This document shows positions 1-64,000 of a stretch of DNA of 64,000 bases, piece after piece. A model generated the notes under the pieces. The model saw nothing but the letters and a program-made list of their open reading frames with translations, was not told where the DNA came from and made no database searches. A program made the translations under genes and the position numbers. This DNA comes from an uncultured Verrucomicrobiae bacterium (GTDB lineage Bacteria > Verrucomicrobiota > Verrucomicrobiia > Chthoniobacterales > Chthoniobacteraceae), in the NCBI GenBank assembly GCA_963769025.1, contig CAVYKI010000012.1:352001-416000 (forward strand). The letters are read 5' to 3'. Every line of letters begins with the position of its first letter. Positions within the stretch are counted from its first letter, which is position 1.

Positions 1-1
1 T

Positions 2-3000
2 CGCGCCGGTGTAGGTGTTCGCCCCGCTCACCGTCATGATGCCGGTGCCGCTCTTGGTGATGCTCCCGGTGATGCCCGTGTAGTTGTTGATTGGCGTCGT
101 GATGTTCAGGTCCGAAACCGGAGCCATGACGCCGATGGTGACATTGAAGATTTGCGAGGTGGCGTTCTGAATGGCGATGCCGCCGGCGGGATTGATCACC
201 GCCGGATTGCCTGCGGCATCGGAGGTCGCGATCACCGCCGTGAATGGCGTCGCGTTGCTCAGCGAGTATGTCCCGCCGTTGTTGCCGGTCGAGGTGCCGC
301 CCAGCGTGCCGCCGGTCATCGTCACGGGATTGGCCAGCGTGACACGGCTGCCGCTTCCGTCGTTGGTCACCGTGCCGCCATTGATGATCAGCGCGGCCGT
401 GCCCGCAGTGTAGCCGAGCAGATCGTTCACCGAGCTCTGGAGGAGGAGCGTGCCGCCGCTGTTGACGGTGATGCTCGGCGTCCCCGCCAGGGCACCGAAA
501 GCCGAGGCTGTCGCCGTGGAGGAGAGCCTCAAGGTGCCGGCGTTGATGACCGTCGCGCCCGAGTAGGTATTCGTGCCAGGGGCGCTGGTGATGTTGAGCG
601 TCCCCGTGGTGCTGCCGCCCACGAGACCGACCGTCAGCGTGCCGCCCGCGCTGATGAGCGGCGTGGCGAGGAGGACCGTCTGGCCGTTCGGATCGAGCCA
701 GAGATCCTGCCCCGCAGCAGTGCTGAACCGCGCGGAATAGTCGTTCGTATTCGCCGCGCTGGACTGGAGCGTGCCGCCAGTGAAGGTGAGCACGCCACCA
801 TTGCCAAGGGGACCGGTGCCCGCGCCTTCGGCGACGCCGACATTCACGATGCCGCCGTTGATGACTGTGGCGCCGGTGTAAGTGTTTTGCCCGAGGAGGG
901 TGAGGGTTCCCGTCCCGGTCTTGTTCAGGTTCGTGGCACCGGCGATGCCGATGGTGCCGCTTGCATTCTGGAAGGTGTAGGGGACGGCGCTGGAATTGTT
1001 CACCGTCACAGCGCTGGGATTCACGCCTGCACCGTCGATGATCACCGTGCCGTTGGTCACGTTGGCAGACGTGATCGTATTCGTGTCCTGGAAGATGACA
1101 GCCGAGCCTTCGCTATAGTCGCTGGCTGCCGGTGCCGGGGTCGCGAAGTTGTTGTGCCCGGCCGGGGTGGCGATCCAGACCGAGTTGGCAGCGCCCGTGC
1201 CATTGGTCTGGCCGGTCCACGTCACAAAACCGACCCCGGTGCCGACGACGATCTGCTCGATCCCCGACACGCTGGTGAGGGTCAACGGATAGCTGAGCGC
1301 GCCCACCGTGATGGAGCGGGTGTCCGTTCCATTGCCGAACTTGAACAGCGTGTTGCCTGCGGGGATGCCGGGGGCGGTGATGATGCTGTACGTCCCCGGG
1401 GTCAGGGACGTCCCCAAGGCCGTGATGGTGATGGTGTTCGTGCCGGAGATGACGGAAGCGACCGTGCCACCGCTGAAGATGATTTGATCGACGCCTGCAC
1501 TGCTCAGCTCAAAGTTGAAGTTCGCGGTGGCCAGCGTCAGCGCGGCGGTGGCGAAGGAGGCGTTCTGGACCACGTTGAACGTGCCGATCGCACCGTCCAC
1601 CATGTTCACGGTGCCATTGGCGGCGACATTCAACGATGCGCCCATGCCGGCCGTGGCTCCGTTGCCAGCGGTGTAGGCGCCCGCGCCGGGCAGCACGGCA
1701 AGTGTGCCGTTTGCCGCGATGGAGATCGCCGTGTTGTCGAGGCTGCCGCCGGTGAGCGCGAGCGTGCCCTGGGTGAGCGTCGTCGGGCCGCCGTAGGTGT
1801 GGTTGCCCGAGAAGGTCTGGACCGCCGTCGGGCTGGCCAGATTCAGCGTCACGCCGGTCGCCAGCGTCGTGGAAGGCGCCGGCTGCTGGATGCTGCCGCT
1901 GAAGGCATTCCCGCCTGCCCCGGTGATGGTGACGGTGCGCAGGGCGCTCGCGCCGGTGTTCAGGATGGTGCCGCCGCCGGCGAGGCCACCGAAGGAGTAG
2001 TTGCCGACGTTGTTGATGTCGAGGGTCGCGCCCGAGCCGACCGTCCATAGCCCGCCGTAGGCCGCGGCAGTGGTGATAAACCGCACCCGGGTTCCCGCGC
2101 CCGTGATGTTGGCGTTGCCAGTGAAGGTCGCATTGAATGCGGCCTGGAACGTGTTGCCGCCGATGACGTTCAAGGTGCCGGGGCTGGCCGTATTGCCGAT
2201 CGCCGAGGAAGAAGTGATGTCGCCCCCAGCCGTATCAATCGTGCCACCGCCGGCCTGGACGTTGATATTGAGCAGAGTGCTGATCGTGATCGGAGCCGCG
2301 GACCTGAGCGTGCCGCCGTTAAAGCTCAGCGCGTTGACGGTCGAGTTCGTGCTCGTGAGGTTGCCATTCGCGAGCAAGGTCCCGCCGAGAAGGTTGAGCA
2401 CACCGCCCGTGGCGCCTGCCCATGTGAGCGTCCCGGCATTCACGGTGCCCGAGGAATTGACGTTCACGATCCCATTGCCACCCGAAGTGAAGGTGATGGG
2501 CGAGGCGAGCGTGTTCGTGCCGGTGATGTTGAGCGTGCCGGCGCTGATGGTCGTGAGCCCGCTGTACGCGTTCGCGCCGCCGAGCGTCCATGCTCCGATG
2601 CCGGCCTTCGTCACGCCGGTCAGCGCGCCGATGCCGGTGTTGCTGTCCACGATGCTGCCGTTGATGGCGTTCGCGCCGGACGCGGCGAGCGCCGTCAACG
2701 TGAGCACCTGGGTGCTCGCCGCGGCGTTCGCGCCGGTCATGCTGCCGGAGATGATGAGCGCACCGGTGGCGCCGGTGGTGTCGATCCCGCCGCCTGCAGC
2801 CGTGGCTGCGTTGCCAAAGGTGAAATTGCGATCGGTCGTCTCCCCCGCGCCCGTGTATCCCAAGGTGCCGCCACTCAAGACCAGATTGGCCGCCGCATTG
2901 GACGAGGCTCCGAGGCGGCTCGGCGTTCCGCCCGCACCCGCGATGCCGATCGCGGACACCGAGAGGATGCCGCCGTTGATGGTGGTCGGCCCGGTGTAGG

Positions 3001-6000
3001 AGTTGCCCGCGTTGGCCAGGATCCAGGCGGCGGTTCCATTCTTGGTCACGCTCACCTGGCCGACCGCCGCGTCTCCAATCAGCGGGGCAAACGTGTCCAT
3101 AAGCACGTTGGTTCCCGCGCGGGCACCGGCGAACGCCAGGGTGCGCGCACCGCTGCCCGTGTAGGCAATGGCTGCGGAGTTTGCGAATGTCAGCACATTG
3201 GCCGCCGTGGTGTTGTCGCTGGAAAGGGTGCTCCCGTTTTCCGTGACGGTGAGCAGCCGATCCGTCGTCACCGCGCCGGACGTGTTGAGGACACTGTAGG
3301 TGCCCCCATCCAAAACGAGCGAGGCCGCGTTGGTCGCATTGGATGTCGGATCGCCGGTGCCGATGCTGCTGTTGGCGCCGATATTCGCGAGCGAGCCCAA
3401 ACCGCTGGAAACAAGGACGCCGCCCGAAATGATCACCGGCCCTCCGAAGCTGCTGTTGGCGTTCGAGAGCGTCAGGTTTCCTGCGCCCAGCTTGGTGAGG
3501 CCGCCGGTGTTGGTATTGGCGACCAGCGAGCCGACGGAGACCGAGGCGCCAGTGCCGCCACCGCCGCTCAGGTTGACAGTGGGGGCGACCGTGTATTCGC
3601 CGGGTGCGGTGATGACGATGCCCGTCACCGCGCCGCCGCTGATGAGCGCGTAGCCCGATGCCGGCACACCGCCGGCGGCGAGCGTCCCGCCCGTGAAGGT
3701 CACTGCCGGCGCGCCGACATATCCGGTGCCGCCGGTGACGGTCAGATTGGCTGCGTAAACGCCCGATCCGGCCACTCCATTCATCGGCTGGGTGATGGTG
3801 CTGTTAAAGCCGTTGCTGTCGAACTTCAGTCCGCCGGTGAAGTTCTGCGAGCTGTCACCCGTCGCAGCCGCGTTGTTGATCGCTCCAAAGATCTTCGCGA
3901 TCGTCGTGGTGTTGGTGGCGTTGCCCGGCAAAAGCGCCGTCACCGCACCCGTGGTCATGATGGTGCCGCCCGCCGCGTTGATGTAGGCAAACGCGCCGTT
4001 GGTTCCGGTATTGCTGGTAACCGTGAATGCAGTGTTGGTCTGGTAGGTCCCGGCGGCGAAGTTGACGATGCCGACGTTGCCGCTGCTGTTGCCGCTATTG
4101 CCAAACTGAATCCCCCTCCCGGCCGTCGTGGTCAGCAGCCCTCCGGTCACGTTCAGGATGCCGGTCGCCCCGGCGGTCGTCCAATACATGACCAGCGGAT
4201 TGGCCGTGCCATTGCGGTTGAATGTCCCGCCGGGCCCGACGGTGACCTGGCCGATGTTATTGAGGTTGTTGTAGGCGATCAGGAAATATTCCGCGTTCGA
4301 GATCAGAGTGCCGCCGCTGCCGACATACACGACGCCGACCGTGCCCGGATTCGTGGTGGTGCCCGAAGTGGCGACCGTCATGCGCCCGACCGCGTTGTTG
4401 AACGTGCCGCCGGTGATGTTGAAGTAGCCGTATCCGCCGTTGCCTGCCACGAAGTTGGTGTTGTTGGCCGTCTGCGTGGTCGTCGTGGTCACCGTGCCGC
4501 CGGTCTGGTTATAGACCGACACGGAGCCGGGATTGTTCGCGCCTTGATAGGCGTAATAGGTATTGATGTCGCCGCCGACGTTGACGACTGCGGTCTGGTT
4601 GGCGCCGTTGGTGACGATGAGCAGGGATCCGGCGTTGGTCACGCCGTTGCCGGTCAGCGAGCCGGTGAGGTTCAGCGTTCCGTCCACGACGGTCGTGTTC
4701 CCGGTGTAGGTGTTCGCTCCACTCAGGGTCAGCGCTCCCGGGCCGACCTTGATCAGTGCGCCCGTCGTGGCGGCCCCTGTGGCACCGGCCAGCGAGAGGC
4801 TGCCTGCAGCGTTGATGTCGAATGTCGCGGTGACGCCGGTGTTGATGGTGAAGGCGCGGTTGCTGGTGGAAATCGCACCCGTGTAGGACAGCGTGCTGTT
4901 GCCGGAGAACACCAGATTTGTCGCCGCGGAGGATGACTGGCCGAGCGTGCCGGGCGCACCGCCGTTGGTGAGGGTGGGCACGCTCAGCGTGGCGCCGGCA
5001 TTGATGGTCGTGATGCCGCCGTAGGTGTTGGCGCCGTTGGTGAGGGCGGTGGTTCCCGTTCCGGCGATCGTCAGGTTGAAATTGCTGCCGCCATCGCTGA
5101 CGACGCCGCTGATCGTGAGGGCGTTGGTGGAATTGTTCGTCCACGCCTGGTTGCCGCCGAGGATGACATTCGCGCTGATCAGGTCGGCCCCGGAACCGGC
5201 CTGGACGGCGATGCCGTTGCCGGCAGCGTTGCCGTTGAGCGCGGCCGCGTTGATCGTGAGGGCATTCGTGCCGGCGCCCGAGGCGACGGTCGAACCGGCG
5301 CTGTTGGCGGTGCCGGCGCCGGAAAACGTGAGGCTGTTAATCGTGAATGCCTGATTGAGCGCCGTGAGCAGGTTCATGCCGTTGTTCGCCGTCAGGATGA
5401 CGTTCGTGTTGGAGGCTGGCACGGCAAACGTGTCCGCCGTGCCGGCCGCCGTGGAGGCCCAGTTCGTCGGGACTCCGCCTGCCGAGCCGGTTGCCCAACT
5501 GGTTCCCAGCGCCCCGGTCCAGTAGGCAGTATTCGGTGCGGCAGCAGCTCCGCCGGTGGCCACGGTGAGCACCTCCGTGCCGGTCGTGCCGCTGAGGGAC
5601 AGATTGTAGAGCACACCGCCCACGAACAAGTTGGGCGACGCGAGGAAGAAGTGCGCCGGATTCAGCGTGCTTAAGCCAGCCGTGGCATTGATCAAAGTGT
5701 AGTTTCCGGGCGTCAGGAAGCCTGCGCCAGTCGCGGGATTGATCGCAATTGCATTCGCCCCGCTCGATGTCGCCTGGCCACTGCCCGGGATGTTGTTCAG
5801 GCGCACGTCGATCTGGTCCGCTGCCGTCTGGCCGATATCGAACGTGAGCGACCCGCCGTTAAACGTCGCCGCATTTCCGGCAAAGGTGGTGTGCTGGATG
5901 AGGACGAACGGGTTCACCGATCCGTCGGCAAGATTCAGCGTGCCGCCGGCGTTCAAGGTCACCCTCGCCCCAGCCGCTGCCGTTCCCGCATTTCCTGCAA

Positions 6001-9000
6001 AATAGCCCGAGGTCCCGGCGAGTGGCGACAGGGTGCCGCCGTTGTTGATGACGATGCCCGTATTGCCAAGGACACCGGAGCCCGCACCCTGTGAGAGGAT
6101 CAGGTTGCCGGCATTCACGTTGGTGGCACCGGTGTAGGTGTTGATGCCGGAGAGCGTCCACGTGCCCGTGCCATTCTTGGTCAAGGTCGTGGTGTTGGTC
6201 GTGGAGTTTTGGGTGATCGCACCTCCGATTTCACCGGTCCCGGAAGTCGAGCCTGTCAAAATGAAGGTCTTCGCACCCGCGCCGGGGGTCGCGAAGTTGC
6301 TGCTGAATTTCAGGAGCCCGCCTCCCGATTGGTCAATGGTAGCGCCACTCGTCGTGCCATTCAGGCTGATGATGCGATCCGTCGTCTCGCCCGGGCCGAC
6401 GTATTTCAGGATGCCGTTTGAATTCAGGAGGATCGTTCCATTGCCGGCCGTGACCGGTGCTCCCAAGCTGCTGCTCGCCGTGCCGCCGGTGACGCTGTTG
6501 AACGAGGAAACCTGAACAGTCCCCGCACCGTTCAACTGCACCTGCCCGGTAAAAGTGTTGGCTCCCGCCAGGATGACCGTGCCTCCCGCGGCGGAGTTGA
6601 AATCCATATTTTGGAGACTCGATGCGCCATTCGCGATGACCGCATTGATCGTCAGGATGGTGCCGTTGGACGCATTGTAGTCCGGTCCGTTGGCCGCGCC
6701 AGTCGTCGCGCCGAGGAAAATAGTGCCGTTGATCGTGCTCGTGCCCGTGGCGGCGACGTTGCCCAATCCCAGATTGGACAGGATAATCCCGCCTGGACCG
6801 GTATCCAGAATGCCGCCGCTGATCGTGATGTTCTGCGCGGTATTGGCACCGCTCAGGGTCACCGTGCCGGCGCCTGTCTTGTTAATCGTCAGCGGGGAAG
6901 CCCCGGTGCTGAAGTTTCCGGCGATCGCGCTGCTGACGACGATGTTGCCGGATCCGGTGAGCCCCAACGTCTTCGCGCCCGTGCCGGTGAAGGTGATGGG
7001 ATTGGTGATCGTGAGGGTTCCCGCGCCGGAATTGTCAATCGTGCCGCCGCCGGTGGTGCCAGCGAGATTGAAAACGCGGTCGGTGGTTTCGCCTGCGCCA
7101 GTGTAGGACAAGGTCCCGGTCGTGGCGCCAGATCCCAGTTGAATCGTCGCATTCGCGATCGTGGTGGGCGCACCCAAGGGACCACTGGCGGCTCCGACGT
7201 TGTTGATGGCGGCCACGCTCAGCGTGCCGTTCTGCACCCAGGTCGGGCCGGTGTACGTGTTCGCGGTACCGAGCATGAGCGTGTTCGTGCCGAGCTTCGT
7301 GAAGCCGGATGAGGTCGTGCCGCTGATATTCCCGATGACCGATGAGTAGGTGGCGTTGCCTCCGGTGGTATCGAGGGCCAGGGCCGTTCCGGTCGCGGCG
7401 AAGGAAAGATTGGTCGAGAATGTTCCCGCGAGGACGTTGGCGATATCGGCCGCCGTGAAAGCGCCTGCGCTCCCATAGGCGAGCCCGAGGGTGCCGCCGC
7501 TGGAGACGGCGATGACCGGGTTCCCGGATGGGTACCCGACCATGGAGGCGGCATTCTGGAAAGCAACGACGCCGGCGCTGATCGTGATGCTGCCCGTGTA
7601 GGCACTCGTGCCCGACAATACCAAATTCGATGTCGCGCTGTTCTGGGTGATGCTCGTGACATTCGCGCCGATGTTGGAACTGATGGTCGTGGTCCCCGCG
7701 CCCGTGCCCGAGTTGGTCAGCGACCCGGTGAAATTGAGGTTCGCGCCGGAAACGGTAATGCCTCCCGCGGCGTTGGCGTTGAATGTCAGTGGCTGTGTGC
7801 CGGTGAAGGTGCTCGCGTTCGAGAAAGTCCACAGCCCGCCACCGGTCGAGGTGAAGGTGTTCATGCTCGCGCTCAGGGGCACCACCGAGCTGACGGTGAA
7901 TGCGTTCCCACCCGCCTGCGAGATGGCGGTGATGCCGCCGCCGATGGCACCCGAAAGGGTCGCGACCGGGGCGCCGCTGGCGCCGATGTTCGTGATCGTG
8001 CCGGTCTGATTCTGGGGGCCGGAGAGATTGACCGTCGAACCGGCGGCGGTCCCGTTCAGCAGGATATTGCCAATGCCGGAGACCGCACCTGAGGCGTTGG
8101 TGATGAACGCGCTGCTGCTCGTATTTCTCAATTGCAACGTCGGGGTGCTCGCGCCAGCTGCGAAGGTAATCGTCCCCCCCGCGTTGACCGTGCCCGAGAC
8201 GGAGAGGACGGCCGTGCCTGCGGCGTTGGGGATCGTGACGTTGTTTGGAAGGGTAAAGGTCGCTCCCGCGTTGGTAAAAAACAGCGTGGCGCCAGGCGTG
8301 ATCGAGAGCGGCCCGGTTCCCAACGGATTCACGGTCGCGACGGCGGTGGTCGTGACGGTCAGCTGGCCGGCTTGAATGTTGATTGGCATCGCCCCTGAAA
8401 TGGCGGCGGTGCCGCCAAGGGTGCTCAAATTCAGGGTGCCCGCCCCGACCTTGGTGAGGACATTCGTGCCCGAAATGAGCGGGACGGTGGCCGTGGCACC
8501 GCCAAGGGTGATGTTGTTCGCGCCGCCAAACGTGAGCGGGCCGCCGGGCGCGATCGTGAGCGTTCCCGCCGTCAACACGCCTCCAGGGGTGATCGTCAGC
8601 GTCCCCGTGGTGGAGTCGATTCCGCCGCCGCCCGCATTGATCGTGAAGTTGCGGGAGAGCGTGGCCGCGCCACCGGTATAGACGAGCGTGCCCATGGTGC
8701 TGGCACCGCCGAGGATGATGTTACTCGTGGAATTTCCCAGGCCGCTGACGGTGGTCACCACCGGGGTGCCGGAGAAACTCAGCGTTCCCTGCGTGATGGT
8801 GGTCGTGCCGGTGTAGGCATTGCTCGCGCTGCTGAGGGTCAACTGCGAGGTCGCAGAGTTTTGCACGACATTCGTGACGCTCGAAGCAATGGCACCGGTG
8901 ATGGTCACGGTGCCGGGTCCCGCGCCGGAGTTGGTGAGAGTGCCGGTGCTGGCAATGCCCGCGGTGGACGTGATGCCGCCCGTGCTGTTGGCATTGAACA

Positions 9001-11425
9001 CAAGGCTGCCCGTGCCCGCTGCGACACCGCCGGTCAGCGTGAAAAGACCCGCGCCGCTGCTGGCGATGGTGAAGCCCAACTGGTTGACGGGGTACGCGGG
9101 CGTCAGGGTGAGCGGGCTCGTTCCGGTCTCGTTGATCGCCGTGATGTTCGGGCCGAGATTCCCGATCGTGGTCGTGCCGGAACCCGTGCCAGAGTTGGTG
9201 AGCGTGCCGGTGGTGGCGATGCTCCCGGTGACCGTGATGTTACCGGTGTTGTTGGCATTGAACGTGACAGGGAAGACTCCCGCGCTGATGCCGCCGGTGA
9301 GCGTCAACAGCCCGGTGCCCGTGTTGGTGAACGTGTTCATCGTCGCCGAGGGCGTGATCGCGTTCGTGATCGTGAGCGGGGAGACGCCAGCCTGGGTGAG
9401 GGTGGTGACATTGGTGCCCAGCGTCGTGATGGTGGTGAGGCTGGTCCCCGAGCCAGCGTTGATCACCGTCCCGGCGTTGTTGACGTTGGTGAACGTGAGG
9501 GCAGCCGCGGTCGGGCTGGAGATGACGAGGTTGTTCGTCCCCGTGATCGAACCATTGAGCGTGACTAGTGTGCCTGTATTCTGCGTGCCGATGGAAAGGG
9601 TTCCAGTGCCCCCGGCGGTCAGGACGATGGGATTGGCATAGGTGAGTTGCGAGCCGGCAATCTGCAACCGCGCGTCCGCACTGCCGGAGGAGTCGCCGAG
9701 ATTGATGGTATTGGCGGCGGCAAATTGCAGCACTGCCATAGTTCCTCCCATCACCAGCGTTCCCGCCTTGATGTTGATCGCGCCTGTGAGAGTGCCCCCC
9801 GTGGTGGCATTCAGGCTCACCGTGCCCGGGGTCGTCTTGTTCAGCCCATTGGATCCTGCCATCGGCGCGGACACCGTGCCCGATTGAAGATCGAAAGCCG
9901 CAGTGCTCGTGAGCACGCCGCTGCCGGTGATGGAACCGGACTTCAAGCTGACCGAGGCGACCGTGTCGGCATAGGTCGCCATGCCGAGCGTGCCGCCGTT
10001 GATGGTGACCGCCGTGGCGCTGTTCAGGGCGTTGGCGATGCCGAGGGCGAGCGTGCCGCTGTTGATCGTCGTCGGCCCGGTGTAGGTGGCGACTTTGCTA
10101 ATCGTCACCGTGGAAGCGCCGCCGCCGATGGTCAGCGCTCCGGCCCCCGCACCGTCCTTGATCGTCCCGGAGAAGGTGATCGCGGCACCGGGAACCACGA
10201 CGAGTTCATTATTCGCGCCGATCGTGATGTCGCCCGCGCCGATAATCCACGTGCCCGAAGGGCCGGCATTCATGAGGCCATTGACCGAAAAGAGCGTTGC
10301 GCCGGGAACCGTCGTAGACCCCGTATTGGCGTAACGAATCGTATTCCCCGAGAACGAGGCCGGTGCCGTCCCGTTCGCAGACGTCAATTCATAATTCACT
10401 GTTCCCGTCGTGTCCGTGAGGTTCGCGGGCGCGGCTGCCGTAGTACCGCCCGTGAATGCCACCACTTGGTTGCTGCCGTTCACGGTCGCGTAACGGAGCG
10501 TGGTCGTCGCCCCGACAGTCGCCCACGGGCCGAGGATGCCATTCACATTCGTATTCGATGTGGTGGCGATGACGCCGGTGGTCAGCGGAATCACGCTGAA
10601 ATTCAGCGTGCCCCCGGAAGTCTGCGCGATGGCACCGAGATTCAGCGTGAGCGAAGTCGCCCCGTTTTGCGTGAGCGTGACGACGCCCGATCCCGCGAGG
10701 GTGGTTCCGGCGAATGTCTGGGAGTTTGTGGCGCCGCCGGCACCCGTGAGCGTGAGCCGGCCGCCGTTCAGCACCAGCGTGGACGCGCTGTTGATCAGGT
10801 CGGTCGAGTTGGTCGCAAAGTTCAGATTGAGCGTCGCGCCGTTGCTGATGCTGGTGTCGCCGGTGTAGGCGTTCACCGCAGAGAGGTTCAGCGTGCCGCC
10901 GCCGTACACGCCGAGTCCGTCCGCGCCCGCGATGACGGAACCGATCGTCGTCGCGACCCCGGTGTTGACGAAGAGATTCGGTCCCGCCGAGCCGAGGGTG
11001 AGCTGCCCGCCGTTGAGCGTGTAACCGGTCGTGAAAAACTGCAGCGAACCCGTGTTCACTCCACCGCCGGCAAGCGTCACCGTCCCGGCCGTCCCGGTGA
11101 AGATGACCGTGTCGGTGGTGAGGTTTGGCCAGGCGGCGTCCGTGCCGGTCACCGTATTGAACCAGAGGAGCGAGGAGGTGTCCCACGCTCCGGTCCCGCC
11201 CAAATTGTTTCCGGTGTTGCCTGTCGAGTTGATCGACTGGCCCGCGTAGTTTCCAACCGTGCTTCCATCGGCGTCCCAGTAATACGTCGCAGCACCCACG
11301 TTCGTGGTCGGGATGAGCGCCGCGGCAAGGACGGCGACGGAGCCGGCGAGGATGCGCTTGCGGACTGCCCGACTGGCGGTGCGGGCAGGCTTGCGGCGGA
11401 AAAGGGTAAGGTGGTTCATCTTCAT
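2..11425 (-). CDS. Giant autotransporter-associated beta-strand repeat (PATR) surface protein, >3,800 aa, 3' end outside window
   Basis: Absent from the ORF track, presumably because no stop lies in the window. ATG at 11425 reads MKMNHLTLFRRKPARTASRAVRKRILAGSVAVLAAALIPTTNVGAATYYWDADG (signal-peptide-like). The same frame at 2-60 reads TKSGTGIMTVSGANTYTGA. Many LTKxGxGTLTLxGxNTYxGxT repeats; T/G/N/A-rich. Confidence 0.9.
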   Translation of the reverse strand, partial: MKMNHLTLFRRKPARTASRAVRKRILAGSVAVLAAALIPTTNVGAATYYWDADGSTVGNYAGQSINSTGNTGNNLGGTGAWDTSSLLWFNTVTGTDAAWPNLTTDTVIFTGTAGTVTLAGGGVNTGSLQFFTTGYTLNGGQLTLGSAGPNLFVNTGVATTIGSVIAGADGLGVYGGGTLNLSAVNAYTGDTSISNGATLNLNFATNSTDLINSASTLVLNGGRLTLTGAGGATNSQTFAGTTLAGSGVVTLTQNGATSLTLNLGAIAQTSGGTLNFSVIPLTTGVIATTSNTNVNGILGPWATVGATTTLRYATVNGSNQVVAFTGGTTAAAPANLTDTTGTVNYELTSANGTAPASFSGNTIRYANTGSTTVPGATLFSVNGLMNAGPSGTWIIGAGDITIGANNELVVVPGAAITFSGTIKDGAGAGALTIGGGASTVTISKVATYTGPTTINSGTLALGIANALNSATAVTINGGTLGMATYADTVASVSLKSGSITGSGVLTSTAAFDLQSGTVSAPMAGSNGLNKTTPGTVSLNATTGGTLTGAINIKAGTLVMGGTMAVLQFAAANTINLGDSSGSADARLQIAGSQLTYANPIVLTAGGTGTLSIGTQNTGTLVTLNGSITGTNNLVISSPTAAALTFTNVNNAGTVINAGSGTSLTTITTLGTNVTTLTQAGVSPLTITNAITPSATMNTFTNTGTGLLTLTGGISAGVFPVTFNANNTGNITVTGSIATTGTLTNSGTGSGTTTIGNLGPNITAINETGTSPLTLTPAYPVNQLGFTIASSGAGLFTLTGGVAAGTGSLVFNANSTGGITSTAGIASTGTLTNSGAGPGTVTITGAIASSVTNVVQNSATSQLTLSSASNAYTGTTTITQGTLSFSGTPVVTTVSGLGNSTSNIILGGASTMGTLVYTGGAATLSRNFTINAGGGGIDSTTGTLTITPGGVLTAGTLTIAPGGPLTFGGANNITLGGATATVPLISGTNVLTKVGAGTLNLSTLGGTAAISGAMPINIQAGQLTVTTTAVATVNPLGTGPLSITPGATLFFTNAGATFTLPNNVTIPNAAGTAVLSVSGTVNAGGTITFAAGASTPTLQLRNTSSSAFITNASGAVSGIGNILLNGTAAGSTVNLSGPQNQTGTITNIGASGAPVATLSGAIGGGITAISQAGGNAFTVSSVVPLSASMNTFTSTGGGLWTFSNASTFTGTQPLTFNANAAGGITVSGANLNFTGSLTNSGTGAGTTTISSNIGANVTSITQNSATSNLVLSGTSAYTGSITISAGVVAFQNAASMVGYPSGNPVIAVSSGGTLGLAYGSAGAFTAADIANVLAGTFSTNLSFAATGTALALDTTGGNATYSSVIGNISGTTSSGFTKLGTNTLMLGTANTYTGPTWVQNGTLSVAAINNVGAASGPLGAPTTIANATIQLGSGATTGTLSYTGAGETTDRVFNLAGTTGGGTIDNSGAGTLTITNPITFTGTGAKTLGLTGSGNIVVSSAIAGNFSTGASPLTINKTGAGTVTLSGANTAQNITISGGILDTGPGGIILSNLGLGNVAATGTSTINGTIFLGATTGAANGPDYNASNGTILTINAVIANGASSLQNMDFNSAAGGTVILAGANTFTGQVQLNGAGTVQVSSFNSVTGGTASSSLGAPVTAGNGTILLNSNGILKYVGPGETTDRIISLNGTTSGATIDQSGGGLLKFSSNFATPGAGAKTFILTGSTSGTGEIGGAITQNSTTNTTTLTKNGTGTWTLSGINTYTGATNVNAGNLILSQGAGSGVLGNTGIVINNGGTLSPLAGTSGYFAGNAGTAAAGARVTLNAGGTLNLADGSVNPFVLIQHTTFAGNAATFNGGSLTFDIGQTAADQIDVRLNNIPGSGQATSSGANAIAINPATGAGFLTPGNYTLINATAGLSTLNPAHFFLASPNLFVGGVLYNLSLSGTTGTEVLTVATGGAAAAPNTAYWTGALGTSWATGSAGGVPTNWASTAAGTADTFAVPASNTNVILTANNGMNLLTALNQAFTINSLTFSGAGTANSAGSTVASGAGTNALTINAAALNGNAAGNGIAVQAGSGADLISANVILGGNQAWTNNSTNALTISGVVSDGGSNFNLTIAGTGTTALTNGANTYGGITTINAGATLSVPTLTNGGAPGTLGQSSSAATNLVFSGNSTLSYTGAISTSNRAFTINTGVTATFDINAAGSLSLAGATGAATTGALIKVGPGALTLSGANTYTGNTTVVDGTLNLTGSLTGNGVTNAGSLLIVTNGANQTAVVNVGGDINTYYAYQGANNPGSVSVYNQTGGTVTTTTTQTANNTNFVAGNGGYGYFNITGGTFNNAVGRMTVATSGTTTNPGTVGVVYVGSGGTLISNAEYFLIAYNNLNNIGQVTVGPGGTFNRNGTANPLVMYWTTAGATGILNVTGGLLTTTAGRGIQFGNSGNSSGNVGIVNFAAGTYQTNTAFTVTSNTGTNGAFAYINAAGGTIMTTGAVTALLPGNATNTTTIAKIFGAINNAAATGDSSQNFTGGLKFDSNGFNSTITQPMNGVAGSGVYAANLTVTGGTGYVGAPAVTFTGGTLAAGGVPASGYALISGGAVTGIVITAPGEYTVAPTVNLSGGGGTGASVSVGSLVANTNTGGLTKLGAGNLTLSNANSSFGGPVIISGGVLVSSGLGSLANIGANSSIGTGDPTSNATNAASLVLDGGTYSVLNTSGAVTTDRLLTVTENGSTLSSDNTTAANVLTFANSAAIAYTGSGARTLAFAGARAGTNVLMDTFAPLIGDAAVGQVSVTKNGTAAWILANAGNSYTGPTTINGGILSVSAIGIAGAGGTPSRLGASSNAAANLVLSGGTLGYTGAGETTDRNFTFGNAATAAGGGIDTTGATGALIISGSMTGANAAASTQVLTLTALAASGANAINGSIVDSNTGIGALTGVTKAGIGAWTLGGANAYSGLTTISAGTLNITGTNTLASPITFTSGGNGIVNVNSSGTVNAGTLTWAGATGGVLNLLGGTLLANGNLTSTNSTVNALSFNGGTLRSAAPITISTLLNINVQAGGGTIDTAGGDITSSSAIGNTASPGTLNVIGGNTFQAAFNATFTGNANITGAGTRVRFITTAAAYGGLWTVGSGATLDINNVGNYSFGGLAGGGTILNTGASALRTVTITGAGGNAFSGSIQQPAPSTTLATGVTLNLASPTAVQTFSGNHTYGGPTTLTQGTLALTGGSLDNTAISIAANGTLAVLPGAGAYTAGNGATAGMGASLNVAANGTVNMVDGAIGTFNVVQNASFATAALTLATANFNFELSSAGVDQIIFSGGTVASVISGTNTITITALGTSLTPGTYSIITAPGIPAGNTLFKFGNGTDTRSITVGALSYPLTLTSVSGIEQIVVGTGVGFVTWTGQTNGTGAANSVWIATPAGHNNFATPAPAASDYSEGSAVIFQDTNTITSANVTNGTVIIDGAGVNPSAVTVNNSSAVPYTFQNASGTIGIAGATNLNKTGTGTLTLLGQNTYTGATVINGGIVNVGVAEGAGTGPLGNGGVLTFTGGTLQSSAANTNDYSARFSTAAGQDLWLDPNGQTVLLATPLISAGGTLTVGLVGGSTTGTLNITSAPGTNTYSGATVINAGTLRLSSTATASAFGALAGTPSITVNSGGTLLLQSSVNDLLGYTAGTAALIINGGTVTNDGSGSRVTLANPVTMTGGTLGGTSTGNNGGTYSLSNATPFTAVIATSDAAGNPAVINPAGGIAIQNATSQIFNVTIGVMAPVSDLNITTPINNYTGITGSITKSGTGIMTVSGANTYTGA

Positions 11426-11826
11426 GGCGAGGTGCAGCTTGGACTAAAGGGTTCCGGAGCGAGGCGGCTGGCAGGAGCGGCGCTGGCGCCTGCGCTGAAA
11501 ATTACCCGAAAGCCGCAGGCAGGAGATCCGTGCTGGTTCCGCGCGCAGAAGTCGAACTTCGGTACCGGATTCCAGCGGGGTTCAACAGAGGGCACAAACG
11601 GGAGAAAAATCGGGAAGGAATGAATATTGGGAGCCGGTTGAATGGCTCATTACGGTTTTGTCAGGGTTACGCAAGCGGTTTTCCATTCGGCGTGGCAAGA
11701 CGCAGCCCCACGTGCTCATCGAACGACTGGGACGCCGCACATCCGCCCAAAGCGCGCGGCGAAAAATCGCATTGACGGCACCACGCGTGCCACCAAAACT
11801 CGCGACCGTGAGCGACTCAACCACCC

Positions 11827-12225
11827 ATGAAAATTAACCGTCGTTCGTTCATCGGACTAGGCTCGCTCGCGGCCTGTGGAACTGCGCTCAACGTCCCCTT
11901 GCCCGCCGCGGTCACGCCGCATCCATTCCCTGGCGCGGCCCCGCTTTGCGCGGGTGGCGAGGCAGTGCTCGCGTATGTGCGCAGCTACACCGCGAATTTC
12001 CGCATCGTCAATGCATCGCAACCCGGCACGGACGGAAGGCACAGACTGCATCTGGTGACGGAACTGGCGGACGTGGAACATTGGCCCGCAGCGATGGCGC
12101 AGGTACCGTTCGCGAAGGTCCGCGCGGGCGGCAACACACTGGCCTTTGCGATCGACGGACTGGACGTGACGATCGAAAACCTCCCGCCCGAGGCCTTCGC
12201 CCACCGGCTGACTCTCCCCGCTTAG
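11827..12225 (+). CDS. Small hypothetical protein with twin-arginine (Tat)-like signal
   Basis: N-terminus MKINRRSFIGLGSLAAC; 132 aa; no family recognised. Confidence 0.65.
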   Translation: MKINRRSFIGLGSLAACGTALNVPLPAAVTPHPFPGAAPLCAGGEAVLAYVRSYTANFRIVNASQPGTDGRHRLHLVTELADVEHWPAAMAQVPFAKVRAGGNTLAFAIDGLDVTIENLPPEAFAHRLTLPA

Positions 12226-12532
12226 TCCTCGCAGGCTTCTCACTTTCGCGGTCAAAACGCCTCGTCCCGCGAAGAGCGCCCGCAACCGTCTCCTCCGCCG
12301 CAGCAGATTCCCGGGGCGACGCGTAGTGAAATCGAATGCAGGCACCCGAATGGAATCTGAGCGACGCCAGATAGCACACTAGCGACGGCGCCCGCCGGCT
12401 CGCGGCGATTTTCCGGGGATATTTGAGACAAGTAGTTTCATTTTTTTTGTTGCCTGCCTTTTCCCGCATAGCATAGGCTCCGGCGCGTCGGCAGTTTTTC
12501 GGCAGACTAGGTCAACTCAACCCATTCCCACC

Positions 12533-13045
12533 ATGGCAGAACCCTTCCTCGCAGAAATCCGCATCATGTCTTTCAATTTCGCCCCGAAAGGCTGGGCGAT
12601 GTGCAACGGGCAACTGCTGCCCATCAACCAAAACCAGGCGCTCTTCTCGCTGCTTGGCACCACCTTCGGCGGCGACGGGCGGGTCAACTTCGGCCTGCCT
12701 GACCTGCGCGGGCGCACGCCGATCCACGTCGGCAGCGGTCACACGCTCGGCGAGCGCGGCGGCGAGCAGGCGCACACGCTTTCCGTCGCGGAACTGCCGA
12801 ACCACACGCATGTAGCGCAGGCCAACAATTCGGCGGCTGGGACGGCCGATCCGACGAACGCGTTCTTGGCCCAACCGCCAGCGGCATTGGGATCGATCTA
12901 CACCACGACGTTGAATCCTTTGGTCGCGATGAATCCGGCAGCGGTGACGACCGTAGGTGGCAGCCAGGCACACCTCAACATGCAGCCGTTCCTGACGCTC
13001 ACCTTCTGCATCGCCCTGCAAGGCATCTTCCCATCACCCAACTGA
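12533..13045 (+). CDS. Phage tail-collar domain protein (microcystin-dependent protein MdpB-like), paralogue 1
   Basis: EIRIMSFNFAPKGWAMCNGQLLPINQNQALFSLLGTTFGGDG..FGLPDLRGR collar motif; HTH (HxH) motif; C-terminal NMQPFL..FCIALQGIFPS. Confidence 0.93.
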   Translation: MAEPFLAEIRIMSFNFAPKGWAMCNGQLLPINQNQALFSLLGTTFGGDGRVNFGLPDLRGRTPIHVGSGHTLGERGGEQAHTLSVAELPNHTHVAQANNSAAGTADPTNAFLAQPPAALGSIYTTTLNPLVAMNPAAVTTVGGSQAHLNMQPFLTLTFCIALQGIFPSPN

Positions 13046-13054
13046 TTCACGCAT

Positions 13055-13555
13055 ATGGCACAACCTTACGTCGGCGAAATTCGGATGTTTGCGGGCAACT
13101 TCGCTCCCGCGGGCTGGATGTTCTGCGCAGGCCAGCTCCTGCCGATCTCGGAAAACGAGACGCTCTTCAACCTCATCGGCACGACCTACGGCGGCGACGG
13201 CCAATCGACCTTCGCTCTGCCCGACCTCCGTGGCCGACTGCCCATCCATCAAGGCGACGGGTTCATTCTCGCCGAAACCGGTGGAGCGGAAGAAATCACG
13301 CTGACGGTCAATCAGATTGCAGCGCACAGCCACGCGTTCCTTGCTTCGAGCGGCACGGCGGGCACGGGGAGTCCTCAAGGCGCGGTTTTGGCCCAGCCGA
13401 CGGCCAGCATCTACAACTCGGGGACGAATCCGGTGAACATGGCTGCGCAGGCAATCTCCCAGGTTGGCGGCAGCCAGCCGCACAGCAACTTCCAGCCTTA
13501 CCTCTGCGTGAATTTCATCATCTCGCTCTTCGGCATTTTCCCTTCGCCGACCTAG
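13055..13555 (+). CDS. Phage tail-collar domain protein, paralogue 2
   Basis: YVGEIRMFAGNFAPAGWMFCAGQLL...FALPDLRGR; HSH motif; C-terminal HSNFQPYLCVNFIISLFGIFPS. Confidence 0.93.
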   Translation: MAQPYVGEIRMFAGNFAPAGWMFCAGQLLPISENETLFNLIGTTYGGDGQSTFALPDLRGRLPIHQGDGFILAETGGAEEITLTVNQIAAHSHAFLASSGTAGTGSPQGAVLAQPTASIYNSGTNPVNMAAQAISQVGGSQPHSNFQPYLCVNFIISLFGIFPSPT

Positions 13556-13606
13556 CCTCGGGCTTGCCGCAACCTCTTCACTGTCACCTTCCACTCTTAA
13601 CTTCCC

Positions 13607-14134
13607 ATGGCCGATCCATTCGTCGCAGAAATCCGCATCTTCCCGTTCAACTTTGCGCCCAAGGGCTGGGCGTGGTGCGACGGGCAGCTCCTGCCGCTCT
13701 CGCAAAACACCGCACTCTTCTCCCTGCTCGGCACCACTTACGGAGGCAATGGCAAATCGAACTTCGCACTGCCCAATCTGCAAGGCCGCGCGCCGATGCA
13801 TCCGGGACAAGGGCCGGGCCTTTCGCTGCACGACCTCGGTGAGACCGGCGGGTCGGAAATTGTGACTCTCCTGGAATCGGCAATCCCGTTGCACACGCAT
13901 GCGATGCGGGCTTCCAGCGATGTAGCGGATAACAACGTGACAGCCGGCAAAATGCCGGCAAAGCCGCTTGGGCGCGGCAACACCTTGTTCGTCACCACGG
14001 CCTCGCCGCTGGTCTCGATGGCGGACGTGGCGTTGGCGCCCGCGGGCGGCAATCAACCGCACAACAACCTGCAGCCATTCCTCACGTTCTACTTCTGCAT
14101 CGCGCTGCAAGGAGTCTTCCCGCCCCGGAGCTAA
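13607..14134 (+). CDS. Phage tail-collar domain protein, paralogue 3
   Basis: FVAEIRIFPFNFAPKGWAWCDGQLL...FALPNLQGR; HTH motif; C-terminal HNNLQPFL..FCIALQGVFPPR. Confidence 0.93.
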   Translation: MADPFVAEIRIFPFNFAPKGWAWCDGQLLPLSQNTALFSLLGTTYGGNGKSNFALPNLQGRAPMHPGQGPGLSLHDLGETGGSEIVTLLESAIPLHTHAMRASSDVADNNVTAGKMPAKPLGRGNTLFVTTASPLVSMADVALAPAGGNQPHNNLQPFLTFYFCIALQGVFPPRS

Positions 14135-14140
14135 AGGTTC

Positions 14141-14743
14141 GTGCAGGCAGTTGCCGGATATTTTCGCTCCGAAGTGCCGGCAGGCAGGTCGGGCGCGTGG
14201 GCGATCGAGAAGGTCGTCATCCCTGAACGTGATTACGATCCCGCGGCCGATCCGCGGCCCGAGTGCTTCAAGTTTCGGCCTGGACCTTACACGTGCCTCA
14301 GCCGCGGCTCGACGCAGTTCATGACGGACCTCTACGACGAGTGGTGGACGCAGCGCAGTGCGATCGCGGAGGCGGAAGCGCGCGGTGGTGAGATTTTGAT
14401 CACCGGGCTCGGCCTCGGTCTCGTTGCCGAAGCCATGCTGCATTCGACCCGGAGCAGGATCACCCGGATCACCATCGTTGAATTCTCCAGCGACGTAATC
14501 CGGTTGGTGGCGCCGTTCCTTGCCTCGCGCTATTCGGACAAGATCGAGATCATCCACGCTGACGCCTTCGACTGGAGACCGCCCGCCGGACAGCGTTTCA
14601 CCGTGGGCTGGCATGACATCTGGCCAGATCCTAATGCGCCGGAAAATGCAGAAGAAATGGAAAAACTCGGGGCACACCATCGTTCCTGGTGCGATTGGCA
14701 AGGCTATTGGCCGAAGGAATACCTCGAAGCACTAGCCGGCTAA
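14141..14743 (+). CDS. SAM-dependent class I methyltransferase (spermidine-synthase-like fold)
   Basis: Motif I ILITGLGLG, acidic ITIVE, IIHADAFDW and WHDIW; GTG start 6 nt after the previous stop. Confidence 0.8.
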   Translation: MQAVAGYFRSEVPAGRSGAWAIEKVVIPERDYDPAADPRPECFKFRPGPYTCLSRGSTQFMTDLYDEWWTQRSAIAEAEARGGEILITGLGLGLVAEAMLHSTRSRITRITIVEFSSDVIRLVAPFLASRYSDKIEIIHADAFDWRPPAGQRFTVGWHDIWPDPNAPENAEEMEKLGAHHRSWCDWQGYWPKEYLEALAG

Positions 14744-14867
14744 TCCCCATGCGAACTGGGATGCTTCCGTGATTCCGAAGACTCACTGCGATCTGACGGT
14801 ACGCATGCCATCACCGGCAGGGTTGCGCCGGCCCGCCGTTGCATGACGGCGTGCGCGAACCCGGGAA

Positions 14868-15359
14868 ATGATCACCTTCCGCCCATCCAGCGATGCAGAC
14901 CGCGAATTTCTCCAAGCGGTATATGCAGGCACGCGCGCGGAGGAGCTGGCGGTCACGCGCTGGAGCGAGCACGAGAAGGCGCGGTTTTGCCAGCAGCAGT
15001 TCGCTGCGCAGGACGCGCACTACCGCCAGCATTATCCCGCCGCGACGTTTTCAGTGATCGAGCGGGATGGGTGGCCGATAGGGCGGCTGTACGTGGATCG
15101 TTCGGAGCAGGAGATCCGCATCATGGATATCGCGCTTCTGCCCGAGCACCGCGGCGCCGGGATCGGGACCAAGCTGCTGCGCGAATTGCAGGAGGAAGCC
15201 CGGAGCGCGCGCAAGGCCCTGAGCATCCATGTGGAGAAATTCAACCCGGCGCTTCGTCTCTACGAGCGGCTGGGCTTTTGCACGAGGGAGGACAAGGGCG
15301 TCTATCTCCTGATGGAGTGGCGCGGAAATGCGGACTGCGGAGCGCGGAATGCGGAATGA
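14868..15359 (+). CDS. GNAT family N-acetyltransferase
   Basis: DIALLPEHRGAGIGT acetyl-CoA motif A; NPALRLYERLGF motif B. Confidence 0.92.
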   Translation: MITFRPSSDADREFLQAVYAGTRAEELAVTRWSEHEKARFCQQQFAAQDAHYRQHYPAATFSVIERDGWPIGRLYVDRSEQEIRIMDIALLPEHRGAGIGTKLLRELQEEARSARKALSIHVEKFNPALRLYERLGFCTREDKGVYLLMEWRGNADCGARNAE

Positions 15360-15404
15360 ATTCGCGGCTGCGCCTTTGCCCCTCCGCACGCCAGACTCCG
15401 CATT
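15328..15404. repeat. Heptamer-based (xxGCGGA / TCCGCxx) imperfect inverted repeat between convergent genes
   Basis: Left arm atgcgga-ctgcgga-gcgcgga-atgcgga; right arm ctccgca-cgccaga-ctccgca. Confidence 0.6.
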
Positions 15405-15410
15405 TGCCGT

Positions 15411-15710
15411 TCAGTTGAAGATGGCCTCGAAGTGCGAGGCGGTGGCGTCGGCTGCGACTTGGACGAGGAAGATTTCCATGGCCCCGAGTGCGGCATTTTC
15501 GAGGCGATAGATCCCTTGCGGGAGCCGGAGCGCCGGGGCGCCGTGGAAGGTCAGTGCGAAGGGGGCACGGGGCGCGCCGGGATAGGCGGCGCCGAGCGGA
15601 CGGACTTCCGCGAGCGTGAGGGCGATGGGGCCTGCGGCGGAGGGCAGTTCAAACGTCTGGCCCACGCAGGGCGCGAACTGGGCATGGGCGGCGATGGCGA
15701 GATCGAGCAT
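15411..15710 (-). CDS. DUF6916-like small protein
   Basis: F..CVGQTF, R.PFALTF.G, LPQGIY.LE...LG.MEIFLV, and C-terminal FEAIFN; this pattern is typical of the small genes beside tail-collar triplets. Confidence 0.8.
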   Translation of the reverse strand: MLDLAIAAHAQFAPCVGQTFELPSAAGPIALTLAEVRPLGAAYPGAPRAPFALTFHGAPALRLPQGIYRLENAALGAMEIFLVQVAADATASHFEAIFN

Positions 15711-16207
15711 CGCGAAAATGTCGGGAGACGGCGGACAAATGTCGAATCCCGAATCTCATCCGGGACGTGCCCGCGGCAGGACGGGGGATGCCAGGCTCGC
15801 GCGGACCGATCCATCACGCGCCGGGGCCGTGCGACGAAGTTCCCCTTCCCGCGTTCCGGCAGCGGCGCGACTCGGTCGGCATCCGGTCCCGGCGCCCGAT
15901 CCCCGATAGCCCGACCGGATAGCAGCCATTGAGCGACGCGATGGTTTTCGGGCGGTTTTCACCTTGCCTCCGGCGACCAAAAAGCAATGCTCCCGCGCAT
16001 GGAAATGCGGACCTTCAGATCGCGCGCGCTGATGCCTCGGAACCGCGTGGGCGGCTTCTCCGGAGAATGCGCTTTGCGTCCCGTCCGGGACCTGCTGCGG
16101 GTCCGCATCGCGCGCGGGCCGGAACCCCTTTGAGCCGCCGCAATCCCGTGCCTTTCAGTCTTTCCTGCCTATCAAATCCCATCACCGTCAACACCCGTTC
16201 ACCGCTC

Positions 16208-19200
16208 ATGAAACGCCTGCGCCTCATCTCACTTCGCGTCCAACTCTCGTGGTTGCTCCTCCCGGTCCTCCTGCTTGCCACCGCGGGCCGGAGCGCAGCC
16301 GCGCCGACTGTCACCGCGACTAAGGACGACGGCGTCACGTCCGCGAGAAAGGCGGGCGACGTGGTCACCTACACGAACACGATTTCGAACACGGCGGCCC
16401 CGGCTGGGGGAGGCGTCAACGATGCGACGGGCGTGCAGTTTGCCGATCCGGACGTGGCGCACATGCCCTACGTCGTGAATTCGCTCAAGGCGACGCCGGT
16501 GGCCATCGACGACACGTATCCCGCCACGGTCCTCGCCAACACGGGCATCAACACCGCGACGAGCACGGGCTTCAGCGTGGTGACGAATGATTTCAAGGGT
16601 TACCTGGCCGGCGCGGCGGTCGCAGTGGGGGATGTCGCCCTCACGGTTTCAGCATTCGATGCCCTGACGACGGGAGGCGGCACCGTGGTCATGACCACCA
16701 GCGGCGCGAACGTCGGGAAGTTCACCTACACGCCCGCACCGGGTTTCACCGGGACGGACACGTTCACCTACACCATCGACAACACCGCGGGCGGAACTTT
16801 GGTCAGCCGGACGGCGACCGTGAGCATTCCGGTCGGCGGGCCCGTGATTTGGTATGTCAACAACACGGCTGGGCCCGGCAACGGGACGCTCGGATCGCCC
16901 TTCAATACCCTCGCGGCGTTCCAGGCGCTCAACAACGGCATGGGCAACAATCCCGCCGCAGGCCACTTTGTGTTCCTCTATGAAAGCGCGGTGGCCTACG
17001 TGGGCCCCGTCACCCTGCTCAGCAACCAAAAGATCCTCGGGCAGGACGCCACGGCGAGTTTGACTGCCATCACAGGAGCCATGCCTCCGGGGGATATCAC
17101 TACCGCGCTTCCCGCCATGAACAGCGGCAACGCCACGATCACGAAAATCACCAGCGCCGGCAACGCGATCAATTTGAACGGTGCCGGAACCACGAATCTC
17201 GTCCGCGGCCTCACGGTTGGGAACACGACGGGGATTGGCATTTCGGGCACGGGCTTCGGCACTTTGACGGTTGCGGACACGAGCCTCGCGGACACCGGCA
17301 CACGCACGGGGCAGGCATTGAATCTAATCACGGGCACCGTGAGCGGAACCATCGACAACCTCGTGTCGAGCAGCGCCGCCAATGGGGTGTTCCTGACCAG
17401 CATCGGCGGATCACTGACCATCACTGCCGGGTCGCTGAGCGCTCTCACTGGCGACGACTTCACCATCAACGGCGGCACCGGGAGCATCAGCTACGGCGGC
17501 ACGATTACAAACAGCACCCTACGCTCCGTCCTCGTCCTCAACAAGACCGCCGGCACCATCACTTTCGGCGGCCTGATCACCGACACCGCCGGCAGCACGG
17601 GCATCGGCCTCGACACGAACACCGGCGCGACCATCAACTTCACCGGCGGCATGAGCCTCACCACCGGCGCGAACGTGGCATTCACTGCGACCAACGGCGG
17701 CACGGTGACGGCCACGCAGAACAACACGACCATCGTCAACACGATCACGACCACTACGGCCGCGGCGCTCAATGTGACGAACACAACCATCGGCGCGGGC
17801 GGGCTCACCTTCCGCAGCATCAACAAGAACGGAGGGACCAATCTCGCGGTCAGCCTCGCGAATACGGGCGCGGGCTTCTTTACGGTCACCGGCACGGGCA
17901 CGACGGCGGGCACGGGTGGCACGATCGAGAACATCAGCGGGATCGACGCCATCCGCCTCGATAACACTGACGGGCTGGTGACGCTCCAAAACATGATCAT
18001 CGAGGACATCACGCACCCGAACGACGCGGCGACCGCCAGCGACAGCCGCAGCGGCGTGGACGCGATCCACGGCCAGCAGGTGGATGGCGGCCTCACCTTG
18101 AACAACGTCACGATCCGCCGCATCAGCGACAGCGGCATCAATGGAACGCTGTTCGCGACCGGCTTGGCGACCGTCTTCAACGGGCTGACCATCATCAATT
18201 CCACCTTCGAGGACACGAACCGCTTCAGCGTGGTGAACCGGGCGGATGCCACCGATGAGGGCGCCGTCCACATCCTGGGGCTCCGGGGGACCGTGTCCAT
18301 CACCGGCAGCCTCTTCCAGCGCGTCGGCCATGGGCTCAACATCCAGACCGACACGAGCGGCACGCTCGACATGACGGTGCAGGGCAGCAGCTTCCTCGAG
18401 GTCAACAAGGAGATGCCGAGCGAGGCGTTGAAGCGCGTCGGCCTCTTCGGCATCGACATCCTGCAGGTCGGCTCGCTCTCCTCCGCCATCCGCATCGGCG
18501 ATCCCGCCGAAGCCAGTGGGGCGCTCGGCAATATCTTCACGAACAACGCCCTCGCCTCGATCCGCGTCATCGCCGAGAACACTTCGACGGGCAATCTCAA
18601 CACGGTCATCTCGCGCAACACGTTCACCGTCACCGACCACTCCTCGCCGGGGACCTTGCCGGGGAGCATGGTCTTCGACTTCCCGCAGGGCGGCGTGCTG
18701 TTGCGGGCGCGCGGCACGGGCAATTTTGAGTCCATCTTCTCGCGCAACACACTAACCGAGGTGATGCACGCCGACGGCGGTCTCGGCCAGCTTACCATCC
18801 TGGCCGAACGGGGGACTTCTGAATACATCGTCCGCAACAACACCTTCTCGCTGGCGTGGGATGCGCCCGTCGAAATCAGGGCCGATGGCAATGCGGCACC
18901 GGGTGCGGTGACCGCGCTGGTGCAGTTCACGGGCAACACCTACATCGATGGTCCTGTGGGTGGCCCGACCGACGACCTCGGGGCGGCGTTCCAATCGCCG
19001 TATGTCCCGCTTTACATCCAGGCACGAAATGGCGGCCGGCTCGACCTCACGATGCAGAATGAGGCCACGCCACTGCCGCTCAATGACCCCGCTTCCGGCT
19101 TCCCGGAATCCTTCTACGCTCAAACGACCGCCAACCCGAGCGACATCATCAACTTGTTCCTCCAGAATATCCAGTCGCCCCGTGGTTTCCGACTGAACAA

Positions 19201-22200
19201 CAATGCCGGCTCCACGTTCAACCTGTTCCGCAACGGCTCGGCGGGCGCGACGCCGCAATTGGTCCTCCAGGACAACGGCAACCGTGGTGGCGCCGGGGTC
19301 GATACGACCAACCCGCCCGCCGTCGTGACGAGTGGCACCATCACGCTCTCAAACACCACACCCACGCTGCCGGTCGTCGCGGCGCCGCTCCTTTTTGCGC
19401 CGGGCGGCATCGAGAAGGCCCACGGCACCGCGCTTTCGATTGCGGCCGCAGACATTTCGGGGCCGCTTGCGAAGTTGGGCGGGCAGACCACAAACGGCGT
19501 TGCGGGCGATACGCTGACGCAGGCCCCCGCCGCTCCCGCCGTGCTCACGCAGGCGCAGCTCGATGGCGTCGTGTCCGCGGCGATGGCGCGCTGGGAGGCG
19601 ACGGGATTGACGAAGGAGCAGGCCGCGCTGCTGCGCGAAGTCACCTTTGAAGTCGCCGATCTGCCGGGCTGGTATCTCGGCGAGGCGGCGGGCCACCGCA
19701 TCCGCGTGGACAACAACGCCGGCGGCCACGGCTGGCACATGGACGCCAGCCCGGAGAGCGACGCGCTCTTCGGCACGATCGTCTCCCCGACGCGCCGCTA
19801 CACCGATCCCGCGAGCGCACCCGCCGGGCGCATTGATTTGCTCACCACGATCCTCCACGAGTTCGGCCACGCGCTGGGCCTCGAGGATTCCTACCTCGCG
19901 CAGGACCGCGAGAGCATCATGTTTGGCCAGCTCACCAAGGGCGAACGCCGCCTCCCTGCCACCGGCCAGGCCGTCGGCGCGCACCCGCATGACCATGGCG
20001 TCTCGCACTTCCTCGTCGCCCCGCTGAACCCGATCACCGTCGGCACGCTGCCTCCGGGGAAGAGCGTGATCATCACCTACAACGTGCAGGTGGAAACGCC
20101 GATCACCCCGGATACGACCATGCAGACGAGCAGCCAGGGCACGGTGAGCGGCACCAATTTCGCCAATGTGCTCACGGATGATACCACCTTGCCCGGCGGC
20201 GCGGCGGACCCGACGGTGACGCTCCTCGCCCCGCCGCCGAAGGTGACCAACGTCACTTCCACGGCCGCTAATGGCAGCTACACGGTCGCGGCCATCATCC
20301 CGGTGACAGTGACCTTCACAAGTGCGGTGACCGTGACCGGCACCCCGCAGCTCACGCTGGAAACCGGGGCGACCGACCGCGTCGTGAACTACTCCAGCGG
20401 CAGCGGGTCCAACACGCTGACCTTCAGCTACACCGTGCAGGCCGGAGACACCTCCGCCGATCTGGATTATACCGGCACCGGCGCGCTCGCGTTCAATGGC
20501 GGCACCATCATGGATGCCCCGGGCAACGACGCGATCCTCACCCTTCCCGCCCCGGCGGCGGCCGGCTCGCTCGGCGCCAACAAGGCCATCGTGATCGACA
20601 CGACCGCGCCGACGGTGACGAACGTCACTTCGACCAGTGCGGATGGCACCTATGTTCGTCGGCAATGTCATCCCCGTCACGGTGACGTTTAGCGAAGCCG
20701 TAACCGTGACCGGCACCCCGCAGCTCACGCTGGAAACGGGCGCCACCGACCAGGTCGTGAACTACGCCAGCGGCAGCGGCACCACCACGCTGACCTTCAA
20801 CTACACCGTCCAGTCCGGCGATGTCTCCGCCGATCTCGACTACATCAGCACCACCGCGCTCGCGCTCAATGGCGGCACCATCCGGGACGCGGCGCTCAAT
20901 GACGCCACCCTCACCCTCGCGGCGCCGGGTGCCGCGGGCTCCCTCGGGGCCAACAAGGCCATCGTCATCGACGGCGTGGCTCCGACGGTGACTAACGTCA
21001 CGTCCACGAACGCCAACGGCACCTACACCCTCGGCGCCCTCATCCCGATCACGGTGACCTTCTCCGAAGCGGTCATCGTGGACACGGCAGGCGGCACCCC
21101 GCAGATCACGCTCGAGACCGGGGCCACCGACCGCACCGTGGGCTACGCCAGCGGAAGCGGCACCACCACGCTGACGTTCAACTACACCGTCCAGACGGGC
21201 GATCTCTCCGCTGATCTCGACTACATCAGCACCACCGCCCTCGCGCTCAACGGCGGGAGCATCAAGGACGCCGCGGGCAACAACGCCACGCTCACCTTGG
21301 CTTCTCCGGGAGCGGCCGGATCCCTTGGGTTCAACAAGAACCTGGTGGTGGACGGCACAGCCCCCACAGTGACCGCCGTCTCCTCCACGAGCGCCAACGG
21401 CAGCTACCCCGCGGGCACTCTCATCCCCGTCACCGTGACGTTCTCGAGTCCCGTGAATGTGACCGGCACGCCGCAGCTCACGCTGGAAACCGGCGTCACC
21501 GACCGCGTGCTCAACTACGCCAGCGGCACCGGCACCGCGACGCTCACGTTCAACTACACGGTCCAGGCGGGCGACACCTCCGCCGATCTCGATTACGTGG
21601 GCACCACGGCGCTCGCGCTCAATGGGGGGACGATCAAGAACGGCACTGGCACGGACGCGGTCCTCACGCTGCCCGCTCCGGGAGCGGCCGGCTCGCTCGG
21701 GGCCAACAAGGACATCGTGATCGATACCACCGCGCCGACGGTGAGCGGCGTCTCTTCCACGAGCGCCAACGGTGCTTACGCCGTCGGTGCTCTCATCCCG
21801 GTGACCGTGACCTTCTCCGAGGCCGTGACCGTGACCGGCACCCCGCAGCTCACGCTCGAAACGGGCGCCGTGGACCGCGTCATCAACTACGCCAGCGGCA
21901 GCGGCAGCGCCACGCTGACCTTCAACTACACCGTCCAGGCGGGCGATGCCTCCGCGGATCTCGACTATCAGAGCACGACTGCGCTCGCGCTCAATGGCGG
22001 CACCATCAAGGACGCCGCAACCAACGACGCAACCCTCACCCTTGCCGCTCCCGGCGCCGCGACTTCGCTCGGCGCGAACAAGGACATCGTGATCGACGGC
22101 GTCGCGCCCACGGTGACCAACGTCACCTCCACCAGCGCCAACGGCAGCTACGCCATCGGCGCGATCATCCCGGTCACCGTGACCCTCTCCGAGGCCGTGA

Positions 22201-25200
22201 CCGTGACCGGCACCCCGCAACTCACGCTCGAAACGGGCACCGTGGACCGCGTCGTCAACTATGCGAGCGGCAGCGGCAGCGCCACGCTGACCTTCAACTA
22301 CACCGTCCAGGCGGGCGATGCCTCCGCGGATCTCGACTACGTGAGCACCACCGCGCTTGCCCTCAATGGCGGCACCATCAAGGACACCGCGGGCAACGAT
22401 GCCACGCTCACGCTTGCCGCGCCCGGAGCCGCCGGATCGCTCGGTGCCAACAAGGACATCGTGATCGACGGCATCGTTCCCACGGTGACCAATGTCACGT
22501 CCACCGTCGCGAACGGCTCCTACGTCCCCGGCAATGTGATCCCGGTCACCGTGACCTTCTCCGAAGCGGTGATTGTGGACACTGCGGGCGGCACCCCGCA
22601 GCTCACGCTGGAAACCGGAGCCACCGACCGCGTCGTCAGCTATGCCAGCGGCAGCGGCACGGCCACGCTCACGTTCAACTACACCGTCCAGACGGGCGAT
22701 GCCTCCGGCGATCTCGACTACGTGAGCGCCGCGGCGCTCGCGCTCAATGGCGGCACCATCAAGGACGCCGCGGGCAACAATGCCACGCTCACCCTCGCCG
22801 CTCCCGGTGCCGCCGGCTCCCTCGGCGCGAACAAGGACATCAAAATCGTCGAGGCCGTCACCTACACGGTCACCACGACGGGCAACCAAATTGTCGTCAC
22901 CGACGTCGGCGGCAATAGCGACACGCTCGCGATTTCCGAACCGAGTGCCGGCAACATCCAGTTCGACGTCGCCGGGCGCACGTTTGATGTGGATGGGACG
23001 CTCCTCACCGGCGGGTCGGGGGCGCTTTCGCTCACTGGGGTCACGCAGATCACGGTCAATGCGGCGGGCGGCGATGACACGATCGATGTGGGTGCCTTCA
23101 CGGTCGCGATGCCCGGTCTCACCATCCATGGCGGCACTGGGGATGACACGGTGAACCTCAATGGCGACATCATGTTCCTCGCGGGTGCGAGCCTCGACCT
23201 CGATCTGCAGAACGACAACGCGACGCCGGGCACGGACCGGCTGAATGTCGCGATGAACGCCAACATCCTGACCTCCACCACTGGCGCCATCACGGCGAAG
23301 GTGAGCAGGAACATCGCATTCGCCTCGGGCTCGAGCTTTGAGACGGAGGATGGCGGGCTCACGCTGGAGGCCAACCAGCAGGCGACCTCAGCGACGGGCG
23401 TTTTCAAGGGCGTCGAGATCAATGGCGCCATCGTCCGCAGCACCGGCGCGGGCGTGGTGACTGTCCTCGGCAAGGGCGGAGATTCCGCCTCCATGCGGGA
23501 GGGCGTTTCGGTTCTGAACGGCGCTTTGCTCAGCGGTGGCACCGCAGGGACGACCACGGTCAACGGCCGCGGCGGATCGGGGCCCGGGGGAGCTCACGCG
23601 GGCGTATTTCTTGCGGGACCGAATTCCCAGATCACCTCGGCGGGCAGCAATGTCTCGGTCACCGGCACGGGCGGCGGCGATACCAACCAGAACGAAAACC
23701 ACGGGGTCGTCGTCCGAAACAACTCGCAGATCCTCGCGGGCGGCGCGGGGACCGTCACCGTCATTGGAAACGGAGGCAACCTCGTGGGGACCGGGAGCGT
23801 CAATATCGGCGTGTTCGTCTTCGGGACGGGTTCGGCGATTACCTCGGGTGGCGGCGATGTCGCCGTGACCGGCACCGGCGGCGGTGCCGCGAGCACGCAG
23901 TTCAATCACGGCATGCAGGTGTCCGACTCCGCCGCAGTCACGGGGACCGGCACGGCGAAAGTCACCCTCATTGGCACGGGCGGCGGCGGCAATGGCGTCA
24001 ACGCCAGTCACGGCTTCCACATGGAAAACGTCTCCGCGGTCACCGCGGTCGATGGCAACATCTCCATCACCGGCACGGTCACCGACGGCACGGCGGTGAG
24101 CAGCGGCTTCAGGCTCTCGAATGCAGTGGCTGTCGGCTCGAAGGTGCAGACGACCGGCACAGGCACCATCACCGTCATCGCCGACACGATCGACATCAGC
24201 ACCAGCGGCGTGACGATCGAGGCGGGCGCGAACACCGTGACCCTCAAGCCGAAGACGCTCGCCCAGCTCGTTGACCTCGGGGCGGCGGACAGCGCCTCGA
24301 CCCTCGGCCTCACCGATGGCGAGCTGGATGTGATCACCGCCGGCACGGTGCAGATCGGCGACGCGCAGAGCGGGCCGATCGGCATCAGCGCGGCCATCAG
24401 CCCGGCGAACTACCGGACGCTCGCCCTGGCGCGCGACACGACCTTTGCCGCCAGCGGCGGGTTTGCCTCGGACATCGGGCCGACGGCGGCGGACATCGAG
24501 AAAATCACCATCACCGGCACGCTCAGCATCACCGCCGGGGCGACGCTCACCACGGCGGCCAAGGGCGGCTTCATGCCCGTGACCGGGCAGATGTTCCAGA
24601 TCATCACCAACGACGACGCGGACGCCATCACCGGCACCTTCAGCGGGCTGCCGGAAGGGCAGACCATCAACCCGTTCCTCGGCGTGGCCATCAACGCCCG
24701 CATCACCTACCTCGGCGACACGGGCAACGACGTGGTCATCATCACCAACACGCCGCCGGTCGCCAACCCGGTGTCGGTCGAGCGTTACCCCACGCAGAGC
24801 ATCAAGATCCCGATCGCCACCATCATGGCGCAGACTTCCGACCCGGATCCGGGCGACACGGTTTCCTTCGTGAGCGTCGGCACTCCCACGGCCCCCGCGC
24901 ACGGGACCGTGTCGGTGTCGGGCGGCTTCGTCTTCTACAAGCCGACCGGGCTGGGCACGCCAGGCGTGGACCAGAACCCCGAGCTCGGGTTCAGCTACAC
25001 CGTGCAGGACAACCACGGCTCGCAGACCGTGGGCACCGTGGTCATCGGCATCAAGGTGGACAACGCGCCTTCGCAGAACATCACCAAGCTCACCATGCAG
25101 CCAGACGGCTCCGTGGCCATTGACTTCTCCGGCATCCCCAACCGCACCTACGGGCTGCAGTTCAAGGTCATGCTTTCCGACCCGTCGTGGACCACCATCG

Positions 25201-25307
25201 GCCCCGTCACCGTGGACCAATACGGCGCCGGCCACTACGTGGACGGCCCCCCGCCCCACGCCTCCGCCAGCGGCTTCTATAGGCTCGTCTATCCTTACGT
25301 GCCGTAA
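16208..25307 (+). CDS. ~3,030-aa secreted adhesin-like protein (DUF11-like parts, Ig/Big domains, beta-helix, metzincin motif, 7 Ig-like repeats, FYR C-terminal domain); one frameshift near 20655
   Basis: Signal peptide [31 protein letters not shown]. ORFs 15929-20692 and 20637-25307 join inside repeat 2, where tatgttcgtcggcaat has one extra base versus tacgtccccggcaat in repeat 7. [11 protein letters not shown] motif. Confidence 0.88.
20233..22846 (+). repeat. Seven tandem ~372-381-bp intragenic Ig-like repeats
   Basis: Unit [25 protein letters not shown]..[28 protein letters not shown]..GSLGANKxIVID, starting near 20236, 20607, 20978, 21359, 21732, 22104 and 22476. Confidence 0.93.
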
Positions 25308-25361
25308 AGAACATCACCACCAATCACCGCCGAGAAAGAGCCTGTCACCCAACCCATCGCT

Positions 25362-28300
25362 ATGAAGAAACCCATCCTGAGTTCACTGTTCCCCGTCGCA
25401 CTGCTCGCCATGAGCCTGATCACGCATCCCGCAGCCGCGGATGAATCGTTCACGTTCAACCTGGGAGGCGTGACGATCCCCGACGGCAATCCGACCGGCT
25501 ATGCGAATGTGCAGAACCCGGGCTCGGGCATCAACGTGATCACGGGCCTGACCGTGAACCTGAACATCACGGGCGATCCCTTAGGCGGGTTCAACGGCGA
25601 TCTTTACGCCTACCTGCGGCACGTGACGCCCGGCGGCACGGGATTCACCGTGCTGCTGAACCGCGTGGGTTCCACCGACGCTACGACAGACTTTGGCTAC
25701 GGCGACTCGGGGTTCAACGTGATCTTCAGCGACATCGCGATGAACGGGGACATCCACTTTTACCAGACCGTGGACCATGCCCGCCCCCATGAGTCCCGCT
25801 CAGCGGCGTGTGGCAGCCGGACGCGCGGAACATCAACCCGGATGTGGTCACGGGCGCGACTCCTCGCACGACATTCCTCAGTTCCTTCAACGGCCTGAGC
25901 GCCATGGGCGACTGGACGCTCTTCGTGGCGGACCTCTCCGGCGGATCGGTCATGACCATCGACAGCTGGGGCCTGAACATCCGGGGCGACCAGAGTTCCT
26001 TCTATTGGAAAGGCGCGACGGACAGCATGTGGAACACCATCGGCACGCCGATGTCCCCGAATTGGACCGCCGATCCCGACGGGATGACGCCCATCCTCGC
26101 GACTCCGAGTGCGCTTTCGGATGTGACTTTCTCAGCGTCGGGAGCCGATCGAACCAGAACACCACGCTCGGGGCGGACTTCACGATCCGCAGCCTGAGGA
26201 TTTACGATCCGGCGGCCGTGACGATCAACGCCGGCGGACCCTTCACGCTGACCATCGCGGGCGGTGTCGGGACGGGCATCGACGTGCAGGCCGGGGCGGG
26301 CCTCGTGACCGTCAACGCGGACCTGACGTTCGGCGGGGCGTCCGACACGATCAAGGTCGACAACGCGGCAGGGGCGATCGTCAACGGCACGATCGACGGC
26401 CCCAACGGGCTCATCAAGGCGGGCGCGGGCAAACTCACGCTGACCGGCGCAAACATCTACATGGGCGGCACCACGATCAATGGCGGGACGCTCGCCATCT
26501 CGAGCGATGGCAACCTCGGCAATACGGCCGGCGGCATCACTTTCGACAATAACGCCACGCTGCAAACACTGGCGGGCATCATGTTCGCCGGCACGCGGGC
26601 CGTCACCGTCAACCCCTTGGGTGGCAAGATCGACGTATTCGGCCAAAATTCCACGCTCAATGGCCAGGTCTCCGGGGCCGGAGTGCTCACCGTGACCGAC
26701 AGCGTCGCCGGGTTGGGGACGCTCACATTGACCGCTGACAACAGCGGCCTGACCGGCGGCTTGTCGGTGGACGGTCAGGCGACCGTGGCCGTGAGCGCGG
26801 ACAACAACCTCGGCGACCCGCTCGCGCCGCTCTCGCTCGCGAATAACGGAACCCTTCAGACGACCGCCACGTTCTCGTCTGGCCGGCCGGTGAATCTTCC
26901 CGCGCGATCGGCAACATCAACGTGGACGCAATGGTGACGACGACGCTCACCGGGCTCATGGATGGGCCGGGAATGACTTGCAGAAGGTCGGCCCCGGCTC
27001 ACTGGAACTGACGGTGACAACACGGCTATCTCGGCAGGCACCATCCTGAGCGGCGGCAGCCTCTTCGCCAATGTGAGCCCCGCCGGGCCGACGAACCAGG
27101 CGCTCGGCACAGGCTTGATCAATGTTCTCGTCCCCGGCGTGACCTTGGGCACGCATGTCGATGGCCAGGTGATCTCCAATCCGATCGAGGCGCAGGCGGA
27201 TTTCTTCGTCGCGCCGCCGGTGGGCGGCAATCTGTTCCTGAACGGCGATGTCAACCTCACCGGCGATCGCACCATTACGAGCCAGAACGACGGCTCGAAC
27301 ACGCATTTCGGCGGAGCAATCGGCGGAGCCTTCGCGCTGACCCTCGCGGACGCGGTGATGCCGCCGGGCTTCAACAGCTTCTTCTTCGAGGGCATGACCC
27401 CGAACACCTACACCGGCCTGACCACGATCCAGAATAACGCAGCCCTCCATCTGGCGAAAGCCGACGGCGTCAATGCGATCGCGGGCAATGTGCAGATCGA
27501 TATCGGCGGGGCGCTCATCTTCGATCGCGACGAGCAGATCGCGGACACGTCCACGGTGACGGTGAACAGCACCGGCATCGCGGGAGCCATGAATCCGGCC
27601 GGCTTCCTCCTGCAGGGGCACACTGAGACGATCGGCACCTTGCTCGGCAACGGCACGCTGGCGCTCGACGACAACGCGGGCGGCGCAGCGGGATCCCTCA
27701 CCGTGGGCGCGGGCATCTTCAGCGGCGTCATCTCCGACAGCAACATGGGCAATGGCCAGGTGACCAAGAACACCGGCGGCACGCTGACGCTGACCGGCGC
27801 GAACACTTACACGAGCCCCACAACGCTCAACGCCGGCACTCTGCAGGCGGGCAATGTGAAGGCGCTCGGCTCGGGGAACTTCACGATGACGGGCGGCACG
27901 CTGCGCACCACGGGCGGCCCGCTCGCGGTGGACATCGGCGCCGGCAACATCCTCTTCAGCGGCGGCACATTTGCAGTGAACGTCGGCGGTACCTCGCCCG
28001 GCGTGCTGCACGACCAGCTCAGGACCACCGGCACGGCGAGCACCGGCGGCGGCATCTTTGCGCTGACGCAACTGAATGGCTACATCCTCGCCCCCGGCGA
28101 CAAGATCCACCTCATCGTCGCCGCGGCCGGAGTCGCAGGCGGCACCGCCCTCGGCACCGTGGTGCCGGGATCGAACGTCACGGGCCTTGAAGCATTCAGC
28201 AACAACCCGCTGCTCGTGCCGACGGTGAACCTCTATCCGACGACCGTCACCCTCGAGCCGATGCAGGGATCCTTTCTCGCGCTGGCGGGCCGGTTGGGCT

Positions 28301-29475
28301 TTACGCCGAACCAGATCCGGACGGCTGCCGCGCTCGACAGCGTCGCCGCGGCCATCAACTACAAGACCGGCATCTTCCAGGAACTGAACTTCCTCGACAC
28401 GCAGTCGCTGAGTACGCTGCCGAGCAACCTCGACAAGATCGCACCCGAGGAATTGACCGCCATCCCCGCGGCCAGCATCTCGCTCGCTAACGTCCACAGT
28501 TCAAATCTCCTCAGCCATTTGGATTCGCTCCGCAGCCAGAGTTCGACGCCTTCCGCATCCACGCTCGCGGCCGCAGGCAGCGGCCCCAGCTACAGCGGCG
28601 GCATGAGCGGCCCGACCGGAGCGCGCAGCAAGGAGATCGCCCCGCCGACGCAGGATCGCTGGGGAATGTTCCTCACCGGCTCCGGTGAGTGGACGCGCGT
28701 GGGCAGCACGGCCAATGCAGCCGGCTTCGACCTGCAGACCGGCGGCGTCACCGGCGGCGTGGATTACCGCGTCACCGACAAATTCGCCCTCGGCCTCGAC
28801 TTCGGCTACGTGAACACGAACTCAAGCCTCGTAAACGGCGGCAATATCGACACCGACGGCGGCCGCCTCGGCGTCTATGGCACTTACTTCGACCGGAACT
28901 TCCATGTGGATGCGGCCGTCACCGGCGGTCTCAACAGCTACAAGACCCGCCGCACCACGCCGAACAACACCGCGGCCACCGCCAGTCCCGACGGCTCGGA
29001 AATCAACCTCCTCCTCGCGACCGGATACGACTGGAAAGTCGGAGCGCTGACCATCGGGCCGACGGCCACCTTCCAATACACGAACGTGCGCATGGATGGC
29101 TTCACGGAGACCGGCGCATTCGCCCCGCTCACCGTCAATGGCCAGACCTCGGAGTCCACCCGCACCTCGCTCGGCATTCGTGCGACCTACGACGCCAAAG
29201 TCGGCGGCGTCACCGTCCGCCCGGAGGTCAAGCTCGCCTGGCAGCATGAGTTCGGCGACAGCGCCTACTCCGTCACCTCACGCTTCGCGACCCTCGGCGG
29301 CAATCCGTTCACCGTCACCGGAGCCGATATCGGCCGCGACAGTCTGCTCGTGGGCGCCGGCGTCAGCATCCTCTGGACGCCACGTTGCGCGACCTTCGTC
29401 TATTACGATGGCGAAATCGGCCGCACGAACTACAGCTCGCACAGCATCTCCGCCGGCTTCCGCTTCCAGTTCTAG
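25362..29475 (+). CDS. Autotransporter (~1,370 aa): P-domain-like N-terminus, PATR passenger, C-terminal beta-barrel; several frameshifts (~25780, 26150, 26905, 26970)
   Basis: Signal peptide; IPDG...FNGDLYAYL...LLNRVG...GDWTLFVAD domain; LIKAGAGKLTLTGANIY repeats; barrel from DRWGMFLTGSG to terminal GFRFQF. Confidence 0.88.
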
Positions 29476-29486
29476 GCCCGCGCGGA

Positions 29487-30231
29487 TCACGCGCCACCGC
29501 AGACCGGACAGTCCTCGCGCCGCGCGACCTTCAGCCGGCGGAATTGCATCGAACCGAGGTCCATCGCCAGCAGCGTCCCGGCGAGCGGTTCGCCGATGCC
29601 GGTGAGCAGCTTCACGACCTCGATCGCGCCGAGGCAGCCCACCGTGCCCGACACCGCGCCGAGCACGGGAAATTGCCGCTTCCATTCCGGCGGCGGCTCT
29701 GGCGTGAGGCAGCGCAGACACGGCGTGCGCCCGGGGAGGATCGTCGTGATGTGCGCCTCCATCGCGAACATCGCGCACTCGACCATCGGCTTTCCCGCGC
29801 GCACGGCGGCGGCGTTCAGCGCGTAGCGTTCGGCGAAAAGCGGCGCGGCATCGACGACCACATCCGCCTGCGCGACGAGCCCGTCCGCATTATCCCCGCT
29901 CACATTTTCCTCCACCGCGACGATCTCCACGCGCGGGTTCAGCTCCCGCAGGCGCTTCACCACTGCCGGGCAGCCGCGGCTCGCCGATGCGATCGTGCGA
30001 CTGCTGCAGGTGCCGGTGAAGATCGCTCGGCTTCACTTTCCCTCCCATCGCCAGCACGAGCCTGCCGATGCCCGCCGCCGCGAGCTGGTACGCGACGACG
30101 CCGCCCAACCCGCCGACGCGCGAGATGAGCACCGACGCGCCCTTGAGTTTGCGCTGACCTTCCTCGCCGAAACCGGGAATCCACATCTGCCACTCGTAGA
30201 TGGCGCGCTCTTCCGGCGTCAGATCGCTCAT
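29487..30231 (-). CDS. ThiF/MoeB/HesA family adenylyltransferase (frameshift ~29965)
   Basis: YEWQMWIPGFGEEGQRKLK, SRVGGLG, SDLHR, then PCLRC and CPVC Zn-binding pairs. Confidence 0.88.
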
Positions 30232-30923
30232 GGCTGCGGCGCCCGCAGGGATTCGGAACCGTCAAACTCGCCGGACGTGACAGGCACCTCGCAGATGCGT
30301 CCGCCGTCGAGACGGAAGACGACATCCGCCAGCGCCGCGGCCTCCGCGCGGCTGTGCGTGATGTGCAGCGCGGTGATGCCGTGCTCGCGCTGCACGCGCT
30401 TGAGCAGTGCGGCGAGGTCGTCGCGGAGTTCCTCGTCGAGCGCGGAGAGCGGTTCGTCGAGGAGGAGGACTTGCGGCTTCGCAGCGAGCGCGCGTCCGAG
30501 GGCGACGCGCTGGCGTTCGCCACCGGAGAGGCGCTGCGGGCGGCGGTCGAGGAGATGCGGTGACGCCGAGCTCGTCCGCGAGTTGGTCGACGCGCGTCGC
30601 GATTTCAGTCGGCGGGACGGCGGCGCAGGCGCAGCGCGAAGCCGAGCTGCTCGCGCACGGTCAAGGTGGGAAACAGCGCGCCATCCTGCGGCACGTAGCC
30701 GACACCGCGCGCGGCGGGGAGTTCGTGCGTCACATCGCGGTCGCCGATGATCACGCGTCCCGAGCGCGGCGTGCGCAGGCCGCAGATGATTTCGAGCAGC
30801 GTGGTCTTGCCGCAGCCCGTGCGGCCCATGAGCACGGCATAGCTCCCCGCGGGCACGGTGAAGCAGACATTTTCCAGGCGGAATGTCGCCGGCACGCCAG
30901 GCGATGGAGTCGAGCTGAATCAT
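30228..30923 (-). CDS. modC: ABC transporter ATPase, ModC/CysA-like (frameshifted)
   Basis: Walker A GRTGCGKT, YVPQD Q-loop, LSGGERQRVALGRAL signature, LLLDEP and HITH, spread over several frames. Confidence 0.8.
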   Translation of the reverse strand: MIQLDSIAWRAGDIPPGKCLLHRARGELCRAHGPHGLRQDHAARNHLRPAHAALGTRDHRRPRCDARTPRRARCRLRAAGWRAVSHLDRARAARLRAAPAPPSRRLKSRRASTNSRTSSASPHLLDRRPQRLSGGERQRVALGRALAAKPQVLLLDEPLSALDEELRDDLAALLKRVQREHGITALHITHSRAEAAALADVVFRLDGGRICEVPVTSGEFDGSESLRAPQP

Positions 30924-31020
30924 GCGAACGCGGAATGCCGAACGCGGAACGCGGAAAGAAACGGCGCGGCTTCGGCGCACTTGCACCGTTCCGCGTTCCG
31001 CGTTCCGCATTCCGCGTTCC
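30924..31020. repeat. Heptamer (GCGGAAY / RTTCCGC) palindromic element at the modB-modC junction
   Basis: Left arm gcgaacgcggaatgccgaacgcggaacgcggaa; right arm gttccgcgttccgcgttccgcattccgcgttcc; flanked by ATGA on both sides on the minus strand. Confidence 0.8.
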
Positions 31021-31815
31021 TCATAACTTTTCCCCCACGAGCCGCACTGCCACGAGCACGACGAGCGCGAGCAGCGACCATGAGCAGGCTGACGGCGACG
31101 GCGGCTTCGAGCCGGCCGACGCTGAGCTCGAGAAAGACACTGGTCGGCAGCACCTCGGTCTTCATCCGCGTGGCGCCGGCGAAGACGAGAATCGGCCCGA
31201 ACTCCCCGAGGCTGCGCGCCCACGCGATGCTGAACGCGGCGAACATCCCGCGCCGCGCCGCGGGCAGCGTGACCATCCACACGGCCTGCCCGCGCGAGCA
31301 GCCGAGCGTCATCGCCACATCCTCCGGTCGCGCGGAGAGATGATCGAAGACGCCGCGCATCGTCCGCACGGCGAAGGCGGCGCCGATGACGAACTGCGCG
31401 AGCACCACGCCGGCGACGGTGTAGGTGAACGGGATCGACGCGCTCGATCAACTTGCCCGCGCGGCGTCTGGAAAAAGATGAGCAGGCAAAGGCCGACGAC
31501 CATCGGCGGCAGGACGATCGGAATGTCGAGCGCGGCATCGAGCAACGCCTTGCCGGCGAAGCGCCCGCGCGAAAGCAGGTAGCCGACCGGCACCGCGAGC
31601 GAGCAGCGCGAGCAGCGCGAGAGCGGTGCAGGTGACGAGGCTGAGGACGATCGAATAGCGGATCTCCGCGCGTGCCGAGCGACTTCCCAGATCTGCCGCG
31701 GCGAGGTGTAGGTCGCCGTCGCGCCGAGCAGCGCGACGAGGAAGGCGAGATACAGGCCGGCGACGAGCGCGAGCCCGATCCAGAATGGAGTGAGCCACGC
31801 GCGCGGTGCGCTCAT
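31021..31815 (-). CDS. modB: ABC transporter permease, ModB-like (frameshifted)
   Basis: LDIPIVLPPMVVG, EDVAMTLG (EAA loop), WARSLGEFG; ends LVGEKL*. Confidence 0.85.
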
Positions 31816-33347
31816 TTGTCCTTCAGCCAGTCGGGCACCTTGATGTCCTTGCTCGGGATCGCCGCTTCGCCACGCCACTCGAAGCCGGCCTGCTCAAACT
31901 CCGCGCGGTTGGCCTTCAGAAAGGCGAGCAGGCGGTGGCCGAGTTGCGCGTTCGGCGAGTCGGCTGCGCACCGAGAACGGCTGCACGGCCTTCGCTCCCT
32001 CGTGCTGGATCGGCAGGAAGTCGAGATGCTCGCCCGCGGCGGCCAGCACGTTCACGCGATAGACGATGGCTGCTTCGAGCGCGCCGGCGCGCATCTGGGT
32101 GACGAGCAGGTCGGCGGTCGGCGTCTCGACGACGACGTTTTTGCGCACGCTGTCGTTGAGGCCAGAGGACTTGAGCATGCCGCGCGTCATGTAGCCGAGC
32201 GTGCTCTGCTCTGCGTTGCACAGGCCCACTTTCAGGCTCGGCTGCGCGAGATCGGCGAGCGTCTTCACGCCGCGCGGATTGCCCTTTTTCACGACGATGC
32301 CGATGTCCGTCTGCGGTGAGGATGACGGCTTCGGGAAACATGTCGGCGACCGGCGGGACGAAGCACAGGTCGCACGCAAAGTAGGCGTCGGGAAATTTCG
32401 GATTGTCGCTGCCGCCCATCGTTTTCATCGAGGCGCAGAGGATGCCGCAGCCGTTGAAGACGGTGGTGACGGTCACGCCTTCGCGATCCGCGAACTGCTT
32501 CAGCAACCCCTCGATCGCGGGGCGGTTCACGCCGCCGCTGTAGAGGATCAGCTCGGGCTTGTCGGCCCACGTGTCGCCGCCTGCGGGCGTGAAGCCGTTC
32601 GCCTTGAAAATCGCGCCGCCCTTTTCCGGCGCGGCGAGATAGCGGGCGAAATGCAGCGCGGCCGCGGGCTGCGTGCGAAAAATTCGAGCACGGTCGCCGA
32701 GGCATTTTCGCTGCGCGCGGAAAGTTCCGGCACTTCGATGGCCTCGACCTTGAACTGTCCGACGATCGAGTCCCAGACGATCGCCGCATCCACGGTGCCG
32801 AGCGCAAGGTCGGCGGCGATCTCCGTGACGGTCGGCTTCATCACGGCGGCGTGCGCGGCGAGCTTCGTCCACGTCTCGCCGAGCACCGTGCGCGCGACGC
32901 GCGAGATGCTGGCCGCCTCGGGATTCGCGAGCGCGACTTTCACGTCGTCGCGCAGGAGATCGGCGACGGTGCGGATGTTCTTCGGATTGCCGGCGCGCAC
33001 GCCGATGACCGGCTTCTGCTTGGCGAGCGGGAGGACTTCGCGAATCACGCCGGACTTTTGCGCGTCCGCCACCGATGCCATCGTCGGCGGCGATGAAGAG
33101 GTCGCCCTGCTTCGCCACGCGGAGCTGGCTGAGCAGCGTGCCGCTGCCGCCGTATTGCAGGCGCACTTCGACGCCCGATCTCGCGCTGGTATTGCTGCGC
33201 AACCGCCTCGACGGGCTTCTTCAACCCGGCGGCGCAATACACCGTGAGCGTCGCCGCGCCTTGGCGCGACGCCGAGCGATGCTGGTAAAGCGCAACGCCA
33301 CCGAGCAGCAGGGCGAGCAGAATCAAAATGGCGGCGAGCTTCCTCAT
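31812..33347 (-). CDS. modA: Tandem two-domain molybdate/tungstate-type substrate-binding protein (frameshifted)
   Basis: Domain 1: VYCAAGLK..YGGSGTL..DLFIAAD..GNPKNI. Domain 2: LYSGGVNR..FNGCGIL..DAYFACD..GNPRGV. ATGA overlaps at both ends. Confidence 0.78.
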
Positions 33348-34413
33348 GGCTTCGGGCGGAGTGTGCGCCATGCCAGCCCGCTGCCAAGCACAAGCAGGAC
33401 AGCGGCGGCGATGGCAGCGGGGGAAAGTCCGTTTTCCTGAACAGGAACCGGCGTAGCGACCGCGCGCGATGGATACTGCCTCAGGCGTCGGCACCTCGGG
33501 CTTCGGAGCGTCCGGCATTGGTGTTTCCAGATCCGGCACGGCACCCGCCGGCTTTTGCAATGTGACGGATGGTGACGGCGGGAAAGCCCATCGCGCGCAG
33601 CGATTCGTTCCAGTCCGCGTTCACCACCAGATCCCAGCCGGGATTCATCCGCTTCACCTCGCACGAGCATGCGCCGAGGAGGAAGAGGCACGCCTCGTCG
33701 ATCTGCTCGTCGCCAAAACCCTCCGCCGGCCACGCACCGAGCGCGCGGCCGCGGCCGAAAACCAGCGCGAGCCACGGGCCGTTCGCGTTTTCACATGCCG
33801 TGGTTCGGCCCGGCGAGCATCGACGATGAAAGATCTGCTCGGCCACGTCGTCGCGCTTGATTCGCAGCAGGGAGAATTTGACGCGCGAGCGCGGGACCGG
33901 GACCGAGTTTGCTCGTCGGGTCGTTGGGATCGATTTGCGGAATCTGCGCGACCTGTTCGAGATAGCGCAGCCGCTTTTCCAGCGCGGACGCCGCAGCGAT
34001 CATCAGCCTCGCGCTGGCCGCTCTCGACGAGCACCCACACGCCGCATTCGCCCGCGAGGATGCGCGGCACGATCTCCGCACGCGCCGGGGAATCGGTGAT
34101 CGTGCGAGAGCGCCGCGCCATCGAGCTTGCCTGACCACGCAGGCGTGGCGTCGGGCGCGGCGTGCGGGAATGTGAGGCGCGAGAGCCCTTCCGCATCCGA
34201 GCGCGACGGCGCGAGATTTAGCGGCGTGGAGTCGGTGAGATTGCGCAGGAATCGCGCGACCGCCTCGTCCTTCGCGTCGGTCGCGGAGATCTCCAGCGCG
34301 AACGGATCCGCCTGCCAGCGGTCGAGCGCGTAGCGGAAGACCGGGATCGAGCATGCACGCGCCGGGATGGCGGAAAGGGCCGCTGCGAGGAGAAGCAGTG
34401 CGCGGAGGAGCAT
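33344..34413 (-). CDS. Conserved secreted, membrane-anchored hypothetical protein (frameshifted)
   Basis: Signal peptide then ACSIPVFRYALDRW; later VFGRGRAL and FLLGACSCEVKRMNPGWDL; C-terminal hydrophobic helix. Confidence 0.7.
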
Positions 34414-34417
34414 CAGG

Positions 34418-37400
34418 CTACTTTCGCCCGTAACACGTCACTTTGCCATCGACACTTGCGACGTAGAGGCGGCCTTGCGCGACGGCCATGCCGTCCCACA
34501 CGGGCGGGCTTTCGAGCTTCACCTCGGCGCCGATGTCGCCCTTCGCGGTGTTCATCGCGAGCACGCTGCCGCCGCTCTTTCCCTCGAGCGCGTCGTCCTG
34601 CGCGGCGAGTTCCTTGTACACGGCGGGATCCTTTTTCGACATGCGCTCGAAGGCGTATTCCTCGTCGATCATGTCGGGCGGGCCGCTCACGAAAATCGTG
34701 TCCTTCGCCATGCACATCGCGCGGGCGAAGACGGGCGACTGCTGGTTCCACTGGTGTTCGACGAAGCTGCCCTTTGCCGGACCCGCGGGCCTGGCGGCGC
34801 CCGGAGCGGCGGGCTTCGCGGACGCGCCGGCGAGGATGCTCGGTGCGCCGCCCGCTTTGCGGAACCACAGCGCCGCGCCGAGCTTGCCCTTGCCGGTCTC
34901 GACTCCGCTCATCGCGCCGAGGAGCACGCCGCCCGCGTCGTCTTTCGCGTTGCCGTTGTCGAAGCTGCACGCGAGGAGCGCGCCGTTGCCGCGCTGCGAT
35001 GAAATTCGCGCCGTTCGCGTGCTCGATGATTTCGCCGACGGTGAGCGCGCTTGCCGCCAGATCGCGAACTGATCGAGCATGCCGGTGTAGGGCGCGTCCT
35101 TGCCGTATTCGCTCACGAGCGATCCGCCTGCCGTGCCGATGGAGAGACCCTGCTTCGGTGCGCCCGGGATGAAGCCGGGCGCCTTCGCCTCGGCGGCGAG
35201 CTGGCCGTCCACGTAGAGCTGCACTTTTTTCTCCGCGGTGAGCACGCCCGCGATGTGATGCCAGCCCTGATCGAGCGCGCGCGCGGATTGCGCGGTGCCG
35301 GTCTGCTGGTTCGCGCGTACGGAAAATGCCGGGCGTCCTCCTTCGAGCGCGAGCGCGTAGCCCATGAGTCCGCCGCCCTGCTGGCAGATGACGCCATCCG
35401 GGCCATCGGGCAGAATCCACGCCTCGACGGTGATCGGTTTGCCCGCGATCGCGATTTTCTCACCGTCGAACTTCACACTCGGATCGCCTGCCTTGCCTGC
35501 GGGCGCGGCGTTTCTTCCGGCCTGCTTTTTCTTCCCGCCGCCGGCGCTCGCGGCATCCACCTCCACATCCGGCGCCTCCTTCGACGCCGAGAAGAGCTGA
35601 TGCTCCATCGTGGTCGTCCACTTGTAATACTGCGGCATGCGCGCGTAGCCGTACACGTTCTTGTCGTCGTGGACGAGGATGCGGCCCTCGGGCGTGTACT
35701 TGCCGGCCTGGAAATAGCCGTTGTGTCCGCCCGCGAAATTCTTGCCGTAGACCCAGTAGCTGCGGTGGAACCACGAGTCGTCGAGGAATCCCATCGGCGC
35801 GAACAGATGCCGCCCGTCGCCCTTCTGCGCGCCGCCCTGCTCGGCGGCATTCGCGCTGATCGGGCCGATCTCGATGCGGTTGCCGTCGGCGCAGGATTTT
35901 CTGCGAGCGCAGATACATCACCTTGCCGTCGCTGGAGAGAATGTCGTTCAGGCCCACGGGCATCTGCAGCGTCTTGTGCCGGTCCTGGAAGTCGCCGCCC
36001 GTCTCGGGATCCTTGTCGTCGTAGACGACCTCGACGAGTTTCTTCCCGGTCGCCGCGTCGAGGCGGAGGAAACGGAGGCCGCCATCGAGAAACACGGAGC
36101 GTCCCGCGACGCAGCTCACGGTGTCATTTTCCACGAGCACGCTGCCGTGGACGGGCCACGCGCTCTCGATCTGCTCGAAGGCGCCGTGCCGGCGTGAATT
36201 CGGCGCGCCCTGGAAACGCCAGATGAGCGCGCCGTCGGTCGCGCGCAGGCAATACACCCAGCCGTCCTTGCCGCCGAAGAGGACGCGGCCCTTCCACATC
36301 GTCGGCGGCGAATCAATGCGCGCGCCGGCGATGAAATGCCACAGCGGCTTTGCCGGTCGCCGCGTCGAGCGCGTGGAGCGTGTGCGCATCGACCTGCGAG
36401 ACGTAGGCGCGGCCGTCCGCGATGGTCATCGCGCTGAGCGGCCGCCGAGATTTGTCTCCCACGCCTTGCCGAGATCCTTCGACGAGCGGCTGGTCGCTCG
36501 CGCCGCTGCGCGCGGCGTCGTGGCGATACGTCGGCCAGTCGCCGGCATCGGCGGCTTTCTCCTCGATCGGCTGGCCCCACGCGGGGCCGTGTTCGAGGCG
36601 CTGCTCGTCGCGGCGCGGTCTTCGGAAATGGCGAAGTCGCCGCGGAGAGCGCGTTGAGTCCGTCGAGCTTCGCCTCGGGGTAGCACGCGCAATTGTGCGG
36701 ACCGGCGTAGGTGAGGCCGTTCGCCGGAAGCACGCCGTAGAGGCACGCGCCGCGCACCCAGTGGTTGAGGTCCCAGTGCTTCTTCTCGATGTCCACGTAC
36801 TCGATGCCGGTGCGCGACGGGATGATGAATTTCTCCGTCGCCTTCGCGATGTAGCAGCGGTGATGGAACCAATAGGTGCCGTCCGGCACATCCGGGCGTG
36901 AACTGCTTCTTCACCTCGCCGGTGCGCGGATCGCGGCCGATGAATTCGCCGGTCTGATTGCCCTGCGTCGTGCCCGCATTCCACACGAGCCCGCCGGCGA
37001 CGATGAGATCCTCCGGCGAACGGTAGCCGGATTTTTCATGCGGCGCCTTCCACAGCTCCTTGCCGGTCTCCGCGTCGAGGCCCTTCTCGGAGCCGTCGCC
37101 GCCCGCGTAGAGCACCGTCTCGCCGGTGAGGAGCACGCGCGGACCGAAGTTGTATTCGAGCAGCGTGCGCTTCGCCGCGGGACCGCTGGCCCACTTCTGC
37201 GCGCCGGTCTTCGGGTCGAGGCAGACGAGCTGCTCGCCATCGTAAAAGACCACGCGCTTGCCGTCGGTCGGAGAGCGTGATCGGCGTGACTTTCGTCTGC
37301 TCCTTTTTCCAGAGCACCGCGCCGGTGTTCGCATCCACGGCCATGAGCGTGCGCGGCTTTTTGTCCCACTCGTACTCCTGCGCGACGCGCTCCTGATCGC

Positions 37401-38378
37401 TCTGGAGCTTCGGCGCGAAATCCTTCAGCGCCCAGTCCGCGGGATTCACGAGCGCGTAGATGACGCCGCCCACGTGCAGGATTTCCTCCGCGCCCTTTGT
37501 CTCCGGAAAAGTGCGGATCACCTTGCCGGTCGCGCCGTCGATCACGCTGATCGGCTCGCCGATGCCCATCGTGACGAAGATGCGATCGCCGTCCGCGACG
37601 AGCCGGCGCGTGAGCTGCGTCGGGCCGGACTTCAGCGGCCACATGTGCTCGCTCCACTTCTCGATGGGCTTCTTCCACAGCACGATGCCGTTGAAGGCAT
37701 CGCGCGCGATCAGGTTCCACTTCGACGGCAGCAGGATCGAGATGCGCGAGCCTTCATCCATGATGTAGTAAAGCCGCCCGCCGCTCGTGACCTGCGCGCT
37801 CAGCGACGACATGCGGTCGTGATGCCGCGACCAGCGCGGACTGCCGACCCACTGCAGCCGCTCCGGCGGCCCGACCTGCGTGTCCTTCGAGACCGCGTTG
37901 CCCTTCGCGTCGTAGTAATAGTGCGTCCACTCATCGAGCGCTGCGGACTTCGTCTTGATCGTCTTCTTCCCGCCGCGATGAGCGCCACGCCATTCGGCAC
38001 GAGCACGCGCTCCACTTCCGCCATCGGCACGCCGCCGAGATCGTCGGCGACGATGAGGTTCACGAGGTTGTCGATGTAGGGCAGCAGCTTGCCGTCGAAC
38101 GTATCCACGCTCACCGGCCCGTACGCGCCCTTCGCAAAAATCGCCTCGCGCGCCTTCGCCACGCGCGCCGCGTCCGTGTCGAGGCCCTGCACCTGGTAGC
38201 TGTCGTTCGCCCGCAGCGCCGCCGTGAGCGAGCCGTCGCCGATGCCGAGCTGCACGACGATGCCGCCTTTCACCCCGGAGTCCGCGAGGATTTTCGCGGC
38301 GGCGGGATCCGGCGCAGCGTGCGCGGACAGGGTGGCGAGACAGAGGAACGCAGCGAGGGGGAAGCGCGGGGTTTTCAC
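34418..38378 (-). CDS. Large secreted protein: methyltransferase-like N-domain, PQQ-like beta-propellers and LamG insert (multiple frameshifts)
   Basis: GGIVVQLGIGDG..VQGLDTD; DEWTHYYYDAKGN and DWPTYRHDAARSG propeller starts; HHRCY and PHNCAC; LamG-like ITVEAWI..WHHIAGV..LYVDG..GMLD; C-terminal SPPVWDGMAVA. Confidence 0.8.
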
Positions 38379-38432
38379 AGTGGTGGAAATAGCACCGCAC
38401 CGCGGGATTGCCCGCGCAAAATGCGTGCGGCC

Positions 38433-39473
38433 CTACTTCACCTGCACCGTCTTGCCCGTCTTCGCGGCCTCGTAGATTGCGCAGATGGTCGCGACGGCGT
38501 TGCGGGCGTCGCTGCCGGGGACGGCGGGCTGGCGTTTCTCGCGGATGGCGTTGCAGAGGTCCTCGAGCTGAAGGCGGTGGCCCTCGGTGCTGATGGCCAT
38601 CGGGTTCGCGACTCCGCCGCCGATGGCGGAAGTGCTGCTCCCTTTGCGGATCTCCTCGTCGCCGGGCTCGGGTTTCTCGAATTCCCAAAACTTGATGGCG
38701 TCGTCCTCGATGATGATGGAGCCCTTGTCGCCGCTCAGCTCGATGCGCTTGTTCCAGCCGGGGTAGGTGCTCGTCGCGCCCTCGACCACGCCGAGCGCGC
38801 CATTCGCAAAGCGCAGCGTGGCGACCGCGGTGTCCTCGACGGCGATGCGCTCGTGGGCGAGCGTGGCGATGTTCGCCTTCACCTCGACAGGGACGCCGAC
38901 GAACCACGTGAGCAAATCAATCGCATGGACGCCCTGGTTCATCAGCGCGCCGCCGCCGTCCATCTCCCAAGTGCCGCGCCAGCCTGCGCTGTCGTAGTAG
39001 GCCTGCGTGCGCCACCACTTCACATACGCGCTCGCCATGGTGAGGCGGCCGAGGCGGCCGGCGTCCACGGCGCGCTTCACCGTGCGCGCGCCTTCGCCGA
39101 AGCGGCTCTGGAAAACGGCCGCGAGGATCGTGCCGCTCGCCTTCGACGCGGCGATGATGGCGTCAATCTTCTCCACCGTGATCTCCATCGGCTTCTCGCA
39201 GAGCACGTGCTTGCCGGCCTTCAGCGCGGCGATGGCGGGCTCGCCGTGCGAACCGCTCGGCGTGGTGATGCACACCGCGTCCACGTCCTTGCGCGCAAAA
39301 AGCTCATCGAGCGATGCGGCAGCGGCGATGCCCCACTTTGCGCAAAAGGGCTCAAGGCCTGCGACGGAGTACGCGGCGGTGAGCTGCGCGCCGGGGATTT
39401 CGCTGATGGCCTGCGCGTGAATGCCGGAGATGTTGCCGGTGCCGACGAGTGCGAAGCGGACTGTTGCTGACAT
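38433..39473 (-). CDS. Gfo/Idh/MocA family oxidoreductase
   Basis: FALVGTGNI Rossmann motif, GKHVLCEKP, GGGALMNQGVHAID. Confidence 0.93.
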   Translation of the reverse strand: MSATVRFALVGTGNISGIHAQAISEIPGAQLTAAYSVAGLEPFCAKWGIAAAASLDELFARKDVDAVCITTPSGSHGEPAIAALKAGKHVLCEKPMEITVEKIDAIIAASKASGTILAAVFQSRFGEGARTVKRAVDAGRLGRLTMASAYVKWWRTQAYYDSAGWRGTWEMDGGGALMNQGVHAIDLLTWFVGVPVEVKANIATLAHERIAVEDTAVATLRFANGALGVVEGATSTYPGWNKRIELSGDKGSIIIEDDAIKFWEFEKPEPGDEEIRKGSSTSAIGGGVANPMAISTEGHRLQLEDLCNAIREKRQPAVPGSDARNAVATICAIYEAAKTGKTVQVK

Positions 39474-39647
39474 GATTTGAGTGAAAGGGTGAGGGTTGCG
39501 TGCTCTGCGGATCTGACTGGCGGCTAGTGAATGGTGAATGGTGACTTCGTTGCGAGCGCAAATCGCGAGACCGCGCGCGGAGCAGCGGCACGGCAACCGG
39601 TCGCTCTCCACCAGTCACCAGCCACCGTTCCGACCCACACCGCCCGC

Positions 39648-40529
39648 TCACGCCTCCGCGACCCAGCGCTGCAGCGTCGCCATGCAGATGCGGCTCGCGG
39701 GCTCGGCATTTGCGGAAAAGGAATAGCCGGCGGGGAGGTGCTGGATGTCATCATCGAGCGGGATGCTGCGCCAGTGGGTTTCGAGCGAGATCCAGCCGTT
39801 GTAACCGCGCTTCTTGAGATCGCGGATGTGGCCGGGGAAATCGATCGACCCCTTGCCGAGTTCGCAGCATTTCAGCGCGGGCTTCGCGCCGTCGCGCGCG
39901 GCGTCCTTGATGTGGACATGCATGACGTGCTCCGCGACCGCGGGGAAGTCGTCGCGGATGGGATCGTTCGTGCCTTCGAGATAGATGCAGTTGCACGGAT
40001 CCCACACGACTCCGAACTGCGGCGACGCGGGCAGGTGCTTCCAGAATTCCGCGGTCTCCGCGCCGTTGCCGACGATGCAGCTCGACTCGTTTTCGATCCC
40101 GATGCGGATGTTCGTGCCGCGCACGATGTCGAGCAGCTTGGGAAAATGCGACGCGGCGCGCTTCAGGTCGTCGCTCGTCGCGGGGTGCGAGCGGCGGAGA
40201 AATGCGAACACCCGCACGATGTCCGTGCCGAGCACGTGCGCGGCCTCGACGGAATGCTTGAACAGCTCCACGTGCGCCGCGATTTCATCCGGCGCGTCCA
40301 GGTTGCACTTGAAGACCGGCGAAGCGGCGCCCGCGATCGCGAGCCCGGCGTCGCGCGCCGTCTTCGCGATGGTCGTGAGGTCTTCAAAGGTGAGATCCTT
40401 GAACGCGCGGCCGAAGAGGCTGCGGACTTCGATGCCGTCGAGCTTGAACTCCTTGGCGAAGCGAAGCACTTCGTCGAGTTCCTGTGAGACTTCGTCGGTG
40501 AGGATGGCGAGTTTGCACCAGTGGGACAT
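39648..40529 (-). CDS. Sugar phosphate isomerase/epimerase (AP endonuclease 2 TIM barrel)
   Basis: TDE, IGIENE, WDPCN, HVHIKD and ISLETH metal-binding motifs. Confidence 0.9.
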   Translation of the reverse strand: MSHWCKLAILTDEVSQELDEVLRFAKEFKLDGIEVRSLFGRAFKDLTFEDLTTIAKTARDAGLAIAGAASPVFKCNLDAPDEIAAHVELFKHSVEAAHVLGTDIVRVFAFLRRSHPATSDDLKRAASHFPKLLDIVRGTNIRIGIENESSCIVGNGAETAEFWKHLPASPQFGVVWDPCNCIYLEGTNDPIRDDFPAVAEHVMHVHIKDAARDGAKPALKCCELGKGSIDFPGHIRDLKKRGYNGWISLETHWRSIPLDDDIQHLPAGYSFSANAEPASRICMATLQRWVAEA

Positions 40530-40724
40530 GGATGGCAGGGGTGTGGCGTGGGAATGTCGCGGGACGGAGGCGCGCAGTGTTCACATCCCCCTGCCCACTT
40601 CAAGCCCCGCCCCGCTTTTCATCCCGCCGGCGATCGCGGCCCGGACCGCCACGCAGGCACCGCTGCCACAAAATCCTTGGCATCGGGGGGCGGAAAGCGA
40701 CGCTCAGCCGCTACGCGAGAAAAC

Positions 40725-41429
40725 ATGAAACGCCTGTTTCTACACATGCCAAAATGCGCCGGGTCCTCCGTGCGCGAGATGCTGATGAAGGACTCACCGG
40801 ATCTCTTTCATCAGGATTACGGCGATTCGTTTTTCAAGATTCCCCGCCCGCAGAGGAATGACGCGCTGCTGCAAAGCCTGCTCCATCCCGCGCAGGCGCC
40901 GGAGGACAAGATCGTGATCGGCCATTTCTTCCCCGTCAAATACCTCGGCGCGGCCGGCGCCGGCGACACCCGCCTCGTCACCATCCTGCGGGAGCCGCTC
41001 GAACGGCTTCGCTCCCACTACCGCTACTTGTGCGCGGGCGACCATTCGCATCATTACGTCTGGAGGAAGATGCAGGCGGAGAATTGGTCCTTCGAGGATT
41101 TCGCCTTCAGCGCCGAGATGCGGAATTTCTATTCCCAATATTTTTTCGGGCTCTCCCCGGGCGCCTTCACCTTCATCGGGCTGCAGGAAAATCTCGCGCT
41201 CTCCGTCCGCGGATGCTGCGCCGCACTTGGGCTCCCCCTCCCGACGGATCCGGAGGTTCCGCGGATCAATGTGAGCACCGCGGAGGTCCCCGTGAAGCTC
41301 AGCGACGCGACCGCGGGCGAGCTGCGCGACTTCCACGCGGACGACTGCGTGCTCTACCGCTACGCCCAGGAGAAATTTTCCCGGAGCCCCTTCCTCGCCG
41401 ACCCCGCTCCCGCCGGCGCGAAGGCCTGA
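40725..41429 (+). CDS. Sulfotransferase family 2 domain protein
   Basis: 5'-PSB motif FLHMPKCAGSS; 3'-PB motif ILREPLERLRSHY. Confidence 0.85.
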   Translation: MKRLFLHMPKCAGSSVREMLMKDSPDLFHQDYGDSFFKIPRPQRNDALLQSLLHPAQAPEDKIVIGHFFPVKYLGAAGAGDTRLVTILREPLERLRSHYRYLCAGDHSHHYVWRKMQAENWSFEDFAFSAEMRNFYSQYFFGLSPGAFTFIGLQENLALSVRGCCAALGLPLPTDPEVPRINVSTAEVPVKLSDATAGELRDFHADDCVLYRYAQEKFSRSPFLADPAPAGAKA

Positions 41430-41435
41430 GCGCGA

Positions 41436-42689
41436 TCACTTCCCGATGCACCACAGGTGCCGGTGCGTGCGGAGGAAAAGCTGGCCGTCGCTCACGGCGA
41501 GCGAGCTGTTGGTGAGGCCGTCGCCGACGGAGTTCACGGCGAGCTGCTCGTATTTTTCGGGCGACGCCCGAAAGACCACCACGTCGGAATTCTGCGTGAC
41601 GGCGTAGATGCGGTCGCCGCTGCGCACGAGCGAACTCCACGTGTTTGCGCGGCCCGCGGGCGTCTCCATGCGCTCCTTCCAGAGATCCTTTCCGGTCGCC
41701 AGCTCGATGCACTGGATGATGCCCGGCTCGCCGACGAGCCACGCGTGTTTGCCATCGGTGATGTGGCTGCCGATGCGCTGCGGGTTTTTCCTTTCCTGCC
41801 AGAGCCGGTTCTTTTCGGTGATGTCCCCGCTGCCGCCGACCTTGAGCCCGATGCTGATGCCGCTGAAGCCGCCGAAGCCCGCGATCACGCCACTGCCGGT
41901 CACCGGCTCGCAATACGCCAGCGGGTTCAGCCCGTTGCAGTGCCACAGTGCCTTGCCCGTCTTCGGATCGATGCTGAAGACCGCACCGGGCAGCGAGAGG
42001 ATGAACTCCTCGCGGTCGCCGATCTTCACGATGCTCCCCGTATTCCACGATCCGCCGTAGCCCGGCTGCTGGCCGGGCCCTTCCATCACCGCGGGCGGCG
42101 GCACATTGAAGCGCCACACTTCCTTCCCCGTCTTCTTGTCCACGGCGACGATGAAGCTCCGCTCGCCGGGGCCGAAATTCAGGATGCACAGGTCGCCGTG
42201 CAGCACGGGCGAGGCGGCGTAGCCCCAGATGTGTTTCTGCGGGCCGAGATCAATGTGCCACTGCTCCTTGCCATCGAGCGACCAGCACCACAGCCCCGCG
42301 CTGCCGAACCACGCCACCACGCGCTCCCCATCCGTCGCGGGCGAACTGCTGCAGTACGGGTTCGTCTTGTGCGTCACGTCCTCGCCGGTCCACTCGGGGC
42401 CGGCCTGCCAGAGCGTCCTGCCGTCCTTGCGGTCGAGGCACATCAGCGTGCGCTTCGTGCCGACGGCCTGGGTGAGGAAAATCTTCCCGTCCCACACGAT
42501 CGGCGTGCTGTTCCCGCGCTCGGGCAGTTCCACCTTCCACTTCACGCCCTCGGTCGCGCTGAATTTCAGCGGCAGATCCGTCTCCGGCGTCGTGCCGTCC
42601 GCATTCGGGCCGCGCCACGCGGGCCAGTTCCCGGCGAAAGTGGATGCTGCGAGTGCGAGGAACGCGGAGGCGAGGAGGGAGGTGCGCAT
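41436..42689 (-). CDS. PQQ-binding-like beta-propeller protein
   Basis: Signal peptide, NWPAWRGP, GNSTPIVW, SSPATDG, YAASPV and SSLAVSDGQLFLRT. Confidence 0.9.
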   Translation of the reverse strand: MRTSLLASAFLALAASTFAGNWPAWRGPNADGTTPETDLPLKFSATEGVKWKVELPERGNSTPIVWDGKIFLTQAVGTKRTLMCLDRKDGRTLWQAGPEWTGEDVTHKTNPYCSSSPATDGERVVAWFGSAGLWCWSLDGKEQWHIDLGPQKHIWGYAASPVLHGDLCILNFGPGERSFIVAVDKKTGKEVWRFNVPPPAVMEGPGQQPGYGGSWNTGSIVKIGDREEFILSLPGAVFSIDPKTGKALWHCNGLNPLAYCEPVTGSGVIAGFGGFSGISIGLKVGGSGDITEKNRLWQERKNPQRIGSHITDGKHAWLVGEPGIIQCIELATGKDLWKERMETPAGRANTWSSLVRSGDRIYAVTQNSDVVVFRASPEKYEQLAVNSVGDGLTNSSLAVSDGQLFLRTHRHLWCIGK

Positions 42690-42926
42690 GGCGAAGGTGA
42701 TAACCCCGCCGCCCCGCGGATCGCGAGCGCGGAATGCGGCTTCCGCCGAGCAAATGCAAACGCGGGCGGGGCCGACAGATTTGCGAAGGGACATCCCGGC
42801 GAGTCGGGAGCAGGCTGCGAATTTTGAAAGAGTTTCCGTGGCGAAAAGGGGGCGGTCTGCGGGTCTGCAGAGGGCTTCCGGGGCGGGAGCGGGGTCATCT
42901 GCGGAGTTGCCAAGGTCATCCTGTGA

Positions 42927-43125
42927 GCCGATGGTAGCGCTTTCGCTTTAAATAGCGCATTCGGTGCCGCAATGGTAGCGCATTCAGAACGGAATGCATC
43001 GTGGTGTGCCGCAATGGTAGCGCTTTCAGCTCTGCATACATTGTGCGCTTCACTGGATCGGGGATTTCTCGCAGGTCCGAATCATCGTACGCTGCCGCAG
43101 ACGGTAGCGCTTTCAGCTCTGCATA
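42927..43125. promoter_or_regulatory. Cluster of four to five direct repeats with a LacI/cre-like pseudo-palindrome TGGTAGCGCTTTCA
   Basis: Copies near 42932, 42973, 43015 and 43102, plus a partial at 42953; lies in a divergent intergenic region. Confidence 0.6.
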
Positions 43126-43333
43126 GATCGTGAGCCATTTGCGCGACAGTCTTGCAAACCCATCCGCTCTGCATCATAATCTGTGAGCCAATCGTGGCGT
43201 ATCCAATCCTGCAAACCCCCGTCCGCTCCAGCCGGGAGCCCCTTGCAGGTCTGCGAAATGCGGCCCTTTCGCCCACGGAAACGTTGCCTTTTGCCCTGAA
43301 AATGGCACTTTCCCCGGCGTTTTCCTTCTCTGC

Positions 43334-43707
43334 ATGAATCCCGACCCCTCTCGCCTGACCCGGACGCCGCCACGCAGGGCGCGACTGACGCACCCGGCCC
43401 GCTGCGCCCGCGTTTCACCCCGGACCAGTTGCTCCCCGTCATCGGCGAACCGGCGCGGTTCCGCATGCTCGGCATCCTCATCGATGGGGGGCCGCATTCG
43501 GCGACGGAACTCGGCAAGGTGGTCGGAAAATCGCGCATGGCCGCGAGCAAGCATCTCGTGTGGCTGCGCACCGCGGGGCTCATCGAGCCGTGCGCCAACA
43601 AGCAGGACCGGCGGACGACGTGCTTCCGGCTCGTGCCGGAATTCTTGCCCGCGCCCGGCGCGCCGCGCGTGCTGGATTTCGGCTGGTGCGTGCTGCGCTT
43701 CGAATAG
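43334..43707 (+). CDS. ArsR/SmtB-like winged-helix regulator (probable frameshift near the 5' end)
   Basis: IGEPARFRMLGIL..GPHSATELG...AASKHLVWLRTAGLI..DRR; ATG at 43334 needs one frameshift, or a TTG start near 43429. Confidence 0.75.
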
Positions 43708-43728
43708 GCCGCGATTGCAGGCGCCCGC

Positions 43729-43803
43729 TTTTGGACCGCGGCAGTCCCCTGCCGCTTTGGGCACGCGGATGGAAAAGCGCCGGAGGACTGGCGCAGTCCA
43801 AAG
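43729..43803. repeat. REP-like inverted pair
   Basis: ttttggaccGCGGCAGtcccCTGCCGCttt and aaaGCGCCggaggactGGCGCagtccaaa; each is a hairpin and they are inverted to each other. Confidence 0.7.
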
Positions 43804-43899
43804 GCACCCCCGGGACCCGGCCGACCGTGCGCGCGAGGGCGGCGCGCGGTTGACTTTTTCGCGCGGCCCCGCACGGTGCGCGCTGAAATTTCCAAGAGC

Positions 43900-44835
43900 A
43901 TGGCCACTTCAGCAAAAGCGATAGGGATCGATTTCGGCGGGACCACCATCAAGTCGGCGGTCGTGCGCGACGGCGCGGTCCTGGAGCGCGGCGAAGTCAT
44001 CGACACGACGAAGCACAACACGAGCGACGCCATCATCGCCGAGCTGCTGCGCGTCATCGCGGCGATGCGGAAGGCGCACCCGGAGATCGAGGCGATCGGG
44101 ATCGGGCTGCCGGGCTTTGTGGACAGCGTCAAGGGCATCGTCCATGAGCTCACGAATGTGGAGGGCTGGCACGAGGTGCCGCTCGTCGCGCTGCTGCGCG
44201 AAAAGACGGGCCTGCGCTCGGCCATCGAGAACGATGCGAATGCGATGGCGTACGGGGAATTCATCCACGGCGCGGCAAAGGGCGCGCGCAACGCCATCTG
44301 CGTGACACTCGGCACGGGCGTCGGCGGCGGGCTGATCCTCGACGGCCGGCTCTACCGCGGCTCGCGGCTGGCCGCGGGGGAGATCGGGCACATGAGCATC
44401 GATTCGCACGGGCCGCGCGGCGTCTATGGCACGCCCGGCGACCTCGAGACCTACGTGGGCAACCGCCAGATCGCCGAGCGCGCCGAACGCCTCTACACGG
44501 CTTCCGGCCAGCAGCGGCCCTTGGAAAAATGCACGCCCGCCGACCTCGCCGCACTGGCCGGCAAAGGCGACCACATCGCCATCGCCCTCTGGGATGCCAT
44601 CGGCACGGACATCGGTGCGGGACTCGCGGACGGCGTCTGGCTGCTGAACCCGGACACGATCGTCATCGGCGGCGGAATCGCAGCAGCGGGGGAGACGATC
44701 ATCGCGCCGATCCGGCGGACGATTTGCGAGCGGACGAGCGGGATTTTCCACGAGGAATTGCGCGTGGTCCCGGCCAAGCTGGGGAACGACGCGGGGATCA
44801 TCGGCGCCGCGGAATTGGCGCTCGAAACGAAGTAG
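43900..44835 (+). CDS. ROK family sugar kinase (glucokinase-like)
   Basis: IGIDFGGT, IENDANAMAYGE, TLGTGVGGG, AGEIGH and GNDAGIIGAA. Confidence 0.93.
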   Translation: MATSAKAIGIDFGGTTIKSAVVRDGAVLERGEVIDTTKHNTSDAIIAELLRVIAAMRKAHPEIEAIGIGLPGFVDSVKGIVHELTNVEGWHEVPLVALLREKTGLRSAIENDANAMAYGEFIHGAAKGARNAICVTLGTGVGGGLILDGRLYRGSRLAAGEIGHMSIDSHGPRGVYGTPGDLETYVGNRQIAERAERLYTASGQQRPLEKCTPADLAALAGKGDHIAIALWDAIGTDIGAGLADGVWLLNPDTIVIGGGIAAAGETIIAPIRRTICERTSGIFHEELRVVPAKLGNDAGIIGAAELALETK

Positions 44836-44909
44836 AAAGAATTTTGGAAATCTTTTGAACGTCGGGCGCGGGCCGTGGTCATACCTACCGTTACAGTGTT
44901 AGGGTGGTT

Positions 44910-44962
44910 CGGGCCGCTCGACGGAACTCCGGTGGGAGTCCGCGGGCGGCCCGGCATTTTTT
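44910..44962 (+). terminator. Long GC-rich hairpin followed by a T-tract (intrinsic terminator)
   Basis: cgggccgctcg/cgggcggcccg outer stem, cgg/ccg, actcc/ggagt inner stem, ggtg loop, then tttttt. Confidence 0.75.
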
Positions 44963-45060
44963 AGGGGGAAACGGGCGTGGCGCCCGGCGGTCCATTTCCA
45001 TCGCTTTCAATTTTGAACTTTGAGCTTTTGCCCTCCCGCCGCTAGCGTCCACGCCCCCTG

Positions 45061-46406
45061 ATGAATTCCCAAACCCCGCTGCTCGGCCTCCGCGGCTGCG
45101 TCATCGACGCGCCGGAATACGGCAAACTGCGGTCGTGGCGGGACGGGGCGGTGGTCATCGCGGAAGGGCGGATCCTCGAGGTGGGCAGCTACCAGTTCAT
45201 CGGCCGGAAGCACCGCCCGCAGCCCATCCACTGGCAGCAGTCCGACCGCGCCGTCATTTTTCCCGGGCTCATCGATCTGCATACGCACCTGCCGCAATAC
45301 CCCGTGGTCGCGCGCGGCCGCGGGCAGCTGCTCGAATGGCTGCACCAGCAGATTTTCCCGAGGGAGCGCGGCTTCACCGGCGCGGTCGCCGACCGCGAGG
45401 CGAAGGCGTTTTTCGGCGAGCTGGCCCGCCACGGCACGACGACCGCGGCGGTCTATACGGCGATTTACGAGGACTCGTGCGACGCGGCATTCCACGCGGC
45501 AGCCGGGTCCGGGCTGCGCGTCATCATGGGCCAGACGATGATGGACGTGGGCACCTACGGGACGCTCCAGGCGCGCAAAATCCTCAGCGTCACGCTGCAG
45601 GAGAGCGAGCGGCTCTGCCGCAAATGGCACGGCGAGGCGGACGGGCTGCTGGAATACGCATTCAGCCCGCGCTTTGCCCTCGCGTGCAGCGAGCGGCTCA
45701 TGCGCGCGGCCGGCGAGATGGCGCGGGAATTCGGCTGCCACATCCAGACGCACCTCGCCGAGAACCGCGAGGAATGCGAACGCGTGCGGCATCTGTTTCC
45801 GAAGTCGGCGGACTACACCGACGTCTATGAAAAGGCCGGCCTGCTCGGGCCGCGGACGATCCTCGGGCACTGCATCCACCTTTCCCCGCGCGAACGCGCC
45901 GCGCATCGCGGAGACCGGCACTTCCATCGCGCATTGCCCGACGGCGAACCTTTACCTCTCCAGCGGAATCATGCCGCTCGGCGAGCATCTGGCGGCGGAC
46001 ATCCGGATCGGCCTCGGCACCGACGTGGCCGCCGGGCCGGAGCTGAACCTCTGGCAGGTGATGCGCAGCGCCATCGAGAGCCAGAAGGCGCGCAGCTTTT
46101 ACGAGCCGGATGTCGCCGTCCCCACGCCCGCGCAGGCCCTGCACCTCGCCACGCAGGGCGCGGCGGAGGCGCTCGGAAAAGGGGGGGTCATCGGCAGCCT
46201 CGAAGTCGGGAAAGGAAGCGGACCTGACCGTGATGGACATCTCCGCGCTGCTCCCCTATGGAGGAGCCGAAACGAAGCTCGAAGACCTCACGCCGGACGA
46301 CATGCTCGCGCTTTGCATCTACCGCGGAGGACCGCATGCCATGCTCGAGACATTCGTCCGCGGTCACAGCGTGTGGCGGGCCGGAGAACACGCGGAACAC
46401 CCATAG
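45061..46406 (+). CDS. guaD: Guanine deaminase / amidohydrolase (frameshifts ~45900 and ~46210)
   Basis: PGLIDLHTHLPQY, FSPRFA, IQTHLAEN, GHCIHL, HCPTAN and GLGTDVAAG. Confidence 0.85.
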
Positions 46407-46412
46407 CACCCC

Positions 46413-47292
46413 ATGCCCGACCCCATCCCGACCCCGACATTCAAGACCCAGACCGGGCCCGATCCGATCGCGTTCGCGCTGGCGGAGGACATCGGCGCCG
46501 GCGACCTCACGTGCGCGTTTTTCGTCGATGCCGCGAGGGAGGGAAGGGCGCGCATTTTTGCAAAGGAGGCGTGCGTGCTCGCCGGGGTCGACACCGCGGT
46601 GCGCGCATTCGCGCTGGTGGATGTCTCGCTCGACATCGGCGCCCTGCGCAAGGACGGCGACGCACTGCAGGCCGGCGACACCGCGTTCGAGATCAGCGGC
46701 CCGCTGCGCAGCATCCTCACGGCGGAACGCACCGCGCTGAATTTCCTCCAGCACCTCAGCGGCGTCGCCACGCTCACGCGGCAATTTGTGGACGCCGTGA
46801 AGCCGCACCGCGCCGGGATCCTCGACACGCGCAAGACCACTCCCGGCCTGCGCGCGCTGGAAAAGGCCGCGGTCCGTCGCGGGCGGCGGCACGAACCACC
46901 GCTTCGGGCTTTTCGACATGGTGATGGTGAAGGACAACCACCTCGCCGCCGCAGGCAAGGCGCCCGGCGAATTGCAGGCGAACGTGAGCCTTTTCCGCCG
47001 CCAGCAGCCCGGCGTCCGCGTCGAACTCGAAGCCGACCGGCTCGACCAGGTGCGCGATTTTCTGAAGCTGGAAGGCGTCGATGTCATCCTGCTCGACAAC
47101 ATGACCACCGCGCAGCTCGCCGAGGCCGTGGCGCTCCGCGGCGACCGCCCGGTAAAGCTCGAGGCGAGCGGCGGCGTGACGCTCGAAACCGTCAACGCCA
47201 TCGCGGCGACCGGCGTGGATTTCATCAGCGTCGGCGCGCTCACCCACTCCGCGCCCGCGGCGGATTTTTCGCTCGAACTCCTCGGGGCATGA
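46413..47292 (+). CDS. nadC: Nicotinate-nucleotide pyrophosphorylase (frameshift ~46880)
   Basis: ALAEDIG, ERTALNFLQ, DTRKTTPGLR, VKDNH, LLDNM, EASGG and ISVGALTH. Confidence 0.93.
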
Positions 47293-47317
47293 ACCGTCCT
47301 CGAACCGGAGGCTCCGC

Positions 47318-48311
47318 GTGCTGACGCTCGACGCACGCCTCCTCCGCGAACTCCGCGGCACCGCGGTGCATCTGCCCGCGGGCGACTTCGCGGACGCGCT
47401 CGGCGTGCCGCGCGGGGAAATCGAGACGGCCCTCGGCAGGCTGCGCGGCGCGGGCTTTGACATCGAGGAAAGGCCCGGCATCGGCTGCCGCCTGCTGGCT
47501 TCACCAGACCGGCTCATCGCCGACGATCTCCTCGCGCGCATCGGAGACTGCCCGATGGCCCGGGAGATTCTCACCTTCGAGGAAACCGCCTCGACGAACG
47601 ACGTCGCCTCGCGCCTCGGCCGCGAAGGCCACGCGGGCGGGCTTGCTCGTCTTCGCCGAACGGCAGACCGCCGGGCGCGGGCGCTTCGGCCGCCGCTGGG
47701 AATCCGCGCCGCACGCCGGGCTGTGGTTTTCGCTGCTGCTGCGGCCCGCGTTCGCCACGCCGCTGTGGGTGCGGCTCACGACATGGGCCGGCGTCTGCGT
47801 TGCCGCCGCGATCGAGCGCGCCACCGGCCTGACTGCGCAGGTGAAATGGCCGAACGACGTGCTCGTCGGCGGCAAAAAGGTCGCCGGCATTCTCACGGAA
47901 TGCTCCAGCGACATGGCGCAAGGCATGTTCGCCGTCGTCGGCATCGGGGTGAATGTGAACCAGGAAGCACTGCCCGCGGAACTCGCCGACCGCGCCGCCT
48001 CGCTCCGCCAGAGCACGGGCCGCACGCTGGACCGGAGCGCGCTCGCCGCGGGGATCGTCACGGAACTCGCCGCACGCATGCCCGCCTTGGAGACCGCCTT
48101 TGACTCCATCCTCGCCGAGGCCGCGCGCCGCAGCTCGATCCTCGGGAAATGGATCCGCCTCGACGCGCCGGCCGCCACCTTCGAGGGCCGCGCCGAGAGC
48201 CTCGATGCAGACGGAAACCTCCTGCTCCGCCTCCCGGACGGCATCCTCCGCACCATGACGGCGGGTGAGGTCACTTCCCAGATGCGAACATCCGTGCCAT
48301 CCGAAGATTAA
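47318..48311 (+). CDS. birA: Bifunctional biotin ligase/repressor (frameshift ~47645)
   Basis: N-terminal HTH-like part, STND, QTAGRGR, KWPND, KVAGIL and GIGVNV. Confidence 0.92.
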
Positions 48312-48367
48312 TTTTACGCGCGCGGAACGAAAGTCCCCGCAGAGCCAGACCGCGCACAGGGGCTGCT

Positions 48368-49129
48368 ATGAACGGCATCCAGCTCAACCCGATGACACTC
48401 GTTTTCTCCGAATTCCAAGACCAACTCGTGCGTGGTCTGGCTCACCGAATGAACAACATCCTTTCCCTGTTCCATGGGTATCTCGGCCTGCTCATGGACG
48501 AGCAGAAGCTCGACCCGGTGATGCAGGATGGGCTCACCCGGATCCGCGCGGGGGCCCGCGAAGCGACGGACCTGATGGAGCGCATCAATGCCATCACCCG
48601 TCCGGCTTCCTCCAATCCCCGCGATACCGACCCCGATGATTTTTTCCGCCAGCTCGCGCCCTCACTCGATCGCCTGCGCACGCCGGAGATCGCGATCGCC
48701 GTGGAATGTCCGCCCACCCTGCCGCACGTGCGGGTCGATTCCTCGCGCCTGAAGCTCGCCATCCTGGAGCTCGTCCGCAACGCGTGCGAGGCGGCGAAGA
48801 CACGCGTCCTCATCCGCGTGTCCGCCAACGACGGCCCCGCACAGCCCGAACTCTTCCCGATCGCCGGCCAACCGCAGGCCGGGCAGTGGCTGAAAATCGA
48901 GATTATCGACGACGGCCGGGGCATCCCGGCGGCAGAAGCAGGGCGGATTTTTGAGCCGTTTTACTCGACCAAGAAAAAGTCCCAGGTCGCCGGGCTCGGG
49001 CTCTCGGTTGCGCTCGGATGCGCGCAGCAATTCGGCGGCACGGTCCAGCATCGCGGCCGCGCGGGCGAGACCACCTTCGAGATCTCGCTGCCGGCACGGA
49101 TGGAGCAGCGCCTCAGCGCGGTGGCCTAG
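48368..49129 (+). CDS. Sensorless histidine kinase (HisKA + HATPase_c)
   Basis: H-box LAHRMNN, N-box ELVRNA, DDGRGI, FEPFYSTK and GLGLS. Confidence 0.88.
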   Translation: MNGIQLNPMTLVFSEFQDQLVRGLAHRMNNILSLFHGYLGLLMDEQKLDPVMQDGLTRIRAGAREATDLMERINAITRPASSNPRDTDPDDFFRQLAPSLDRLRTPEIAIAVECPPTLPHVRVDSSRLKLAILELVRNACEAAKTRVLIRVSANDGPAQPELFPIAGQPQAGQWLKIEIIDDGRGIPAAEAGRIFEPFYSTKKKSQVAGLGLSVALGCAQQFGGTVQHRGRAGETTFEISLPARMEQRLSAVA

Positions 49130-49169
49130 GCGCCTGCGAAAGGCGCGCGGTTCCTTCTTCGGAAGGTGA

Positions 49170-52100
49170 TCAGTTCTTCGAAAGCGTGGGTGCCGCTGCG
49201 CTGGCCGCTTTCTTGGCCGCGTCGTATTGCGCGCGGAGCCGCTCCGCCTCGGCTTTCGCCGCCTGCAGTTCCTTCGCACTGCCGATCGCAGCCTTCTCCG
49301 CCGCGGCCTTCGTCTTCGCGGCATCCTTCTCCAGTTGCGCGATGCGGCCCTTGAGTTCGACGGCCTGCTTCTTCGCGTCCTCGACTTCCTTTTTCGCGGC
49401 GGCGACAGCCTTTTCGGCGGCCGGGAGTTTTCGGGAGGCAAGCTTGGCGTCCACGTCGGCCTTCTTGACCGCTTCGGTCAGTTCCTCCGGCACGGTGTTT
49501 TCAGCAGGCTTCGCAATTTGCTTCGCCTTCGCGGCGCTGAGCGCGTTCTGCGCCTTTTCGATCTCGGCTTTGATGGCCTGGTAGGGCGCATCCGCCTTCG
49601 CAAACTCCGGAGTCCCTTTCACGACCTTATCGCGCTCAAGTTTCAACTTCACCCGCTGCGCCTCGACCGCCTCTACTTTCTTCGCCGCCGCCGCGACTTC
49701 CGCAGCGACCGCATTCATCGCCTCGGCAGTCTTCGCGTCAGGCGGACCCGCCTTGCGATCCGCGACCGCCTTCTCCGCTGCGGCCAGCGCCGCCGCGGCG
49801 GCATCGGCCTCCTGCTTCAGCTTTTGAAATTGCGCCTCTTTTTCCGCAATCACCTTCGGGCCGTCGGCAACGGTCTTCTGCGCGTTCACGATTCCCTGCT
49901 TCGCAAGCTCGACCTGCCGGAATGCGTCCTTCGCCGTGGCGAGAAGGTCGTCGTGCTGCGCCTGCTTGGAAGCGACCGTCTGGCGCGCATTGAATACCGT
50001 CTGGTAAAACTGCGCACGTTTCCACCGGGCGACGCCGCCCTGTGAAGCCGTGAGCCTTCCGTTCGCCGCCTCGAGCGCGGTCTTCGCTGCTGCGACGGCC
50101 TTCTCGGCCTCGGTCGGTTGCGGAGCGGTCAACGCCGCCTTTGCCGCGTTCAGATCCGTCTCGATTTTCGTCGCTTCATCCTTCTTCGCCTGCACAGCCG
50201 TGCTCGCCCTTGCGAATTCCGGCGTGCCGTCCTTGAGCTTCGCGCGCGCCGCGCGGAGCGGCTCGACCTGTGCGTTCGCTGCATCGAACGCCTTCTGCAA
50301 CGTCGCGACCTTCGCCACCGCCTCGGGCGACGGCGTATACTTTCCGGGCTGAAGTTTCGCGATGTCGGCGTCGATCGCCTCCACGGCCTTCTGCGCATCC
50401 GCGATCGCCTTCGGTGCGGCGTTCCTCGAGGTGCTCACGGCGGCGATCGCCTTCTGATGCTGCTGGCGCAAGTCCTCGATCGCCTTCTGCGCGGTGGCGA
50501 CCGCGGCCTTTGCCGCCTCCACCTTTTCGCGGGCCGGCGGGACCGGGGCGGCTTCCACGGCGCGCTTTGCGTCGGCGAGTGCCTTCTCGGCATTTGCGAC
50601 CTGCGGTTCGAATTCCTTCACTGCCTGCTCGGCCTTCGCAAATTCCGGCGTGCCGGCTGCGGCTTTCGTGCGCGCCTCGGTGCGCTTTGCGAGTTCGGCC
50701 TTTGCACGGTCATGCGCCTCTTGCGAAGTCTTCGCCGCGGCCTCTGCATTGGCGCGCTGCCGGGATGCCGCTGCGGTCTCGAGATCCGTCGCCGTCTTGC
50801 GCGTGGCCGCGAGCGCATCCTGCGCCTTCGCAATCTGCGCCTTCAGCGCCTCGGCGGCCTTCTCGGCATTTGCCGGCGCCGCCTTGGCGGCTTCGACGGC
50901 CTGCGCTGCCGCGATCTTGCGCTGCTCCGCGGCGGCAAGGTCCGCCTTTCGCTTCGCCTCGGCAGCCTCGCGTTCGGCCTTCACCCGCGCCTCAGCGTCG
51001 GCCACGGCCTTTTGCAGGCCGGGCAGCGCTGCCTGCGTCTCGGCGAGCGTCTTCTCCGCCTCCGCGAGCTGCTCGGCGATGCCCTGGGGATTCGCACTCA
51101 GGCTGCCGATCTTCTTCCCGTCGATCGCATACACGCGAACGTCGCCCGTCCAATCCGCCGCGATGACGCGGTCGCTGTTCAAGGCGCAGCGCAACGCGAG
51201 ATCCCCGAGCGCCTCGGTGGCGATGATCTGTTTTCCAGCCGCGTCCCAGACCTTCGCGATCTTGTCGCGTCCGCAGCTCACGATGCGGCCGTCGGGCGTG
51301 AAATCCACCCACAGCACGCCGCCGGCGTGCGCGGCCCAGTTCCGGATTTCCGTGCCTTCCTTCACATTCCAAAGCGCGATCTTTCCATCCTCACTCGCAC
51401 TCGCGAGCACGCCGGGCATGAATGCCAGGGCGGTGCAGGCGACCTTGTGGCCGGCCAGCGTGTTGAACGGCTTCGGGTCCGCGCCTGCCTCCCACACTTC
51501 CACGCCGCCATTTCGATCCGCCGTCGCGAGGAATTTCCCATCCGGGCTGTATGCGACAGCCGTGACCCACTCGGTGTGCTTTTTGATCAGCCCCGTCTGC
51601 CGGCCGTCCTTCGTGTTGTAAATTTTCACCTGCTTGTTCGGCCCGCCGAGCGCCACGAACTGCTGGTCCGGGCTGATGTCCGCCGCGAGCACCGCGTCCG
51701 CCTCGTTGCCGACCACGCCGATGCGCTCGCCGGTCGTGACGTCCCACATCACCACCTGGCCGGTCTTCCCGCCGAGCCCGCCGCCGGCGATCAGGAGCTT
51801 CGCGTTGCGCGAAAAGCGCAGCACATTCGGAAAGCCCTCGGGGTAAGAGAGGATGCCGAGCCGCTCGAGCGTCTCCGTGTTGTAAAGGAGCACCTGCTTT
51901 TGTCCGCCGATGGCGACCAGCGGCGCCCAGGGGCTCGCGGCCATCGCGATGATGGCGTTGCTCGTGCGCGAACGCACAAACGGCTCCTGCGGCAAATCGC
52001 CCGGCATCGGTGCGGGACCCTCGGGCTTCGTGAGCGAGACGACGGCGGCCTCCACCTTGTTCGCCGTCACCTGCGCGGGCTTGCTGTTCGCATTCTCCAG

Positions 52101-52460
52101 CGCGAAACCGGCGATCCAGCCCTTCAGCAGCGCCATGTCGGCCTCGGAAAGCGAGTCGCCTTTGGGCGGCATCTTCGGGTCGCCGTCCGGCTTGCAGACC
52201 TTGTAGATCAGACTGCCGTCGGCATTGCCCGGCTTGACGACCGGACCATTTTCGCTGCCCGCCATCGTCGCCTGGTACGTCGTCACGTCGAGACCCGCCT
52301 TCTTCTTGTCGGGGTTATGGCAGGTCGTGCACGCGTTGCGGAAAATCGGGAGGATGTGATCCGTGTAGTTCACCTTCGCCGGAGCCTGCGCGAATGCGGC
52401 AAAGCTCAGGCCGAGGAATGCGGCGACGGTCGTGGCGGATTGGGAGAGATTCGGGGTCAT
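49170..52460 (-). CDS. Planctomycete-type cytochrome c + WD40 repeats + long coiled-coil protein
   Basis: Signal peptide, ILPIFRNACTTCH...MPP, WD40 blades, then an Ala/Lys/Glu-rich coiled coil of ~600 aa. Confidence 0.88.
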   Translation of the reverse strand: MTPNLSQSATTVAAFLGLSFAAFAQAPAKVNYTDHILPIFRNACTTCHNPDKKKAGLDVTTYQATMAGSENGPVVKPGNADGSLIYKVCKPDGDPKMPPKGDSLSEADMALLKGWIAGFALENANSKPAQVTANKVEAAVVSLTKPEGPAPMPGDLPQEPFVRSRTSNAIIAMAASPWAPLVAIGGQKQVLLYNTETLERLGILSYPEGFPNVLRFSRNAKLLIAGGGLGGKTGQVVMWDVTTGERIGVVGNEADAVLAADISPDQQFVALGGPNKQVKIYNTKDGRQTGLIKKHTEWVTAVAYSPDGKFLATADRNGGVEVWEAGADPKPFNTLAGHKVACTALAFMPGVLASASEDGKIALWNVKEGTEIRNWAAHAGGVLWVDFTPDGRIVSCGRDKIAKVWDAAGKQIIATEALGDLALRCALNSDRVIAADWTGDVRVYAIDGKKIGSLSANPQGIAEQLAEAEKTLAETQAALPGLQKAVADAEARVKAEREAAEAKRKADLAAAEQRKIAAAQAVEAAKAAPANAEKAAEALKAQIAKAQDALAATRKTATDLETAAASRQRANAEAAAKTSQEAHDRAKAELAKRTEARTKAAAGTPEFAKAEQAVKEFEPQVANAEKALADAKRAVEAAPVPPAREKVEAAKAAVATAQKAIEDLRQQHQKAIAAVSTSRNAAPKAIADAQKAVEAIDADIAKLQPGKYTPSPEAVAKVATLQKAFDAANAQVEPLRAARAKLKDGTPEFARASTAVQAKKDEATKIETDLNAAKAALTAPQPTEAEKAVAAAKTALEAANGRLTASQGGVARWKRAQFYQTVFNARQTVASKQAQHDDLLATAKDAFRQVELAKQGIVNAQKTVADGPKVIAEKEAQFQKLKQEADAAAAALAAAEKAVADRKAGPPDAKTAEAMNAVAAEVAAAAKKVEAVEAQRVKLKLERDKVVKGTPEFAKADAPYQAIKAEIEKAQNALSAAKAKQIAKPAENTVPEELTEAVKKADVDAKLASRKLPAAEKAVAAAKKEVEDAKKQAVELKGRIAQLEKDAAKTKAAAEKAAIGSAKELQAAKAEAERLRAQYDAAKKAASAAAPTLSKN

Positions 52461-52663
52461 GGTTCGCGGAGAAGGAAAGCGGTGAAGGTGGAGGAAATTA
52501 GACAACGAATTAACACCTACGCTCGCTGATTATCGTTTCGAACATTCTCCTCCCAATCTCAATGGAAATCTGGCGCTCGCACTTCAGTTTGGATTGGCGA
52601 CAACGGTTGGACTAACCCCGCCGGCATCCCTTTCGCGGGGAGCCCAGCATGGCCCCGTTATTT

Positions 52664-53578
52664 TTAGAGTGGCGGCGGGCTGCTGCCGCTCGATCCCCAG
52701 ATGAGTTTCCTTCCGGCCCTCACCACTTCAATTCCAAACTCGAATTGCGATTCGATGGCCAATTCCTTTGCGGCACGGAAAACCTCGTAGCTGTCGGGAT
52801 ACACGTAGAAGGCCAAATACATGTTTTCCGCCTTCATCGCGCGCAAAAGGTCGCGCCAACCGCCCCCATTGGCAGGCAGTTGGAGGCCTCGCTCCGGCAA
52901 CGGCGTGCTTTCCTCCGCATCGGCGCCTGCGCTCCGCCACTGGATGTTCACGCGATCGAGACTACGGGAGGAGGTATAAATTGGGTAGATGCGACCATTT
53001 TGGCAGATGACAGGCAGTGATGAGCGGGTCCGTGCGCGCTCCTTGGGAAAACGGAGCTTCACGGTCTGCGCCTCGCGTTGCTGTTTCACTTGTGCGTTCA
53101 ATGCGGCCTCGCGTCCACGCAGTCGCGCGGTTTCGGCCTCGGTGGCGGCGATGAGGTTGTGCAGTTCCGCTTCGCACCGCGCGAGCGAACGAAGTTCCTC
53201 CGCGAGCGCAGCCCACGCGGCACCACCCCCTGCCGCGATGGCATCCGCGCGCTGCGCCGCATCAGTGGTCGCGGCCACGGCATCGGCCCGTGCAGCGGCG
53301 AGGGCTTCCGCTGCGAGGGCGACCTCGTCAAGCGGCGCAGCGTTGTCCGAAGCCGGCCAGGCCCCGGCTTGTTTGCGGAGGGCCTCGAGTTCGGCTTCGG
53401 CGAGTGCGATGCGCTGGGAATAGAGCGCATGGGAGGCGGGTGCCTCCGGCGACGCGCCGCCGGTGCGGGACAACAGCGCGACAAGCAGGGCGATCAGGAT
53501 GATTCCGCCGAAAGTGTTGCACATCGTGTCGAGCAGGAGCTCGAGACTATCCGCGGGGACGAGTGCGCGCCTTTTCAT
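52664..53578 (-). CDS. ExbD/MotB-like bitopic protein A (N-terminal TM with Asp, coiled coil, C-terminal alpha/beta domain)
   Basis: DSLELLLDTMCNTFGGIILIALLVALL; C-terminal YLAFYVYPDSYEVF..A..FEFG; ATGA overlap with the upstream gene. Confidence 0.7.
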   Translation of the reverse strand: MKRRALVPADSLELLLDTMCNTFGGIILIALLVALLSRTGGASPEAPASHALYSQRIALAEAELEALRKQAGAWPASDNAAPLDEVALAAEALAAARADAVAATTDAAQRADAIAAGGGAAWAALAEELRSLARCEAELHNLIAATEAETARLRGREAALNAQVKQQREAQTVKLRFPKERARTRSSLPVICQNGRIYPIYTSSRSLDRVNIQWRSAGADAEESTPLPERGLQLPANGGGWRDLLRAMKAENMYLAFYVYPDSYEVFRAAKELAIESQFEFGIEVVRAGRKLIWGSSGSSPPPL

Positions 53579-54420
53579 TTTGTGTGAAGTTCGATTTCCG
53601 TCTCCTCGGGGACCAAATCGTAGCCCACCCCGAAGCCTGCACTACGCGCCGCATCCACGTAAGCCTCGAACTCATCCGTCGCGGATGGCTTGCCATAAAA
53701 TACGACGTACTGCTTCTGCGCGCTCAGCCCGCCGAGGGCGGTGCGAAACTCGGCAAGGGTGCTTCCACCTGATTTGTCCTGCGTGTCGAACCGCTGGAGT
53801 GTCCAGCGCCGCGCAGCCAATTGCGCGATGACCGGTTCGCGGTTGGTGGCTGATGGCTCCGGGATGAGACGCAGCACATTCTGCCGCTGCTGTTCTGTGA
53901 GGACGGCGGCCTGCGCCTGTTCCGCTGCGCGTGCGGCGGCTTGCGCTGCCGCGGCGCGCTCTGCGGCAGCGGCTTCCAATTTTTTGATTTCAGCACGGCA
54001 CGGCTCCATGCCTGCGCTGAGCCGGGCAAAAACCTCCGCACGCTGTCCCGCACCAGCGTCGGGACGGATGTCGGCCGTCTCAGCACGGATGCGGGCATTA
54101 CGTCCAGCGAGCGCATTGGCATCGGCGCGCAACCCCGCCGCGCGCGAGGCGAGTTCGGCAGGGGTTGCCTGCCCGCCGCGCACAGCGGCGGCACGCTCAG
54201 CCATGCGACGGGCGGTGGAGAGTTCATCGAGCAAGGCCGCCAGGCGGGCTTCTTGGGCGACGGTTGCGCGCTCTTGCTCAAGCATCGGATTCGCGGAGCC
54301 AAGATTGAGGGACAGCAATAGCGTGACGATGATCAGGATGCCGCTCACAGCCGTAATGATGTCCTGAAAAGCAAAGAAGCTGATCGGCGATCCCGTCTGA
54401 CGCAGTTTCCGGCGGAGCAT
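53575..54420 (-). CDS. ExbD/MotB-like bitopic protein B
   Basis: RRK..ISFFAFQDIITAVSGILIIVTLLL; coiled coil; C-terminal YVVFYGKPS..F..A..GFGVGYD. Confidence 0.7.
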   Translation of the reverse strand: MLRRKLRQTGSPISFFAFQDIITAVSGILIIVTLLLSLNLGSANPMLEQERATVAQEARLAALLDELSTARRMAERAAAVRGGQATPAELASRAAGLRADANALAGRNARIRAETADIRPDAGAGQRAEVFARLSAGMEPCRAEIKKLEAAAAERAAAAQAAARAAEQAQAAVLTEQQRQNVLRLIPEPSATNREPVIAQLAARRWTLQRFDTQDKSGGSTLAEFRTALGGLSAQKQYVVFYGKPSATDEFEAYVDAARSAGFGVGYDLVPEETEIELHTK

Positions 54421-54423
54421 GAC

Positions 54424-55311
54424 TCAGGAGGGATCGCGCAGCCTCAACTTTGAGGCAACGTGCGCGTGGCAGTAGTCGTTGCACCCATCCAGAAACTCGC
54501 TTTCGCGCGCTTGCAGCATCGTCGAACGCAGTTGGATAATCAGTGCGGCGACAAGCGCGATGAGGGTTGTCTCAAACGCCGTGGCCAGACCGGCGGTCAC
54601 GTTGCCGAGCGATTCCTTCACCAGTGAAAAGTCGTTCCCGGCCTGAAGTGTGCCGCTGAACGCCGCGATCGCCTGGCTCAAGCCGAGGACCGTTCCAATG
54701 AAACCGAGCACCGGAATCGCCCAAGTCAGCCCCTGAACGAGTGTGTAGCTCGACGCGACCTGCTCCTCATCGTGCTCGGATTGCGTTTTCAATATCTGCG
54801 CAACGTCGCCGACCTGGCCGATGTTGTGGAGGTTCGAGAGCGCGCGTTCGATCCGGTTCAGCAGGATAAAATGGGACGTGCTGTCCACGAGCGTGTGGAT
54901 GCGGTCGAGCACGATGCGCGCAGTGGTGGGAGTGAGGACAAATTCGGGCTGCTGGGGCAGCGCAGCGACATCGAGCGCCGACATTTGGAGACCCAGCTTG
55001 CGCTTTTTCAAAAACAGGATCGAAAGCGCCCAAAAGAAAAAGAGCATGGTCGGATAAGGGCAGATCCCCCGCTCCAGAAACATGGCGGTAAGCCAGCGCG
55101 CCTGCGGCCATTGCCGGGCGACGAGCACGATCATGCCGTAAAATGCGACCGTCAGCAGCGCGCCGATGAGGAACGCGAGCGTCTTGTTGGCCGTGGTGAA
55201 GCGACCTCCGCGAAAGCCGAGGCGCTGCTCGAAATCGCGGCGCGTCCAGTGCAGTTGAAATCGCTCGGGAGCGAGAGGATTTGCTTCAGCGGTTGAAGGG
55301 TCGGTAGTCAT
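54424..55311 (-). CDS. MotA/TolQ/ExbB proton channel family protein
   Basis: WAIPVLGFIGTVLGL and GLATAFETTLIAL family TM motifs; two further N-terminal TM segments. Confidence 0.9.
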   Translation of the reverse strand: MTTDPSTAEANPLAPERFQLHWTRRDFEQRLGFRGGRFTTANKTLAFLIGALLTVAFYGMIVLVARQWPQARWLTAMFLERGICPYPTMLFFFWALSILFLKKRKLGLQMSALDVAALPQQPEFVLTPTTARIVLDRIHTLVDSTSHFILLNRIERALSNLHNIGQVGDVAQILKTQSEHDEEQVASSYTLVQGLTWAIPVLGFIGTVLGLSQAIAAFSGTLQAGNDFSLVKESLGNVTAGLATAFETTLIALVAALIIQLRSTMLQARESEFLDGCNDYCHAHVASKLRLRDPS

Positions 55312-55957
55312 CGAGGGTGGCGTAGATTATGCAAAAGGTCGTCACCGCGAGGATCGCGTACGCGATGAGAATCCCGGCAAGCGCAAGGCCTCGCCCCCCG
55401 ATGGCGTCATCCCTTTTCATCGCACTCAGCGCGATGTGGCCATAGAGCAGGGCGAGAGCCGTGGAGAGGCTGATCCCCCAGCCGCACAGGCTCAGCCAGC
55501 GCGGCATCCGCTCCGAGATGAGCACGACGGAGGCGCAAAAAAGGACGGCGCTCAAAATGCCGAACACCAGCGCGGCGACGGCAAGTCCGCTCATCTGCGG
55601 AAGCTCCCCGTGATGAAAAGGCGGCGGGACGGCGCTGGGTGCAACGCCATAAGCCGGTGGCGCAGGCATCGGTTCAGCCCGGCGCTCCGCGAGCTGAAGC
55701 CTGTCCTCCAGCGCGGCATTGCGGTTCCGCTGGGCGCTGAGTTCTCGCTCCAGCTGCGCCTGTTCGTTTGCGCGAGCGCCGCGCTGGTTCGATTCGAGTT
55801 GATCGATCCATTCTCCGACCGGACGCCAGCCGTCCCCGGCCTGGACGCGGTGGAGACGGCTGATCTCGCCCGCGGCGAGACGCGCCCGGATATCCGTCAG
55901 GGTAAAGCTCCCCAGCACACGCCCTTTCCATTCGATTTCAAACGTCTGAAGGTTCAT
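55286..55957 (-). CDS. GYF-like domain + coiled coil + Pro-rich linker + DUF4190-like membrane domain
   Basis: Start at 55957 (ATGA overlap). WKGRVLGSFTLTDIRARLAAGEISRLH..GW; SGLAVAALVFGI...GHIAL...GRGLALAG. Confidence 0.78.
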   Translation of the reverse strand: MNLQTFEIEWKGRVLGSFTLTDIRARLAAGEISRLHRVQAGDGWRPVGEWIDQLESNQRGARANEQAQLERELSAQRNRNAALEDRLQLAERRAEPMPAPPAYGVAPSAVPPPFHHGELPQMSGLAVAALVFGILSAVLFCASVVLISERMPRWLSLCGWGISLSTALALLYGHIALSAMKRDDAIGGRGLALAGILIAYAILAVTTFCIIYATLDDYRPFNR

Positions 55958-58932
55958 CGCTTTGGTGCCACGAGCGGGATTTTTTCCATCATTTCCGCGG
56001 GCAATTCTCCGAGGTAAAACCCGCGCGCAATGGCGAGAAGGTCGGCGGTTTTCACAGGGACGAAAACCACGGGTGCGAGCGGATGCGCCGGTTTCGCATC
56101 GAGGGCGACGAGCTGCGCATTTGCGTCGAGCGTCCACAGCGCAAACCCCGCGCGCGCCTCGCCGCGCAGGACGGGCTTTCCGGTCGCATCGATGTAGCCG
56201 CCGAGCGTAAGCCCGGCCTTCATCACCCCGGAGATGATGGAATGCGCGGCGCGCGCCTCGGCGTAATATTTTCGGGTCGCGCAGCGCTCCATGAGAGGTT
56301 TGAGCGCCGCATCGCGGGCGGACAGAATCCAGTCCGAACTGCGAGGCGCGGAGTCTGCGACGAGGGAGCGGAGTTCCGCGATATCGGTGCGGAGACTGCG
56401 ACAATAGTGAAGCCCCCACGCGTTGGGACGAAAATCGGCGACATACGCGAGCTTCGCCAGGAGGTAGGCGCGGAAGGACGGCGGCGTCTTCGTGAGCGAT
56501 GCGACGCGCTCGAATTGCCGGAGCAGCGGCAATTCGTACTTCGCGCCGTCGGCATCCGTCATCCGATCGAGATCCAGTGATCGAAACGCCGCCGTCGCGG
56601 GGCTTTCGCGGATATCCGTCAGTTCGTCGCCCGCACGGCCTGCCGGCAAAATGCGGAGCGTGAAAGTCGTGTTGTGGAAATTCACCCCCGGCAGCTTGTC
56701 CTTCGGATCGAAAAACTTTCCGCTCCACGAACGGTTCTGAACGCCGGCATCGCCCGTCCCGGAAGGCTCGCCGATTTTCCCCTGGGTGAAAACTTTCCGC
56801 CGCCCGCCGGCGGCGCTCACGACCGTCGCTTCGTGGACCGAATTCAGCAACGGATCGTCCCGGAGCGCAAAAAAACCGTTCAGCTCCGCCTCCAGAACAT
56901 TCTTCGGCTTCCACGGGTCCGCCCCATCCTTTTTCACCGCCTGCCAGGCCACCGCGTCATCCGGGATCAAGAGCGCGGCCAGCAGCGCATCCGTCGTTGG
57001 GAATTCCGCCGCGAGCTTGCCCGCAGCCTGGACCTCGGGTGAGGCGGAAAGCTGCGAGGCCTTGAAGGCATCGAGCGCCGCACGATACGCCGCAAGATCC
57101 GCGGCCTTCAGCAGCCCTTCGCGATACTGCGCCAGGGTGTCGAGTTCGCCGCGGATGAGATTTGCCCGCTGGCGGACTGCGGTGAAGCGCGCCGCGAGCG
57201 CAGCAGGAAGAGCCAGGGCTTTGAGCGGAGGATTCACCCGGGCCTCGAAGGCGCGCAGTGCCGGTTCCATCTCTGCCATCGTTGCCGTCAGCGCGTCCGC
57301 CGGGGCATCCAGCCGCAGCTTTTCCTGCACCTCGGATTCAAAATGCGCCAGCTCGGCATCCGCCGTGCGCGCCAGGCTCTCGCGCTCCACTGCCACCCAC
57401 GCCTCGAACAACGTGCGCGCGGCATCCAGCCGTGTCTGCAACCCCAGGCGCAAACTCTTCGGAAGCGACCCGATCTGGCCTGCGGTGATGTCGAGTTGCG
57501 ACGACACAGCGGATGGATCCACGGATACAAATTTGGCCGCGCTCTGCTTTTCGATTCCGGCGAGCAGGCCGTCCGCATCGGCCGCCATGCGGCGAGAGTC
57601 GCGGGTCCAGGCTGTTGTTTTTTCGATCTGCGCGTGGAGCTGCGGCCGCGCCGCCAGCCCGGGCCGGTCTGCGCGCAGCGATGCGGCCAGCCGCTCCGCC
57701 GGCTCGATTTCACCAGCGGCCTGGAGATGCGCGAGCTGCTGTTGAAAATCGCCGGCGCTCTGCGCACGCCACCACCACCACCCGGCTCCGCTCACCACGA
57801 TCAGCCCCACGGCCGCAAGCAGGGTTATTTTCACAACGCGCGCACGCTGGAGGCGCTGCCGTTCCGCGCGCACCGCCGCAGCGGAGGTGCGCGCCGCGTT
57901 CAGGATTTCGTCCCTCACGGGACGCCCAAACGCTTCGACTTCCTTCCATGCCCGTTCGAGCCCCAGAAGCATCTCCGCGGAGTCTGCCGCGGTGAGCGGC
58001 TGCCGCGCGCGGAGCCGCGCCCCGGCTTCCGCAGAGAGACCACTCAGGCGGGATGCGGCACTTGCAAAACGCGCTTCCTCCTCGGCCGCAGCCCTCTCGC
58101 GGTCCACCCAGCTTTTCGTGCTCTGAAAAACATCGCCACTTTCGCCGCTGAGCACAAACCCATGCTCCTCCGCGAGTGCCGCCATCCGCCCGAGGATCGC
58201 AGCCGCCCCGCGCCAGTCCCCGGCTTCCCGCAAACCCGCCAATCCCCCCGCCGCCTCGCGAGCCTCCGCAGCGGCAGCCCGCGCAAGCGCCTCGCGGCGG
58301 AGACCGAGGGCACGGTCGTAATCCGCGGTCCCCTCCAGTTCGCGCGCCGCGGGGATGCGCTCCAATGCGTCGAGCGTGGCAAGCGTGCCCGCCTCATCCC
58401 CGGCTTGCAGGCAGCCTTGCAGCCGCGTCTTGAGCCCTTGGAACGCCTTGTTCTCCAGCCGCGCGAGTTCCAGCTTCGCATTCGCATCCGTGGGATTCAG
58501 CCGCGCGATGGTGCGGATGATGCCGAGCGCCCGTGTGTCGTCGCGCGCCGTGACCGCCGCGCGATAGTCGCGATACAGCAGATGATTCGCCGAAACGCCG
58601 CGCCGGTAAAGCGCATCGAGCGCATCCACGGCCCGCGAATCAAACGGCGGCGCAAACGGAAGCCCGAGCTGCGCGCACACATCCGCCCACTTCCGCGCAT
58701 CGGCAAAGCTGAGCGCCGCCAGCAGGTCGAGCAACGGCGGCTCCGCCTCGGCAAGTTGCAGCGTCTGGTACTCGCTCCCCTTCGCCAGCATCGCCGCGCA
58801 AGTATCCAGCCGCGCCACCGCATCCGCGCACGCCCCGCTATAATCCGCCGCCAGCGTCTCCACCGCGACCCCCGGCGGATTCCCCGCGAGGTAATCTCGG
58901 ATGTGACGGATGAGTTTGTGGACGTTGTTCAT
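55954..58932 (-). CDS. Large bitopic membrane protein (~990 aa), helical N-terminal cytoplasmic part
   Basis: Start MNNVHKL with ATGA overlap; single TM ITLLAAVGLIVVSGAGWWWW near residue 370; no catalytic motif recognised. Confidence 0.8.
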   Translation of the reverse strand: MNNVHKLIRHIRDYLAGNPPGVAVETLAADYSGACADAVARLDTCAAMLAKGSEYQTLQLAEAEPPLLDLLAALSFADARKWADVCAQLGLPFAPPFDSRAVDALDALYRRGVSANHLLYRDYRAAVTARDDTRALGIIRTIARLNPTDANAKLELARLENKAFQGLKTRLQGCLQAGDEAGTLATLDALERIPAARELEGTADYDRALGLRREALARAAAAEAREAAGGLAGLREAGDWRGAAAILGRMAALAEEHGFVLSGESGDVFQSTKSWVDRERAAAEEEARFASAASRLSGLSAEAGARLRARQPLTAADSAEMLLGLERAWKEVEAFGRPVRDEILNAARTSAAAVRAERQRLQRARVVKITLLAAVGLIVVSGAGWWWWRAQSAGDFQQQLAHLQAAGEIEPAERLAASLRADRPGLAARPQLHAQIEKTTAWTRDSRRMAADADGLLAGIEKQSAAKFVSVDPSAVSSQLDITAGQIGSLPKSLRLGLQTRLDAARTLFEAWVAVERESLARTADAELAHFESEVQEKLRLDAPADALTATMAEMEPALRAFEARVNPPLKALALPAALAARFTAVRQRANLIRGELDTLAQYREGLLKAADLAAYRAALDAFKASQLSASPEVQAAGKLAAEFPTTDALLAALLIPDDAVAWQAVKKDGADPWKPKNVLEAELNGFFALRDDPLLNSVHEATVVSAAGGRRKVFTQGKIGEPSGTGDAGVQNRSWSGKFFDPKDKLPGVNFHNTTFTLRILPAGRAGDELTDIRESPATAAFRSLDLDRMTDADGAKYELPLLRQFERVASLTKTPPSFRAYLLAKLAYVADFRPNAWGLHYCRSLRTDIAELRSLVADSAPRSSDWILSARDAALKPLMERCATRKYYAEARAAHSIISGVMKAGLTLGGYIDATGKPVLRGEARAGFALWTLDANAQLVALDAKPAHPLAPVVFVPVKTADLLAIARGFYLGELPAEMMEKIPLVAPKR

Positions 58933-61917
58933 TGAATCTTGAAAAGAACGAGTGTCAGCCAAGGTGCGTTGCCTGACGGCTGAATCAGGAGGCGATATTC
59001 ACCCGCCGGCAAAACATCCTTCATGTGCAGCGGATGATCCCTGAGTGCGGCTAAAATCTTTTGCGACTCAGCGGCCTTCTTGGCTGCTGTCTTGCCCAGC
59101 TCCGCCTCGTTCTGTAACGCAACGAGAAGATTCTGGAGTTCTTTCAGCCGGTCAATTTTTTGGTCACGGATTCTTTTTAGGCTCTTCTTCTCATCATCAT
59201 TTTTTCCCTCTCCCATGCGCGACTTCCAACGTGCTATTGCTTTATCCACCGCTTCGACGGCACCGGGAATAACACTTGGTAGTGGCTCGTTCGCTTTCAG
59301 ATTCAAGAGACTCGTCCCGACGTTGAACAGCGCCTCGTACTCGCCAGAACTTCCGTAGGATTGCAGATGGCGTCCAAAGGTGTCGGGTTTGATCGGATGC
59401 GAAAGCAGCGGGATCTCCGAAACTTGGGCGTCAGGTTGCTTTTTCTGTCTGGCTTCTTTCTCCGCCGCTTCGCGCCTCTGCTTATTTTCCTGTTCGATGA
59501 CTTTGTTGATCGGCTCCAAAGTCGCAACAAGGTGCTCGGACGGTTTTCCATCAACAATTGCCTGCTGGTCCTGATAGCTTTTCTTCTCGGTAACGATGCG
59601 GTTGTTCAGTGCGGTCACAATCCCTTCAAGCGAGGCCGAACCAGATGCTTCGACCGGGATGCGATGCTTTTCAGTTGGGATCTGCGGCGAGCAGGAACTC
59701 GGTAATTCCAAGACTAGCATTGGCGCTAGAGTTCTCGCCTTTTCGCACAGATCGAGCGCTTCGCTGCTCATGATGCGCAAGCGGTCGTTTTCGCGCTGCA
59801 AGCCGCCTTTTTCCACCACACGCAGCGGCGCAGGATTGTCAGCGAGAGTGACCCAAGCGGTAAGCAAGCACTTACCGCCCATCTGCAGTCGCAATTCGTA
59901 TGGTGGGGCCAGTGATGCCTGGCCTGCGGAGAACTCACCGCTTTTCTCATTCCAAACAAACGCCTTCTTTTGGTCGGTAACCTTGAACAAAAAACCGTCC
60001 CCTTGCCGTTTGAGTACCATTTCCATTGCCTTCGGCACCTGGTGTTTTCAGCCACGGCTCGGCTCCGGACTTTTTCAGTTCAGCGGCGAACACTTTCCAC
60101 TCTTCAGATTTCTCCGGGTTGAGGACGATCATCAAATCTCCCTCGAAGCGCTTCTTCTCTTCGGAGCTTTTCTTCTCTTTGGAGCTGTCCGGTTCCTGTT
60201 TTTTTGGGTCGTCCGCTGCAATTGCTCGCTTTGGTGGAGGCTTGCCAGCGTTTGCAAGCGTCACCAGCCAAGCCGGCCACAGGTGGCGGCGCTCTTTGAG
60301 CAGAGCTTCCATTTTTTCGTTATTTCCGTGCGCCGCAACAACAGCTTCCCAATCCTCAATTAGTTTTTCAACTTTCGGCCCGCCTTCCTCATTTCGGAGG
60401 TCGCTCGGCAATGCTTCGAAGTGCTTGCGGAACCAGCCGGGCGTGCGTTCACCCGGCGGGAGTTCAATCGCCGCGAACAGGCGGTCCGCCCACAGCTTTT
60501 CCACGGCATTACGCGTATCCTCAAAAAGATGCGGGGCTAGCCGCTTCAGGAGCTTGGAGTCCGCTTTTTCGATCTGGTCGCGTAGAGCGTGAAGCGCGTC
60601 GAGTTGCGCCGCCTTCACAGGGGACTGTTCTATTTTCAACAACTCCTGCTGGTGGGCGTGGAATTTCCCGTGAAGAGAAAACAACTCGCTCACAGTTTCA
60701 GGAACCGGAAGACCCGTGCCGCCGGCGTTGAACAGGGTAATCGGTTGCTCGGCCTGCGGCAGCGGTGGCGAAAGCTTAGACTTTTGCGTTTTCAACGCTG
60801 CGGCGGTGTCTTCGGTGGCTCTGGCAAGGGCGATGGACGCATCGAGTTTTGCGGCTGGCACCTCGGCGAGTTCCGCCCCGGTCTCATCGCTGAAAACACT
60901 GCGGAATGTGTCCCGGATTTGTTGGCGCTGGTTTTTGACTCCGTCACTCTCCCGCATGATGAAAAACATCCCGCCCGCCACCACTGCGACGATCGCGGCA
61001 GCAAGGCCGATCCAGATCGCGGTGCGGCTTCCGCGTTCACGGCGCGGGCGGGTGGCGAGGGCCAGTTTTTCGTCGAAGAGATTGCCGATTTTCGCGGGCG
61101 CGGCGCCCATCGGGGAGGACATCGGGAAACTCGCGTCATCGGGCACGCGCGAAGTGGAATGGGCACCGGCGGTCTCGAAGGTCTGCGCAGGCGGAATCGG
61201 GAGTGTATGCGGCGCAGTGAGGTCCAGGATGGCACGCCCATTCTCCGCATTTGCACGCAGGGGTGAATCGGCCGGGAGGGCGAGCCAGCGAAAGTCTGCC
61301 AGTTCATCTCCGGTCTGAAGGAAAGTGGTGAATGTCGCCTGCCACGATTGCGCCAAAGAGCGCCCCAGCGATTCGGCGAAGATCGCGAGCACATCGGCAC
61401 CACGCGGGAGGATGAGGCAGGCGGCGCGCGCGGGCTGGAGCAGTTCGGCGTGACGGGATTCGCCCGTGGCAGCCTGCCATGCGGAAGCACGCCCCGGCTG
61501 GCGACGGAAGCGCCCGAGCGCGACTTCGTCTCCGCCATCCAGCCACCGCGGAGCATCGCTCCACACGGGACGCCATTCCATTTGCGCAAGCACATCGGCT
61601 GGCGACGGCGCAGCGGAGCCGAGTGCGGCGATCTCACGCGGTTCGACGATGAGGTGGTGAGCGATGTGGTTCGTGCGGCCGGTGTAGTCGGCTCCGGCAT
61701 CGCGGATGCACGTGAGGACGTGATAGCGCGAGCCTCCGGCGGTGAGGATGCGATGCGCCAGAACCACGCCGCCAGCAACGCGGTCGAACTGGCTGTCGCG
61801 CTCGATGGCGGTGACGAGCAACGGATGAATGGCACGGTGCCGGGCGACCGTTCCGAAGCCGGAGCGGCCTGCTTCGAGCAGGCGCGGCGCGCTGGTGTAG
61901 ATGAGTTGCCAGGCCAT
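58929..61917 (-). CDS. GAP1-N2/GAP1-M-like GTPase-associated membrane protein (~995 aa; probable frameshift at 60045-60048)
   Basis: MAWQLIYTSAPRLLEAGRSGFGTVA..DYTGRTNHIAHH..SWQATFTT; TM IWIGLAAAIVAVVAGGMFFI. Removing one A from the A4 run joins ORF 59947-61917 to ORF 58929-60038 (WLKHQVPKAM). Confidence 0.72.
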
Positions 61918-61925
61918 TTTTTCGG

Positions 61926-63701
61926 TCAGGTCGTCGCGGGAACCATCGCGGGTGCGATGCGGGAGAGCACCCAGAGAGTCGGGATTTCCACCCATCGCGG
62001 AGCGAGCCGGGCGGGATCGGGACCGATATGCTGTTCGCCCTTGGCATCGAGGAAAGTCACGGGCGACGCGCCGAGCGGGCTGGCGGCAAAGAACATCACG
62101 TCGCTGGAAATCGCCTCGGCGTTGGCCACGATTTCGGGCGCCAATTCGAGGAGCAGCGTGCGGATGCGGGCGGAGTTCGCGCGGATGGCGACAATGTCGA
62201 GCCCGCCGGGGCGGACCGGCTCGGCCAACGGCTCGGCCCCGAGCAGGTGGAGCCACGTATCACACTTGCCGATGATGACCGCGAACGGGGTGGCGATGCG
62301 CTGGCCGCTCTGGATGCCGAGGATGCTCTTGAGCCGCGCCTCGGACTCGGCGAGGATGATTTCCTGCTGGTCGGCGCGGCGCTGGAGGAGCTGCGGATCG
62401 TCCGCTTCGCCGATGCGACGGCGAAAGGCGACATTTGTGAGCGGATCGAACAGGAAAAAGAGTCCCGCGGCGGTGGCGATGTGCTGCGCGCCAGGCGAGT
62501 CAGCGCTGTTGCGCGTCGGCTCGAAGTGCTCGCCCGCATTGTCGTAAAATACGAGTGAGAACCCCGGCTCCCCCGTGCGGCTGAGCTGGAAAACGAATGG
62601 CCGGGGGAGCGCCACCTTGCGGCCAAATCGCGGGAGGCGTTCGTACATCGCACCTTCGAGCTGCGTCTTGGCGAGCGCCGCGTCCTGCGGTGTGGCCGCG
62701 GAAAAGAGCTGCGTCTTCATCTCGTTGAGCATCACGTTTTCCGAAGGATCGGCGTCGCGGAAACTGAGGCCGAAGTTCTGGTAAAGCGAGGTGCCGAGCA
62801 TTTTCACGAGCACACTGAGGTAGTAGCTCTTTCCGGCCGACGGCGCGCCGATGATGGAAAAAATGTGATGCGGCAGGTCGAGGAAACCGGGGGGCAATTT
62901 GCGCCGGCAATGCGGACAGGCGAGGTCTCCCGCAGGGATGCCCATGGGATCGAGCGCCTGCCCGCGGTCGTTGAAGCGCGTCGCCTGGAACCTCTGCATC
63001 GCAGCATCCCCCAGCAGCGGATCGCCTCTCAGCGAGTCGTGGACTGCGATGTGCATGACATCGCCGCGATCAAACCTCAGCCAGCAAACCGGGCAGGTAA
63101 ATTCCCCGTACTCCGTGTTGATTTGAGCCGGAGACGCCATCGGTTCGGCGGGTGCCGGAGCGGATTGACCATTCCCCGCCCGAACCGGAGGCGGCAGTAT
63201 GTGCATGATGTCGCGTGCCCGAAACCCCATCGTCTCAAGCCCCGTGGGAAAGACGACTTTGCCCGACGTTCCACCGAGCTGATTCAGGAAATAGGCGAGT
63301 TCCGCAAACCGACACGGGCCATGTTTGGTCTGTGTGTCGGAATCGAAAATGTTCCAGCGCGTGAGATCCAAGCCTGCCAGCCAATCCTTCGGCTTCCTGG
63401 TGGCCCTCAACGCAAGCAGCGAATCGCCGGCGACAATCGTGAAGTCCAATTCTGACTCGATTGGCAGGAATCCCTCGGTGGTGTCCCCGTTCAAACGAAT
63501 CGCGCCGGAAGGGGAAACAGCCATGATCTGGCACCCCTTCTCCCCCCGATGCACCGCGCACCCTTCGCCCTGCGGGGCCGAGGCAAGCGGCCAATCCGCG
63601 CCCTCGCCCGCGGTGATTCGGAAGGGGAAATTCTCGATTTGCTGATGCCGCCCCGTGATGCAATCGAACACCACCACTACCTGTTTGCCGAAGAGATTCA
63701 T
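61926..63701 (-). CDS. TRAFAC GTPase of double-GTPase (DO-GTPase2) type with N-terminal FHA-like, GYF-like and Zn-ribbon parts
   Basis: G1 GAPSAGKS, G2-like KT, G3 FYDNAGE, FLFDP, G4 variant GKCD; CPVC...CPHC. Confidence 0.82.
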   Translation of the reverse strand: MNLFGKQVVVVFDCITGRHQQIENFPFRITAGEGADWPLASAPQGEGCAVHRGEKGCQIMAVSPSGAIRLNGDTTEGFLPIESELDFTIVAGDSLLALRATRKPKDWLAGLDLTRWNIFDSDTQTKHGPCRFAELAYFLNQLGGTSGKVVFPTGLETMGFRARDIMHILPPPVRAGNGQSAPAPAEPMASPAQINTEYGEFTCPVCWLRFDRGDVMHIAVHDSLRGDPLLGDAAMQRFQATRFNDRGQALDPMGIPAGDLACPHCRRKLPPGFLDLPHHIFSIIGAPSAGKSYYLSVLVKMLGTSLYQNFGLSFRDADPSENVMLNEMKTQLFSAATPQDAALAKTQLEGAMYERLPRFGRKVALPRPFVFQLSRTGEPGFSLVFYDNAGEHFEPTRNSADSPGAQHIATAAGLFFLFDPLTNVAFRRRIGEADDPQLLQRRADQQEIILAESEARLKSILGIQSGQRIATPFAVIIGKCDTWLHLLGAEPLAEPVRPGGLDIVAIRANSARIRTLLLELAPEIVANAEAISSDVMFFAASPLGASPVTFLDAKGEQHIGPDPARLAPRWVEIPTLWVLSRIAPAMVPATT

Positions 63702-63858
63702 CCCGTAGGCTGGTTGTTGACCATCAGGCTTACTTCACGCAACCCAAAACTATGGGCTCATGGAAACAATGCGGCTGCGTAACTGCAGCTCACGCAGCGA
63801 AGCGAGCCGGGTGGAATCCGCATTTGGCAATCGCCCACCGTCCCGGCATCGTGCGTCG

Positions 63859-64000
63859 GTGAACAGCGTACCGCGCACAGCATTTGTCCTCGGCGCCGGT
63901 CTCGGCACGCGGCTCCGTCCGCTGACGAACCGGCGGCCAAAGCCGCTCATCCCGGTCGCCAACCGGCCGCTGATCACGCACGCATTCGACCACCTCATCG
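63859..64000 (+). CDS. Nucleotidyltransferase (NTP_transferase/MurU-like), 5' fragment
   Basis: GTG start, then [32 protein letters not shown]; runs off the right edge. Confidence 0.88.

Follow-up and report, generated by a model that had tools for sequence, protein, structure and literature searches.

The gliding machinery of Myxococcus xanthus known as the 'bacterial focal adhesion', Agl-Glt, includes, in the parts of PMC11761067 and PMC11135422 that describe it, a motor (AglR5-AglQ-AglS) made of a TolQ-like ring and two distinct TolR-like proteins that pair as a heterodimer, with the GTPase switch MglA gating assembly; bitopic membrane proteins there carry ZnR, GYF and FHA domains at their cytoplasmic face, and large helical scaffolds are also present. 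In their eLife paper of 2020 (PMC7159879), Kaur, Burroughs, Iyer and Aravind defined the GAP1-N2-type DO-GTPase systems as conflict systems. According to the sections of that paper dealing with them, these systems occur in verrucomicrobia and planctomycetes, the planctomycete versions pair with a GYF protein fused to trypsin or to a TM-rich region, and an FNIII-repeat component is said to mark GAP1-N2 systems. MotA, ExbB, TolQ, TolR, MotB, proton and stator do not occur in its main text. A 2025 survey describes, in its available text, non-canonical clusters of TolQ and two TolR genes with new transducers in the PVC group (Planctomycetes, Verrucomicrobia). Predicted to be 5:2 motors, they have no assigned function, although a gliding-like role is raised by its authors; the transducers keep an SHLS-type His, and the word GTPase does not occur in that text. 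No description of a GTPase/GAP1-N2 pair combined with a TolQ/TolR-type motor was found in the searchable literature.

Here we analysed DNA from an uncultured Verrucomicrobiae bacterium (Chthoniobacteraceae; GCA_963769025.1, contig CAVYKI010000012.1, positions 352,001-416,000 of the forward strand), and this whole stretch of 64,000 nt is referred to as the window. ORF mapping of the window located co-oriented genes, all on the minus strand, from 52664 to 63701:

g1, 61926..63701, minus strand: cytoplasmic GTPase of 591 aa whose N-terminus is FHA-like and which also has a zinc ribbon and a P-loop domain of DO-GTPase2 type
g2, 59947..61917, minus strand: N-terminal 656 aa of a GAP1-N2 protein
g3, 58929..60026, minus strand: ORF of about 365 aa in another frame, equivalent to the C-terminal third of the GAP1-N2 protein of relatives
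g4, 55954..58932, minus strand: bitopic membrane protein of 992 aa
g5, 55286..55957, minus strand: adaptor-like protein of 223 aa, in which a linker containing a conserved Pro-rich patch connects a GYF_2-like domain at the N-terminus to a small TM module
g6, 54424..55311, minus strand: MotA/ExbB/TolQ-family channel subunit of 295 aa with four predicted TM segments
g7, 53575..54420, minus strand: TolR/ExbD-like subunit a of 281 aa, with a TM helix carrying Asp20, a helical stalk of about 143 residues and a C-terminal alpha/beta domain
g8, 52664..53578, minus strand: TolR/ExbD-like subunit b of 304 aa, with a TM helix carrying Asp17, a stalk of about 136-141 residues and a C-terminal alpha/beta domain

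This gene cluster is a genuine operon. ATGA stop/start overlaps are present at 58929-32, 55954-57 and 53575-78, and the remaining junctions include a 26-nt overlap (55286-55311), one 3-nt gap and one 8-nt gap. A sequence-only reading of the same DNA had described a seven-gene operon; its junctions and co-orientation were confirmed, but the eight ORFs correspond to seven canonical proteins, the split of the GAP1-N2 gene having been missed. TM prediction places five of the seven in the inner membrane, as bitopic or polytopic proteins of which large portions lie in the periplasm. As that reading had also stated, no TonB, TolA, flagellar or receptor gene was recognised, Pfam and NCBIfam searches giving no match to these families in any operon ORF, nor to TolB or Pal within the operon.

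In an HMM search, DO-GTPase2 was the top Pfam match of g1 (E 8.5e-5), in agreement with the family proposed earlier, but the window protein itself remained under the threshold, with 22.8 bits against a cut-off of 27. The same family was the top match in all nine g1 relatives scanned, exceeding the cut-off in two of them, and FHA was over its own cut-off in the relative from locus L078. The four ribbon Cys, the Walker A G-K-S and the Walker B Y-D-N-A-G-E with its Glu were invariant in 31 aligned g1 sequences, as was the G-K of the G-K-x-D motif, whose D was nearly invariant. No TM segment was predicted in g1.

The assignment of g2 to GAP1-N2, likewise proposed from sequence, was clearly recovered (E 1e-16, 61.7 bits versus a Pfam cut-off of 24), and the domain was over the cut-off in all 10 relatives. 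It occupies aa 1-123 on the cytoplasmic side and is followed by a TM helix at aa 303-321, with its N-side positive, and by the start of a variable periplasmic region. While g2 aligns with aa 1 to about 650 of the GAP1-N2 proteins P0122 (49% identity) and P0123 (42%), g3 matched, in a representative search, aa 770-1032 of P0122 (1034 aa, 67% identity) and aa 650-1009 of P0123 (1013 aa), as well as P0125 and P0127 (about 1000 aa). Both ORFs are spanned by full-length relatives, which measure about 1000-1034 aa. Since g3 is the C-terminal third of the GAP1-N2 protein of relatives, the GAP1-N2 gene is split in the window, with the frame change located near 60015-60030. An unbroken gene extending to the next one is present in 47 of 51 related loci. 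No Pfam family, TM or signal-like segment was detected in g3, which has a GC content of 0.529; that of the C-terminal half of g2 is 0.562 (GC3 0.60; window 0.654).

The protein encoded by g4 begins with a cytoplasmic domain that is helical (1-365); a TM helix (366-384) leads to a helical region in the periplasm, and the C-terminal domain (699-992) is of mixed alpha/beta type. Searches of Pfam, NCBIfam and PADLOC assigned it to no family, and none was over the cut-off in 11 of 11 relatives. Its AF2 model (pLDDT 89.1, pTM 0.50) gave no Foldseek match in the PDB at E <= 0.001, only helical-repeat look-alikes with TM below 0.15. For g5, matches to DUF4190 (28.4 bits, cut-off 35) and GYF_2 (14.8 bits, cut-off 25.8) were sub-threshold; both assignments are supported by relatives, with GYF_2 over the cut-off in those of L078 and L080. 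Residues W10, G12, G16, P17 and W44 of the N-terminal domain were kept in all 27 aligned sequences.

The MotA/ExbB-type call made earlier for g6 holds, as the protein matched Pfam MotA_ExbB with E 3.3e-10 and 40.2 bits (cut-off 22.9), and nine of nine relatives were over the cut-off. This is the most conserved protein of the operon (mean pairwise identity 0.59), and homologues were 58-93% identical among the best 120 matches listed. Matches to the NCBIfam TolQ model (20.5 bits versus a cut-off of 221) and to ZorA models (best E 1e-5, 22.7 bits, covering only the channel part of profiles 420-780 positions long) were weak, and there was no sequence match to any PDB chain, including solved MotA, ExbB and TolQ. 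TolQ and ExbB have three TM segments, whereas four are predicted in g6 (46-64, 83-101, about 191-216 and about 241-268).

The g7 and g8 families are paralogues (hhalign probability 99.5%, E 1.5e-22, 276 columns), and 67 of 70 g7 and 64 of 65 g8 homologues have the Asp in the TM helix. Both had been called ExbD-like. Sequence models do not bear this out, Pfam ExbD matching none of 44 C-terminal domains and none of 20 full-length relatives of g7/g8, but the conserved TM Asp, the gene position and a modest structural match to TolR/ExbD do. With the AF2 model of g7 aa 181-281 (pLDDT 91.3), Foldseek placed TolR 5by4 first (E 8.5e-4, TMq 0.53) as the sole match at E <= 0.001, and ExbD 8pek ninth (E 8.4e-3); generic alpha/beta folds scored just below TolR, and the TolR-likeness predicted for g7/g8 is modest (TM-score about 0.5). 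Stalks measured 127-149 residues in g7 and 128-147 in g8, and within each of 63 loci the two differed by -7 to +9; the covariation of their lengths, with a Pearson coefficient of 0.49 and no significance by Spearman, is due to four loci with short stalks. Pairing of g7 with g8 was predicted along the whole stalk with an ipSAE of 0.71 (runs 0.71, 0.75 and 0.63), the best of three controls reaching 0.00; runs shared at least 89% of contacts and partner pLDDT was at least 80. Of 157 solved complexes, 116 reach the pass mark used, as do 2 of 215 mismatched pairs; the heterodimer alone was scored, and since TolR/ExbD dimers have been solved, the pass may partly reflect likeness to them.

Related loci were fetched with the g6 family, and of the 528 stretches that matched, the best 80 were used. 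Outside the window, too, the GTPase and GAP1-N2 genes were linked to the motor trio, where the sequence-only reading had allowed that they might not be: among these 80 loci, g1 was found in 45 of the 46 that had 9 kb or more of upstream DNA, g2 in 49 of the 50 with at least 7.5 kb and g4 in all 54 with at least 4.5 kb, while g7 was present in 69/72 and g8 in 57/59. Gene order was identical wherever the genes were present, and the recurrence of one order in nearly all loci with enough flank is more than chance. Pairwise-identity matrices of g1, the N-terminal part of g2, g4, g6, g7 and g8 were correlated (r = 0.89-0.97, 39 gene sets; g1 versus g6, r = 0.95, p = 0.001, Mantel test), as is expected of any neighbours inherited vertically. 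The cluster is conserved across Verrucomicrobiota and has relatives in Planctomycetota.

Compared with the described systems, Agl-Glt is closest in domain vocabulary and may also be the nearest functional analogue; the sequence-only reading did not mention it. The resemblance is one of possible working and not of membership. Going by the cited parts of PMC11761067 and PMC11135422, the likeness comprises the g6/g7/g8 trio, a g1 with FHA-like and ZnR parts, the GYF domain of g5 and the helical g4. Unlike Agl-Glt as presented there, the operon has a DO-GTPase2-type enzyme instead of the Ras-like MglA and no MglB-type partner, its ZnR and GYF domains lie on different proteins, its TolR-like g7 and g8 carry stalks of about 140 residues, and TonB-C-terminal-like domains, outer-membrane Glt proteins and an adhesin are missing. 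With the GAP1-N2 conflict systems, as far as the relevant sections of PMC7159879 describe them, it shares a GTPase whose zinc ribbon is N-terminal and whose Walker B contains Glu, and, downstream of it, a GAP1-N2 protein carrying a C-terminal TM and an extracytoplasmic extension; it differs in having a single GTPase, no FNIII-repeat component (Pfam search of the operon) and no tubulin/HSP70/kinase theme, and among 10 relatives of its GAP1-N2 protein GAP1-M was found in only one and GAP1-C in none. As in the clusters of the 2025 survey, one TolQ-like gene accompanies two different TolR-like genes, but in contrast to what the available survey text reports, no vWA transducer follows g8 in the window or in the relatives scanned, and the TolR-like proteins have long, predicted coiled-coil stalks. 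The anti-phage system Zorya (ZorAB) also has a MotA/ExbB-family channel outside flagella, to whose ZorA g6 is weakly similar; however, no other PADLOC Zorya component was matched, and the distribution of the cluster is unlike that of a mobile defence system. TolQR and ExbBD share the Pfam MotA_ExbB domain, partners with a single Asp-bearing TM helix and a C-terminal domain of which E. coli TolR 5by4 is the nearest, but not the two paralogous long-stalk partners, and the operon lacks TolA, TonB, TolB, Pal and any Pfam ExbD match.

We lean, with some reserve, towards regarding the operon as a vertically inherited, chromosomal envelope machine with a GTPase-gated 5:2-type motor, and not as a mobile defence island. 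A serious alternative, though one that we consider clearly less likely, is a GAP1-N2 DO-GTPase system for defence against phages or invaders. The hypervariable GAP1-N2 periplasmic region would then sense an invader at the envelope and the GTPase would set the threshold, while the MotA/TolR-like trio, joined in some lineages by a protease of trypsin type or by a small TM module, would act as effector, for example through uncontrolled ion flow or envelope proteolysis. Besides the weak similarity of g6 to ZorA, g1 and g2 belong to a family defined as conflict systems, for which the pertinent sections of Kaur et al. 2020 (PMC7159879) report the planctomycete GYF-trypsin and GYF-TM-rich couplings, and several features of the loci are compatible with conflict. 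The GAP1-N2 periplasmic part is unalignable past roughly aa 240-330 in most loci, protein lengths range from 504 to 1147 aa, g3 was found in none of 80 loci (tblastn, E 1e-5), and GC3 is 0.59-0.60 in this part versus 0.69-0.78 in the other operon genes. The g5 TM module, of DUF4190 type in the window, is swapped among DUF4190, CD225, RDD, TM2 and DUF805 in relatives, and trypsin domains are sporadic, Trypsin_2 being fused to the C-terminus of g7 relatives in L074 and L078 and encoded separately in L012. However, g6, which would be the effector, shows the highest conservation of all the proteins and is accompanied by g4, g7 and g8 in nearly all loci. Its tree tracks taxonomy, with a Planctomycetota clade apart from Verrucomicrobiota sub-clades and taxon labels requiring 13 changes versus a shuffled mean of 16.5 (none of 200 shuffles was as low). 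No g1 relative was found on 72,556 plasmids or in 50,697 phage records, the FNIII-repeat component is missing, and PADLOC models matched none of g1, g4, g5, g7 and g8. Housekeeping and surface-protein genes surround the operon, with only 1 of 30 window neighbours matching a PADLOC defence model, which argues against a defence island. Among the functions offered by the sequence-only reading, defence is therefore the one least supported, also in view of the low ZorA score (22.7 bits).

The GTPase/GAP1-N2 signalling pair might instead merely lie beside a separate, uncoupled TolQ/TolR-type module formed by g4-g8. Locus L008, with g4-g8 present and an H+-pyrophosphatase and a glycosyltransferase upstream in place of g1 and g2, indicates that the motor module can occur with no switch beside it, and a few loci have accessory genes between g1 and g2 (L012, L057) or between g2 and g4 (L019, L028). 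We nevertheless hold this to be improbable given the ordered adjacency in 45/46 and 49/50 loci, across clades with no more than 51-71% identity in g6, and the stop/start overlap joining g3 to g4; in 47 of 51 loci g2 itself reaches g4, often with a 4-nt overlap. Similarly small is the probability that we give to a lineage version of Tol-Pal or Ton energising outer-membrane stabilisation or uptake, in which g4 or the GAP1-N2 protein would replace TolA or TonB. The TolQ/TolR-like trio, the bitopic proteins with long periplasmic helical regions and the PVC clusters of TolQ and two TolR genes with new transducers in the 2025 survey are in keeping with it, but the operon contains no TolA, TonB, TolB, Pal or receptor family, g4 differs from TolA and TonB in its 365-aa cytoplasmic domain, no His occurs in the TM helices of g2 and g4 where the survey transducers have the SHLS-type His, and a GTPase switch is foreign to Tol/Ton systems as the available survey text describes them.

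The envelope machine that we favour builds on the order of the genes, their domain content and conservation, the paralogy of g7 and g8, and the predictions of folds and of g7-g8 pairing. A trans-envelope machine had been proposed from sequence; the part of that proposal which gains support is the putative functional coupling of the GTPase/GAP1-N2 switch to the MotA/ExbB-type ion motor, consistent with the linkage, the g1-g6 correlation (r = 0.95) and the five membrane proteins out of seven, and the part with the least support is the defence option. Judging from family membership and models, g6 would form a MotA/ExbB/TolQ-type ion-conducting ring, and g7 and g8 would insert jointly as a heterodimeric axle, each TM helix with a proton-binding-type Asp. 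Their matched stalks of about 140 residues would pair as a coiled coil, estimated at about 20 nm if continuous, carrying the TolR-like end domains, or in some lineages a trypsin-like protease instead, deep into the periplasm. Both g4 and the GAP1-N2 protein (g2 and g3) are candidate bitopic scaffolds or transducers, large on both the cytoplasmic and the periplasmic side; in the GAP1-N2 protein the periplasmic part is probably a hypervariable, sensor-like piece. The FHA-ZnR-GTPase g1, with the GAP1-N2 domain and the g5 GYF adaptor, would set the time and place of motor assembly or activity, a step suggested by Kaur et al. 2020 and by the analogy with Agl-Glt. The output might be ion-driven mechanical work or signalling across the envelope, for instance in moving over or adhering to surfaces, in handling the outer membrane or the wall, or in sensing contact, as a built-in function and not as mobile abortive infection. 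If the split of the GAP1-N2 gene is real in this genome, the periplasmic end of this protein would be lost.

A tight array of minus-strand genes fills window positions 52664-63701:

window 61926-63701, minus strand: g1, GTPase, 591 aa
window 59947-61917, minus strand: g2, first piece of the split GAP1-N2 protein, 656 aa
window 58929-60026, minus strand: g3, second piece of the split GAP1-N2 protein, ~365 aa
window 55954-58932, minus strand: g4, TM protein, 992 aa
window 55286-55957, minus strand: g5, GYF_2/TM adaptor-like protein, 223 aa
window 54424-55311, minus strand: g6, MotA/ExbB/TolQ-type channel, 295 aa
window 53575-54420, minus strand: g7, TolR/ExbD-like protein, 281 aa
window 52664-53578, minus strand: g8, TolR/ExbD-like paralogue of g7, 304 aa

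The genes are joined by ATGA overlaps at 58929-32, 55954-57 and 53575-78, the last between g7 and g8; g5 and g6 overlap by 26 nt, g7 starts 3 nt after g6, and 8 nt separate g1 from g2. These junctions had been listed in a sequence-only reading of the region and proved exact when the window sequence was re-checked. The same reading had described a seven-gene operon; the array is real, but it consists of eight ORFs, since the GAP1-N2 gene is split into g2 and g3. As had also been stated, TonB, TolA, flagellar and receptor families are absent from the operon when its eight ORFs are searched against Pfam and NCBIfam. Pfam assigned no family to g3, g4, g7 and g8 of the window, and a scan for promoters and terminators gave counts not above those in shuffled sequences.

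It had been proposed that the GTPase and GAP1-N2 genes are coupled to an ion motor, and we looked for related loci in which the two sets are unlinked. At least 2963 full-length relatives of g6 were found at E <= 1e-5 among 8000 candidates scored; the 120 matches listed are 58-93% identical to it, and the named ones belong to Prosthecobacter and Verrucomicrobiales. Alignment A1, made from 23 g6 relatives, yielded 528 related stretches in a one-genome-per-species collection, and the best 80 of these 528 were examined with up to 10 kb of flank each (loci with L handles). Presence was scored among these 80 by tblastn with the window proteins, counting only loci with enough flank. The linkage found is consistent with the proposed coupling: g1 is present in 45 of 46 loci and g2 in 49 of 50, both missing only from L008. 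The g4 gene was detected in all 54 loci, g7 in 69 of 72 (missing from L047, L069 and L070) and g8 in 57 of 59 (missing from L022 and L047), while g3 was recovered in 0 of 80. Gene order is identical throughout the best 80 of 528 loci, and L069 has a 273-aa ORF in the g7 position despite giving no tblastn match. For g5 the count was 37 of 72, with 35 loci missing. This low number reflects divergence and not absence, because ORFs with a GYF_2-like N-terminus stand at the g5 position (5 of 11 loci, above cut-off in 2) and the N-terminal ~55 residues could be aligned in 27 of the 27 sequences compared. Two mapped loci of the Limisphaerales clade (L042 and L060) have no ORF at that position.

Several loci depart from this arrangement in detail. 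The Chthoniobacter-labelled L008:1-9100 keeps g4-g8, but the region upstream of g4 holds an H+-pyrophosphatase and a family-4 glycosyltransferase in place of the GTPase and GAP1-N2 genes. A 792-aa ORF without a family lies between the GAP1-N2 gene and g4 in L019:3968-6346, two small ORFs are inserted at L028:5157-6334, one with a weak match to the DUF6036 nucleotidyltransferase family, and 1.7 kb separate g1 from g2 at L057:4098-5783. By label, the best 80 of 528 loci comprise 69 from Verrucomicrobiota, 3 from Planctomycetota and 8 with another phylum or none. The odd-label loci are L004, L040, L042, L059, L063, L070, L071 and L075, their labels being Elusimicrobia, Heliomicrobium, Ca. Angelobacter, Beijerinckiaceae, Ca. 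Sulfotelmatobacter, Deltaproteobacteria, Dongiaceae and Nanopelagicales. The g6 sequences of all 8 nest in Verrucomicrobiota or Planctomycetota clades of the tree, and these loci are probably mis-binned contigs rather than cases of transfer. The parts of the operon have diverged together: the pairwise-identity matrices of g1, g2 (N-terminal 240 aa), g4, g6, g7 and g8 correlate at r = 0.89-0.97 over 39 gene sets (Mantel test of g1 against g6, r = 0.95, p = 0.001), a pattern that shared vertical descent alone would also give.

Comparison with relatives indicates that g2 and g3 are pieces of one gene with a frame change near 60,015-60,030, because full-length relatives cover both and the corresponding ORF is uninterrupted in 47 of 51 related loci, where it stops no more than 50 nt short of its downstream neighbour or shares 4 nt with it. 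The remaining four loci are L009, where it is fragmented, L019 and L028, which have extra ORFs, and L080. The g3 ORF is in a different frame from g2 and overlaps its end. Against 1.84 billion representative proteins g3 gave eight matches, one being the window's own 317-aa product and four being homologous proteins of ~1000-1034 aa (P0122, P0123, P0125 and P0127) that align to g3 solely in their C-terminal third. In P0122 the match covers aa 770-1032 at 67% identity and in P0123 aa 650-1009; g2 aligns to the first ~650 residues of the same two proteins (49% and 42%), both of which are GAP1-N2 proteins. The g3 product has no TM or signal-like segment, matches the PADLOC model PtuB weakly and gave no usable match in the ESM Atlas. 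The frame change may be a true frameshift or an assembly error; in the former case the source organism would have lost the periplasmic end of the GAP1-N2 protein.

In the GAP1-N2 protein a single TM helix, positively flanked on the cytoplasmic side, precedes a long, hypervariable extracytoplasmic region. The length of the protein ranges from 504 to 1147 aa across relatives, and their similarity to the window protein mostly stops at about aa 240-330 (tblastn). The variable part in the window (58929-60927, the C-terminal half of g2 plus g3) has a GC content of 0.53-0.56 and a GC3 of 0.59-0.60, compared with a GC of 0.654 for the whole window and a GC3 of 0.69-0.78 for the other operon genes. This low-GC part may be a recombined or recently replaced cassette.

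On the side of the nucleotide switch, the first 123 residues of g2, which begins 8 nt after g1, match PF20013 GAP1-N2 with 61.7 bits (cut-off 24); the family was above cut-off in 10 of 10 relatives scanned. The top Pfam match of g1 is PF19993 DO-GTPase2, with 22.8 bits below the cut-off of 27. The same family is the top match in 9 of 9 g1 relatives, and above cut-off in 2 of the 9. In 31 sequences the D-N-A-G-E motif (Walker B with Glu), Walker A and the G-K of G-K-x-D are invariant and the D of the latter nearly so; the cysteines of a zinc ribbon, C-P-x-C ... C-P-x-C, are also invariant. The protein is soluble and comprises an FHA-like N-terminus, the zinc ribbon and the P-loop domain; FHA is above cut-off in the L078 homologue, and in Limisphaerales-type relatives a second small ribbon takes the place of the FHA-like part. 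A g1 profile searched against the PDB gave weak matches to a zinc finger (E 0.16) and a mycobacterial FHA domain (E 0.32) and none to a GTPase. Neither GAP1-M nor GAP1-C matched the window protein at E <= 0.1, and among 10 relatives GAP1-M was present only in L080. The FN3 family was not found in the eight window ORFs or in the operon ORFs of relatives; the GAP1 C-terminus of L060 shows a weak Ig match. For g5, both Pfam matches are sub-threshold (DUF4190, 28.4 bits against 35; GYF_2, 14.8 against 25.8), and its profile matched no GYF structure in the PDB. At the g5 position the TM modules DUF4190, CD225, RDD, TM2 and DUF805 are interchangeable.

On the motor side, g6 matches MotA_ExbB with 40.2 bits (cut-off 22.9), as do 9 of 9 relatives above cut-off. 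Four TM segments are predicted for it, and its cytoplasmic N-terminal motif and C-terminal tail are conserved. NCBIfam gave a weak TolQ match only and PADLOC weak ZorA matches only; neither the family profile nor the single sequence matched the PDB, the latter even at E <= 10. The g7 and g8 proteins are paralogous over their full length (hhalign 99.5%, E 1.5e-22), and each has a short positive N-terminus, which indicates an N-in topology, a single N-terminal TM helix, a helical stalk of conserved length and a C-terminal alpha/beta domain. An aspartate in the TM helix is kept in 67 of 70 homologues of g7 (Asp20) and 64 of 65 of g8 (Asp17). Stalks measure 127-149 residues in g7 and 128-147 in g8, with a within-locus difference of -7 to +9 in 63 loci. 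The g7 homologue in L076 has 589 aa in total. Covariation of stalk length was considered as evidence for pairing and set aside as weak, the Pearson coefficient of 0.49 being driven by four loci and the Spearman coefficient not being significant.

An 'ExbD' label for g7 and g8 found no backing from sequence models: Pfam, NCBIfam and PADLOC gave no match for the window proteins, Pfam ExbD matched 0 of 44 C-terminal domains at E <= 10, and the family profile retrieved only coiled coils from the PDB. The C-terminal alpha/beta domain of g7 was modelled with a pLDDT of 91.3, and its best Foldseek match in the PDB, the sole one at or below 0.001, is E. coli TolR (5by4, E 8.5e-4, TMq 0.53), with ExbD 8pek ninth. 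The likeness of the modelled domain to TolR is modest, because ribosomal-protein and RNase-H-like folds score close behind. The predicted g7-g8 complex scored 0.71 (runs 0.71, 0.75 and 0.63) against 0.00 for the best of 3 controls. The runs share at least 89% of contacts, with a partner pLDDT of at least 80, and the contacts follow the full length of the stalks with helical periodicity (g7 49-196 with g8 46-178) and also join the two end domains. Of 157 solved complexes 116 attain the pass mark, as do 2 of 215 mismatched pairs, numbers that apply only approximately to the alignments used here; the test modelled the heterodimer only. The prediction supports a g7-g8 pair, although likeness to known structures may account for part of the score, because TolR and ExbD dimers have already been solved.

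The remaining large component, g4, was modelled with high confidence (pLDDT 89.1, pTM 0.50). Its cytoplasmic domain (1-365) is entirely helical and is followed by a TM helix; the periplasmic part consists of a long helical region and an end domain of mixed alpha/beta type. Pfam, NCBIfam and PADLOC assigned no family to the window protein, and no Pfam family was above cut-off in 11 of 11 relatives. Foldseek against the PDB gave 0 matches at E <= 0.001, generic helical repeats only, the g4 profile retrieved coiled-coil-like PDB matches only, and the ESM Atlas held only unnamed Verrucomicrobiota/Planctomycetota clusters with scores < 0.9.

Other genes of the window were noted alongside the array. 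A gap of 158 nt, with a promoter-like site at 52556-52529, separates g8 from the next gene downstream (49170-52460, minus strand), whose 1096-aa product combines a planctomycete cytochrome c domain (PSCyt1) with WD40 repeats and an SMC-like coiled coil. It is probably outside the system, because a similar gene lies near the operon in just 1 of the best 80 of 528 loci (L064, opposite strand). Very large surface-protein genes are clustered at 2-11425 (minus), 15929-25307 (plus) and 25777-29475 (plus): an ORF with seven PATR repeats that runs for at least 3808 aa and extends beyond the window edge, then two of 1587 and 1556 aa, one of which has a Big_9 domain, and finally a PATR protein and an 800-aa autotransporter with a beta-domain. 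Three tandem genes (170, 166 and 175 aa) at 12533-14134 (plus) each encode a phage tail collar domain (E 1e-27 to 2e-29).

Kaur et al. 2020 (PMC7159879) define the DO-GTPase/GAP1 systems and, in the text available, report GAP1-N2 types in planctomycetes and verrucomicrobia and GYF proteins fused to trypsin or TM-rich regions. Like these systems, the window operon has a GAP1-N2 gene directly downstream of the GTPase and a zinc ribbon N-terminal on the latter; unlike them, it lacks GAP1-M, GAP1-C and an FNIII-repeat component. The words MotA, ExbB, TolQ, TolR, MotB, proton and stator do not occur in the main text of that paper or in its two text supplements. With 5:2 motors (MotA/ExbB/TolQ - MotB/ExbD/TolR) the operon shares a MotA_ExbB channel and an adjacent single-TM Asp partner. 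Membership in Zorya was rejected: with its 295 aa, g6 covers no more than the channel region of the ZorA profiles it matches (<= 22.7 bits), no other Zorya model in PADLOC was matched by any of the eight ORFs, and the long ZorA cytoplasmic tail, ZorB and ZorC/D/E-type partners are missing. A replacement of Tol-Pal or Ton was likewise discarded, as the defining transducer and the TolB/Pal/receptor genes are missing; TolA, TonB, TolB/Pal and TonB-dependent receptors were not found in the eight ORFs (Pfam, NCBIfam), and the TM helices of g2 and g4 hold no His.

The nearest domain vocabulary is that of Agl-Glt, in which, according to the available text of PMC11761067 and PMC11135422, a TolQ-like ring works with an AglQ/AglS heterodimer and the MglA GTPase gates the motor through membrane proteins bearing ZnR, GYF and FHA domains. 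As there described, it shares with the window operon a TolQ-like ring, two TolR-like proteins, a GTPase, and ZnR, GYF and FHA; the operon differs in its GTPase family and domain arrangement, and Roadblock/LC7, TonB_C and Glt-type families were not found in it (Pfam, NCBIfam), so that the MglA/MglB switch, the TonB-like GltJ/GltG and the outer-membrane Glt proteins are missing. A survey of tolQ/tolR clusters in PVC bacteria (Mol Biol Evol 2025, PMC12204202) describes Asp-bearing 'transpore helix' proteins in heterologous pairs, its available text mentioning no GTPase. Unlike the TPR-tolQ-2xtolR-vWA cluster described there, the operon has no gene for an IM-tethered vWA transducer beside its motor genes, and no VWA family was found in it or in the ORFs downstream of g8 in L008, L037, L044 and L069. 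The combination is not described in the accessible parts of an mBio 2025 stator survey and a 2026 preprint citing DO-GTPases, and the literature searched contained no text linking a DO-GTPase/GAP1 pair to a MotA/ExbB-type motor.

The weakest part of the sequence-only reading is its defence label, one of the roles it proposed for the machine. A conflict role would fit the family assignment of g1 and g2, the hypervariable and compositionally odd periplasmic part of the GAP1-N2 protein and the swapped TM modules of g5. It would also fit a trypsin-like domain that is fused to the C-terminus of g7-type proteins as Trypsin_2 (596 and 537 aa; L074:10849-12639, L078:10914-12527) or encoded by a gene inserted between the GTPase and GAP1-N2 genes (L012:2116-3162). 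Against a mobile defence system, no relative of g1 was found at E <= 1e-3 in 72,556 plasmid and 50,697 phage records, and the most conserved proteins are the putative motor ring g6 (mean pairwise identity 0.59) and the GTPase g1 (0.55). The g6 tree (76 sequences) also speaks against mobility, as it parts a Planctomycetota clade from well-supported Verrucomicrobiota sub-clades and its taxon labels are clustered, needing 13 changes where shuffled labels average 16.5 and none of 200 shuffles goes as low. Among the window neighbours are a biotin ligase, a ROK kinase, an amidohydrolase, oxidoreductases and large surface proteins, and only 1 of 30 neighbouring ORFs, about 21 kb off, matches PADLOC. 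This sole defence-model match is a 436-aa ABC-type ATPase-like protein (30228-31538, minus strand; mad3, E 2e-23).

Flagella, Ton/Tol, gliding, type 9 secretion and Zorya defence all run on ion-driven 5:2 motors, and each new set of partners has revealed another way to move energy across the envelope. To our knowledge, discussion of the DO-GTPase/GAP1 nucleotide switch has until now been confined to predicted 'conflict' systems. We filed the cluster as joining two predicted kinds, a GAP1-N2 GTPase switch and a PVC-type TolQ/2xTolR motor. It is probably inherited vertically across Verrucomicrobiota and part of Planctomycetota. It is conceivable, though we consider it rather unlikely, that the cluster represents an undescribed class of GTPase-gated 5:2 rotary motor, an independent counterpart of the myxobacterial focal-adhesion motor with GAP1-N2 as sensor. 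In such a motor, the putative axle would be a heterodimer of the two TolR-like paralogues, extended as a fixed-length coiled-coil shaft of about 140 residues reaching across the periplasm; the hypervariable periplasmic end of the GAP1-N2 protein would act as a contact sensor, and the motor might drive an unrecognised surface-movement, adhesion or outer-membrane-handling process in these phyla.

Motor-family genes and a nucleotide switch stand in one operon, with matching stretches from hundreds of species-level genomes in two phyla that are environmentally dominant and poorly studied. If the coupling is real, it would provide the first mechanistic output for the DO-GTPase/GAP1 family, and Verrucomicrobiota would gain a candidate machine for surface behaviour or envelope mechanics; cultured carriers in which both consequences could be put to the test include Brevifollis gellanilyticus NBRC 108608 (locus L031).
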